DNA from: an uncultured Planctomycetales bacterium
GTDB lineage: Bacteria; Planctomycetota; Phycisphaerae; UBA1845; PWPN01
NCBI GenBank assembly: GCA_964611365.1
Contig: CAZSYS010000004.1
Coordinates: forward strand, 1 to 37,256
Reading direction: 5' to 3'
DNA length: 37,256 bases
Shown here: in pieces, positions 1-37,256 of the stretch
Numbering within the stretch: position 1 is the first letter of the stretch
Layout of the letters: each line of letters begins with the position of its first letter
Program-made: the position numbers and the translations under genes
The notes under the pieces: generated by a model
Database searches by the model: none
Seen by the model: only the letters and a program-made list of their open reading frames with translations
What the model was told of the DNA's origin: nothing

Positions 1-687
1 GTCTACGACAGGCCGATGCTCCACTACCCGATCGAATGCCTGGTCAACGCGGGCATCCGCGACATCCTGCTGGTGACCGGGGGCGACCATGCCGGCGACT
101 TCCTGCGGCTGCTGGGCAACGGCCGGCAGTTCGGCCTGAGCGAGCTGCATTACACCTACCAGGAGGGTGAAGGCGGGATCGCGGATGCCCTTCGGCTGGC
201 GGAGGATTTCGCGGACGGCGACAAGATCGTGGTGGTCCTGGGCGACAACATCATCCAGAAGAACATCCGCAAGGCCGTCGGGGGCTTCTTCTCCCAGCGG
301 CGGGGAGCCCGGATCCTGCTGAAGGAGGTGGACGACCCGCAGCGCTTCGGGGTGGCCGAGATCCGGGGGGACATGGTGGTCGGAATCGAGGAGAAGCCCG
401 CGGAGCCCAAGAGCCGGCTGGCGGTGATCGGCATCTACATGTACGACCGGCAGGTCTTCGATTTCATCCGCGAACTGAAGCCGTCGGGGCGGGGCGAGCT
501 GGAGATCACCGACGTGAACAACGCCTACATCGCCCAGGGCACCATGACCTGCGAGATGCTGGACGGCTGGTGGACCGACGCGGGAACGTTCGAGTCGCTG
601 CACCGGGCGGGCAACCTCGTGGCCGAGGGAGGAGCCAACCTCGTGGACGACGACGCGACCGTCCCGCCGGCAGGGAGCCGGGCATGA
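1..687 (+). CDS. rmlA: Glucose-1-phosphate thymidylyltransferase-type sugar nucleotidyltransferase (5' partial, open to window start)
   Basis: Frame 1 is open from base 1 (VYDRPMLHYPIE...). Nucleotidyltransferase-fold motifs are present: LLVTGGDHAGDF, GEGGIADAL, VVVLGDNI, EEKPAEPKSRLAVIGIYMY, ELEITDVN. The stop overlaps the rmlB start (ATGA at 684-687), and rmlB and rmlD follow. Confidence 0.8.
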   Translation, partial: VYDRPMLHYPIECLVNAGIRDILLVTGGDHAGDFLRLLGNGRQFGLSELHYTYQEGEGGIADALRLAEDFADGDKIVVVLGDNIIQKNIRKAVGGFFSQRRGARILLKEVDDPQRFGVAEIRGDMVVGIEEKPAEPKSRLAVIGIYMYDRQVFDFIRELKPSGRGELEITDVNNAYIAQGTMTCEMLDGWWTDAGTFESLHRAGNLVAEGGANLVDDDATVPPAGSRA

Positions 688-1694
688 GGACCTTCCTGGT
701 CACCGGGGCCGCGGGGTTCATCGGGGCCAACTTCGTGCGTCAGCTCATCGAGGAGGACCCGGGGGTCCGGGTCGTGGCCTACGACGCCCTGACCTACGCG
801 GGCAATCTCGAGAACCTGGAGGGCTTCCTGGAGCACGACCGGCTGCGGTTCGTGCGCGGCGACATCGGCGACGCCGGCGCGGTGCGCGCCGCCCTGGGGG
901 ACGGAGTGGACGTGGTGGTGAACTTCGCCGCCGAAAGCCACGTGGACCGCAGCATCCTGGGGGCCGGCGATTTCGTGCGGACCAACGTGCTGGGAACGCA
1001 GGTGCTGCTGGACGAGTGCCGGGCCCGCGGCCCGGGGCTCTTCGTACAGATCTCCACCGACGAGGTCTACGGCTCGCTGGGGCCGTCCGGCCGGTTCACG
1101 GAGGACACGCCCCTGGCTCCCAACAGCCCCTACAGCGCCTCCAAGGCGGCCGCGGACCTGCTGGTCCGGGCCTACCACCACACCTACGGCCTACCCGCGG
1201 TCATCACCCGCTGCTCGAACAACTACGGCCCCTACCAGTTCCCCGAGAAGCTGATCCCGCTGTTCATCACCAACCTCATGGAAGGCCGCAAGGTGCCAGT
1301 GTACGGCGACGGCCTGCAGATCCGCGACTGGATCCACGTGTCCGACCACTGCCGGGCGATCCGGGCGGTGATCGAGGGCGGCCGGCCGGGGCGGGTCTAC
1401 AACATCGGGGGCAGCAACGAGCGGAGCAACCTGGAGATCACCCGCCTGCTGCTGGCCGCCCTGGGCCGCGGCGAGGACATGATCGAGCACGTCAAGGACC
1501 GTCCCGGGCATGACCGCCGCTACGCGGTCGACAGCGCGCGGATCGAGGCGGAGCTGGGCTGGCGCCCGCGGGTCGGCTTCGAGGCCGGACTGGCCGACAC
1601 CGTCGCCTGGTACCGGTCCCACGAGCCCTGGTGGCGCCGCATCAAGAGCGGGGCCTACCGGTCGTACTACGAGAGGCAGTATGGCCGGGGCTGA
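684..1694 (+). CDS. rmlB: dTDP-glucose 4,6-dehydratase
   Basis: MRTFLVTGAAGFIGANF Rossmann motif, ISTDEVYG, and YSASKAA catalytic YxxxK. C-terminal HDRRYAVD and WYRSHEPWW are typical of RmlB. I chose ATG 684 (ATGA overlap with rmlA) rather than the Arg-rich upstream extension from 570. Confidence 0.93.
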   Translation: MRTFLVTGAAGFIGANFVRQLIEEDPGVRVVAYDALTYAGNLENLEGFLEHDRLRFVRGDIGDAGAVRAALGDGVDVVVNFAAESHVDRSILGAGDFVRTNVLGTQVLLDECRARGPGLFVQISTDEVYGSLGPSGRFTEDTPLAPNSPYSASKAAADLLVRAYHHTYGLPAVITRCSNNYGPYQFPEKLIPLFITNLMEGRKVPVYGDGLQIRDWIHVSDHCRAIRAVIEGGRPGRVYNIGGSNERSNLEITRLLLAALGRGEDMIEHVKDRPGHDRRYAVDSARIEAELGWRPRVGFEAGLADTVAWYRSHEPWWRRIKSGAYRSYYERQYGRG

Positions 1695-2562
1695 GCGGAT
1701 CTGCATCGTCGGGGCGCGCGGCATGCTGGGGCGGGAGCTCGTCGAGGCCTGCGCGGCCATGGAGTCCGGGGTTCTGTCGACCTGCCAGGCGATCGACCGC
1801 GAGGAGATCGACATTGCCGACGAATCCTCGGTCCGGCGGGTTCTGGACGACCTGGTCCCTGGGGTGGTGATCAACGCCGCGGCGTACACCGACGTGGACG
1901 CCTGTGAGCGTCACGAGGCCGAAGCCACGGCGGTCAACGGGCACGGCCCCGGACATCTGGCGGCCTGGTGTTGCCGCCGCGGGGCCCGCTTCGTCCATGT
2001 GAGCACCGATTTCGTCTTCGACGGCCGCAAGGACGGCCCCTATATGCCCGAGGACGAGGTGTGTCCGCTGAGCGCCTACGGCCGCAGCAAGCTGGAGGGC
2101 GAGCGCCGGGTCCTGGCGGCCTCGCCGGAGCACGCGGTGGTCCGCACCAGCTGGCTGTTCGGCGTGCACGGCGGCAATTTCGTCAAGACCATTCTGCGGC
2201 TGTCGCGCGAACGCGGGGAAATCAGCGTGGTCACCGACCAGGTGGGCCGGCCGACCTGCGCCCGGGACCTGGCCGGGGCGCTGCTGCGGCTGGCGCGGAC
2301 CCGTGCCGGCGGTCTGTTTCATTTTGCCAACCACGGGGCTTGCTCCTGGTACACGTTCGCCGAGGAGATCGTACGGCTGGCCGGCGGCACCACCCGGATC
2401 CTGCCGCTGACCAGCGACCGGCTTGGCCGGCCGGCGGTGCGTCCGGCGTGGTCGGTGCTGGACACCGGGCGGATCGAACGGACGCTGGGGATCGTGCCGC
2501 GGCACTGGAAGGAAGCGCTGGCCGAGTGCCTGCCCGAGCTGTTGAGGCCGGCGGCGGCCTGA
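1681..2562 (+). CDS. rmlD: dTDP-4-dehydrorhamnose reductase
   Basis: ICIVGARGMLGREL nucleotide-binding start, INAAAYTDVDACE, VHVSTDFVFDG and YGRSKLEGE (YxxxK) are typical of RmlD. ATG 1681 overlaps the rmlB end by 14 nt. Confidence 0.9.
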   Translation: MAGAERICIVGARGMLGRELVEACAAMESGVLSTCQAIDREEIDIADESSVRRVLDDLVPGVVINAAAYTDVDACERHEAEATAVNGHGPGHLAAWCCRRGARFVHVSTDFVFDGRKDGPYMPEDEVCPLSAYGRSKLEGERRVLAASPEHAVVRTSWLFGVHGGNFVKTILRLSRERGEISVVTDQVGRPTCARDLAGALLRLARTRAGGLFHFANHGACSWYTFAEEIVRLAGGTTRILPLTSDRLGRPAVRPAWSVLDTGRIERTLGIVPRHWKEALAECLPELLRPAAA

Positions 2563-2630
2563 GCCTCCGGCCCGCGGCGACAGGAAGCCGGTCGGCGCGG
2601 CGGTTGTGTCATCCCTTCTGACGTTGAAAG

Positions 2631-2636
2631 AGGAGA
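2631..2636 (+). promoter_or_regulatory. Shine-Dalgarno (AGGAGA) for the ACP gene
   Basis: AGGAGA lies 3 nt upstream of ATG 2640 in a 77-nt intergenic spacer. Confidence 0.6.
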
Positions 2637-2639
2637 GAC

Positions 2640-2897
2640 ATGGAGCTGGAGAGGAGTATCCGCTCGCTGGTGGTGGAGAACTTCCTGCTGGGCCGCGAAG
2701 AAGGTCTGAGTTCGAGCCAGTCGCTGCTGTCCACCGGCGTGGTGGACTCCACCGGCGTGCTGGAGCTGGTCAGTCTGCTCGAGAAGAGCTTCCAGATCAA
2801 GGTGGCCGACCAGGACCTGGTGCCGGAGAACCTGGACAGCATCGACAACATCGTGCGTTTCGTTCAAGGCAGGATCTCGGCCCGGGGAACGGCCTGA
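2640..2897 (+). CDS. Acyl carrier protein-like (phosphopantetheine-binding)
   Basis: 85 aa and acidic. The helix-2 motif GVVDSTGVLELVSLLE contains a DS(T) serine in the position used for phosphopantetheine attachment. It has a strong RBS and sits directly upstream of an adenylating ligase. Confidence 0.8.
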   Translation: MELERSIRSLVVENFLLGREEGLSSSQSLLSTGVVDSTGVLELVSLLEKSFQIKVADQDLVPENLDSIDNIVRFVQGRISARGTA

Positions 2898-2910
2898 CGC
2901 GGGCACGCTC

Positions 2911-4479
2911 ATGAGAATCCTGGTCCACGATTTCCTGACGGACAGCGCCCGGCGGCATCCGGACAGGGACTACCTGCTGTGCGAGGGCGCGCGGCAGACG
3001 TTCGGCCGGACGGAGCGGGACAGCGACCTGCTGGCCTGCGGGCTGCAGGACGCCGGTATCCGCCGGGGCGACCGCGTGGCGGTCTTCATGGAGAACTCGC
3101 CGGAGCTGGTCACGGCGGTGTTCGGCATCCTGAAGGCCGGGGCCGTGTTCGTGGTGATCAACCCGACGACCAAGGCCAGGAAGCTGGCCTACATCCTCAA
3201 CGACTGCGGGGTCCGGGCGGTGATCGCCCAGCCCTCGCTGGCCCCGGTGGTCGCGGAGGTGCTGCCGCAGGCGCCCTCGGCGGCGCTGCTGATCTGGACG
3301 GGCGATCCCGCCCCGGGCGCTCCGGCCGGCGCGACCTTTGCGGCGGTTACGGCCGGTCCCCACCGCAGGCCCGCGGACCCCGGGCTGATCGACCACGATC
3401 TGTGCACCATCATCTACACCTCGGGCTCGACCGGCGATCCCAAGGGCGTGATGCTGACCCACCGCAACATGACCAACACCGCCTGGGCGATCTCCACTTA
3501 TCTCGGCAACGTGCCGGAGGACGTGGTCATCTGTCTGCTGCCGATGTCGTTCGACTACGGGCTGTACCAGGTGATCACCGGGGCCCGGGTCGGTTTCACG
3601 GTCGTGATCGAGAAGTCCTTCGCCTATCCCTACCACGTGCTCAGGCGGATGGCCGAGCACCGCGTCACCGGGCTGCCGGGCGTGCCGACGATCTTCGCCA
3701 CGCTGCTGCAGATGGCCCCCTTCGACGGGCTGGACCTGTCGTCGATGCGCTACCTGTCCAACACCGCCGCGGCGCTGCCGCCGGCCCACATCCGCCGCCT
3801 GCGGGAGCTGTTTCCGGGCGCGAAGGTGTTCTCCATGTACGGCCTGACGGAATGCACGCGGGTGTGCTACCTGGACCCCGCGCGGCTCGAGGACAAGATC
3901 GCCTCGGTCGGCAAGGCGATGCCCAACGAGGAGGTCTACATCGTCGACGAGCAGGGCCGGCGCGTCGGACCGGGGGTCGTCGGGGAGCTGGTGATCCGCG
4001 GCGCCAACGTGATGCGGGGTTATTGGGGCAAGCCGGAGGCCACCGCCGAGCGTCTGCGGGAAGGGGACATCCCCGGGGAGAAGGTGCTCTATTCGGGCGA
4101 CTGGTTCAAGGCCGACGAGGAGGGCTTTCTCTACTTCGTGGGCCGCAAGGACGACGTCTTCAAGTGCAAGGGCGAGAAGATCAGCCCCAGGGAGATCGAG
4201 AACGTCCTGTACGAGATGGAGGCCGTGGCGGAGGCGGCGATCATCGGCGTGGAGGACCCCATCGACGGCGCGGCCGTCAAGGCGATCGTCGCCCCGCGGA
4301 AAGGATACGTGCTCACGGAGCGCGACGTCCGCCAGCACTGCCGCGCGAGGCTCGAGAACTACATGGTGCCCAGGTTCGTCGAGATCCGCGAATCGCTGCC
4401 CAAGACCGAATCGGGCAAGATCAAGAAGAGCGTGCTCCAGGCCGAGCAGGCGGGCAGGCAGGGACCGGACCCGGGATAG
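2911..4479 (+). CDS. AMP-forming acyl-CoA/acyl-ACP ligase (ANL superfamily adenylating enzyme)
   Basis: AMP-binding motif IIYTSGSTGDPKGVMLTHRN, then YGLTE and GDWFKADEEGFLYFVGRKDD, and C-terminal PKTESGKIKK. Length is 522 aa. Confidence 0.88.
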   Translation: MRILVHDFLTDSARRHPDRDYLLCEGARQTFGRTERDSDLLACGLQDAGIRRGDRVAVFMENSPELVTAVFGILKAGAVFVVINPTTKARKLAYILNDCGVRAVIAQPSLAPVVAEVLPQAPSAALLIWTGDPAPGAPAGATFAAVTAGPHRRPADPGLIDHDLCTIIYTSGSTGDPKGVMLTHRNMTNTAWAISTYLGNVPEDVVICLLPMSFDYGLYQVITGARVGFTVVIEKSFAYPYHVLRRMAEHRVTGLPGVPTIFATLLQMAPFDGLDLSSMRYLSNTAAALPPAHIRRLRELFPGAKVFSMYGLTECTRVCYLDPARLEDKIASVGKAMPNEEVYIVDEQGRRVGPGVVGELVIRGANVMRGYWGKPEATAERLREGDIPGEKVLYSGDWFKADEEGFLYFVGRKDDVFKCKGEKISPREIENVLYEMEAVAEAAIIGVEDPIDGAAVKAIVAPRKGYVLTERDVRQHCRARLENYMVPRFVEIRESLPKTESGKIKKSVLQAEQAGRQGPDPG

Positions 4480-4492
4480 GGGGCCTCAAGGC

Positions 4493-6514
4493 GTGTGTGG
4501 TATCGCGGGCATCCTGGCGGGTCCCGGGCAGGGGCCGGTCGCCTTCGAGGATCTGCGGCGCATGGTGGCCATGCTTCGCCACCGGGGCCCGGACGGGTAC
4601 GGCCTGTACCGCGACGAACGCGTCGGGCTGGGGCACGCCCGGCTGAGCATCATCGACGTGGAGGGGAGTGCCCAGCCGCTGGCCAGCGAGGACGAATCGG
4701 TCTGGATCACGTTCAACGGCGAGATCTTCAACTACATCGAGCTGCGCGAGGAGCTCCGGGCGCGCGGGCATCGCTTTCGCACCGCCGGCGACACCGAGGT
4801 CATCGTTCACTGCTACGAGGAGTACGGCGAACGGGCCTGGGAGAAGCTGAACGGCCAGTTTGCCTTCGGCCTGTGGGACTCGGCCCGGCGGGTCCTGTGG
4901 CTGGTGCGCGACCGGCTGGGCATCCTGCCTCTGTTTCACGCCCGCGCCGACGGCCGGGTGCTGTTTGCCTCGGAGGCCAAGGCGATCTTCGCCGCCGGCG
5001 CGGTCGTGCCGCGGCTGTCCGGGCCGGCGGTGGCCGAGGTCTTCACCCGCTGGGCGGTCCCGGCGCCGGCCACGGTCTTCGAGGGCATCCGCGGGCTGCC
5101 TCCGGCCGGCTGGGCGTGTTTCGACGACCAGGGGCGGGAGACCTGCGGCATCTACTGGCGCCCGCAGTTCCGGGACGATCCGGTCCTGGCCGCATCGTCG
5201 CCGGAGGAGGCGGCCGACGCGCTGGAGGAGAAACTCGCCCGGGCGGTGAGCCTCCGGCTGCGGGCGGACGTGCCCGTCGGAGCCTACCTCAGCGGGGGGC
5301 TGGACTCCTCGACGATCGGGGCGCTGATCCGCAGGTCCGACAGCAGTCCGCTGCAGACCTTCGCCATACGCTTCGAGGACCCGGTCTTCGACGAGACTCC
5401 GCAGCAGCGCCGCATGGCCGGGCTCCTGGGGACGCGGCACCACGAGATCCTGTGCGGAGCCCGGGAGATCCGGCAGGCCCTGCCGGAGGTCGTATGGCAT
5501 TGCGAGATGCCGCTGCTGCGGACCGCGCCGGCGCCGCTGTTCCTGTTGTCGGGCCTGGTTCGCGACCACGGCATGAAGGTCGTGCTGACCGGGGAGGGCG
5601 CCGACGAGTTCCTGGCCGGCTACGATATCTTCAAGGAGGACATGATCCGGCGGTTCTGGGCCCGCCGGCCGGATTCGTCCTGGCGGCCGGCCCTGCTGTC
5701 GCGGCTCTACGGCGACGTCGGATCCGCCCGGCAGCGCGGCACGCGGATGTGGCAGCAGTTTTTCGGCCGGGGGCTGACCGGCGCCGACGATCCGTACTAC
5801 TCGCACCGCATCCGCTGGCAGAACACCGCCTGGGCGACGGCGGTGCTGTCGCCGGATCTGCGGCGCCTGGCGGAAGGCCCGGACGGCGATCGAAGCCTGG
5901 CCGGGGCGCTGCCGGACGGATGGCTGCAGCGGCCGGCCCTGGACCGGGCCCAGATGATCGAGATCGCCACCTTTCTGAGCCCGTACCTGCTGAGCTGTCA
6001 GGGCGACCGCGTGGCCATGGGGCACGGAGTCGAGGTGCGCTACCCCTTCCTGGATCCGGAGGTGGTGGAGTTCTGCCTGGGGCTGCCGCCCAGGCTCCGG
6101 CTGCGCGGACTGACCGACAAGGCCGTGCTGCGCCGGATGGGCGTGCGTCACCTGCCGGTGGAGATCTGGAACCGGCCGAAGAAGCCGTACCGGGCCCCGA
6201 TGACGCAGGCGTTCTTCGCTCCGGGTCCGGCGGACTATGTCGATGAGCTGCTCTCGCCCGGGGCCCTGGCGGCGTGGGGCCTGGCGGACCCCGGGCCGGC
6301 CGGTCGCCTGGTGGACAAGGCCAGGCGGCAGTCGGGCCGGATGTCCGGGGAGCGCGAGGAGATGGCCCTGGTGGGTCTGCTGACGTTGCAGCTGCTGGGG
6401 CGCTTCTTCCTCCAGGGCTTTGCGGGCCGGGTCCAGGAGGCCCTTCGGCGCCTGGAGACTTCGGCCCCCGACGTGCTGTGCGACCGGGCGGGGGATGCGG
6501 CGGTCGCGGCCTGA
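4493..6514 (+). CDS. Asparagine synthase-family glutamine amidotransferase (AsnB-like)
   Basis: GTG start followed by CGIAGIL (Ntn nucleophile Cys2). RGPDG and GEIFNY belong to the glutaminase domain. The PP-loop AYLSGGLDSS belongs to the synthetase domain. Length is 673 aa. Confidence 0.9.
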   Translation: MCGIAGILAGPGQGPVAFEDLRRMVAMLRHRGPDGYGLYRDERVGLGHARLSIIDVEGSAQPLASEDESVWITFNGEIFNYIELREELRARGHRFRTAGDTEVIVHCYEEYGERAWEKLNGQFAFGLWDSARRVLWLVRDRLGILPLFHARADGRVLFASEAKAIFAAGAVVPRLSGPAVAEVFTRWAVPAPATVFEGIRGLPPAGWACFDDQGRETCGIYWRPQFRDDPVLAASSPEEAADALEEKLARAVSLRLRADVPVGAYLSGGLDSSTIGALIRRSDSSPLQTFAIRFEDPVFDETPQQRRMAGLLGTRHHEILCGAREIRQALPEVVWHCEMPLLRTAPAPLFLLSGLVRDHGMKVVLTGEGADEFLAGYDIFKEDMIRRFWARRPDSSWRPALLSRLYGDVGSARQRGTRMWQQFFGRGLTGADDPYYSHRIRWQNTAWATAVLSPDLRRLAEGPDGDRSLAGALPDGWLQRPALDRAQMIEIATFLSPYLLSCQGDRVAMGHGVEVRYPFLDPEVVEFCLGLPPRLRLRGLTDKAVLRRMGVRHLPVEIWNRPKKPYRAPMTQAFFAPGPADYVDELLSPGALAAWGLADPGPAGRLVDKARRQSGRMSGEREEMALVGLLTLQLLGRFFLQGFAGRVQEALRRLETSAPDVLCDRAGDAAVAA

Positions 6515-6545
6515 ACCGGCGCGGCGACGTGGCGTGGTTTGAATC

Positions 6546-7547
6546 ATGAGCACGATCGATTCACGGGAGCAGCCGCCGGGGGCGACCTGGCTGGAGATCG
6601 ACTGCTCCGGCGAGGTCCGGCGGATCGAGGAGGCGATCCGCGACGCGGTGCGCGGGCTCAGGCGGCGGGGCGTGGTCGTGGCGGTCAGCGGCGGCGTGGA
6701 CTCGGCGGTGTGCGCGGTGCTGGCGGCCCGGGCCCTGGGGCCGCAACGGGTGTTCGGCCTGCTGCTGCCGGAGCGCGACTCGGCGGCCGACACCAGCGCC
6801 AGGGGCCGCCTGGTCTGCGACTTCGCGGGGATCGGGTTCGAGATCCAGGACATCGCCCCGGCGCTGGAGGCCCTGGGGTGCTACCGGCGCCGCGACGAGG
6901 CCGTGCGGCGGCTGTTCCCGGACTTCGGCGACGGCTGGCGGATGAAGATCGCCGTGGCCGACGACCTGCTCGGCCGCGAGCGCGTGAACTACTTCAACCT
7001 GATCGTCGAGTCGCCGCAGGGCCGGCGGGAGCGGGCCCGGATGCCGGTGGAGGTGTATCTGCAGGTGGTGGCGGCCACCAACATGAAGCAGCGGACGCGG
7101 AAGCTGTTCGAGTACTACCACGCCGAGCGGATGAACTGCGCGGTGCTGGGCACGCCCAACCGGCTGGAGTATGATCTGGGCTTCTTCGTCCGCGGAGGCG
7201 ACGGCCTTGCGGATCTCAAGCCGATCTCGCATCTTTACAAGAGGCAGGTCTACGCCCTGGCGCGGCACCTGGACCTGCCCGAGGAGATCCGCAACCAGCC
7301 GCCGAGCACGGATACCTACAGTCTGCCGCAGACGCAGGAGGAGTTCTATTTCGCGCTGCCTTACGACCTGATGGACCTGATGCTGTTCGCTGTTCACAAC
7401 GGCGTTCCGGCGGAGGAGGCTGCGCGGGCTTGCGGCCTGACGGCCGGGCAGGTCGAGAGAGTCTACCGGGATATCGCCGCCAAGCGGCGCACCGCGCGGC
7501 AGCTTCTCCAGCCGGCGCTGCGGGCCGACGGAGCGGGCGAGGAATGA
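6546..7547 (+). CDS. NAD+ synthetase (NadE)-like PP-loop ATP pyrophosphatase
   Basis: PP-loop VVVAVSGGVDSAV, NMKQRTRKLFEYYHAE, GTPNRLEYDLGFFVRGGDGLADLKPISHLYKRQVYALARHL and PPSTD resemble ammonia-dependent NadE. The genomic context is not NAD biosynthesis. Confidence 0.78.
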   Translation: MSTIDSREQPPGATWLEIDCSGEVRRIEEAIRDAVRGLRRRGVVVAVSGGVDSAVCAVLAARALGPQRVFGLLLPERDSAADTSARGRLVCDFAGIGFEIQDIAPALEALGCYRRRDEAVRRLFPDFGDGWRMKIAVADDLLGRERVNYFNLIVESPQGRRERARMPVEVYLQVVAATNMKQRTRKLFEYYHAERMNCAVLGTPNRLEYDLGFFVRGGDGLADLKPISHLYKRQVYALARHLDLPEEIRNQPPSTDTYSLPQTQEEFYFALPYDLMDLMLFAVHNGVPAEEAARACGLTAGQVERVYRDIAAKRRTARQLLQPALRADGAGEE

Positions 7548-7606
7548 GTTCGCGCCGCGGACCGACCGGCCGTCGGGTTCTGCCGGGTCGGCTTTCCTTC
7601 CCGGAC

Positions 7607-7612
7607 GGAGGA
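7607..7612 (+). promoter_or_regulatory. Shine-Dalgarno (GGAGGA) for the exosortase gene
   Basis: GGAGGA lies 5 nt upstream of TTG 7618 and 11 nt upstream of ATG 7624. Confidence 0.55.
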
Positions 7613-7617
7613 AGTTC

Positions 7618-8643
7618 TTGAGAATGCGCTGCGGTGCCCGAGCGCACGACACACCGGGAGGTCATTTGCCGCAACGTGCGACATTGACGGTGCGGAGCAG
7701 CACCGCCCGGGGGCGAACGGCTCCCGTGTCGCGGGTGGTCCAGCGGGAGCGGTTGTTTCGGCTCGCCCCGGCCGTGGGGCTGCTGGCGGTCTTCTTCTGG
7801 AGCTACATGCCGACGCTGGCCTTCCTGTGGAGAACGTGGCAGAACGACGGGGACTACTCCGCCGGGCAGCTGGTGCCGGTGGTGTTTGCGTATGTGCTCT
7901 GGTCCCGGAGGAAGCTGCTGAGCCAGCTGGAGTTCCAGCCGTGCTGGTGGGGGCTGGTGGTGCTGCTGGGCGCCCAGGCCATCCGGCTCGGCGGCCTGCT
8001 GTTGAGCTACGGGTCGGCCGAGCCGTTCTCGCTGGTCCTGACGGTTTTCGGGGTGTTCCTGCTGATCGCCGGCCGGAGGTTCACGCGATGGATCTTCTGG
8101 CCGCTGGTGTTCCTGTTCCTGATGGCCCCGCTGCCCAGACGCGTTCACGCCGCCGTGGCGCTGCCCCTGCAGAGCTTTGCGACCACCTCGGCGGTTTTCG
8201 GGCTTGAGCTTTTCGGCTACCTGGTCAGCCGCGAGGGCAACGTGCTGAAGCTGCCGCAGGGAACGGCCGTCAACGTGGCCGAGGCCTGCAGCGGTCTGCG
8301 CATGCTGACGGCCTTCGTGGTGGTGGCGTCGGCGATGGCGTTCGCGATCCGGGCGCCCAAGTGGCTCAAGGCGGCACTGGCGCTTTCCAGCCTGCCGGTG
8401 GGCGTGCTGTCGAACTCCCTGCGCCTCCTGGTGACCGTGCTCCTGCACGAATCGCTCGGCGGCGAGGCCGGGCAGAAGTTCCTGCACGACTTTGCCGGTT
8501 TGACGATGATGCCTCTGGCGGTGCTGATCCTGCTCGGCGAGCTCAGGCTGCTGCGCTGGATCGAGCACGGCCAGACGGGCAGCGGAGGGCGGCCGGCGAC
8601 GGCATTACGGGCCGGTGCCGGTCCGGTCCGCCCGACGGCCTGA
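7618..8643 (+). CDS. Exosortase (EpsH/Xrt family transpeptidase)
   Basis: Polytopic membrane protein with the exosortase signature VNVAEACSGLRML (catalytic Cys), LSNSLRLLVTVLLHE (Arg/His) and the N-terminal WQNDGDYSAGQLVP motif. The start is TTG 7618 or ATG 7624, both behind a strong SD. Confidence 0.88.
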   Translation: MRMRCGARAHDTPGGHLPQRATLTVRSSTARGRTAPVSRVVQRERLFRLAPAVGLLAVFFWSYMPTLAFLWRTWQNDGDYSAGQLVPVVFAYVLWSRRKLLSQLEFQPCWWGLVVLLGAQAIRLGGLLLSYGSAEPFSLVLTVFGVFLLIAGRRFTRWIFWPLVFLFLMAPLPRRVHAAVALPLQSFATTSAVFGLELFGYLVSREGNVLKLPQGTAVNVAEACSGLRMLTAFVVVASAMAFAIRAPKWLKAALALSSLPVGVLSNSLRLLVTVLLHESLGGEAGQKFLHDFAGLTMMPLAVLILLGELRLLRWIEHGQTGSGGRPATALRAGAGPVRPTA

Positions 8644-8649
8644 AACCCC

Positions 8650-9405
8650 ATGGTTCGCGTCGCGATGACACCGCCGTCTTCGGACGTGCACACGGCTGCA
8701 CCGCCCCGGGCGCATGGATTCGCACTGGCGGCCTGTGTGGCGGTGCTGCTGGGCGGCGGTCTGGCCCATCGCTGGATCGATCGTGTTCTCGAGGCTCCGG
8801 GGACGTCGCCGGTCGTGCTCGACCGGCCGCTGTCGACGCTTCCGATGCGGCTGGGGCCGTGGGAAGGGGCCGACGTGCCGCTGAGCAAGCGGGTCATCGA
8901 GGTGGCCGGATCGGACGACCACGTGTATCGGCGCTACTTCAATACCTTGACCGGCGAGGTGGTCGATCTCTACGTGGCCTATGCGGCCCGGCCCGCCAGG
9001 ATGCTGGGGCATCGGCCGCAGGTCTGCTTTCCGGCGCAGGGCTGGGCCGCGGCCGGCCATCACCCGGACGAGGTGCCGTTGCCGTCGGGCGGGAGCCTTC
9101 CGTGCCTGATGCACCGCTTCACCCGGGGTGGACCGGGCGGGGAGTCGGTGGTGATGCTGAACTACTACAACCTCGCCGGCCGTCACGTGACCGACTGGAC
9201 GGAGTTCTGGGGGCCGCGCTGGCGGCTGCCCAATCTTGCGAGAGATCCGCGGTATTTCGTGGCTCAGGTGCAGATCAGCACTGTGGCTTCCGACGTCGAT
9301 CCGCCGGGGCAGGCGGAGGAGCGGATCAGGCGGTTCGCGGCCGAGGCGGTGCCGGGCATCAGCGCCTTCTGGCCCGATGACACCCGAGAAGCAGGCGGGG
9401 ACTGA
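8650..9405 (+). CDS. EpsI-family exosortase-associated protein
   Basis: It lies 6 nt downstream of the exosortase. It has a single N-terminal TM (FALAACVAVLLGGGL), then LGPWEG.DVPL, DDHVYRRY, DLYVAYA and HRPQVCFPAQGW, as in EpsI proteins (separate from, or fused to, exosortases). Confidence 0.8.
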   Translation: MVRVAMTPPSSDVHTAAPPRAHGFALAACVAVLLGGGLAHRWIDRVLEAPGTSPVVLDRPLSTLPMRLGPWEGADVPLSKRVIEVAGSDDHVYRRYFNTLTGEVVDLYVAYAARPARMLGHRPQVCFPAQGWAAAGHHPDEVPLPSGGSLPCLMHRFTRGGPGGESVVMLNYYNLAGRHVTDWTEFWGPRWRLPNLARDPRYFVAQVQISTVASDVDPPGQAEERIRRFAAEAVPGISAFWPDDTREAGGD

Positions 9406-9438
9406 GGGCGGTCCTGTTGTCGCCCAGGAGCCAATATA

Positions 9439-10638
9439 GTGACAACGGAAGTCCGCCATTCGAAGGCTGCGTCCGGGCCGAATGCGGCGCCTCATGCATC
9501 AGCAACCATGGGGGAGTGCCGCCCATCGGGCGGCGGTGCCGCCCCGTTTACGGTTCGAGCGTGCCTCGCCGAGGACATGGCGCAGGTGGCTGACCTGCAT
9601 GCCCGCGTCTTCTGGGAGGGCAAGTCCGGCCCGACCGAGGGCCTTCGCCGCTACTACGCGAAAGTATTCCTGGAGAACCCGTGGCTTCAGGAGGATATGC
9701 CTTCGCTGGTGTGCGAGAACCTGCAGGGTGCAATCGTCGGCTTCATGGGCCGGATCTGTCGCCGGATGCTTTTCCATGGGCGACCGATTCGCGTGGCGAT
9801 CGCGCACCGGCTGATGGTTGCTCCGGAGCAACGCAATCCCCTGATCGGCGCCCGGATGGTCAAGACGTTCTTCAGCGGTCCTCAGGATCTGTGCCTGTCG
9901 GACGGTGTCTCGCCGGACGGCAAGCGGATCTGGGAGGCGGCGGGCGGCATCGCGGTTCCGGCATACAGCATGAACTGGATCCGCCCGCTTCGACCCGCCG
10001 GGCTGCTTTGCAAGGCTCTGGCTTGCGAATGCGGGATGAATGGGCTGAGCCGGGCGACGCAGCCCCTGGCGCGGGCGATCGACGTGGTCCTCGACTGTAT
10101 GCGGTGGACTCCCTTTCGGCAGGTGGCCCCTGCCACTCTCGAGGAGCCCATGACCCCCGAAAGGCTTCTCGAGTGCACCGCAGTCTTTGCCCGGACGCGG
10201 GCACTCCGCCCCGAACTGGACGCGGGGTCGCTGGCCTGGCTCCTGGAAAGGCTCGAGGAGAACCGGCACCGGGGTGAACTGCGCGGCTTCATCGTCAGGA
10301 CGGAAGGCGGTCAAATGCTCGGCGGCTGCCTGTACTACCTTCGCCGGCAGGACCTCAGCGAGGTGATGCTGCTGGCGGTCGACGGCCGGTCGGCGGGGCA
10401 GGTGTTGCGGCACCTGTTTCATCGCGCCTGGCGGGAGGGCGCGGTTGGACTGCAGGGTCGATTTGATCCGGCCCACCTGGCGGGCCTGATGGACCAGCGC
10501 TGCCTGTGCAAGCGGGGCAACTGGATGATGGTTCACTCCCGTGACCGGGATGTGCTTTGTGCCATCCAGCGGGGAGATGCGTTTCTGACGTGCCTGGAAG
10601 GCGAGCTGTGGCTGCGCTCGCCGGAAAACCGCATCTGA
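9439..10638 (+). CDS. GNAT-superfamily acyltransferase-like protein (assignment tentative)
   Basis: GTG 9439 is preceded by AGGAG (9426-9430). The N-terminal part (VRACLAEDMAQVADLHARVF...IVGFMG...IAHRLMVAPEQRNPLIGARMVK) looks like a GNAT acetyl/acyl-CoA binding core. The C-terminal ~200 aa are unassigned. Confidence 0.5.
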   Translation: MTTEVRHSKAASGPNAAPHASATMGECRPSGGGAAPFTVRACLAEDMAQVADLHARVFWEGKSGPTEGLRRYYAKVFLENPWLQEDMPSLVCENLQGAIVGFMGRICRRMLFHGRPIRVAIAHRLMVAPEQRNPLIGARMVKTFFSGPQDLCLSDGVSPDGKRIWEAAGGIAVPAYSMNWIRPLRPAGLLCKALACECGMNGLSRATQPLARAIDVVLDCMRWTPFRQVAPATLEEPMTPERLLECTAVFARTRALRPELDAGSLAWLLERLEENRHRGELRGFIVRTEGGQMLGGCLYYLRRQDLSEVMLLAVDGRSAGQVLRHLFHRAWREGAVGLQGRFDPAHLAGLMDQRCLCKRGNWMMVHSRDRDVLCAIQRGDAFLTCLEGELWLRSPENRI

Positions 10639-11609
10639 GATCGAGGGGGGCACCTCACCTGCTGACTGACGTCTCGATCATCATCGTCGGCTGGAACACG
10701 CGGGACTTCCTGCGGGGCTGTCTGCAGTCGCTGCGCGACGAGAGCGGCGGCGTGAAGTCCGAAGTCATCGTCGTGGACAATGCCTCGAGCGACGGCTCGG
10801 TCGAGATGATCGAGCGGGAGTTTCCGGAAGTCAGGGTCATCCGCAACGCTGAAAACCGGGGCTTCGCGGCGGCCAACAACCAGGGAATGGCCGTGGCCTC
10901 CGGGCGGTATGTGCTGCTGCTGAATCCCGACACGCGCGTGCTCGACCGGGCGGTCGAGAAGGCCGTGGCTTTTGCGGATGCTCACCCCGAGGCCGGCGTG
11001 GTCGGCTGCCGGACGCTGCTGGCCGACGGAAGCATTCAGTACAACTGCTACATGTTCCCCAGCCTGCTCAACCTGGCCCTGTCGCTGAGCCGGCTGCCGG
11101 GGCTGTTTCCGAAGAGCCGGTTCTTCGGCCGGGCGCGGATGACCTGGTGGGACTATGAGTCGCCGAAATCGGTCGACGTGGTCGCAGGGTGCTTCATGCT
11201 TGTTCGGCGCGAGGCGCTGGAGCAGGTGGGTTCGATGGCCGAGGACTACTTCATGTACTCGGAGGACACCGACTGGTGCTGGCGGTTCAAGCAGGCGGGC
11301 TGGCAGGTACTTTACACGCCTGAGCCGGCGATCGTTCACTACTGGAAAGGAAGCTCTTCCCAGTGCGCCGGGGAGATGCATGTGCTGCAGCGCCGCAGCG
11401 TGCTGATGTTTCTGGAGAAGAAGTCCGGAAAGACGGTCCGGAGGGTCGCCAACGCCATGTTCTGCGTGTCCGCCCTTGCCAGACTGGCAGTGCTCCTGCT
11501 TCAGCGTGTGTGGGTCGGGCAGCGAGCGCGGCCGACTCGGGAGCAGCTCAGCCTGGCGGCCTGCGCGCTGCGGTTTCACCTGACCGGCTGGTTGCCGACT
11601 CAATGCTGA
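10608..11609 (+). CDS. Family 2 glycosyltransferase
   Basis: VSIIIVGWNTRDFLRGCLQSL, VIVVDNASSDGS, NRGFAAANNQG, LLLNPDT and YSEDTDWCWR (ED motif). The start is uncertain: GTG 10608 gives a 31-nt overlap with the upstream gene, ATG 10557 an 82-nt overlap. Confidence 0.85.
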   Translation: MAALAGKPHLRSRGAPHLLTDVSIIIVGWNTRDFLRGCLQSLRDESGGVKSEVIVVDNASSDGSVEMIEREFPEVRVIRNAENRGFAAANNQGMAVASGRYVLLLNPDTRVLDRAVEKAVAFADAHPEAGVVGCRTLLADGSIQYNCYMFPSLLNLALSLSRLPGLFPKSRFFGRARMTWWDYESPKSVDVVAGCFMLVRREALEQVGSMAEDYFMYSEDTDWCWRFKQAGWQVLYTPEPAIVHYWKGSSSQCAGEMHVLQRRSVLMFLEKKSGKTVRRVANAMFCVSALARLAVLLLQRVWVGQRARPTREQLSLAACALRFHLTGWLPTQC

Positions 11610-13207
11610 ATCATCGAGCGGGCAGGGCGCGATGGGCGTCCGGAAAGGGACAAGCCGTGCACAGGGGTGAAGCCGTAACCGTGTCCGCGGGAAGTGCACG
11701 CGGTACCGCCGCCGCTGGGCCCGTTCGAGTGATGCTGGTCTATCCCCCGTCGTCGTCCCAGAGGCACGAAAGCTGCCCGGCGGGTCTGTTGATGCTTGCG
11801 GCGGTCCTCGAGCGGGCCGGATGCGTGATCCGGATCATCGACGCCAACGCCGCCCGGTGCAGGCTGAGCAACGAGCAGATCGCGGAACGGGCCGCGGAGT
11901 TCAGACCGCACGTGATCGGTATCACGCTGGTGACGCCGCTGGTTCGGGAAGCCTACCGGCTGGCCGGGATGCTGCGGCCCCTGGGGGCCAGGCTCCTGGC
12001 CGGGGGACCACACGCGACCATTCTTCCCGGGGAGCCGCTGGCCCACGGCTTCGACGCGGTGGTGCTCGGGGAAGGCGAGGCAACCGTCGAGGAGGCGGTC
12101 CGGGCGCTTGTCGGGCAGATTTCCCCCGGCCAGGTCAAAGGCTGGGTGTACCGTGGCCCCGACGGAGCGATTTGCCGCACGGAGCCGCGCGGGGTGATCG
12201 AGGACCTGGACAGCCTGCCGCCGCCGGCCAGGCACCTGGTCAGGGTCGAGGACTACGGGACCCGGGCGGACGGGCCGTTGCACGCCAACCTGTTCACCTC
12301 CCGCGGCTGCCCGGCCAGGTGCGCCTATTGTGCGGGCGACCTGTTCGGCAAGCGGTTCCGGTTCCGGTCGGCCGAGGGCATCGCGCGGGAGATGCAGGAC
12401 CTCCACAGGACTTATGCAACCCGGCATTTCCATTTCATGGACGATGCCATGACCGTGGACAAGACCCGCGTCAAGGCCTTGTGCGGCCTGCTGCGGGATC
12501 ACCCGGTGAAGTTCACCTGGAGCATGATGACCCGGATCGACATGGTAAACCGGGAACTGCTGGAGGTCGCGGCGTCGGCCGGCTGCGTGCAGATCGACTT
12601 CGGCGTCGAGAGCGGGTGCCCCGACACGCTGCGGCGCGTGCACAAGCCGCACACCGTCGAAATGGTCAAACGTGTGATCGCCGACACGGCTGACGTCGGA
12701 ATCCGGCCCTACGTGTTCTTTATCCTCGGCTTTCCCTGGGGTGGGCTGACGGAGCTGGAGCGGACCCGGCGGCTGATGGAGGAACTGGCTCCTTACGTGG
12801 ACTGTTTTCACCCGGCGGTCGCGTCGATCCTGATTCCCTTCCCGGGCACGGAGATCTACGAGCGTTACAAGGGTGAGTACGGCTTCGAGAACTGGTGGCT
12901 GGACGACGCCCGGGCCTACGACGCGCCGAATGTCCGCCGGCACTCGTTCTTCGAAAGGCGGGTGTTCTCGCGCGGAGCGGTGCTCGACGCCGATTTCTTC
13001 CGCTACCCGGCCGCGGTCAGGACCGGGATCCGCCGGCTGTTCAGGTTCATGTACCTCCACAACCTCCGCCGGGCCGGCCGGCTGACCCGGGGGATTCATC
13101 GGGCCATGCTCGACCTGTCGGATCTCACGCACCGGCTCAGCCCCGCGCTGGAGCGGGTGCTGTTCGCGCCGGTCGCACTGGCGGAACAGGCGGTCGGACG
13201 CCGCTGA
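11603..13207 (+). CDS. B12-binding domain radical SAM protein (class B rSAM)
   Basis: N-terminal cobalamin-binding-like Rossmann domain (VMLVYPP...HVIGITLVTP...LLAGGPHAT...VVLGEGE). Radical SAM cluster motif FTSRGCPARCAYCAG (CxxxCxxC). The start is uncertain: ATG 11603 overlaps the GT2 stop, and GTG 11729 or ATG 11732 would give the classical MLVYPP N-terminus. Confidence 0.87.
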   Translation: MLNHRAGRARWASGKGQAVHRGEAVTVSAGSARGTAAAGPVRVMLVYPPSSSQRHESCPAGLLMLAAVLERAGCVIRIIDANAARCRLSNEQIAERAAEFRPHVIGITLVTPLVREAYRLAGMLRPLGARLLAGGPHATILPGEPLAHGFDAVVLGEGEATVEEAVRALVGQISPGQVKGWVYRGPDGAICRTEPRGVIEDLDSLPPPARHLVRVEDYGTRADGPLHANLFTSRGCPARCAYCAGDLFGKRFRFRSAEGIAREMQDLHRTYATRHFHFMDDAMTVDKTRVKALCGLLRDHPVKFTWSMMTRIDMVNRELLEVAASAGCVQIDFGVESGCPDTLRRVHKPHTVEMVKRVIADTADVGIRPYVFFILGFPWGGLTELERTRRLMEELAPYVDCFHPAVASILIPFPGTEIYERYKGEYGFENWWLDDARAYDAPNVRRHSFFERRVFSRGAVLDADFFRYPAAVRTGIRRLFRFMYLHNLRRAGRLTRGIHRAMLDLSDLTHRLSPALERVLFAPVALAEQAVGRR

Positions 13208-13235
13208 AGACCCCGGCGATCCCGGAAGGCTCTGA

Positions 13236-13745
13236 ATGGAAACGAAAACCGATCAGCCACTGAAAACCGGCTGCCAGCTGATGACCAACATGGCCTGCGG
13301 CCGTGAGCCGGCGGGGTGGTATCTGCGAAGGCGATCCCGCAATCTGCTGCGCAAGGTGCTCCGGCGGCTGGGTCTCCAGCTGATCCACAGGCCGTACGAT
13401 CCCCCGGACGATTCCGCGGCCGCTCCCGGCCCGACGGAGATCAACACGGGGGACATGGTGCGGGTCCGCCCGCTGGAGGAGATCCGGCAAACGCTGGATG
13501 CCAACGGGGCCTGCAAGGGATGCGCCTTTCTGGAGCCGATGGCCCAATACTGTGGCCGGACGCTGCGGGTGGCCAAACGGGTGGACCGGTTCTTCGACGA
13601 GCGTGAATGGAAGATGCTTAAGTGCCGAAATGTCGTCCTCCTGGAGGGAGTGCATTGCGACGGCTCGGGCCACCCGGATACCCGGGGATGCCAGCGCATG
13701 TGTTTCTTCTTCTGGCGCACTGAATGGCTGGAGCGGATCGATTGA
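13236..13745 (+). CDS. Small Cys-rich protein of unknown function
   Basis: 169 aa, 28 nt after the rSAM gene, with GGAAGG upstream. It has a basic N-terminal segment (RRRSRNLLRKVLRRL). The C-terminal ~95 aa (GDMVRVRPLEEIRQTLD...) carry 7 Cys, including CKGC and CQRMC, and end in FFFWRTEWLERID. I recognise no family. Confidence 0.6.
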   Translation: METKTDQPLKTGCQLMTNMACGREPAGWYLRRRSRNLLRKVLRRLGLQLIHRPYDPPDDSAAAPGPTEINTGDMVRVRPLEEIRQTLDANGACKGCAFLEPMAQYCGRTLRVAKRVDRFFDEREWKMLKCRNVVLLEGVHCDGSGHPDTRGCQRMCFFFWRTEWLERID

Positions 13746-14050
13746 GCGTGTGCCGCCCGGATGAGTCGCATGCGGCCGACCCGGTGCCGCCCCTGGCCGC
13801 AGGAAAGCAGGACCGGTGTCCGGCGGAGTTGCCGGTGCCTTGCCGCTGGCGGCTCTGCCGGCTGATGCCGGCGCCCGGCGCCTCCGCCGAGGCCTTCGAT
13901 GACAAGGCACAGCCGCGCGAGGCTCGGGAATGGGCAGCGGACAAACCTCCGGGATGCCGCCGGCCGTATCCGCACTGCCAGATCCTGCGGCCGGCGGAGC
14001 CCTGGAACGCCGAGGCGGCCGCCGGCCAGCCTCTGCGGCACCGTTTGTAC

Positions 14051-15853
14051 ATGGACTTTGAAACCGCCTGCGAGATTCGCGAGGCCTGGGACGATCTGGC
14101 ACTGGCCGAAGGCGACCTGTTCTCGTCATTCGACTGGTGTGCGCTCTGGTGGCAATGGTACGGGAAGGGCCGGCGGCTCGAGATCCACGCCTTCGAAAAG
14201 GGCGGTCATCTCGTTGGGGTGATACCGCTGTTTCGCGAACGACTCAGCGTCGGTCCGTTGGGGGTGACCGTCGTCGGGATCGTGGGCTGCGACCACTCCA
14301 CGGCAACAGCCAATATCGCCTTGCGGACGGAGTTCATTGAGGAGATCGTGCCCGCCTTGATCAGGGCCGTCACCGAATCCCCCTGGGACCTGATCCATTT
14401 CGGGCACCTGCCGGGCTACTTCCGGCACGAGAAAGCCCTGGTACGTCACCTTGGGGCAAGCCCGGCGGTTGGTTCGGTTGTGAGCCCCACGAATCCGCTG
14501 CCCCACGCGCTCCTGGATCTGCCCGACCACTACGAAGCGTACATTCAGAGCCTCTCCTACCGGGAGCGTCACAGCGTGCGGAAGGAAAACCGGCGCCTGC
14601 AGGGGGATCATGGTGCCTGCGCGTCCGATGCGGTGACGGAGGTCGGTTCTCTACGAGGCCTTCGCGAGTTCATCGACCTTCACCAGCGGCAGTGGACCGA
14701 GAAGGGCCGCGCCGGGCACTTCGCCGACTGGCCCTGTGCCGAGGGCTTTCATCGCGATCTGGCCTTTGTCCAGGCCGCTGCGGCCCGGTTGAGGCTTCGC
14801 AGAATCCACGCCGACAACGAACTGTTCACCATGAACTACGCCATCCGCTTCGGTGAGCGGCTCCACTGGTTTCTCGCGTCGCGGAGCATGGATCCCAAGT
14901 GGCACTTCTGCTTTCCGGGCCGCGTGGGTGCCTGTGACCTGATCCAGGCCGCCATCGCCGAGGGCGTCAGGCAGCTGGAGCTGGGGATCGGCTACTACCC
15001 ATACAAAGTCAAGCTGGGCGGCCGGTTGTACCGGGTCGCGGAGGTCGTCGCGGTTCGCAGGGGCTGGTGGCCGGCCGTTCGCGTGGCGTGCCTGCGCGTT
15101 GTTGCTCTGATGCACGAGCTCGCGGGGTACCGGCTCTGGTATCTGAAGATTTCGTCGTGGCTGGGCGTTTCATCGCGCCCGATGCATGAACGGTGGATCC
15201 GCACCCGGTTCTGGCCGGGTGACGCGGTCGATCTGGCCCATGCGTGCCTGCGTGGGCTCCACCTGCCCGGTTCGCTGTACCGCCGTCTGCGGCGCCGGTG
15301 GAGCGAGGTCGGTGGACTTCGAGGGGTGCCACAGCTGCTCGCCCACCAGTATCGCCGGCTTTTCAGGCGCCGCCACATTGTCTACGCCATCGATCCGCAC
15401 ACCGTGTCGAGTCCCGACGGGCGGGAACCCGAGGGCTTCTCCGTCCGCCGCTATCGCCTGCCCAACGAGGTCGGAGAGGCCGAGATCGCGGCCGTCATCG
15501 ATCACGGCGGACGCAACATGTGGCTGGACCATCATCGCGACCTGCGGCTGGGCAACGAGCTCTGGGTCGGCTATGTCGGCGACGAGCCCGCGGGGGTCTG
15601 CTGGCTGTCCGGCCCGGAGGCCGTCGGCCGGTACCTCGTGCCTCTGGAAGACGGCGACCGGGTGATCCGCAAGTGCGTGACGTTTACCCCCTTCCGCCGG
15701 CGAGGCGTCTACGCCGCCATGCTTCGTCGAATGATTCAGGCCTGCAGGGACGAGGGGGCAGGGAGGGTGTACATTGATACCACCGACTGGAACGTCGCGT
15801 CACAAGGGGGAATCAGAAGGGCCGGCTTCGTTGAGGTCGAGCCAGGTGCGTGA
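14051..15853 (+). CDS. CelD/FemAB-like (Acetyltransf_6-type) domain fused to a C-terminal GNAT domain
   Basis: N-terminal ~390 aa: WDDLA...[69 protein letters not shown] (CelD-like pattern). C-terminal ~150 aa: [14 protein letters not shown]...[30 protein letters not shown] (GNAT motif A). The start could lie upstream (in-frame ATG 13724), and in-frame GC3 there is only mildly elevated. Confidence 0.72.
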
Positions 15854-16523
15854 TCTGGTCAAAGCGTGAGCCCGGAGGCCGGACGGGTAGGGGCCCACAG
15901 TGCATTACGGCGACCTCCGCGAACGGCGCAACCGGATGTGCCGTTCGGCCGGTGCGATACCCGCCAGGCCGGACGCGACGTCCGCGGCGTCTCCCCAATC
16001 CGGACTCTTCGGGTGCCCGGGATCCTGGACGGCGAAGACATCCGAAGTGTCCTTGTCCGGCAGAGGGGCACAGCAGATTCCGAGAGCCCAAAGCAATCCA
16101 AGCCGGCGCGTGAGAACGTGGTTTGGGCCGGCGATCAAAGCAAATCGCAGCAGCAGATCCAACGGCACGCCCAGCAGCCCGCGGTGGCCGGAGAAGGTGG
16201 ACAATCCCTTGACGCCTCGAATGACAGACCCCGGGCTTGGCGGCCAATCGGTCATGGAGCGTCTCCGCGGTGCCGGCCACGGCGTTGCCCCGTGCACACC
16301 TGCGGGTCCCAACCTGCAAGACTGTAGCCGCAGAACCGAGGATCACCGAGCAGTGCCCCGCCTTTTTCGTGCGTTTTCGTGCTTCTTGTGGCGGCTCTTC
16401 GTGCCGGTGAAGGATCATGGTCACAGGAACTCACAAAAAGCGGCAAGAAGCGAACTGTGCGAACCATACGGACTCTGTGCTCATGGGACAGTCTCCAGCC
16501 GGGACGTGAGAACAGTGCCCGCA
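15854..16523. other. Apparently non-coding spacer inside the locus (may extend to 16661)
   Basis: No ORF has protein-like composition. Three-frame GC3 sampled at 16081-16140 is flat (50-70%). Overall GC is visibly lower than in the flanks. The heptamer TTCGTGC occurs at 16366, 16376 and 16398. Confidence 0.5.
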
Positions 16524-17483
16524 ATGCGGTGCGGCCCACCGGTTGTCGACAGATTCACGGGGCCAGGTGCATCAGCCGGGCAACGGCTGGTGAAACCTCC
16601 TTCGCAACAGGTCCCGCCCCGTCGTGCGTCTCGCGGGATCTACGGACGCCGCGGGGGGCTGGTGCGGTGCGTCTACCTCGTCATCGCGGTTCTGTGGTGG
16701 GGGCTGGGGCGCCTGGCGGGATGGACGGGCGGCAGGACCGTCGTTCTGTGCTACCACGGGGTTCGCCGGCCCCAGCGGGATCGCTTTGCCTGGCAGATGC
16801 GCCGGATCGCAGGCCGAGCCGTGGAGGTTCTGCCGGGGCACGATCGCTCCCATCCTCGATGCTCGGCCCCGAAGGTGTGCGTGACCTTCGACGACGGCTT
16901 TGCCTGTCTGCTGGAGAATGCCTTCCCGGTCATGCGGTCTCTGGGGATCCCTTGTACGGTCTTCCCCGTGACGGGCAACCTGGGCGACCGGCCCCGCTGG
17001 TGTATGCCGGCCGGACATCCCGAGGCCGCCGAAAGGCTGATGACCGCCGAGGAGGTCCGCGCGGCACAAGACTCGGGCATGTGCCGGATCGGTTCGCACA
17101 CGCTCACGCATCCCCGGCTGGGGGACCTGAAGGATCCTGAAACGCTCCGCAGAGAAATCGAGGAATCCAGGGCAGCCCTTGAGACCATCACCGGCTCGGT
17201 GGTCGAGGATCTCGCCCTGCCGCACGGGTCCTGCACGCCGGCCACGCTTGCGGCGGCACGGGCGGCCGGTTATCGGCGCATCTTCACGCTGGGCGAGCGG
17301 CTCTGGTCAGGCCGGGCGGAGGACGATGTGATCGGCCGCTTCCCGATGTCGCCCGACGTCTGGAAACTCGAGTTCCTGCTGACCTGCGAGGGGGCGTATT
17401 CGTATCTGTATCACTGGCGACGATGTCTGCGGCGCGCCGGTAGCTGGATTTACGGCGGGGACGGGTCGAAGACGAACCCATGA
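16524..17483 (+). CDS. Polysaccharide deacetylase (CE4/NodB family), N-terminally membrane anchored
   Basis: TM segment VYLVIAVLWWGLGRLAGW, then VVLCYHGV, VTFDDGF (NodB motif 1) and IGSHTLTHPRL (motif 2). Start alternatives are ATG 16524 and GTG 16662. In-frame GC3 at 16561-16620 is only ~55%, which favours the later start. Confidence 0.78.
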   Translation: MRCGPPVVDRFTGPGASAGQRLVKPPSQQVPPRRASRGIYGRRGGLVRCVYLVIAVLWWGLGRLAGWTGGRTVVLCYHGVRRPQRDRFAWQMRRIAGRAVEVLPGHDRSHPRCSAPKVCVTFDDGFACLLENAFPVMRSLGIPCTVFPVTGNLGDRPRWCMPAGHPEAAERLMTAEEVRAAQDSGMCRIGSHTLTHPRLGDLKDPETLRREIEESRAALETITGSVVEDLALPHGSCTPATLAAARAAGYRRIFTLGERLWSGRAEDDVIGRFPMSPDVWKLEFLLTCEGAYSYLYHWRRCLRRAGSWIYGGDGSKTNP

Positions 17484-19066
17484 AGGAGTACCGTCTGGAG
17501 CCGTGTGACCGAGACAGGTGGGTGAAAACCGCACCGTCCTTCCGTGATTACAACTACCGCCAGCTCTGGGCCTTCGGCCAGGCGTGTGCCCGTCGGGTCG
17601 GCGCGGTCTCCGAGCACGTCGCGGTGGTCAGAGACGGCGAGGTGCTCGGTCTGGCCGATGTCCGGGTCAAGCGTATTCCGTTGATCGGCGGCGGGATCGC
17701 CTATATTAACGGCGGCCCGCTGGTCCGGCGCAACGATCCGTCCGATGGCCGGCGGTTGCTCCAGTGCCTTGCGGCCCTGGAGGCCGAATACGTCCGGCGG
17801 CGCAAGCTGGTCCTGAGGATCGCCTGCCCCCTGGGCCCGCCCGACTGGCTCACCCGGCAGGAGGAGGCACTGGCCGGATGCGGTTTTGCCCCCAACCCCC
17901 GCCTCAGGGCTTACCGGACGCTGGTGGTCGACCTTGACCGGCCCATCGAGGCCATCCGCAGGGGGCTGGACCAGAAGTGGCGCAACTGCCTGAACCGCTC
18001 GGAAAAGAACGGCCTGACCATCCGCAGCGGCGATTCGCAGGACCTGTTTGCCGAGTTCTGCGGCCTATATCGTCAACTTCTGGACCGCAAGGGCTTCGAG
18101 GTCGATCTGGATGCCGACTTCTACGCAGCCGTTCAGGAGCACCTGACCGATGGCCAGCGATTCCTCGTCAGCATCGCGGACTTCAGGGGCCAGGCGGTGG
18201 CCGGCCACGTGGCCAGCATCCTGGGCGACACCTGCGTGTACCTGCTCGGGGCCTCGAGCGCCGAGGGCATGCAGTCCAAGGCCTCTTACATGCTCCAATG
18301 GCACGTTATCCAGACCGCCCGGAGCCGCGGCTGCCGAGCCTACGACCTGGGGGGCATCGATCCCGAGGGCAATCCCGGAGTGTACCACTTCAAGAACGGC
18401 CTGGGCGGGCGGGAACTGGTAGCGGGTCGGGCCCTGGAGAAAGCAGGCAGCCCCGTCTCAGGTGCCGCGGCACGACTGGGCGATACCCTCAGGGCCTGCA
18501 GGTTCAGTGCTACTCGTGATAGGGGTACCGCCGTCTCGTGTCCGCTGGGGTTCCTGGCGATCGTCCTCGCGAACCGGATGCGCCCTAGACCCGCAAACAG
18601 GCACTCCGAGCGAGAAGGCCCAAAGCGTATACTCGCCATATCCTCGGGAGGAGGCCATTGGGTACAGCTCCTTCGCCTGCGACCGGCGTTTGAGGGGCAC
18701 ATGGTGACCTACGTCACCGTGGATGCTGCCTACCGCCTGGATGTACAAGGTGAGCGCTTCAGAACAGTCAATGACGCAACGAGATGGGACAAGGCGGCCT
18801 TGGCTCTCCTCGCACTGCGGGTCTTCCTGTTGTTGGTGAGGCTCAGACCGCATGTGATTGTGTCTACTGGGGCCGCTCCAGGTTACTTCGCAATACGACT
18901 GGGGCGCTGGACAGGGGCCCGGACTATCTGGCTTGACAGCATTGCCAACGTCGAGGAACTTTCTCTATCAGGTCAGCGCGTGGGCAGATATGTGGATCTT
19001 TGGCTTACTCAGTGGTCTCATCTGTCCCGCCCGGAAGGGCCGAAATACGCGGGGACGGTGCTTTGA
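17480..19066 (+). CDS. FemAB-like (PEP-CTERM-locus type) domain in frame with an Alg14/PssD-like glycosyltransferase subunit
   Basis: aa 1-~320: NYRQLWAFG, LDQKWRNCLNRSEKNGL, YLLGASSAEGMQSKASYMLQWHVIQTARSRGCRAYDLGGI, GVYHFKNGLGG (FemAB/methicillin-resistance family pattern). aa ~380-528: RILAISSGGGHWVQLLRL...VIVSTGAAPGYFAIRL...WLDSIANVEELSLSG (Alg14/PssD pattern). There is no stop codon between the two parts. ATGA overlap with the upstream CE4 gene. Confidence 0.8.
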   Translation: MKEYRLEPCDRDRWVKTAPSFRDYNYRQLWAFGQACARRVGAVSEHVAVVRDGEVLGLADVRVKRIPLIGGGIAYINGGPLVRRNDPSDGRRLLQCLAALEAEYVRRRKLVLRIACPLGPPDWLTRQEEALAGCGFAPNPRLRAYRTLVVDLDRPIEAIRRGLDQKWRNCLNRSEKNGLTIRSGDSQDLFAEFCGLYRQLLDRKGFEVDLDADFYAAVQEHLTDGQRFLVSIADFRGQAVAGHVASILGDTCVYLLGASSAEGMQSKASYMLQWHVIQTARSRGCRAYDLGGIDPEGNPGVYHFKNGLGGRELVAGRALEKAGSPVSGAAARLGDTLRACRFSATRDRGTAVSCPLGFLAIVLANRMRPRPANRHSEREGPKRILAISSGGGHWVQLLRLRPAFEGHMVTYVTVDAAYRLDVQGERFRTVNDATRWDKAALALLALRVFLLLVRLRPHVIVSTGAAPGYFAIRLGRWTGARTIWLDSIANVEELSLSGQRVGRYVDLWLTQWSHLSRPEGPKYAGTVL

Positions 19067-19602
19067 TCTTCGTGACGGTCGGAGCGCAGCTTCCCTTTGA
19101 CCGGCTCGTACGAGCCGTGGATGAGTGGGCCCGGAAGGCTAGTCGGGGGGATGTGGTTGCTCAAATTGGGCGGGGCGGCTGGCGCCCCAGGCACTTTCCC
19201 TGGACGGAATTCCTTAATCCGGAGGAATTCCGTGCCCACGTTGAATCTGCGTCGGTGATTGTATCTCATGCCGGTATTGGCTCGATCCTGATCGCTCTAG
19301 AGCACCAGAAGCCAATCTTGGTGATGCCGCGGCGGGGCGACCTGCGCGAGACCCGCAACGACCATCAGTTGGCGACCGCACGGCGTTTTCGCGAATTGGG
19401 CAAGATCGAGACGGCCCTTGACGAAGAAGAACTGCATCAGAGGCTTGAAGCGATCTCCAGGCTGCGGGAAGGCGGCCCCATCGGACCCTTTGCCTCTCCT
19501 CAGCTTATCCAGGCGGTGCGGCGGTTCATCACGGAGGCGGGAGTGATCACGGCTCTGGCCTGCCTCGCCGCGACGCCTCCTGGCGGGGGAGTCTCCCCAT
19601 GA
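19063..19602 (+). CDS. Alg13/PssE-like glycosyltransferase subunit (GT28 C-terminal domain)
   Basis: TTG 19063 gives (M)IFVTVGAQLPFDRL, the classic N-terminus of this family. It overlaps the Alg14-like stop as TTGA. Also present: VSHAGIGSILIALEHQKPILVMPR and NDHQLATARRF. ATG 19000 is an unlikely alternative. Confidence 0.8.
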   Translation: MIFVTVGAQLPFDRLVRAVDEWARKASRGDVVAQIGRGGWRPRHFPWTEFLNPEEFRAHVESASVIVSHAGIGSILIALEHQKPILVMPRRGDLRETRNDHQLATARRFRELGKIETALDEEELHQRLEAISRLREGGPIGPFASPQLIQAVRRFITEAGVITALACLAATPPGGGVSP

Positions 19603-20477
19603 TCAGCATCATTATTCCCGCTCACAACGAGGAAGCCGTGATTGCGCGGTGCCTGCGGTCGATTCTCGATGGTGCCGATCCGCTGGAGCTTGAGGTGATC
19701 GTTGCCTGCAACGGCTGCACGGATCGAACAGCCGAAGTCGCCCGCCAGTTCGGAGAGCCCGTACGGGTCATCACAGTGCGAAAGGCGTCCAAGACTGCCG
19801 CCTTGAATGTTGCCGACTGTCTGGCCCGCGGTTTTCCGCGGTTCTACGTCGACGCCGATGTCGTTCTGACGATCGATGCAATCAGGAGGATCGCGGATCT
19901 TCTTGAGCAAGGGGGAGGTCTCGTTGCTTGGCCAGAACCGCGGACTGACCTTTCGCGGTCTTCATGGCCCGTCCGCGCCTTCTATGCCGTCTGGGCCCGC
20001 CTGCCCTACAACAGGTCGCACGGCTACGTTGGGGCCGGCGTCTACGCGCTCTCCCGCGAGGGACGGGCGAGGTTTGACCGCTTTCCCCACGTCATCAACG
20101 ACGACGGCTTCGTGCGATTCCTCTTTCAGCCCGCTGAGCGTGTCTCGGCGGTGGATGCCTGCTGCCAGGTGCAGGCGCCTGAGACCCTCGCGGACCTTAT
20201 TCGGGTGAAGACCCGCGTGCGCCGCGGACAGTACGAGCTGGGCCGGCGCTTTCCGATGATGCCTAACCGCGAGCGGAAAAACTGGAGAACTTTAGCCGGC
20301 GTGTGTGTCTCGCGGCCGTGGTTGGTGCTCTGCCTGCCCGTATATGTCGGGGTGACGCTGCTGGTGAAGTGGCGGGCACGAGCGGAGATGTCATGGGGCG
20401 CGGGCGTCTGGGAACGGGACGAATCTTCGCGACGCGCGTTGGACGGCAGCGAGACGGCTGGTGGAGAACGGGCATGA
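19599..20477 (+). CDS. Family 2 glycosyltransferase
   Basis: MISIIIPAHNEEAVIARCLRSIL, VIVACNGCTDRTAEVA, KTAALN and YVDADV (DxD). ATGA overlap with the upstream gene. A C-terminal TM segment is present. Confidence 0.85.
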   Translation: MISIIIPAHNEEAVIARCLRSILDGADPLELEVIVACNGCTDRTAEVARQFGEPVRVITVRKASKTAALNVADCLARGFPRFYVDADVVLTIDAIRRIADLLEQGGGLVAWPEPRTDLSRSSWPVRAFYAVWARLPYNRSHGYVGAGVYALSREGRARFDRFPHVINDDGFVRFLFQPAERVSAVDACCQVQAPETLADLIRVKTRVRRGQYELGRRFPMMPNRERKNWRTLAGVCVSRPWLVLCLPVYVGVTLLVKWRARAEMSWGAGVWERDESSRRALDGSETAGGERA

Positions 20478-20580
20478 GTACCGGTCCTGGGCAATGCCGG
20501 GTTTGGGTGACATAATATAGTCGCCTTTAAACAGCGATTCTCGGCGAAGGCTTCCGGGTTTTGCAGATGAGCCCTGCGAG
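20478..20580 (+). promoter_or_regulatory. AT-richer intergenic spacer, candidate internal promoter for the flippase operon
   Basis: This 103-nt gap follows a run of overlapping genes. It contains GGTGACATAATATAGTCGCCTTTAAACAGCG, the most AT-rich stretch in this part of the locus, with TATAAT-like hexamers (CATAAT / TAATAT). Confidence 0.3.
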
Positions 20581-22089
20581 ATGACGCGTCCGCAACGCAG
20601 CAACGTAAGCTCTCAAGGAAAGGGCCAGCCCTGTGGGCGCGACCTGCTTGCGCGCTGCCTGCGCGCAGGCAGCATTCTGGCCGTGAGCAGCGGCGTAGCG
20701 CAGGGCGCGCGGCTGCTCCGGAACATCATTCTGGCCCGTATCCTGGCACCCGACCAGTTCGGCCTGATGGCCCTGGTGCTTGCGGCGAGCCTCCTGTTCG
20801 AATCACTCACCGAGGTCGGAATCCGCCAGGCGATTGTTCAGAGCCGGCGTGGGGACACCCTCGGATACCTCAACGCTGCGTGGTGGTTCAGTGCGACCCG
20901 AGGCGTACTCCTTTACGCTCTGGGCGTCTGGAGCTCCCCCTGGATCGCGGCCTTCTACGAAGAACCGGGACTCACGCCGCTGCTGCAGGTTGCCTTCCTC
21001 ACGATGGCGTTCTCCGGATTCACCAGCCCGCGGCTGTATGTCCTTGAGAAGCGGCTGGAATTCGGCAAGTATGTATGGATCACCCAGGGGGCGGGACTTG
21101 CCGGTACGCTGATCAGCCTGTTGATGGTGACGGTATTCCCGAATGTGTGGGCCCTGGTGATCGGATTCGTCGGCGAGGCCGTCAGCCGGTGTCTTGCATC
21201 GTTCGTCTTCTGCCCCATGCGCCCGAGGCTCCTGTTCGATCAGGCATCGGCACGTGAGTTGCTCAGGTTTTCCCGCGGGATGATCGGGCTGCCGCTGCTG
21301 ACCTTCGTCGTGATGCAGGCCGACGTTTTTGTGCTCGGCAAGGTCTGCAGCAGGGACGACCTGGGGATGTATACGCTGGCGCTGTCGCTGGCACAGACTC
21401 CCGTGACGCTCTTCTCCAGGGTCGTCCAGCCGCTGATTCTGCCCGTGCTCTCCGAGGCCCAGGATGACCTCCCTCGAATGTGGCACCATCTTCTGCGGAT
21501 GAACCGGTCCATCCTGCTGTTCGGCTTTCCGGTTTCCTGCCTGCTGGCGGTGTTTGCGCCGGCGGTCCTGAAGGCATGCTACGGTCCTTCCTATGAGGTG
21601 ATGTCGCCGGTGTTGGCGATCCTCTCCTTCTACTTTCTTCTGCAGCTGATCAACATCCCTGTAGCCTCGGCGTACCTGGCTCTGGGGCGGCCAGCCCTGC
21701 ATCGCCGCTTCACCATGCTCCGGCTCGTGCTCATCGGACTCACGATTTATCCAGCAGCCTCCCTGTATGGGACCACGGGCGTCGCGGCAGACCTGCTGGG
21801 CTGCCTCGCTGTCGCCACTGGTTTTCAGCTGGTCGTTCTTGGCCGAGCTCTGGCCATGCCTGCAGCCTCCTATGCGGCAAGCGGAACGGAGGGCGTTGTG
21901 GTCGGGGCGGTGCTGTCTCTCCTCGCGTGGGGCCTGTGCCCGCATCTGCCGGGCAGCGTGCTGACGCAGCTGGCGCTCGCCGGTCTGCTCGGGACTGGCT
22001 CAGCCGTCCTCGGTCTGCATCTCATTCGAAGTCGCCCGGGCGGCTTCACCGCTGCTCCCGGCTGCCCGGTCGCGTCGAAGGAACCGTGA
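20581..22089 (+). CDS. Oligosaccharide flippase (Wzx-like, MOP superfamily polysaccharide biosynthesis protein)
   Basis: About 12-14 predicted TM segments. The N-terminal pattern GVAQGARLLRNIILARILAPDQFGLMALVL...GIRQAIVQ is typical of PST/Wzx flippases. Confidence 0.83.
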   Translation: MTRPQRSNVSSQGKGQPCGRDLLARCLRAGSILAVSSGVAQGARLLRNIILARILAPDQFGLMALVLAASLLFESLTEVGIRQAIVQSRRGDTLGYLNAAWWFSATRGVLLYALGVWSSPWIAAFYEEPGLTPLLQVAFLTMAFSGFTSPRLYVLEKRLEFGKYVWITQGAGLAGTLISLLMVTVFPNVWALVIGFVGEAVSRCLASFVFCPMRPRLLFDQASARELLRFSRGMIGLPLLTFVVMQADVFVLGKVCSRDDLGMYTLALSLAQTPVTLFSRVVQPLILPVLSEAQDDLPRMWHHLLRMNRSILLFGFPVSCLLAVFAPAVLKACYGPSYEVMSPVLAILSFYFLLQLINIPVASAYLALGRPALHRRFTMLRLVLIGLTIYPAASLYGTTGVAADLLGCLAVATGFQLVVLGRALAMPAASYAASGTEGVVVGAVLSLLAWGLCPHLPGSVLTQLALAGLLGTGSAVLGLHLIRSRPGGFTAAPGCPVASKEP

Positions 22090-23444
22090 GTTCTTCCCAA
22101 TCCAACCCGCCCCATTTCATCGTGATGGGGGCCTCGCTGGACAGCGGCAACCTGGGGGTCAGTGCCCTTCTCGCGTCCACCGTGAAGTGCATCCTTCAGG
22201 CACGACCCGGCGCGAGAATCAGCCTTCTGGAGGGCGCCAGGCAGCCGGACACGCCGCAGGTGGTCCTGGCCGACGGCCATGCGGTCCGCCTGGAACGCGT
22301 GGGCGTCCGCCGCAACAAGACGGTCTGGCGGTCGAATCATCTCCTGCGCCTGCTGGCCACCGCGTGCATGATCCGGATGCTGCCGGTCGGTGCGTGGCGC
22401 CGAAGACTGACCCGCAGGAACCGCTGTCTGAGGCTGATCTCGGAGGCCGAATGCATCGCGGACATCACCGGGGGCGACAGCTTCAGCGACATCTATGGAT
22501 TTGCGCGTCTGCTGTTCGGGGTGCTGGAGAAGCTGCTGATTCTGGCCGCAGGCGCCGATCTTGTGCTTCTTCCGCAGACCTACGGCCCGTTCCGGGCGAG
22601 GGCCAGCCGGGCGCTGGCCCGGCTGGTTCTTTCCCGGGCTTGGGCAGTCTACGCCCGGGACCGTGAGAGCATCGAAACCATTGAGCGGCTCATCGGCGGA
22701 CGCGGCATGAGGTGCGTTCCCGGGGTGGTCCCTGACGTTGCCTTCGTGCTGGACCCCAGACCGCCGGCGGCGATTCGGGCAACGCCTCGGCTGCCTGGAG
22801 CCGGCGAGTGTGATTGCCTGGTCGGCTTCAACGTCAGCGGCCTCCTGTACAACGGGGGCTACACGCGGAACAACATGTTCGGACTCCGATCGGACTACCG
22901 TTCGACGGTTGAGGCGGTGGGCGAGGCCCTTCTGAGGCGGGATGGAACGTCGCTTCTGCTGGTACCTCACGTCTTCACCCCTTCCGGTCACGTCGAAAGC
23001 GATCCCGATGCCTGCCGGTGGCTGTATGACGCCCTGGAACCTCGTTTTCCCGGGCGCGTGTTCCTGCTGGAAGGCGAGTATGACCAGAGCGAGATCAAGC
23101 ACGTGATCGGCCGCTGCGGTTTTTTCGTCGGGTCCCGGATGCACGCCTGCATCGCCGCCGCCTCCCAGGGGATCGCCACAGCTCCGATGGCCTACAGCAG
23201 GAAGTTCGCCGGCGTCTTCGATCTCCTTGATGCGAAAGACTGCGTGGTCGACCTGCGCGATCGATCGACCGACCAGGCGGTTCGGGACGTGATAGAGGTG
23301 TTTGATCGGCGAGCCTCCGTGGCCGCCGGCCTGGACCGGAGGCTGCCCGCCGTCCGGGAGGCGTTGCGCGCGGTCTTCGCGACGACACCGGCACCTGAAC
23401 GCCCATCGGCCGTCGCAGATCTGACGGTAGGAGTGATGAGTTGA
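22086..23444 (+). CDS. Polysaccharide pyruvyl transferase family protein
   Basis: GTG 22086 overlaps the flippase stop (GTGA). Motifs: [78 protein letters not shown] (WcaK/CsaB-like pattern). Confidence 0.85.
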
Positions 23445-24106
23445 CGGGCGCACTGCTCCACGGCCTCTACCGGGTGGCGGGGCGGAGATCGCGATCGATC
23501 ATTGTCAGGGTTGTCGCACGGATGGAAGGCGGCGAGATGCGATCTCTCACGCTGCGCCGTATCTTCGCCGATTACCACGATGTGGTGATCGGGCTCTATA
23601 GCTACGGATGCTTCCGTCCGGCCGACATTCCCCCCGGAACGCGAATCGGCCGGTACTGCTCGTTCGCCTCGGGGGTGACCGTCTTCAACGCCAATCACCC
23701 GCTCGAGCGCCCTTCCCTCCACCCGTTCTTCTACAATCCGGTACTCGGGGTGGTGAAGCGGGAAACGATCGAACGGCGCGGGCTCACCGTGGGGCACGAT
23801 GTCTGGGTGGGGCGCAACGCCCTGATCACGCCTGCGGTGCGGAACATCGGCAATGGGGCGGTGGTCGGCGCGGGGGCCGTTGTCACGAGGGATGTTCCGC
23901 CATACGCCGTGGTCGCCGGGAACCCGGCCAGAATCATCAGGTTCCGGTTTTCGGAAGAAGTGCAACAGAGGCTCGAGCATTCCCGGTGGTGGGAGAAGTC
24001 GATCGAGGAGCTGTCTCTCGATGCAGACGCTTTCCTTGTTCCGGCCGAGGAATGGTGCAGGGCGACTCCTGTCAGCCATCCGTGCCTGAGGGAGACGGTG
24101 GCCTGA
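23441..24106 (+). CDS. Hexapeptide-repeat (left-handed beta-helix) acetyltransferase
   Basis: [73 protein letters not shown] (Vat/CatB-like O-acetyltransferase pattern). TTG 23441 overlaps the upstream stop (TTGA). ATG 23521 is an alternative start. Confidence 0.8.
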
Positions 24107-24125
24107 GCGGCCGGCCGCAATAGCG

Positions 24126-25481
24126 ATGTTCCGTCGCCTGGAGGTCCTGAATATCAAGGATGTCGCCGAGTACCAGCTGTGCTGCGGCTGCGGGGCCTGC
24201 GCCTACATCAGCCCCGAGGAGATCCGCATGGTAGATGCGGTGGATTACGGCCGCCGGCCGTACCTGGCCCACGGCGAACCAGCGGATCCGCGCTCGGCCG
24301 AGGCCATGAAGGTCTGCCCGGGCATCGAACTGGAGCACACCTTCGACCGCAAGGATCCCGGCCTGATCCGGGAGCTTCTGGATGCCTGGGGCCCGATCCG
24401 CCAGGTGTGGGAAGGCCACGCCACCGATCCGGAGATCCGGTTCGTCGGCTCCAGCGGCGGTGTCGCCACCGCCTTGGCGCTGTACTGCCTGGAACACGAG
24501 GGCTTCTACGGCGTCCTCCACACCCGGGCCCGGCGGGATGCACCGTATCTCAACGAAACGGTCCTCAGCCGAACGAGAGAGGAGCTGCTCGCCGGGGCCG
24601 GATCGCGATATGCCCCGGCCAGCCCCTGCGACGGCCTGCGGATGATCGAAGAGGCTCCCGGACCATGCGTGTTCATCGGCAAGCCTTGCGATGTGGCAGC
24701 CGTGCAGAAAGCCCGCAGGCTGCGGCCCGCGCTGGATGAGAAGGTCGGCCTGACCATCGCGTTCTTCTGCGCGGGCACCCCCTCGACGCGGGGCACGCTG
24801 GAAATGCTCAAGGCCATGGGCGTCACCGACCCGGCCACGGTCACCGGTCTCCGCTACCGCGGCCACGGCTGGCCGGGCCGGGCAAGGGTCTCGTGGTCCG
24901 AGGGCGACCACGAGCGCACGGCGGAAATGAGCTACGAGGACTCCTGGGGGATGTTGACGAAGTACGTCCAGTGGCGCTGCCGGCTGTGCCCGGATCACAC
25001 GGGCGAATTCGCCGACGTGGCCGTCGGAGATCCGTGGTGGCGGATGCGCTGTGGGGAAGAAGCCGGGCGGTCACTGGCCTTGGCGAGGACATCAGCGGGG
25101 CAACGGAAGCTGAGCGCAGCCGTAGGTGTTGGCCTTGTGGGGATGACCGTCGGTAAGCCCAACCTGCTCGTAACCTCGCAGCCCAACCTGCTTCGGGCCC
25201 GCGCAGCCGTCTGGGGCCGGCTACTTGCCCTTCGGCTGACGAGAACCCCGCGCCCAGTTCTCGTCGGTCTGCCCACGCTGCGGAGCTGGCTAGGGGAATT
25301 GGGCCTTGACGAGCGGGTGCGGTCGATCCTCGGCACCATTCGAAGAGTGTATCGGCGGGGTGTTCGTTGCCGGACACCGTCGACGGCAGATGAACCTTTA
25401 ACCTCTGCGGTCAGGAGCGGAGCTCGGCAGTCGGAGCCTGGCACCCCGACCGCCATTTCTCGGTGCTTGCGAAGCCGCTAG
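24126..25481 (+). CDS. Coenzyme F420 hydrogenase/dehydrogenase beta subunit-like (FrhB/FdhB family) protein
   Basis: N-terminal Cys cluster CCGCGAC...CP, SSGGVATALALYCLE, RYAPASP, FIGKPCDV, AFFCAGTPS and YRGHGWPG are characteristic of the FrhB_FdhB N/C domains. This family is a common neighbour of pyruvyl transferases in polysaccharide loci. Confidence 0.8.
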   Translation: MFRRLEVLNIKDVAEYQLCCGCGACAYISPEEIRMVDAVDYGRRPYLAHGEPADPRSAEAMKVCPGIELEHTFDRKDPGLIRELLDAWGPIRQVWEGHATDPEIRFVGSSGGVATALALYCLEHEGFYGVLHTRARRDAPYLNETVLSRTREELLAGAGSRYAPASPCDGLRMIEEAPGPCVFIGKPCDVAAVQKARRLRPALDEKVGLTIAFFCAGTPSTRGTLEMLKAMGVTDPATVTGLRYRGHGWPGRARVSWSEGDHERTAEMSYEDSWGMLTKYVQWRCRLCPDHTGEFADVAVGDPWWRMRCGEEAGRSLALARTSAGQRKLSAAVGVGLVGMTVGKPNLLVTSQPNLLRARAAVWGRLLALRLTRTPRPVLVGLPTLRSWLGELGLDERVRSILGTIRRVYRRGVRCRTPSTADEPLTSAVRSGARQSEPGTPTAISRCLRSR

Positions 25482-25561
25482 ACCACCAGGGGCGACGACA
25501 ACGGGGGAACGCCTGAGGCCGCGGGCAGAGAATCCGACGACGGCGAGCGGCGCTCGTCGCG

Positions 25562-26956
25562 TTGCGGCGGAGCCGGCATAGCTTGGACAGGCAGGCAGAA
25601 GTCTTCAATATTGAATGGGCTGACAAGACCAATCTGCATCCGGTTGGACTTGCGGCGATTGCTGTCCTCGGGCTGGCGACCCTGGTGCTGCCAAGGCGGT
25701 ACGCAGCGATGCCAATTCTCATCATGGCCTGCTTCGTGGCACCGGCCCAGCGGATCGTCGTGGCCACACTGGACTTCAACCTTCTGAGGATCATGGTGCT
25801 TTTCTGTTGGATGCGCGTTCTTGCGCGCGGCGAGTCCGCCGCGATACGATGGCAAGCCCTCGACAAGGCCGTCATCCTCTGGGCGGTCACCTCGATCATC
25901 TGCCATACGGCGCTGCACGGAACACTGGCCGCAATGATCAATCGGCTTGGTTTCGCCTTTGATGCGCTCGGCATGTACTTCATGTTTCGGTGCCTCATCC
26001 GCGATTGGAGCGATGTGGGCCATGTCGCTATGGGGCTCATCCTCCTGAGTATTCCGGTCGCCGTCGCGTTCAGCATCGAGCGCAGCACCGGCCACAACGC
26101 GTTCGCTTTCCTGGGCGGCGTACCGGAGATCACGATGATTCGCCAGGGGAGACTCCGCTGTCAGGGCGCCTTCGCCCACCCGATCCTCGCGGGTTGCTTC
26201 TGGGCGGCGGCCATGCCGCTCATGGCCGCCTATGGATTCAGTGGAGTGCACCGGTGGAGATGGGTGGCCGTCGGCATTCTGGCGGGAGGCTTCATTATCT
26301 TGGCATGCGCTTCGAGCACTCCGGTAACCGGAGCGTTCTGTGCTGGCGTCGGGGCTGCAGCCTTCATCCTGCGATGGCGCATGAGGGCTGTTCTCGCAGG
26401 CATCGTGGCGACCCTGATTGCTATCCATGTCAGCTGGAGGATGCCGGTCTGGTACCTCCTGGCCAAAGTAGACCTTGTCGGCGGCTCAACAGGATGGCAT
26501 CGCTACTGGCTGATCGACGTGACGATCAGGCATTTCAATGACTGGTGGCTCATGGGCACCAAGTCACCCGCGCTTTGGAGCCCCTTGGGCTATCTGGATG
26601 TAACCAATCAGTACGTCCTTGAGGCCATCAACGGTGGACTCTTGACGCTCACGTTCTTCGTATCGATGATCGTACTGGCGTTTTCCGCGGTGGGGCATAC
26701 TTGGCGGCGGGAACGTCGCGATCAACGCCGCGTAGCGATGGCCTGGCTGCTGGGAGTCTCGCTGTTTGTCCATTGCGCCAACTTTGTCGCTGTGTCCTAT
26801 TTCGGACAGATCATCGTCCTTTGGTACCTGAGCCTGGCCCTGATCGCGGGCATGCGCGGCTGTGGCGGATCCCACATTGTCAGGACCGCGGGTGTCAGGG
26901 CGAGAAGTGCAGGTGGACCCTCGGCCCGGCCCGCACTGGTCCTTCATTCGGTGTGA
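25562..26956 (+). CDS. O-antigen polymerase/ligase-like (Wzy-type) polytopic membrane protein
   Basis: About 10-12 TM segments. A loop RQGRLRCQGAFAHPILAGCFWAAAMP resembles the Wzy_C R..G...hPN motif. GC is lower than in neighbouring genes. The start (TTG 25562) is uncertain. Confidence 0.65.
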   Translation: MRRSRHSLDRQAEVFNIEWADKTNLHPVGLAAIAVLGLATLVLPRRYAAMPILIMACFVAPAQRIVVATLDFNLLRIMVLFCWMRVLARGESAAIRWQALDKAVILWAVTSIICHTALHGTLAAMINRLGFAFDALGMYFMFRCLIRDWSDVGHVAMGLILLSIPVAVAFSIERSTGHNAFAFLGGVPEITMIRQGRLRCQGAFAHPILAGCFWAAAMPLMAAYGFSGVHRWRWVAVGILAGGFIILACASSTPVTGAFCAGVGAAAFILRWRMRAVLAGIVATLIAIHVSWRMPVWYLLAKVDLVGGSTGWHRYWLIDVTIRHFNDWWLMGTKSPALWSPLGYLDVTNQYVLEAINGGLLTLTFFVSMIVLAFSAVGHTWRRERRDQRRVAMAWLLGVSLFVHCANFVAVSYFGQIIVLWYLSLALIAGMRGCGGSHIVRTAGVRARSAGGPSARPALVLHSV

Positions 26957-27026
26957 GGAATGTCGCCGCGTCGCCGTGCGGGCATGCTGATCCTAAGGCC
27001 TATAGCGCCGGATAAGGGCGCATGAC

Positions 27027-28160
27027 ATGCGCGAGTTGACGACCGCAGATCGCATCGGCAGCGTGAGAGCGGGCTGGCTCAAGCTGCGCAGCCTTCAGGC
27101 CAGGACTCCGCCCAGTGCTGATCCAGATCGTTTCCTGGCCACTTTGACAGCCATGAAGGATGCTGCGCCATACATCGCGGTGCTGGGCGGTAGTGATTCC
27201 CCATCCGCAATGGTCATCGCGAGGATCCAGAGGCGATCCTCTCAACGCTCCCTTGGTTACCTGCGGTTCGGGACGCCCAACCTGCGATATCTGGATGTGG
27301 TCTACGGCGGCTTGCTCACCGACCTCAGGCCAGAGTCCTGCCTCCAGGTTTCACAGCATCTCCAAAGCCTGCTTGACAGGGGTTACATCGATTGCGTGGC
27401 GATCAATCATCTGCCTGTGCGAGACCCTATGTTCTCGGCCCTTCATGCGCGCCGGATGCTGATCGCCCCGCCGGAAGCACACTGGCGACTTCTTCTGCAT
27501 CCGGACGGCTACGAGAAGACCATCGCGGGCTTCTCCAAGAAGCACCGCTACAACATGCGCCGATGCGAACGGCAGCTTCGAGATCACTTCAATGGTCACG
27601 TGAGGCTGCGGGTCTTCACGAGAGGACCGGAAGAGTTCGCCCCTGGAGCTGACCGCGTGGCGGCCAGTACATACCAGTTCGCGATGGGAGTAGGCTTCAG
27701 AGACTCCGCCGTGTGGCGGGCGATTCTGGAGAGCGAGGCTTGCCAGGCACGAATGCGATGCTATTGGCTGGAGTGCGAAGGCGAGCCCATCGCCTTTCAG
27801 GCAGGTTGTGTCTACGGGGACACCTACTTTCTGGAGGCGATCGGCTACCTACCCGAGCACCAACGACTCTCGCCGGGCACCGTGTTGCTTCTGCTCGTGC
27901 TCCAGGACCTCTGCAGCGAAGGCATCGGTGCCGTGGACTACGGGTTCGGGCATGCCGACTACAAGGAAATCTACGGCACCGAGTCCTGGGAAGAACGGAC
28001 CGTGTTGCTCTACGGGTCCGGGCTGCGTCTCGCGACCTGCATCGGGATGGAACGATGCTTCACCGTTCTTGACGGGATGGCGAAGCGGGGAGCCGAGAGG
28101 CTTGGCCTGCTGCGCAAGGTCAAGTCGCTCTGGAGGAGCCGACTCCGCAGGTCCCCCTGA
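27027..28160 (+). CDS. CelD/FemAB-like (Acetyltransf_6-type) GNAT-fold protein
   Basis: FSKKHRYNMRRCERQL and YFLEAIGYLPEHQRLSPGTVLLLLVLQDLCSEGIGAVDYGFGHADYKEIYG match the CelD-like pattern. It is a paralogue of the N-terminal domain of the 14051-15853 product. Confidence 0.75.
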   Translation: MRELTTADRIGSVRAGWLKLRSLQARTPPSADPDRFLATLTAMKDAAPYIAVLGGSDSPSAMVIARIQRRSSQRSLGYLRFGTPNLRYLDVVYGGLLTDLRPESCLQVSQHLQSLLDRGYIDCVAINHLPVRDPMFSALHARRMLIAPPEAHWRLLLHPDGYEKTIAGFSKKHRYNMRRCERQLRDHFNGHVRLRVFTRGPEEFAPGADRVAASTYQFAMGVGFRDSAVWRAILESEACQARMRCYWLECEGEPIAFQAGCVYGDTYFLEAIGYLPEHQRLSPGTVLLLLVLQDLCSEGIGAVDYGFGHADYKEIYGTESWEERTVLLYGSGLRLATCIGMERCFTVLDGMAKRGAERLGLLRKVKSLWRSRLRRSP

Positions 28161-28209
28161 AGACGGTGTTCCCGCACGCCTGGCACAAGGCCTCCGAGGA
28201 ATCGCGAGC

Positions 28210-28923
28210 ATGTGGTTGACCCCTGCGCTCGGAGCCACCGCCACACTGGCAGCCTGGTATGCCGTCCCCCATGTCGTCAAGTGCATCGGCATCTCCAGGC
28301 TGAGTCGCCTCTGTGCGCGCACACGCTCGCTGGTCCTGACGTACGATGACGGACCCAGCCGGCAGCTGACCCCTCGCCTGCTTTCCCTCCTCGCCAGGCA
28401 CAACGCTATGGCGACGTTCTTCCCGCTCGGTCGCCGGGTTATGGAAATGCCCGATCTGGTGGAGCAAGTCGCACGTGCTGGCCACGAACTTGGATGTCAC
28501 ACTTTCGCGCACACGCATGCCTGGAAGACATGTCCCTGTCGGGCAATCGAGGATATAGCCGAGGGCTACCGGGCTTTGAGCCGCTGGATCGACCATCGAG
28601 CGCTGTTTCGTCCCCCCCATGGCAAGATGACACTCGCCACCTGGCTGGCGTTACGTCGACGGGGGGCCAGCCTCGCATGGTGGACCGTGAACTCGGGCGA
28701 TACGAGAGCGTTGCTACCGGACCCCGCCGCCGTTGTCAGGGCAATCCACCGCCGCAACGGCGGAGTCATCCTCATGCACGACTTCGTTCCGGACAACAAT
28801 CATGGTATCGAGCGAAGCGAATTCGTACTTCAGGTTACCGAACGCCTGCTGCATCATGCCCGGAATTGTCGACTCGCCGTGCGCCGCCTGAGCGACGTGC
28901 ACAAACCCGAGCGCTCGCCGTAG
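28210..28923 (+). CDS. Polysaccharide deacetylase (CE4/NodB family)
   Basis: ATG 28210 is preceded by GAGGAA. N-terminal TM segment, LVLTYDDGPS (motif 1), HELGCHTFAH (motif 2), FRPPHG and ILMHD. The longer ORF from 27808 overlaps the upstream gene and was rejected. Confidence 0.85.
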   Translation: MWLTPALGATATLAAWYAVPHVVKCIGISRLSRLCARTRSLVLTYDDGPSRQLTPRLLSLLARHNAMATFFPLGRRVMEMPDLVEQVARAGHELGCHTFAHTHAWKTCPCRAIEDIAEGYRALSRWIDHRALFRPPHGKMTLATWLALRRRGASLAWWTVNSGDTRALLPDPAAVVRAIHRRNGGVILMHDFVPDNNHGIERSEFVLQVTERLLHHARNCRLAVRRLSDVHKPERSP

Positions 28924-28999
28924 CCCCGCCTGAGCAACCGCGCCGCAGAACAGACGGCCTGACGCGGCGTTGCCCCTCGCCGAGCTTCTGTAGACGTCG

Positions 29000-31900
29000 T
29001 CAGTAGAGAGACCTGTACTGTAAGTACATGTCTCTCGCGAATGGCGACCAGGCAGTCCCTCCGTTGTAGGGGCCTCCGTACGAGGGCCAGAGCTGCTTGA
29101 TCGTCGCGAAGATGGGAACATCGTCCTCGTACATCCATCGGTCCACGTAGTCGAAATAGGCCGGGTGGTTCCAGGCGTCCTTCAAGCCGAGAATCCTCGC
29201 GGCGATCGTCTGGCCCGGAACGGCAAAGGCGCAGATCCGTCTGTACTGGTCGTGCTTCACGTAAGGATACTGGCCGCCAGTATTCGGAAACGGGGCACTA
29301 CCCCAGGTGGAGGGATGCCGGTGCTCGTGCCGCCACGGATTCCCCTGGGTGTCCAGACTGTCGGCAGGTGTCAGGCACCACATCGCGTTTGACGCGTAAG
29401 GATGACCGGAATCCTGCCAGCCCGTCCATAGGCTCTCGCCGTAGGACTGTCCGTAGTAGGTGGATAGGTCCTCATGCACATCATATTCGTCCAGAGTCAA
29501 TATCTCACTACGGTTGAGCATCAGGCCGGCAAACAGAATCGGCAGCTTCCTCCCGAGCATCTGGCCGCCATTTGACGGCCACATGTGCTTGTGCATCAGG
29601 GCGGTGTGGTAGTTGTCGATGCCGATTTGGATCAGGCCGATGGCCAGAGGCCGCTTGTGCTGCAGATCGTAATCGCAACACAGTAGGCAGGCGGCGTCCC
29701 CCAGGACGCCAGCAATCTCCCGGCCGTAGTTAGGCATGTTGTCCGCAGGGTGCATCTGCCGACTGGGCCAGTCCGCAAGATGATCGATCCATGGGCGTCG
29801 CAGATAGCTCGCGTACGCCGCGATGGACGGCGCAGAGCTTGGACGCGGGAGGCTGGGAAGTCTTCCCCACGTGATCTCAGACTCCAGGTACAGGGTTTTC
29901 ACGCTGCCGACATATGGCGGCCTGAAAGCACCCTCAGGCGGAACGGTGGGCACGCATGTCAGGATGGCGGCGGACTTCGTCACCGCGCTTGATGGCACGT
30001 TCACGGTTGTGCCGATCAGGTCGACATACGAAGCAACAGCCAGGCTTTCCGTCGACACCAGGGAGGAACCGCTGGAGACCTCGAATGGCGGCGTCCTCGC
30101 ATCAGACGCATTGTAGTAGAAATTGCGATCGTCATAGGCTTGGGTGTTGCCCGGCACCGGGTTGATCATCGAGCCATTTCGTCCGCCTGCCGGCGCGGGG
30201 CTGATCGCCGTCACCGTCACCGGTCCCACCACCCACCAGTCCCCCGTCACGAAATGCCCCACCTGGTAAGCCTGGTCGAACGTCCAGGTGATCCCGTACT
30301 GCTCCAACTGAGCCGCAAATACTTTGACCGTGACCTCGTCGCTGGCCTGCTGGCCCTGGTGGTCCGTGACGGTCAGGACGTAGGTGGCCGTGCCGTCGGG
30401 ATGGACCGAGGGGCGCAGGGCGCCGGGGCTGTCGATGGTTGAGACCGGGGTCCAGGAGTACTGAACCGGGGCCCAGGCATAGGTGTAGGGCCCCACGCCG
30501 CCGCTGACCGTGGCGTCCAGGGTCACCGACTGCCCCTGGTTGATGGTCTTGTCCGGACCGGCGCTGACGACCAGCGTCCCGCCGGCCGCGTCATTATCGG
30601 CCTCGGTGGCGGTCACATCCCTGTTCGCCAGGCCCGTTGCGCTGCATCGGATCGTTGCCTGGCCGTTGGTGGTGTCGGCGTCCTCGGCCGCCGCCAGGGT
30701 GACCGTCTGGTAGGTGGCGTAGTTGGCCGGCGTGAAGGTCAGGGCCGCGCCGGACTGGACCGCAATGTCGGCGTCGCCGCCGGACCGGCTGACGTTCACG
30801 GTGACGTTGGAGGCCGGGGCGGCACTCAGCCTGACCTGGAACGTGCCCGTAGCACCCTCCGGCACGGACACGTCGCTGACGTTCGTCTGAATCGTCACGG
30901 GAACCGCGTCATTATCGGCCTCGGTGGCGGTCACATCCCTGTTCGCCAGGCCCGTTGCGCTGCATCGGATCGTTGCCTGGCCGTTGGTGGTGTCGGCGTC
31001 CTCGGCCGCCGCCAGGGTGACCGTCTGGTAGGTGGCGTAGTTGGCCGGCGTGAAGGTCAGGGCCGCGCCGGACTGGACCGCAATGTCGGCGTCGCCGCCG
31101 GACCGGCTGACGTTCACGGTGACGTTGGAGGCCGGGGCGGCACTCAGCCTGACCTGGAACGTGCCCGTTCCGCCCTCGGGAACGATCACCGAATTCGTAT
31201 TCGTGACGATGAGCGGAGTCGCAGGCGCGGCCACAATCGTCGGACTGCTGACCTGCATGCTGCCGACGCTGACGCAGCGGGCGAAGTTGTTCAGCAGACC
31301 GACGCCGCTCTGCTCGGTGCGGAAGGCGTAATCCACCGCCAGCGTCGTCTCCGCCCCGGCCCCCTGCGGCCGGACGTACACGCTGTAGCGCTTCGCCGGC
31401 ACGTCCACGACCATCCGGAAGTGGTAGCTGGTGCCCGCCGCGTAGGTCAGCGTGGCCGCCGCCTGGTAGGCGCCGCCGTTGCGCACATCGATCGTCCCGG
31501 AGGTGTTGAACCGCACGATCGCGGCCAGCTGGGTGTAAGCAGAGGCGGCGTTCTGCGACAGGCCGATCACGCCGTCCATGCCGGACTGGCCGGGGGTCGC
31601 GTCGAATTCGGCGCTGAACTGGCCGGCCTGGGTCGCGAAACTCGTGTTCTGCCAGGTCGGCGGAGCGGCGTTCACCGTCAGCTGCCAGGTCTCATCGTCG
31701 CTGCCGGCGGCGTTGCTCGCCCGGATGGTGATCGTGTGCGGGCTGCCTGCGGTCGTGGGAATCGCCCAGTTGACCCGGCCGCCCAGCGAACTGATGGTCA
31801 TGCCCGCCGGACCCGACACCAGCGACCAGGTCACCGGCGTGGTGCCCGCGGTCAGCGCCGGCTGCGGTCCGGTATACGCAGAACCGGCAGTGTGCGACGC

Positions 31901-33361
31901 GTCCGGAATGTCCGCGATGACCGGAGCTACGGCCACCGTGTTCACCGTCAGCAGCCAGCTCTCATCGTCGCTGCCGGCGGCGTTGCTCGCCCGGATGGTC
32001 ACCGTATGCGGGCTTCCCTGTGAGGACGGGTTGCCCCAGCGAACCACGCCGGTCCCCGGGTCGATGGTCATCCCCGCCGGACCGGCCGCCAGCGACCAGG
32101 TCACCGGCGCGGTACCCTGGATCAATTCGGGCGTGCGCTCATACGGTGTCCCGTCACTGACCGCGTGATCCTCGATCGCCGTGATCAGCGGAACCACCGG
32201 CGCCTCCGGTGCATACACCCTCACGAACGCCTGCTTGGTCAGAACGTCCGATCGCCCCTCGGCATCCATGACCGTCAGCGTCACGTCGTACTCGCCCGGC
32301 TGGGTGTAGGTGTGCGAAGGCCGGACGCCCGTTCCGGCCGCGCCCTCGCCCTGGAACTGCCAGATGTACTGGGTGATCGCCCCGGTCGAGGCCCCGGCGT
32401 CGAAACCCACCGTCAGCGGCGCCACCCCGGCGGTCGGGCTGGTGGCCAGGAAGCTGGCCGCCGGTCCGGTGTAGACCGGGCCGCCCGGATTGCCGTAATC
32501 CCGCGTGATCCGCGTGCTTTCCGGGGCATCCGCGCTGCTGCAGGCGAACGGAGCCAGCCCGGCCAGCGTCGCCGTCAGGGTGAACGCGTACCGCCCCGGA
32601 ATGTTGAGTCTCTTGGCGAGGAAGGCCCCCGTCTCGCTCATGGCACTGCCGCCTCCGGGCGGCTCGATGGACCAGACGTACAGGCCGTCCGGCAGCGGCG
32701 AACCGTCCGCGGTGGCCGCCGCGCAGACCGCCGTCACCGGCATCTGCAGCCCCCGGTCCGATCCCGGATCGACCGAGAACCGGATCTCAGGATACACCAG
32801 CACCACGACGGTGTCGCTCCCTGCCACCTGCCCACCGGCGCCGTCCCAGACTTCAAACCGCAGAACATACCGGCCGGACGCCTGAAAAGACGCGCTGGTC
32901 TGCCGCCCGCCCGGATCGCCGAAGGCCATCGCGCCCGGCGCCGACTCCACGCTCCACCGGTAGCCCAGACCGGCCGGCTCCGAACCTTCGGCGGTCCGCA
33001 CCACGGCCTGCAGCTGAACGACCGCGTCCGGCAGCCGCGCCGCCGCGTCCGCGCCGGCGTCCACCACCAGGTCCGAGGCAACCATCGGCGCGGCTCCGCC
33101 GCCCTGCGAGGGTGCGGCCGGCGGCGCGCTGCCCAGAACTTGTTCGCCCGGGGACGCCTGGTCGCTCGAAGACGGCAGCGGGGCGGGCGCCGGGCCGCAC
33201 ATCTGCCCCTGACACAGGACCGACGCCACCAGCATCGCCAGCAGCCCCGGTCGGCGGCCCGCCGCCAGCCGGCGCCGGATGCAATCCAACCGCGCATCGC
33301 AGTCACCGCCCCCCGCGGCGGTCGTCTTGAAGGACACCCCGTTGTGGATCCTGCTGGCCAT
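29000..33361 (-). CDS. Large secreted multidomain protein (PKD-like, Ig-like and LamG-like modules, two identical 88-aa units, unassigned C-terminal domain)
   Basis: ATG 33361 is followed by a signal-like RRRLAAGRRPGLLAMLVASVL segment. PKD-like modules are present (PLTVGFDAGASTG...HTYTQPGEYDVTLTVMDAEG; SAGPDKTINQGQSVTLDATVSGGVGPYTYAW). There are two PVTWSL..GPAGMTI...SPHT.TIRASNAAGSDDE Ig-like modules and a concanavalin/LamG-like segment. The last ~435 aa are unassigned. The ORF stays open upstream to 33961, but codons at 33362-33470 are AT3-rich and atypical. Confidence 0.78.
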   Translation of the reverse strand: MASRIHNGVSFKTTAAGGGDCDARLDCIRRRLAAGRRPGLLAMLVASVLCQGQMCGPAPAPLPSSSDQASPGEQVLGSAPPAAPSQGGGAAPMVASDLVVDAGADAAARLPDAVVQLQAVVRTAEGSEPAGLGYRWSVESAPGAMAFGDPGGRQTSASFQASGRYVLRFEVWDGAGGQVAGSDTVVVLVYPEIRFSVDPGSDRGLQMPVTAVCAAATADGSPLPDGLYVWSIEPPGGGSAMSETGAFLAKRLNIPGRYAFTLTATLAGLAPFACSSADAPESTRITRDYGNPGGPVYTGPAASFLATSPTAGVAPLTVGFDAGASTGAITQYIWQFQGEGAAGTGVRPSHTYTQPGEYDVTLTVMDAEGRSDVLTKQAFVRVYAPEAPVVPLITAIEDHAVSDGTPYERTPELIQGTAPVTWSLAAGPAGMTIDPGTGVVRWGNPSSQGSPHTVTIRASNAAGSDDESWLLTVNTVAVAPVIADIPDASHTAGSAYTGPQPALTAGTTPVTWSLVSGPAGMTISSLGGRVNWAIPTTAGSPHTITIRASNAAGSDDETWQLTVNAAPPTWQNTSFATQAGQFSAEFDATPGQSGMDGVIGLSQNAASAYTQLAAIVRFNTSGTIDVRNGGAYQAAATLTYAAGTSYHFRMVVDVPAKRYSVYVRPQGAGAETTLAVDYAFRTEQSGVGLLNNFARCVSVGSMQVSSPTIVAAPATPLIVTNTNSVIVPEGGTGTFQVRLSAAPASNVTVNVSRSGGDADIAVQSGAALTFTPANYATYQTVTLAAAEDADTTNGQATIRCSATGLANRDVTATEADNDAVPVTIQTNVSDVSVPEGATGTFQVRLSAAPASNVTVNVSRSGGDADIAVQSGAALTFTPANYATYQTVTLAAAEDADTTNGQATIRCSATGLANRDVTATEADNDAAGGTLVVSAGPDKTINQGQSVTLDATVSGGVGPYTYAWAPVQYSWTPVSTIDSPGALRPSVHPDGTATYVLTVTDHQGQQASDEVTVKVFAAQLEQYGITWTFDQAYQVGHFVTGDWWVVGPVTVTAISPAPAGGRNGSMINPVPGNTQAYDDRNFYYNASDARTPPFEVSSGSSLVSTESLAVASYVDLIGTTVNVPSSAVTKSAAILTCVPTVPPEGAFRPPYVGSVKTLYLESEITWGRLPSLPRPSSAPSIAAYASYLRRPWIDHLADWPSRQMHPADNMPNYGREIAGVLGDAACLLCCDYDLQHKRPLAIGLIQIGIDNYHTALMHKHMWPSNGGQMLGRKLPILFAGLMLNRSEILTLDEYDVHEDLSTYYGQSYGESLWTGWQDSGHPYASNAMWCLTPADSLDTQGNPWRHEHRHPSTWGSAPFPNTGGQYPYVKHDQYRRICAFAVPGQTIAARILGLKDAWNHPAYFDYVDRWMYEDDVPIFATIKQLWPSYGGPYNGGTAWSPFARDMYLQYRSLY
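30586..31168. repeat. Perfect in-frame tandem duplication (265 nt identical, period 318 nt)
   Basis: 30586-30850 is base-for-base identical to 30904-31168 by direct comparison. The remaining 53 nt of each unit are diverged. Each copy encodes the same 88 aa (...TFQVRLSAAPASNVTVNVSRSGGDADIAVQSGAALTFTPANYATYQTVTLAAAEDADTTNGQATIRCSATGLANRDVTATEADNDA). Confidence 0.95.
31670..32120. repeat. Diverged tandem repeat, period 270 nt (two Ig-like modules)
   Basis: GTTCACCGTCAGC.GCCAG.TCTCATCGTCGCTGCCGGCGGCGTTGCTCGCCCGGATGGT occurs at 31670 and 31940. GATGGTCAT.CCCGCCGGACC......CAGCGACCAGGTCACCGGCG recurs about 270 nt apart. Confidence 0.8.
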
Positions 33362-33470
33362 GGTGCTTTCCCCGTCCTCGCTGTGGCTGGCCGGTGTCGG
33401 CAAAAGGGGGCGTCCAAGTCTACGATGTAAATCAGCGAGACGGCGCAGAATCGGCATTTTGGGGAGAACA
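33362..33470 (-). promoter_or_regulatory. Candidate promoter/5' leader of the large secreted-protein gene
   Basis: Locally AT-richer patch (- strand: TGTTCTCCCCAAAATGCCGATTCTGCGCCGTCTCGCTGATTTACATCGTAGACTTGGA). A GGACGGGGAAAG purine run sits just upstream of ATG 33361. Confidence 0.3.
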
Positions 33471-34216
33471 GGGCCCTGCGACGGTCCGATAGCCAGTCGG
33501 CCGGAAACGTTTCCGACAGCGGCCGCGTCGGGATCCGGGCCCGGATAACGCGCGTCTCCCGGCGCCTCGACCGGCCGGACGTCCGATAGCCCGGCCTCGC
33601 CCGGACCGGCCGCCAGCGGCCCCGACCCGCCGGCTGCGAGAACAATCCCGAGGCCCGCAGCGTCCGAGGCTCCGGCAGGGATCGCAAAGAACAGAACAGA
33701 CAGCAGGAAGGCAGTCATGAGCGAGGCGGTCCGGCCCCCTGCTCCGGCACCGTGACGGGGAAGACCCGCCGGGCCTCTGTGGTGGGACACGCAAGCCATT
33801 CCGCCTCCAGGCAGGCTCTGCCGGCTGGCTCCGCAGCTCCGGCGGCCGGGCCTCATGCACGGCCGGGCCGGCGCGGATGTCGCGGTTACCCCTGCTCCCG
33901 GGAAGCCGCCGCCGGACGTCGCCAGCTTCGTCGATGGACCCGCGGACGACGCGCGCATCATGCGCGGGGCTCAGGAAAGGCGCGCGGCCTTCCCCCGCAT
34001 GGTGTCGGCAGCCCGGAAAAACAGGAACCCCCGGGCCCTCTCTTTGAGGGCGGACACACTATACCCGGCAGGCGTCCGTCCATACAGCCCTGATCGCTGC
34101 GAAAAACCGATCACAGACTCTCGGCCTCGCGCCGTGACGCAATACACGGAGAATACTGAGGTTGCGTCGCCTTCGGCGAAAAGCCGGCCGCGTGTGCGGT
34201 CGCGGGGAAGACGCGC

Positions 34217-34678
34217 TCAGCCCTCGACGCTGAGTGTTCCGCAGGCCAGGTCGGCCTCGGCGGGAGGGGGCGAAGAGGGGGGCGGCGTGACCGGGCCGCT
34301 GCGTTCCTCGCGCAGCTTCTCCATGAGCATGACCCAGGTTTCGCGCTGGTAGCTGAGGATGCTCAGCGCGTCCTCGGCGGGCTTGACGTCGCGGTTGCAG
34401 CAGGCCTCCACGAGCTTGTTGTAGACGAAGTTGTACAGGCCCGCCATACGCGTGCAGAGATTGCGGTCCACGTCGTAGTTCAGCGCCGCCGTCATCTCCA
34501 GCATGATCCGCTGGGCGCGGCTGAAGCCGTTGAACGCCGCTTCCCAGTCGCGGTTCTTCAGGCCGTCGATGCCCTGGCGCGTGAAGCGCAGCGCTCCGTC
34601 GTACAGCATCAGGTGCAGCTGCTCCGGCGTCGCCGTCATGACCGTGCTGCGCAGGTATTCGTTGGAAACGTTGGCCAT
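34217..34678 (-). CDS. fliS: Flagellar export chaperone FliS
   Basis: MANVSNEYLRSTVMTATPEQLHLMLYDGALRF...LNYDVDRNLCTRMAGLYNFVYNKLVEA is the typical FliS four-helix pattern. It lies immediately downstream of fliD. ATG 34678 is preferred over the upstream ATG 34723. Confidence 0.88.
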   Translation of the reverse strand: MANVSNEYLRSTVMTATPEQLHLMLYDGALRFTRQGIDGLKNRDWEAAFNGFSRAQRIMLEMTAALNYDVDRNLCTRMAGLYNFVYNKLVEACCNRDVKPAEDALSILSYQRETWVMLMEKLREERSGPVTPPPSSPPPAEADLACGTLSVEG

Positions 34679-34919
34679 GGCCGGACTTGTTATCGGTTCG
34701 CCGCCCGCGCGGGTTGACCACATTCCGGCCTGAAGACCGCGACCGCCGGTGCCCCCCTGCGGCCGGAAGGTGCCGCTGGGGCGGGCGCTACGCGTAGCAA
34801 CTTATCGGGCGTGCTAGCGGGGCGGGGGTGCCCGAGCCGGCGCGGCCCGGACCCGTTCGGACGTCGTTCCGCCCCGCCGCGTGCGCCGGACCCGCCCCAC
34901 GCCGGTTCCCCCGGTCCGC

Positions 34920-37256
34920 TCAGCGCTGACCGGACTGAGAGGCCCCGGCGGCCGCCTGGCTGGCCAGCCCGGCCAGCGTCTGCAGCGAAGACTGCTGGTC
35001 CTGCATCTGGGCCAGAGCCTGCTCCATCGCGTAAAACTGGTTGTACAGCCGCTGCTCCTTGCGCTTCAGCAGCTCCTCCAGCTCGCCAATCCGCTCCTGA
35101 AACCCGTCGATCCGGTCCTGCAGGCGGCGGTTCTGCCCCGGCAGCAGGCCGCCGACCGTGCTGGTCACCGCGTCCAGGTACTGCTTCAGCCGGGCGGCCA
35201 CGCCCACCGGCACCGGCCGCTCCGTGCCGTCCGGCTCCTCCTCCACCCGCACGTAGCTGAAGAGCTTGCGCACCGACTCGGGATCCTCCTCGAAGGCCCG
35301 CCGCAGCCGCTCCTCGTCCACCGTCAGCCGGCTTCCGGTGGTCACGCTGACCCCGACGTCCGACAGCCGCCGGTACCGCAGGCTCGTGTCCCCGACCTCG
35401 CGGCTCACCTCGCGGTACAACTGGTTGTACAGCTGCAGCACCGCGTTCTCCCCCAGCAGCACCCCGCTGGTCTGCGTCTCGGGCACATACCGCGTCAGCT
35501 CCCGGATCCGGTCGATGATGTCGTTGAACGACGTCGCGAACGACTTGACGTCGTTGACCACGCTCTCGATGTCTCCCGCCACCACCACGTCCGCCGGCGC
35601 GGTGCCGGGGGAGACCAGCGTCAGCGTCAGCCCGTCGACCACGTCGCGGACGGTGTTCGAACTGCTGGTCACCACGATCGGACTGGAGCCCCCGGACCCG
35701 CCGACGATCAGCGTCGCGTCGCGGGCCTCGGTCAGCACGTTCAGGTCCAGACCCGCTATCCCCGCGGAAAACGCCAGTTCTCCGGCCCTGCCGCTGATCC
35801 GTGAGGTGAGCACCAGCCGGTACGGCGCCGAGGCCGTCCCGTCGTTGATCACCGATGCAAACACCGACAGCCCCGCGGCGTTGATCTTCGACACCAGGTC
35901 GTCCAGGGTGTCGTCCGCGTCCGTCTCGACCACGCCGGTGTGCCGCCCGTGGATGACGTTGTCCGCCCCCGCGGTGCCGGCGATCCTCAGGTCCGCCGCC
36001 GCCGTGCCGCCTGCGAGGTCCATCACCGTGAGCCGCCCGGCTCCGCCCCGCTCATCGACGATCGCGATGCCGTCCCCCGTGTCGTTCAGCCGCGCCGCCA
36101 CCCCCGGCGCGCCTCCCAGCGACTTCAGCGCCAGGTTGATCTCGTCGATCACGTCTCCGACCGTCCGATGCAGCGTGTCACGCAGGGTCACGGTCACATT
36201 CCGCGCGTCGCTGGTGGTGATCCCGAAGCTCGCCGGCCCGTTGGACAGAACCACGCCCCGGCCGCCGTTGAGGCTCGACAACAGCGTGTTCTCGTGGATG
36301 ACCCGCAGCTGCAGGTCGCCCCCGGCCGCCGCGCCGCCGGTAAACGTCCCGGCGATGCCCAGTCCGGCCGCCAGCCCGCCGCCGCCGAGGTCCTCGACCG
36401 TCAGCGGACCCGAGCCGGTCGTCACGTCGCGAACCACAAGCCCCGTGCCCCCGGGGCCCGTCTCCGCCCGGAGCCCCGAGACCCCGTTGATCCGGTCGAT
36501 GACATCCTGCAGCGTCTGGTCGCCGGCGAAGTCCACCTCCTGCGTCGTCCCGTCGCGCAAGGTGAACCGCACCGCTCCGGTCGATACGCCGCGCCCGCCG
36601 GCCAGCGAACTGAGCAGCACGGTATTCAGACCGCCCACCAGGTCGCGCGTCCGCAGCGTGTCGCCGTCGAACGCCGCGGTCAGCCCCAGCCGCCCGGCCG
36701 CCGGCCCGTGGATCGCCGTCACCTGCGAGACGCCCGCTCCGGCGGTGTGATCCACCAGCACCAGGGCGTTGTCCTCCAGCCGCACCTCCAGCCGCGACGA
36801 ATCGTTGACCACTCCGGAGGCGTCCCGGGCATACTGGATCGCCCGCTGCACCGCCCCGACGGTGTCAAACCGGTAAATCGCCGAACCCTTGAAGCTGCCG
36901 GTCTCGCTCTGCCCGAGAATGCCCAGGTCCCTGGCGGCCGTTCCGCTCACGTCCTCCACCTTCAGCTCCGCGGCCGTCCCGCCGGTGCTGTCACTGATGA
37001 ACAACGCGTTACCGCTCACCAGCACACTGACTCCCAGAGGCCCCCCGCCCCCAAGGGTGGCGCCGTTGATCGCGTCCACCACCTGCTGCAACGTCGACAT
37101 GCCGCTCAGGTCGATCTCCGCCGACTCGCCCCGCCGGTTGGTGATCCGGATGGTCGCGGCCGTCGTATTCACCCCACGCCCGTCGTTGAGCTCCATCAGG
37201 TGGGTCGAGTCGTCATAGCTGCCGCCGGCCGTCTTCAGCCGCAGACGCCCGAGATG
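34920..37256 (-). CDS. fliD: Flagellar filament capping protein FliD (5' end outside window), with repeated ~100-aa modules
   Basis: The C-terminal region LQDRIDGFQERIGELEELLKRKEQRLYNQFYAMEQALAQMQDQQSSL is the FliD_C coiled coil. The central region LDDLVSKINAAGLSVFASVINDGTASAPYRLVLTS is FliD-like. The frame stays open from ATG 37196 up to base 37256. Confidence 0.85.
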   Translation of the reverse strand, partial: HLGRLRLKTAGGSYDDSTHLMELNDGRGVNTTAATIRITNRRGESAEIDLSGMSTLQQVVDAINGATLGGGGPLGVSVLVSGNALFISDSTGGTAAELKVEDVSGTAARDLGILGQSETGSFKGSAIYRFDTVGAVQRAIQYARDASGVVNDSSRLEVRLEDNALVLVDHTAGAGVSQVTAIHGPAAGRLGLTAAFDGDTLRTRDLVGGLNTVLLSSLAGGRGVSTGAVRFTLRDGTTQEVDFAGDQTLQDVIDRINGVSGLRAETGPGGTGLVVRDVTTGSGPLTVEDLGGGGLAAGLGIAGTFTGGAAAGGDLQLRVIHENTLLSSLNGGRGVVLSNGPASFGITTSDARNVTVTLRDTLHRTVGDVIDEINLALKSLGGAPGVAARLNDTGDGIAIVDERGGAGRLTVMDLAGGTAAADLRIAGTAGADNVIHGRHTGVVETDADDTLDDLVSKINAAGLSVFASVINDGTASAPYRLVLTSRISGRAGELAFSAGIAGLDLNVLTEARDATLIVGGSGGSSPIVVTSSSNTVRDVVDGLTLTLVSPGTAPADVVVAGDIESVVNDVKSFATSFNDIIDRIRELTRYVPETQTSGVLLGENAVLQLYNQLYREVSREVGDTSLRYRRLSDVGVSVTTGSRLTVDEERLRRAFEEDPESVRKLFSYVRVEEEPDGTERPVPVGVAARLKQYLDAVTSTVGGLLPGQNRRLQDRIDGFQERIGELEELLKRKEQRLYNQFYAMEQALAQMQDQQSSLQTLAGLASQAAAGASQSGQR

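Follow-up and report, generated by a model that had tools for sequence, protein, structure and literature searches.

A run of six genes at positions 2640-9405 of the window (the whole 37,256-nt stretch analyzed here) joins an exosortase and its partner EpsI to a carrier protein, an adenylating ligase and two amidating enzymes. This arrangement raises a question: Are the first four genes a new variant of an exosortase-associated pathway, as originally predicted, or a module of their own that shares a locus with the exosortase? The six open reading frames all lie on the + strand, and their coordinates reproduce exactly the predicted gaps of 13, 13, 31, 70 and 6 nt; in an independent annotation of an identical metagenome contig, the exosortase begins at 7666, which widens the fourth gap to 118 nt. 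Third-position GC is 0.83-0.93 in these frames, which backs all six of them. No terminator-like or promoter-like sites were found in the gaps between the six genes, with counts not above those of shuffled controls. The shared direction is not peculiar to these genes: about 24 + strand genes, the six included, form one run from position 1 to ~28.9 kb.

The domain assignments made for the six products all hold by Pfam or NCBIfam, that of the carrier protein narrowly. The carrier protein (ACP, 2640..2897, 85 aa) is the first gene of the cassette; it scores 21.0 bits against PF00550 (cutoff 20.8), matches other ACP models weakly, and holds the phosphopantetheine serine in a VDSTG motif. The ANL adenylate-forming ligase behind it (2911..4479, 522 aa; AMP-binding, 336 bits) is predicted to load it. 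The AsnB-type glutamine-dependent amidotransferase (4493..6514, 673 aa; TIGR01536, 473 against a cutoff of 267; GATase_7 plus Asn_synthase, 289 bits) has an N-terminal MCGI with the catalytic Cys2 and an SGGLDS PP-loop. The fourth product (6546..7547, 333 aa; NF002048, 465 against a cutoff of 313; NAD_synthase, 151 bits) is a NadE-like PP-loop ATP-dependent amidating enzyme that has an SGGVDS loop and lacks a glutaminase domain. Its model shows the NadE fold (TM 0.78 relative to 2E18) with an insertion of ~65 residues folded as a three-stranded sheet; in its family C112 and Y113 are invariant, R114-D117 nearly so, and the motif FFVRGGDG is again invariant. The run ends with the exosortase (7618..8643, or from the alternative start 7666; PF09721, Exosortase_EpsH, 205 bits; TIGR02602, 154 against a cutoff of 106) and the exosortase-associated protein EpsI (8650..9405; TIGR02914, 61 against a cutoff of 43; PF11984, DUF3485/EpsI, 93 bits).

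To describe the cassette across genomes, we used 80 genome loci carrying the NadE-like gene and examined 10 kb on each side. Ligase, AsnB and NadE-like genes are co-linear in 72 of these loci, in Azospirillum, Acidimicrobiales, Rhizobiaceae, Bacteroidota and others; most of the remaining eight are cut by a contig end. An ACP gene is detectable in 64 of the 72, in the same position and at 41-63% identity to the window ACP. An exosortase or EpsI lies within 10 kb in only 4 of the 80 loci, all Planctomycetota, and an exosortase search of plasmids returned no Sinorhizobium, Azospirillum or Ensifer replicon in its organism tally or among the 25 matches listed. In Acidimicrobiales the cassette stands alone between hom and lysA, and on Sinorhizobium meliloti pSymB it forms another isolated island, adjoining minCDE. 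Its placement relative to the exosortase-EpsI pair takes three arrangements: that of the window, that of the closest relatives L002 and L003, with the pair upstream of ACP, and that of L004 and L088. The position of the NadE-like gene beside the exosortase, to which the original prediction drew attention, is a local rearrangement: L002 and L003 carry the pair before ACP. The recurrence of the link in several Planctomycetota, in three arrangements, could indicate a real functional tie in that lineage.

A fifth member usually travels with the cassette: a tandem-GNAT N-acyltransferase, encoded in the window at 9439..10638 (+ strand, 353-399 aa depending on the start) and separated from the other four by the exosortase and EpsI. 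A GNAT gene lies next to the cassette in at least 52 of the 80 loci; L002 and L003 have it immediately behind NadE, Rhizobiaceae loci ahead of AsnB. In Azospirillum and Acidimicrobiales, too, a GNAT follows NadE, and hhalign shows the window protein to be its homologue (probability 97%, E 5e-11). For the AlphaFold model of the window protein (pLDDT 92), N-myristoyltransferases come up as structural matches (E 4e-12, TM about 0.5). In other phyla the family adjoins different ligase-plus-carrier pairs; it is found with unrelated ligase, carrier and tailoring sets in polysaccharide loci that also hold deacetylases.

The conserved co-linearity, the rarity of a neighboring exosortase, the isolated islands and the shifting place of the exosortase-EpsI pair all support the independence of the module. 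We therefore consider it probable that the genes at 2640-7547, together with the GNAT, form a self-contained and widespread module for making and transferring an acyl group, and that the exosortase lies beside it by virtue of a shared polysaccharide locus. Because so many bacteria carry the cassette with no exosortase nearby, its placement here points to a common sugar-polymer locus rather than to a new exosortase pathway. In the present genome it would count among the variable modules with which a Phycisphaerae-type polysaccharide locus tailors its sugars. Such a locus has a conserved head that includes rmlA, rmlB and rmlD (1..2562, + strand, rmlA partial; NTP_transferase, TIGR01181 at 467 bits and TIGR01214 at 313 bits) and also the exosortase-EpsI pair; L089 has the order rmlA-rmlB-rmlD-exosortase-EpsI without the cassette.

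How might such a module work? In a first step, the ANL ligase would adenylate a carboxylic acid bearing a further anionic group and pass it as a thioester to the holo-carrier protein. Among solved structures the ligase lies nearest to NRPS adenylation domains and to VinN (PDB 3WVN), a stand-alone enzyme that loads an ACP; VinN ranks sixth among distinct solved sequences (245 bits) and is the top match outside gramicidin synthase. The pocket residues Y236, M322, C328 and R330, of which R330 supports this step, recur in all but two of the 69 cassette ligases (67 of 69); position 235 (Asp235, the amino-group anchor) is not conserved among the 69. VinN/VinL of vicenistatin and DltA/DltC of D-alanylation follow the same plan, a free-standing ANL enzyme loading a free-standing carrier whose group is then modified or transferred, and the window ACP resembles DltC in its DSTG motif and matches it weakly; the cassette differs from both systems in its lack of a conserved Asp235, in its tailoring enzymes (AsnB and NadE-like) and in its transferase (the tandem GNAT).

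The closest precedent for loading comes from S. meliloti. In E. coli, SMb20650 is reported to acylate holo-SMb20651, and it cannot stand in for FadD (Ramos-Vega et al. 2009, as related in PMC7232532). The pSymB locus of strain 1021 holds the same four families in one block, at 41-57% identity to the window proteins, with SMb20651 as the positional counterpart of the window ACP; the locus tags were matched to the block by replicon and context rather than accession, so that the reported loading would belong to this locus by position. The block begins with AsnB (AsnB-ACP-ligase-NadE), whereas the window order is ACP-ligase-AsnB-NadE, and unlike the window it has no adjoining exosortase or glycan genes, no adjacent GNAT, and minCDE next door. 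This gene set has been noticed before, and the window cassette is a further member of the same uncharacterized set.

In a second step, AsnB with glutamine and the NadE-like enzyme in an ammonia-type reaction would each spend ATP on converting a free carboxyl into a carboxamide; this carboxyl could belong either to the tethered group or to the acceptor. The catalytic Cys2 and PP-loop of AsnB and the PP-loop and fold of the NadE-like enzyme are consistent with this. The particular role of the NadE-like enzyme in the pathway is our guess. Azospirillum brasilense is described as having separate glutamine-dependent NadE1 and NadE2 enzymes (PMC7196632), beside which its cassette NadE-like gene would be an extra paralogue. 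The use of two amidating enzymes presents a puzzle: a simple dicarboxylate keeps one free carboxyl after thioester formation, which leaves the second enzyme unexplained. OxyD-type enzymes of oxytetracycline synthesis, AsnB homologues, amidate the distal carboxyl of a thioester-bound dicarboxylate, the malonyl starter; there the context is a polyketide, with neither a NadE-like enzyme nor GNAT transfer to a sugar.

In a third step, judged from fold and gene context, the tandem GNAT would take the completed acyl group off its pantetheine thioester and hand it to a free amine. Its adjacency to the cassette, its subfamily homology and its N-myristoyltransferase-like fold argue for this, as does the order in Azospirillum, deacetylase-ACP-ligase-AsnB-NadE-GNAT, after glycosyltransferase genes. 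Here the amine would most likely sit on an amino sugar that either of the two CE4 deacetylases in the locus has deacetylated. A candidate source is the polysaccharide deacetylase at 15900..17483 (+ strand; PF01522, 78 bits), which is co-linear in L002 and L003. The general idea of the original prediction, that an acid bound to the ACP is amidated and placed on a polymer, coincides with this model and gains support from it. The isolated Sinorhizobium and Acidimicrobiales cassettes have no adjoining sugar genes, which leaves room for an acceptor other than a polysaccharide.

Those same islands weigh on an alternative in which AsnB and the NadE-like enzyme amidate carboxyls of a sugar polymer or nucleotide sugar, giving a WbpS-like uronamide, and leave the ACP, ligase and GNAT to attach an unmodified acyl group on their own. 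The AsnB homologue WbpS does make a glucuronamide (PMC7468200), and the scheme accounts for two amidating enzymes without invoking a tricarboxylate. However, the four genes stay together in islands without sugar genes, and domain scans of the window found no uronic-acid pathway gene, UDP-sugar dehydrogenase or Wbp gene; we regard this division of labor as unlikely. It is quite unlikely, too, that the core cassette yields a small amidated molecule, soluble or lipid-like, such as an osmolyte, signal or natural product, and that its place in the polysaccharide locus here is secondary. The isolated cassettes on pSymB and in Acidimicrobiales fit this reading, as does the sizeable, though below-cutoff, score of AsnB (342 bits) against TIGR03104, a model of the NAGGN amidotransferase, but in the window, L002, L003, Azospirillum, L084 and L085 the module or GNAT lies amid glycosyltransferases, deacetylases and flippases.

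A further proposal links the cassette to the exosortase through the acceptor: an amine-bearing or amidated acyl group would be placed on a sugar, and the exosortase would then link the cleaved C-terminus of PEP-CTERM proteins to that group. The product would be a counterpart of the Wbp/Vim linking sugar whose synthesis depends on a carrier protein. In Wbp/Vim of type IX secretion, a CE4 deacetylase frees an amine, a GNAT/FemAB-type transferase acylates it anew and a carboxamide is formed by an AsnB-type enzyme, giving an N-seryl or N-glycyl N-acetyl-glucuronamide that serves a sortase-like attachment step (PMC7468200). This set was tested there, so that the claim of a chemistry never worked out is partly dated; the authors' extension to exosortase loci is speculative. 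The window run holds, all co-directional, two CE4 deacetylases, three FemAB-like genes, AsnB and the exosortase, and a FemAB-like/deacetylase pair at 27027..28923 (+ strand; acyltransferase 27027-28160, PF13480, 91 bits; CE4 deacetylase 27808-28923, PF01522, 90 bits) resembles the VimA/VimE arrangement. A carrier protein, a ligase and a NadE-like enzyme are all missing from Vim, and no uronic-acid pathway genes were detected in the window. The proposal seems improbable: most cassettes have no exosortase within 10 kb, the sampled neighborhoods of exosortase relatives have no cassette, no PEP-CTERM cargo was found in the window, and the ligase anchor Asp235 is not conserved.

The original prediction itself, a dedicated exosortase-A-type ligase/ACP/amidotransferase variant with NadE in place of a decarboxylase and two hydrolases, fares no better. 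A polysaccharide locus with an exosortase is likewise the setting of the canonical XrtA-associated set, which combines an ANL ligase (TIGR03098) and an AsnB-type amidotransferase (TIGR03108) with a PLP decarboxylase (TIGR03099), a carrier protein and two hydrolases; the window adds the NadE-like enzyme and tandem GNAT, and no PLP decarboxylase or alpha/beta hydrolase was found among the window ORFs scanned, in accord with what had been claimed. TIGR03098 is the top NCBIfam model for the ligase and TIGR03108 the second best for AsnB, the genes are tightly packed, and the link to exosortase or EpsI recurs in L002, L003, L004, L011 and L088 despite rearrangement (the pair occurs in L002, L003, L004, L088 and L089-L092, and EpsI only in L011). 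However, the ligase scores 468 bits against a cutoff of 592 and AsnB 402 against 817, and window matches to the XrtA/PEP-CTERM companion families TIGR03019 and TIGR03006 are weak and far under cutoff. The exosortase is below the cutoff of every subtype model (XrtA 151/208, XrtD 164/400) and by its sequence appears to belong to no named subtype. Its closest relatives are Phycisphaerae exosortases (45-61% identity), and the cassette is absent from all four of their sampled neighborhoods. By profile scores and gene neighborhoods (76 of 80 cassette loci without exosortase or EpsI within 10 kb), the very checks it had proposed, the predicted variant is largely refuted, and we give it little chance of being right. 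It is very improbable that these are ordinary genes of asparagine synthesis, NAD synthesis and fatty-acid activation, adjacent by chance: the automatic names suggest as much, and AsnB passes the cutoff of TIGR01536 and the NadE-like enzyme those of the NAD(+) synthase models NF002048 and TIGR00552, but SMb20650 cannot replace FadD in the account cited above, A. brasilense is described with its own NadE1 and NadE2, the NadE-like enzyme carries its insertion and an altered FVRGGDG motif, and co-linearity with ACP, ligase and GNAT is kept across phyla.

The window carries a polysaccharide biosynthesis locus of high GC content (about 0.62-0.73), in which a single long run of plus-strand genes extends from position 1 to about 28.9 kb. 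Domain searches place rmlA (partial), rmlB and rmlD first in this run, followed by six genes encoding an acyl carrier protein (ACP, 2640-2897), an ANL ligase (2911-4479), an AsnB amidotransferase (4493-6514), a NadE-like enzyme (6546-7547), an exosortase (Xrt, 7618-8643) and EpsI (8650-9405). Each of these six domain assignments lies above its curated threshold, and the coordinates and gaps given in the original prediction (13, 13, 31, 70 and 6 nt, with EpsI beginning 6 nt past the exosortase) proved exact; a separate gene prediction, made on a metagenome contig of identical sequence, sets the exosortase start 48 nt further on, for a gap of 118 nt. After the six genes come a weakly GNAT-like gene (9439-10638), a GT2 glycosyltransferase and a B12-binding radical SAM enzyme; then a double-GNAT protein, a CE4 polysaccharide deacetylase and a FemAB/Alg14 fusion with an Alg13-like partner; then a second GT2, a Wzx flippase, a pyruvyl transferase with a FrhB-like partner and a hexapeptide acetyltransferase. 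A membrane-sized ORF without a family and a further FemAB-like/CE4 deacetylase pair end the plus-strand run. On the minus strand lie a 1653-aa PKD-domain protein (29000-33961) and flagellar fliS and fliD (34217-37196), which close the window directly after the polysaccharide locus and for which we saw no tie to the cassette.

The first four of the six genes, here called the cassette, encode recognizable enzymes and a carrier. The carrier protein has its serine in the motif VDSTG. The AsnB protein is of the class II AsnB type, with an MCGI start (catalytic Cys2), an SGGLDS PP-loop, and GATase_7 plus Asn_synthase domains, and by its sequence is a complete amidotransferase dependent on glutamine and ATP. 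The NadE-like protein is a complete PP-loop enzyme with a NadE fold (TM 0.78 relative to 2E18): it scores 465 on NF002048 (cutoff 313) and 133 on TIGR00552 (cutoff 64), contains SGGVDS, and has no glutaminase domain. An insertion of about 65 residues, folded as a three-stranded sheet, takes the place of a short segment; across the family, C112 and Y113 are invariant, R114-D117 are near-invariant, and an invariant FVRGGDG stands where the two aligned NadE structures (2E18 and 3FIU) have FTK(W/F)GDG. Because A. brasilense is described as having separate glutamine-dependent NadE1 and NadE2 (PMC7196632), its cassette NadE-like gene looks like an extra paralogue, of which we found no discussion in a search of the NAD synthetase family literature.

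To define the distribution of the cassette, we used the NadE-like protein to scan a single genome of each species, confirmed a relative in 525 loci, and analyzed the best 80 of these 525. In 72 of the 80 loci, the genes for the ligase, AsnB and the NadE-like enzyme keep a co-linear arrangement, with an ACP detectable in 64, and most of the other eight are cut by a contig end. Loci with the module come from Proteobacteria, Actinobacteria, Planctomycetota and Bacteroidota; among the hosts are about 40 Azospirillum species, Acidimicrobiales, Phycisphaerae, Bacteroidota, Armatimonadota and, within the Rhizobiaceae, Sinorhizobium, Ensifer, Mesorhizobium and a Nitratireductor plasmid. The NadE-like gene also occurs in 116 plasmid or chromid records. 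In Azospirillum, a deacetylase gene directly precedes the ACP gene and follows three glycosyltransferase genes. The cassette plus GNAT of this genus adjoins an rRNA operon (LSU plus SSU) at 14331-18862 of the A. thermophilum locus and in several other loci (L021, L025, L027 and others), and about 35 Azospirillum draft contigs end roughly 2.3 kb past the start of the NadE-like gene, probably because of this neighboring operon.

The cassette usually has a fifth member. The product of 9439-10638 gives a weak, sub-threshold match to Acetyltransf_9 and has no solved-structure relative by sequence, but its gene clusters with the gene directly after NadE in the two closest relatives of the window (L002 and L003) and with the gene before AsnB in six Rhizobiaceae-type loci. 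The annotation "GNAT family N-acetyltransferase" is carried by the gene after NadE in Azospirillum, Acidimicrobiales and one Planctomycetota locus, and this subfamily is distantly homologous to that of the window gene (hhalign probability 97%, E 5e-11). Taking either subfamily, a GNAT adjoins the cassette in at least 52 of the 80 loci. The AlphaFold model of the window protein (pLDDT 92) finds its best matches among N-myristoyltransferases (E 4e-12, TM about 0.5 over about 330 columns), and on this model the protein is assigned as a tandem-GNAT N-acyltransferase, N-myristoyltransferase-like, with two GNAT domains per chain. N-myristoyltransferase is itself a tandem-GNAT enzyme, which takes an acyl group off a pantetheine thioester and transfers it to an amine. 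Members of the GNAT family (37-38% identity) also lie beside unrelated adenylating enzymes and carrier proteins accompanied by other tailoring genes: a Burkholderiales contig has a luciferase-like oxygenase, and a Blastocatellia contig has formyl- and carbamoyl-transferases. Both loci contain glycosyltransferases and a FemAB-like gene after the GNAT, and the Blastocatellia locus contains deacetylases as well. This gene content supports a general scheme in which a ligase and a carrier would be combined with variable tailoring enzymes and GNAT transfer, and the varied partner sets of the GNAT suggest that cell-surface polymers receive unusual N-acyl groups in a modular fashion.

The closest match to the cassette is a locus of Sinorhizobium meliloti. 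A pSymB-type replicon carries the same genes in the order AsnB-ACP-ligase-NadE, at 45, 41, 50 and 57% identity to the window proteins over most of each, and the same DNA is present on pSymB of strain 1021 at 96.5% identity. By replicon and context, rather than by accession, we matched this locus of co-linear homologues to SMb20650/SMb20651. The passage of PMC7232532 that deals with these genes, citing Ramos-Vega et al. 2009, describes SMb20650 as a predicted pSymB ligase co-transcribed with the ACP SMb20651, reports that co-expression of SMb20650 with holo-SMb20651 in E. coli yields acylated SMb20651, and states that SMb20650 does not substitute for FadD in growth on oleate. A literature search on the combined gene set found no paper assigning it a function. 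The window set is another, newly placed instance of a conserved, widespread cassette that has already been noticed and never characterized. This overturns nothing, but it marks an unexplained five-gene pathway (a carrier protein, a ligase, two ATP-dependent amidating enzymes and a tandem-GNAT transferase) that is still uncharacterized 17 years after the S. meliloti ACP was described. It also corrects the automatic names "NAD(+) synthase" and "asparagine synthase", which are misleading: the genes should be taken neither for housekeeping genes nor for exosortase accessories. The module is present in culturable, genetically tractable Azospirillum and Sinorhizobium, which makes its chemistry directly testable.

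What might this pathway make? The pocket of the ligase offers a partial answer. Its only conserved positions are Arg330, Tyr236, Met322 and Cys328, and the retention of Arg330 in 67 of 69 cassette ligases suggests an acid that bears a second anionic group. The window ligase shares with VinN, an enzyme for 3-methylaspartate, an FD motif (Asp235), a bulky residue at position 236 and Arg330; its score on the amino-acid adenylation model TIGR01733 is 287 bits, below the cutoff of 317. We rejected an amino-acid substrate as a family-wide claim because position 235, where Asp would anchor the amino group, is Gly in 42 of the 69 ligases (Asp in 18, Ser in 4, Thr in 4 and Asn in 1). The original prediction had proposed that an acid is activated, tethered to the ACP, and then amidated or installed on the polysaccharide or on a sorted protein, and this general chemical idea is reasonable. 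In our version, the ligase would load the carrier protein, as reported for the S. meliloti proteins, with an acid bearing a second anionic group; one or both of the amidating enzymes (AsnB, NadE-like) would convert its free carboxyl groups to carboxamides while it is tethered; and the GNAT would place the result on an amine, in the window probably that of a sugar which one of the two CE4 enzymes has de-N-acetylated.

Two points stand against this mechanism. A simple dicarboxylate leaves one carboxyl, so that the need for two amidating enzymes is without explanation, and some cassettes form islands without glycan genes. In the Acidimicrobiales locus L086, a six-gene island (5960-13445: ACP, ligase, AsnB, NadE-like, an Acetyltransf_9 GNAT and an Acetyltransf_6 FemAB-like gene) lies on the opposite strand between homoserine dehydrogenase (hom) and lysA, as in several other Acidimicrobiales loci, and the pSymB cassette adjoins minCDE; we found no glycan genes near the former or beside the latter. 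These islands suggest that the acceptor may differ between lineages, or that the product may be a small molecule.

For the surrounding locus, the best mechanistic precedent is the Wbp/Vim pathway, which makes the linking sugar of type IX secretion. There, the CE4 deacetylase VimE, the FemAB-like VimA (which matches TIGR03019) and the AsnB-type WbpS lead to an N-seryl/N-glycyl N-acetyl-glucuronamide, the sugar onto which cargo proteins are joined by the type IX sortase; as a speculation, the authors carry this scheme over to exosortase loci and their TIGR03108-type AsnB proteins (PMC7468200). The window has a CE4 deacetylase, a FemAB-like transferase and an AsnB; our scans of it found no Wbp, UDP-sugar dehydrogenase or uronic-acid pathway genes. 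By analogy, the cassette in Planctomycetota might make the handle of the exosortase: an amidated, possibly amine-bearing acyl group on a de-N-acetylated sugar, to which the cleaved C-terminus of PEP-CTERM proteins would be joined. If true, this would be a new ACP-dependent counterpart of the Wbp/Vim linking sugar, and the exosortase acceptor would finally be named. We consider it improbable, because the cassette usually lacks a neighboring exosortase and the exosortase a neighboring cassette, and because our scans of the window detected neither uronic-acid genes nor PEP-CTERM cargo: a simple pattern scan for the PEP-CTERM-type tail (motif, hydrophobic helix and basic tail) found none on any window ORF, the 1653-aa PKD protein included.

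Neighborhood searches in the two directions agree. In a sensitive search of six-frame ORFs, an exosortase or EpsI lies within 10 kb of the cassette in 4 of the 80 loci (L002, L003, L004 and L011), all from Planctomycetota; a metagenome contig, L088, provides a fifth case. For the exosortase search of plasmids, neither the organism tally nor the matches listed include a replicon from Sinorhizobium, Azospirillum or Ensifer. Conversely, the window exosortase has 598 relatives, the nearest from Phycisphaerae (45-61% identity), and none of four neighborhoods of such relatives on long contigs contains the cassette. Two of the four share a recurrent locus head (NusG-like, NTP-transferase, priming transferase and Xrt-EpsI, then variable glycan genes), and in one of these two, rml genes precede Xrt-EpsI within the head. 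The cassette thus occurs mostly without an exosortase nearby, contrary to the tie first proposed. The placement of the NadE-like gene beside the exosortase, which had been read as occupying a defined slot, is a local rearrangement, since the arrangement varies. In the window, rmlD precedes the cassette and Xrt follows it; in L002 and L003, the Xrt-EpsI pair stands upstream of the ACP gene, and a GNAT-like gene directly follows NadE; in L004 and L088, cassette and exosortase are divergently oriented. In loci of this type, the cassette behaves as one exchangeable tailoring module among others.

The more specific proposal, that the cassette is an undescribed variant of the exosortase-A-associated pathway, is not supported. 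Of the three refuting outcomes that the original prediction listed, two came about: scores under the model thresholds, and a cassette found mostly with no exosortase nearby. The ligase scores 468 bits against the exosortase-A-associated acyl-CoA ligase model TIGR03098 (cutoff 592), and AsnB scores 402 bits against the XrtA/PEP-CTERM amidotransferase model TIGR03108 (cutoff 817), while exceeding the cutoff of the generic asparagine synthase model TIGR01536 (473 bits, cutoff 267). The FemAB-like and deacetylase genes of the window also score below the XrtA-specific models. The exosortase and its adjoining EpsI do belong to the EpsH family, with 154 bits on TIGR02602 (cutoff 106) and 205 bits on PF09721, above cutoff, for the exosortase and 61 bits (cutoff 43) for EpsI, but no named subtype cutoff is reached (XrtA 151/208, XrtD 164/400, XrtW 153/425 and XrtB 96/275 bits, score/cutoff). 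The window ligase and AsnB are related more distantly to the exosortase-A-associated set and fall outside it, and the 2006 PEP-CTERM paper makes no mention of the ligase, decarboxylase or AsnB. The absence of companion genes noted in the original prediction did hold within the window, here the whole contig: domain scans of its ORFs found no PLP decarboxylase (TIGR03099) and no alpha/beta hydrolases. A PLP decarboxylase beside the Acidimicrobiales cassette, considered as the missing exosortase-A enzyme, is housekeeping LysA in a hom-thrC-lysA neighborhood (430 bits on the lysA model; 156 bits on TIGR03099, cutoff 478).

Several further features of these loci were observed. A scan of the gaps between the six genes for promoters and terminators gave nothing beyond shuffled expectation. 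Read by eye, the 70-nt NadE-Xrt spacer (7548-7617) contains an imperfect inverted repeat rich in GC (gaccgaccggc...gccgggtcggc) with a T-rich run after it; the terminator scan made no call there, and the repeat might weakly attenuate readthrough from the cassette to the exosortase. In L088, the exosortase gene divergent from the cassette (3536-5506, minus strand) encodes a 656-aa fusion with an N-terminal sugar-1-phosphate nucleotidyltransferase/hexapeptide region, and a second carrier-protein gene follows NadE. Large PKD-domain proteins lie near Phycisphaerae-type exosortases in the window (1653 aa), L089 (1037 aa, 12386-15499) and L091 (869 aa, 4798-7406).

GC content is 0.62-0.66 across 18000-30000, compared with 0.69-0.73 at 1-8 kb and from about 31 kb on, and given this drop the distal glycan genes may have been acquired separately from the cassette and rml genes. 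L002 and L003 keep the block at 10557-19066 (GT2, B12-binding radical SAM enzyme, a small ORF at 13236-13745, double GNAT, CE4 deacetylase and FemAB/Alg14 fusion) in co-linear order, and L011 does so in part; the presence of a B12 radical SAM enzyme in a polysaccharide locus hints at C-methylation or another radical sugar modification. Finally, the run at 21927-25481 (flippase, pyruvyl transferase, hexapeptide acetyltransferase, FrhB-like protein and the membrane ORF) also follows the cassette in L022, a Planctomycetales MAG (9313-15675), at 52-67% identity.

Follow-up and report, generated by a model that had tools for sequence, protein, structure and literature searches.

Split GT-B glycosyltransferases are represented by the PssD/PssE proteins of Rhizobium leguminosarum, the Cps14F/Cps14G proteins of Streptococcus pneumoniae type 14, and the eukaryotic Alg14/Alg13 pair. 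The FemX, FemA, and FemB proteins (PDB entries 6snr and 1ne9) are aminoacyl-tRNA-dependent transferases of the double-GNAT FemAB fold family, which also includes the XrtA/PEP-CTERM-associated FemAB proteins (TIGR03019). Proteins related to both groups are encoded in the 37,256-nt stretch of DNA analyzed here (the window), which comes from a 560-contig metagenome-assembled genome (MAG) of an uncultured hot-spring bacterium. In this organism, a sugar-coat gene that lacks a stop codon reads in frame into the next gene, joining a FemAB-type transferase to an Alg14-like glycosyltransferase subunit.

The fused open reading frame and its parts

The fused open reading frame (ORF; 17480 to 19066, forward strand) extends from the ATG at 17480 to the TGA at 19064-19066 with zero in-frame stops between them. 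Its 528 codons cover a FemAB-family domain, a divergent tail, a linker, and a PssD/Alg14-like domain, in that order. A preliminary description of the sequence had pointed out that the FemAB-like frame stays open into the Alg14-like domain and ends at 19066, and had listed an assembly error as the third of its possible explanations. The frame is as described, but the assembly error is unlikely, as an independent assembly gives the identical sequence: an 18.6-kb Logan contig, assembled from the source run by a second assembler, shows 0 differences to the window over positions 17900-19300 at ∼10x word depth and crosses the junction at uniform depth. In addition, a 155-nt piece from a second sample is identical to the window at 18550-18704. 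The 528-aa fused ORF is real DNA, and its predicted product is a 58-kDa fused polypeptide. Zero transcript coverage was obtained from three small metatranscriptomes of the same study.

A chimeric contig uniting two organisms at about 18430-18480 would be in keeping with the origin of the sequence from a hot-spring MAG of 560 contigs and with the abrupt change of composition at the junction. Such a chimera is nevertheless very improbable and was rejected, given the independent assembly straight through the junction and the two-sided synteny with a single contig of a relative (L013), which matches the genes on either side of the variable stretch at comparable identity. Moreover, the junction sequence is unique, non-conserved, and free of repeats that might cause misassembly.

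The FemAB/FemX-type transferase core (residues 1-315; 17480 to 18424, forward strand) starts at an ATG that overlaps the stop codon of the deacetylase gene as ATGA and shares ∼66% identity with stand-alone homologs of 342-350 aa. Residues ∼165-310 match the Pfam families FemAB (PF02388; 71.5 bits, cut-off 24) and Acetyltransf_6 (PF13480; 57.2 bits, cut-off 22), and residues ∼3-335 match, with 527 bits (also given as 528.5), the profile of 115 close homologs from the Planctomycetota subfamily of ∼345-aa proteins. The core keeps every family-invariant residue and is 57-69% identical to members of this subfamily; no FemAB homolog in any collection exceeds 69% identity. Similarly to FemX, FemA, and FemB, the window's protein belongs to the double-GNAT fold family (E = 5.5e-11 to FemX in the PDB), and, like the TIGR03019 proteins, it is encoded in an exosortase exopolysaccharide locus, directly after a CE4 deacetylase. 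Unlike either group, it scores 36-44 bits against equivalog cut-offs of 260-500 (43.7 vs 500 for FemX, NF047883; 36.3 vs 260 for TIGR03019) and belongs to a separate, Planctomycetota-rich subfamily.

The PssD/Alg14-like unit (18578 to 19066, forward strand) has its own in-frame ATG and comprises 162 aa. It shows 60-72% identity to thousands of stand-alone, PF08660-annotated proteins of 147-175 aa, and 72% is the highest identity found in any collection. The Pfam Alg14 match (PF08660; residues 426-525) is, at 27.3 bits, barely over the cut-off of 27, while the NCBIfam PssD match (NF041549; residues 385-516) reaches 54.6 bits, under the equivalog cut-off of 110. The 162-aa unit arises solely from the internal ATG at 18578, the enclosing ORF being that of 528 aa. 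This codon, already noticed in the preliminary description as a start for a protein of that size, lies 22 residues ahead of the SGGGHW motif, a spacing within the range of homologs: six relatives have 7-28 residues there, and most of 120 homologs have 8-36. In position it is the counterpart of the stand-alone Alg14-like gene start, retained within the fusion.

The PssE/Alg13-like catalytic half (19063 to 19602, forward strand; 179 aa) begins, as previously proposed, at a TTG that overlaps the upstream stop codon as TTGA; in relatives the corresponding overlap is ATGA or GTGA, and the identical sequence IFVTVGAQ follows. Its own stop codon overlaps the next gene, encoding a GT2 glycosyltransferase, as ATGA. 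The product matches Glyco_tran_28_C (PF04101; 40.4 bits, cut-off 22) and the yeast Alg13 structures 2ks6 and 2jzc (E = 4e-5), and its PssE score (NF041548; 101 bits) is just under the equivalog cut-off of 120. The two units resemble PssD/PssE and Alg14/Alg13 in their paired domain matches and show the same 4-nt overlap as their relatives; unlike PssD/PssE, both score below the equivalog cut-offs, and, unlike the subunits of the split-glycosyltransferase systems, the Alg14-like unit continues a FemAB ORF with no stop ahead of it.

Among 5.8 billion clustered proteins, the combination of FemAB and Alg14 in one protein was represented solely by the window's own sequence, and no protein matched by both halves was found among the top 150 matches listed in an exhaustive phmmer search of 1.84 billion representatives. 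The remark in the preliminary description that this architecture was unfamiliar agrees with all databases searched; no mention of FemAB together with Alg14 was found in the literature. The comparison with orthologous loci that it suggested gave the same picture: none of the 166 related Alg14-bearing loci has both domains in one frame. Homologs of either half are always separate proteins, the FemAB homologs having about 345 aa and the Alg14-like ones 147-175 aa, and a genome of the same genus encodes neither a FemAB nor an Alg14-like protein. The recurrence that a conserved FemAB-Alg14 family would show was not observed, the architecture being found in no other genome searched. As a singleton, the fusion counts as a curiosity rather than a new class of enzyme.

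The exopolysaccharide locus and its variable cassette

The window represents an exopolysaccharide locus of the exosortase/EpsI type. Its conserved modification block encodes, in order, a GT2 glycosyltransferase, a B12-radical SAM protein, a small Cys-rich protein, a large Acetyltransf_6 protein, the CE4 deacetylase, and FemAB; it is followed by a variable glycosyltransferase/flippase cassette and then by a conserved right flank (hexapeptide transferase and FrhB-like genes). The variable cassette (18430 to 23444, forward strand), which has a lower GC3, encodes Alg14, Alg13, GT2, a Wzx-type flippase, and a pyruvyl transferase. Both its flanks are conserved in L013, the closest syntenic locus, which served as the reference: identity is 49-69% in the left flank and 70-84% in the right one, while the flippase and the pyruvyl transferase of the cassette are 26% and 34% identical, respectively, and a GT4 gene in L013 occupies the position of Alg14/Alg13/GT2. 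GC3 decreases from 0.84 in the FemAB core to 0.62 in Alg14 and 0.69 in Alg13, which places these genes in the lowest 0.3% and 8.6%, respectively, of the 4728 coding-like ORFs of the genome. The preliminary description was right about this shift in codon usage but put its onset at ∼18620; it actually starts at about 18440, with a milder continuation to about 23.4 kb.

The FemAB gene itself is affected by this break. Identity of its product to the L013 protein is 66% before residue 315 and 4/23 past it. In the degenerate C-terminal tail (18425 to 18520, forward strand), the near-invariant residues G11, P12, P17, E29 (conserved in 113 of the 115 homologs), Y32, and R33 are missing, and codon periodicity is gone (GC1/2/3 of 0.67/0.70/0.60). 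In this, the protein differs from the rest of its own ∼345-aa subfamily, whose members carry a conserved tail (APGPFE...P.G...E..YR) and reach their stop codon at 335-376 aa.

Among the three explanations initially offered, acquisition of an Alg14/Alg13 cassette at the place where the FemAB stop codon was lost is the best supported, by the synteny, the GC3 values, the break in FemAB, and a FemAB remnant in a related locus. However, the cassette is larger than had been assumed, spanning about 18.43-23.44 kb, and the break affects the interior of the FemAB tail as well as its stop. An accidental, lineage-specific fusion at a cassette-exchange boundary of a polysaccharide locus is accordingly the reading favored here, with moderate confidence. 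The incoming cassette would have started with the split GT-B glycosyltransferase PssD/PssE (Alg14/Alg13-like), and its left junction would have landed within the last ∼30 FemAB codons, removing the conserved tail together with the stop codon. That FemAB ended up in frame with Alg14, with no stop between them, may have been a matter of chance (roughly 1 in 4-5). Several observations stand against this cassette-junction reading: no relative is near enough for a base-by-base reconstruction of the event, neither flanking repeats nor mobile-element traces were found at the cassette boundaries, and the tail may be diverged native FemAB sequence rather than foreign, as its match to the family tail profile in the ORF frame is above chance (in-register PSSM, empirical null; p about 0.002).

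The 3' end of FemAB forms the border between the conserved and the variable parts of Planctomycetota exosortase loci. The events seen there include a scar in L014, where what is left of the FemAB 3' end, matching profile positions 285-341 at E = 6e-13, lies upstream of a deacetylase-Alg14-Alg13 cassette; an overlap in L064, where the FemAB and Alg14 frames differ but share 14 nt, so that a single small indel would fuse them; an inherited FemAB::GT4 fusion in one lineage; and the fresh FemAB::Alg14 fusion of the window. At six further loci, FemAB is found 0.7-3.7 kb from Alg14 on the same strand.

The junction: alternative frame and linker

A small indel near 18424-18428, be it a consensus error or a genuine recent frameshift, could account for the join with no need for recombination at precisely this site, because the alternative frame fits the family and ends at 345 aa. 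The native FemAB would then read SGPGE...RLR... and, if 2 nt near 18424-18428 are extra, end on the tandem stops TGA-TAG (18517 to 18522, forward strand; frame starting at 18391), with FemAB and Alg14 being two ordinary genes 55 nt apart (18523-18577). The length of 345 aa fits the family range of 342-350 aa, the frame ends in two consecutive stops, and across 18431-18520 GC peaks at the second codon position of the ORF frame. When all 274 single-indel hybrids were scored against the 115-sequence family profile, dropping 2 nt at 18424-18428 raised the score from 528.5 to 533.4 bits and put G-P-x-E and L-R back in register. However, a 5-bit gain is weak given the number of hybrids scanned, the ORF frame does nearly as well on the same tail columns (-7.5 vs -5.4 bits), and the distal tail, including E29, is matched by neither frame. 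In the PSSM test, the alternative-frame tail matched the family profile about equally well (p about 0.001). A consensus error is unlikely with two assemblers, 0 differences, and about 10x word depth, and the fused ORF stays real even if the frameshift is true. Because the best hybrid gained no more than 5 bits and the frames could not be told apart, the frameshift reconstruction was not adopted and is kept as a rival that is quite unlikely. Programmed ribosomal frameshifting was rejected after inspection of positions 18415-18430, where a slippery heptamer is absent.

The orphan linker (18521 to 18577, forward strand) contains no in-frame ATG, GTG, or TTG, and none was found across 18431-18577. 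It includes a hydrophobic 15-mer, TAVSCPLGFLAIVLA (18527-18571), that has no counterpart in the homologs. Comparison of the junction (18400-18640) with the regions upstream of Alg14 genes at 92 and then 171 loci, using blastn and three-frame tblastn, returned only noise; those tblastn matches that seemed to extend into the linker are run-on. No promoters or terminators were found in a search of the junction. Eukaryotic Alg14 carries a membrane anchor at the position that corresponds to the hydrophobic 15-mer; unlike it, the window's Alg14-like unit has no N-terminal membrane anchor of that kind. The linker was considered as an Alg14 N-terminal membrane anchor, a feature of the family, and this was rejected: a hydrophobic N-terminus is absent from all 120 homologs, and the linker has no start codon.

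Predicted products and related fusions

Under the favored cassette-junction reading, ribosomes starting at 17480 would produce a 58-kDa FemAB-linker-Alg14 protein. Because the Alg14-like unit keeps what is probably its ancestral ATG at 18578, an 18-kDa stand-alone subunit is also possible, and its production is assumed here. Termination-reinitiation coupling, as in the relatives, is ruled out, because there is no stop near the ATG at 18578. In either form, the Alg14-like domain can be expected to pair with the TTGA-coupled Alg13-like catalytic half, and the pair would attach the second sugar of the lipid-linked repeat unit. Fusions are tolerated in the FemAB/Alg14 family, with GT4::Alg14, Alg14::Alg14, deacetylase::FemAB, FemAB::GNAT, and FemAB::GT4 as other examples, and that of the window has probably been tolerated rather than selected.

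A selected bifunctional enzyme, with the FemAB-type transferase tethered covalently to the Alg14-like subunit, is an unlikely alternative. It would entail a FemX-type, probably aminoacyl-tRNA-dependent transferase docked via the Alg14-like subunit on the split GT-B enzyme, a working arrangement that is likewise doubtful. The transferase would presumably aminoacylate or acylate a de-N-acetylated amino sugar, combining sugar tailoring with second-sugar addition within one membrane-proximal complex, and the hydrophobic part of the linker would tether the protein close to the membrane. The intact FemAB core, with all its invariant residues and its high profile score, is consistent with such an enzyme, as are the location of the hydrophobic 15-mer at the site of the eukaryotic anchor, the adjoining genes of L064, the proximity of FemAB and Alg14 at the six further loci, the repeated gain of N-terminal partners by Alg14 (e.g., GT4::Alg14 in three clusters), and the inheritance of FemAB::GT4 in another lineage (two proteins sharing 85% identity). 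However, the fusion is a singleton throughout the searches, and it has lost near-invariant tail residues where FemAB::GT4 retains the whole PGPFE...SVYRR tail. No frame of the linker has a homolog, its hydrophobic stretch is shorter than a standard transmembrane helix, and an N-terminal anchor is seen in none of the 120 bacterial homologs. The composition break also suits a recent acquisition better than a settled architecture.

Annotation pipelines will label the 528-aa ORF by one of its domains and would miss the stand-alone PssD-like subunit, which probably exists. More generally, cassette exchange in polysaccharide loci may create new domain architectures in a single step. If the fusion is functional, FemX-type sugar tailoring would be physically tied to early repeat-unit assembly, which would provide a handle on the chemistry of the widespread deacetylase-plus-FemAB module; with a bifunctional enzyme, the lipid-linked repeat unit of an exosortase-associated exopolysaccharide would be extended, and also aminoacylated or acylated, by a single complex.

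Related architectures include two FemAB::GT4 proteins from metagenomes, P0264 and P0389, in which the C-terminus of a FemAB of the same subfamily is joined to the next-encoded glycosyltransferase. Those proteins have a complete FemAB tail, a ∼20-aa linker, and a one-piece GT4 partner; in contrast, the fusion in the window lacks the tail and has one half of a split glycosyltransferase as its partner. The two halves of the window's split glycosyltransferase align to those of the WelK/GelK fused Alg14-Alg13 glucuronosyltransferases (NF046028), the Alg14-like half scoring 47 bits and the Alg13-like half 87 bits. Unlike in WelK/GelK, these halves are encoded in the window by separate genes, and the Alg14-like half is joined at its opposite side to FemAB.

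The FemAB-Alg14 reading frame and its downstream partner

The preliminary description of a FemAB-like frame that stays open into an Alg14-like domain and stops only at 19066 is borne out: the plus strand encodes an uninterrupted 528-aa protein (ATG 17480 to TGA 19064-19066), in which the first ∼310 residues match the Pfam families FemAB (71.5 bits) and Acetyltransf_6 (57.2 bits), with further matches to PssD (NCBIfam) at residues 385-516 and Alg14 (Pfam) at residues 426-525. The in-frame ATG 18578, suggested earlier as the start of a stand-alone 162-aa protein, places 22 residues ahead of the SGGGHW motif and matches the start position of stand-alone Alg14-like homologs, in which the motif is preceded by 7-28 residues (six relatives) or mostly by 8-36 residues (120 database homologs of 147-175 aa). 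The 57 nt before this ATG contain no alternative start codon, and no relative of this segment was detected in any frame. The small metatranscriptomes of the source study provided no transcript coverage.

The downstream gene, for which TTGA coupling to an Alg13/PssE-like product had been described, indeed starts at TTG 19063, within the overlap with the stop codon of the fused ORF, and matches PssE (101 bits), Glyco_tran_28_C, and yeast Alg13 structures. The Alg14/Alg13-like junction of seven related loci is ATGA or GTGA, followed by the identical N terminus IFVTVGAQ. Because the junction position and this N terminus are the same, the TTGA coupling is orthologous to the overlap common to these relatives; its start codon is weaker than those in ATGA/GTGA.

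The window spans one complete contig of a MAG (560 contigs) recovered from a hot-spring metagenome. An 18.6-kb Logan contig, independently assembled from the best-matching sequencing run (X1), is identical to it over positions 17900-19300, with no other letters, no gaps, and ∼10× word depth, in a comparison made at the level of contigs, not raw reads, to which low-frequency variants are invisible. A second sample of the same study contains an identical 155-nt piece (18550-18704). Since the independent assembly is identical across the junction, a consensus error creating the fused ORF, one of the options raised at the outset, is unlikely. A second, low-coverage contig of 329 nt from run X1 (depth 3.2) matches two short conserved FemAB stretches (17972-18246) with mismatches; the spring seems to harbor, in addition, a related organism that carries FemAB.

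Boundaries of the variable cassette

The window represents an exopolysaccharide locus with exosortase (PF09721) and EpsI (DUF3485). Its upstream part includes sugar-nucleotide genes and an AMP-ligase, AsnB, and NadE-like set, followed by genes for a GT2, a B12-radical SAM enzyme, a small protein, a 709-aa Acetyltransf_6-GNAT protein, and a CE4 deacetylase, and then by the fused ORF, the Alg13-like gene, and genes for another GT2, a Wzx-type flippase, pyruvyl transferase, hexapeptide transferase, and an FrhB-like protein. Syntenic with the window are L013 and L014, which harbor the two most similar FemAB homologs; in both loci, the radical SAM, small protein, Acetyltransf_6, and deacetylase genes precede a FemAB gene of 342-344 aa with its own stop codon, an intergenic spacer of ∼150-190 nt, and a GT4 gene. 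Compared to L013, the window lacks the GT4 gene and has Alg14, Alg13, and GT2 in its place. Identity to L013 is 49-69% in the left flank (66% for FemAB) and 70-84% in the right flank but only 26% for the flippase and 34% for the pyruvyl transferase. Such an arrangement, with conserved flanks enclosing a central cassette that can be exchanged (here ∼18.43-23.44 kb), is usual for polysaccharide loci.

Within 17000-20800, there is a single sigma-70-like promoter match (TGGGCA-17-CATAAT with an upstream TG, 20488-20516); it sits in a 103-nt AT-richer spacer ahead of the flippase gene, where transcription may start internally within the cassette. For the pyruvyl transferase, the longest ORF (GTG 21927) shares ∼160 nt with the flippase gene (21927-22089); since relatives show similarity only from residue 59 onward, translation probably begins further downstream, close to the flippase stop codon.

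The left edge of the cassette falls inside FemAB. Up to residue ∼315, it is 66% identical to its counterparts in both L013 and L014; beyond that point, only 4 of 23 positions agree. The C-terminal tail of the subfamily is nearly invariant among 115 homologs (G11 in 113, P12 in 106, E14 in 107, E29 in 113, Y32 in 91, and R33 in 90), and only A9, L13, and E14 are kept in the window. The reported change in codon usage is confirmed by GC3 values (0.84 in the FemAB core, 0.62 in Alg14, 0.69 in Alg13, 0.73 in the next GT2, and 0.77-0.78 beyond), albeit with an onset at ∼18440, within the FemAB tail, rather than at ∼18620; codon periodicity is gone over 18431-18520. The 4.67-Mb assembly has 4,728 coding-like ORFs with a median GC3 of 0.825, and among these, Alg14 falls into the lowest 0.3% and Alg13 into the lowest 8.6%.

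Alternatively, two extra nucleotides near 18424-18428, from a frameshift or a consensus error, could hide a native FemAB that ends separately. With these removed, the protein runs through ELVA-SGPGESRQPRLR to a family-typical length of 345 aa, and the frame from 18391 closes at the tandem stops TGA-TAG (18517-18522). However, the profile gain is small (from 528.5 to 533.4 bits), the in-register PSSM scores do not separate the two frames, at −5.4 bits (p ∼0.001) for the shifted frame and −7.5 bits (p ∼0.002) for that of the ORF, and the distal tail is at chance level in both. Moreover, the fused ORF would be real even after a true frameshift mutation and would vanish only with a consensus error, against which the identical independent assembly argues. 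We consider this explanation quite improbable.

Domain fusions in related loci

In 5.8 billion clustered proteins, searched by a word index, FemAB and Alg14 were found together only in the window's own product; the FemAB homologs there are 335-376 aa long and at most 69% identical. When 1.84 billion representatives were scanned exhaustively with phmmer, none of the matches listed covered both halves; the three two-stretch ones are FemAB-FemAB (P0002, P0032) and Alg14-Alg14 (P0245) tandems. Comparison with related loci, proposed earlier as a check for a conserved fusion, showed FemAB in frame with an Alg14-like gene in none of the 166 fetched Alg14-bearing loci. Nothing in any collection searched exceeds 72% identity to the Alg14-like half, and for the FemAB half, the ceiling across these collections is 69%. 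Neither half has a match in G001, the sole other genome of the genus; therefore, this part of the locus is not conserved within the genus. The FemAB::Alg14 architecture, previously flagged as unfamiliar, is thus new to the databases searched and is a singleton in a MAG.

In L014, from a related Phycisphaerae MAG, a degenerate FemAB 3′-end remnant (8553-8942; profile positions 285-341; E = 6e-13) separates an intact FemAB-GT4 pair from a deacetylase-Alg14-Alg13 cassette and resembles a scar left by recombination. In L064 (Phycisphaerales MAG), the only directly adjacent FemAB/Alg14 pair among the 166 loci, the two genes overlap in different frames (3980-4002; ATGGCGAAGCGTAA), with the FemAB TAA 14 nt past the Alg14-like ATG; one small indel in such an overlap would yield an in-frame fusion. 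The metagenomic proteins P0264 and P0389 (726 and 732 aa, 85% identical to each other) represent an inherited FemAB::GT4 fusion that keeps the complete FemAB tail, followed by a ∼20-aa linker. There are also three clusters of GT4::Alg14 fusions, deacetylase::FemAB and FemAB::GNAT fusions, and FemAB-FemAB and Alg14-Alg14 tandems. In the metagenomic P0042, P0245, P0396, P0398, and P0456, which are Alg14-Alg14 tandems (339-360 aa) or GT4::Alg14 fusions (549-563 aa), Alg14-like halves appear to join varied partners in Planctomycetota-type exopolysaccharide loci. Both domains tolerate fusion elsewhere, and these fusions, the L014 remnant, and the L064 overlap suggest a recombination-prone FemAB 3′ boundary.

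Origin of the fusion and comparison with known systems

The most economical reading, which we regard as probable, is that the fused ORF is genuine but arose by accident, in this lineage only, where the left end of an exchanged cassette joined FemAB. Of the earlier proposal of an inserted Alg14/Alg13 cassette, the conserved flanks and the GC3 drop support the principle, but the cassette is larger and the break lies inside the FemAB tail. The junction would have removed the FemAB stop codon, and an in-frame join without a stop over ∼19 GC-rich codons would have a chance of roughly one in four or five, so no selection need be invoked. A selected bifunctional enzyme, which finds no support in conservation, appears doubtful. 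Under accidental fusion, ribosomes initiating at 17480 would produce a 58-kDa protein, and the retained ATG 18578 could also yield the normal 18-kDa subunit; termination-reinitiation coupling, apparently used by relatives, is unavailable at this ATG. As no decay was seen in the FemAB core, the event is recent or tolerated, although loss of the tail may impair FemAB activity.

FemAB::Alg14 would thus be a neighbor-gene fusion in a polysaccharide locus, a kind already known. The Alg14- and Alg13-like products are predicted to act like the split GT-B pairs PssD/PssE, Cps14F/Cps14G, and Alg14/Alg13; they score below the NCBIfam equivalog cutoffs. The FemAB half is a member of the FemX fold family (PDB 6snr, 1ne9) and represents a distinct subfamily, typically paired with a CE4 deacetylase.
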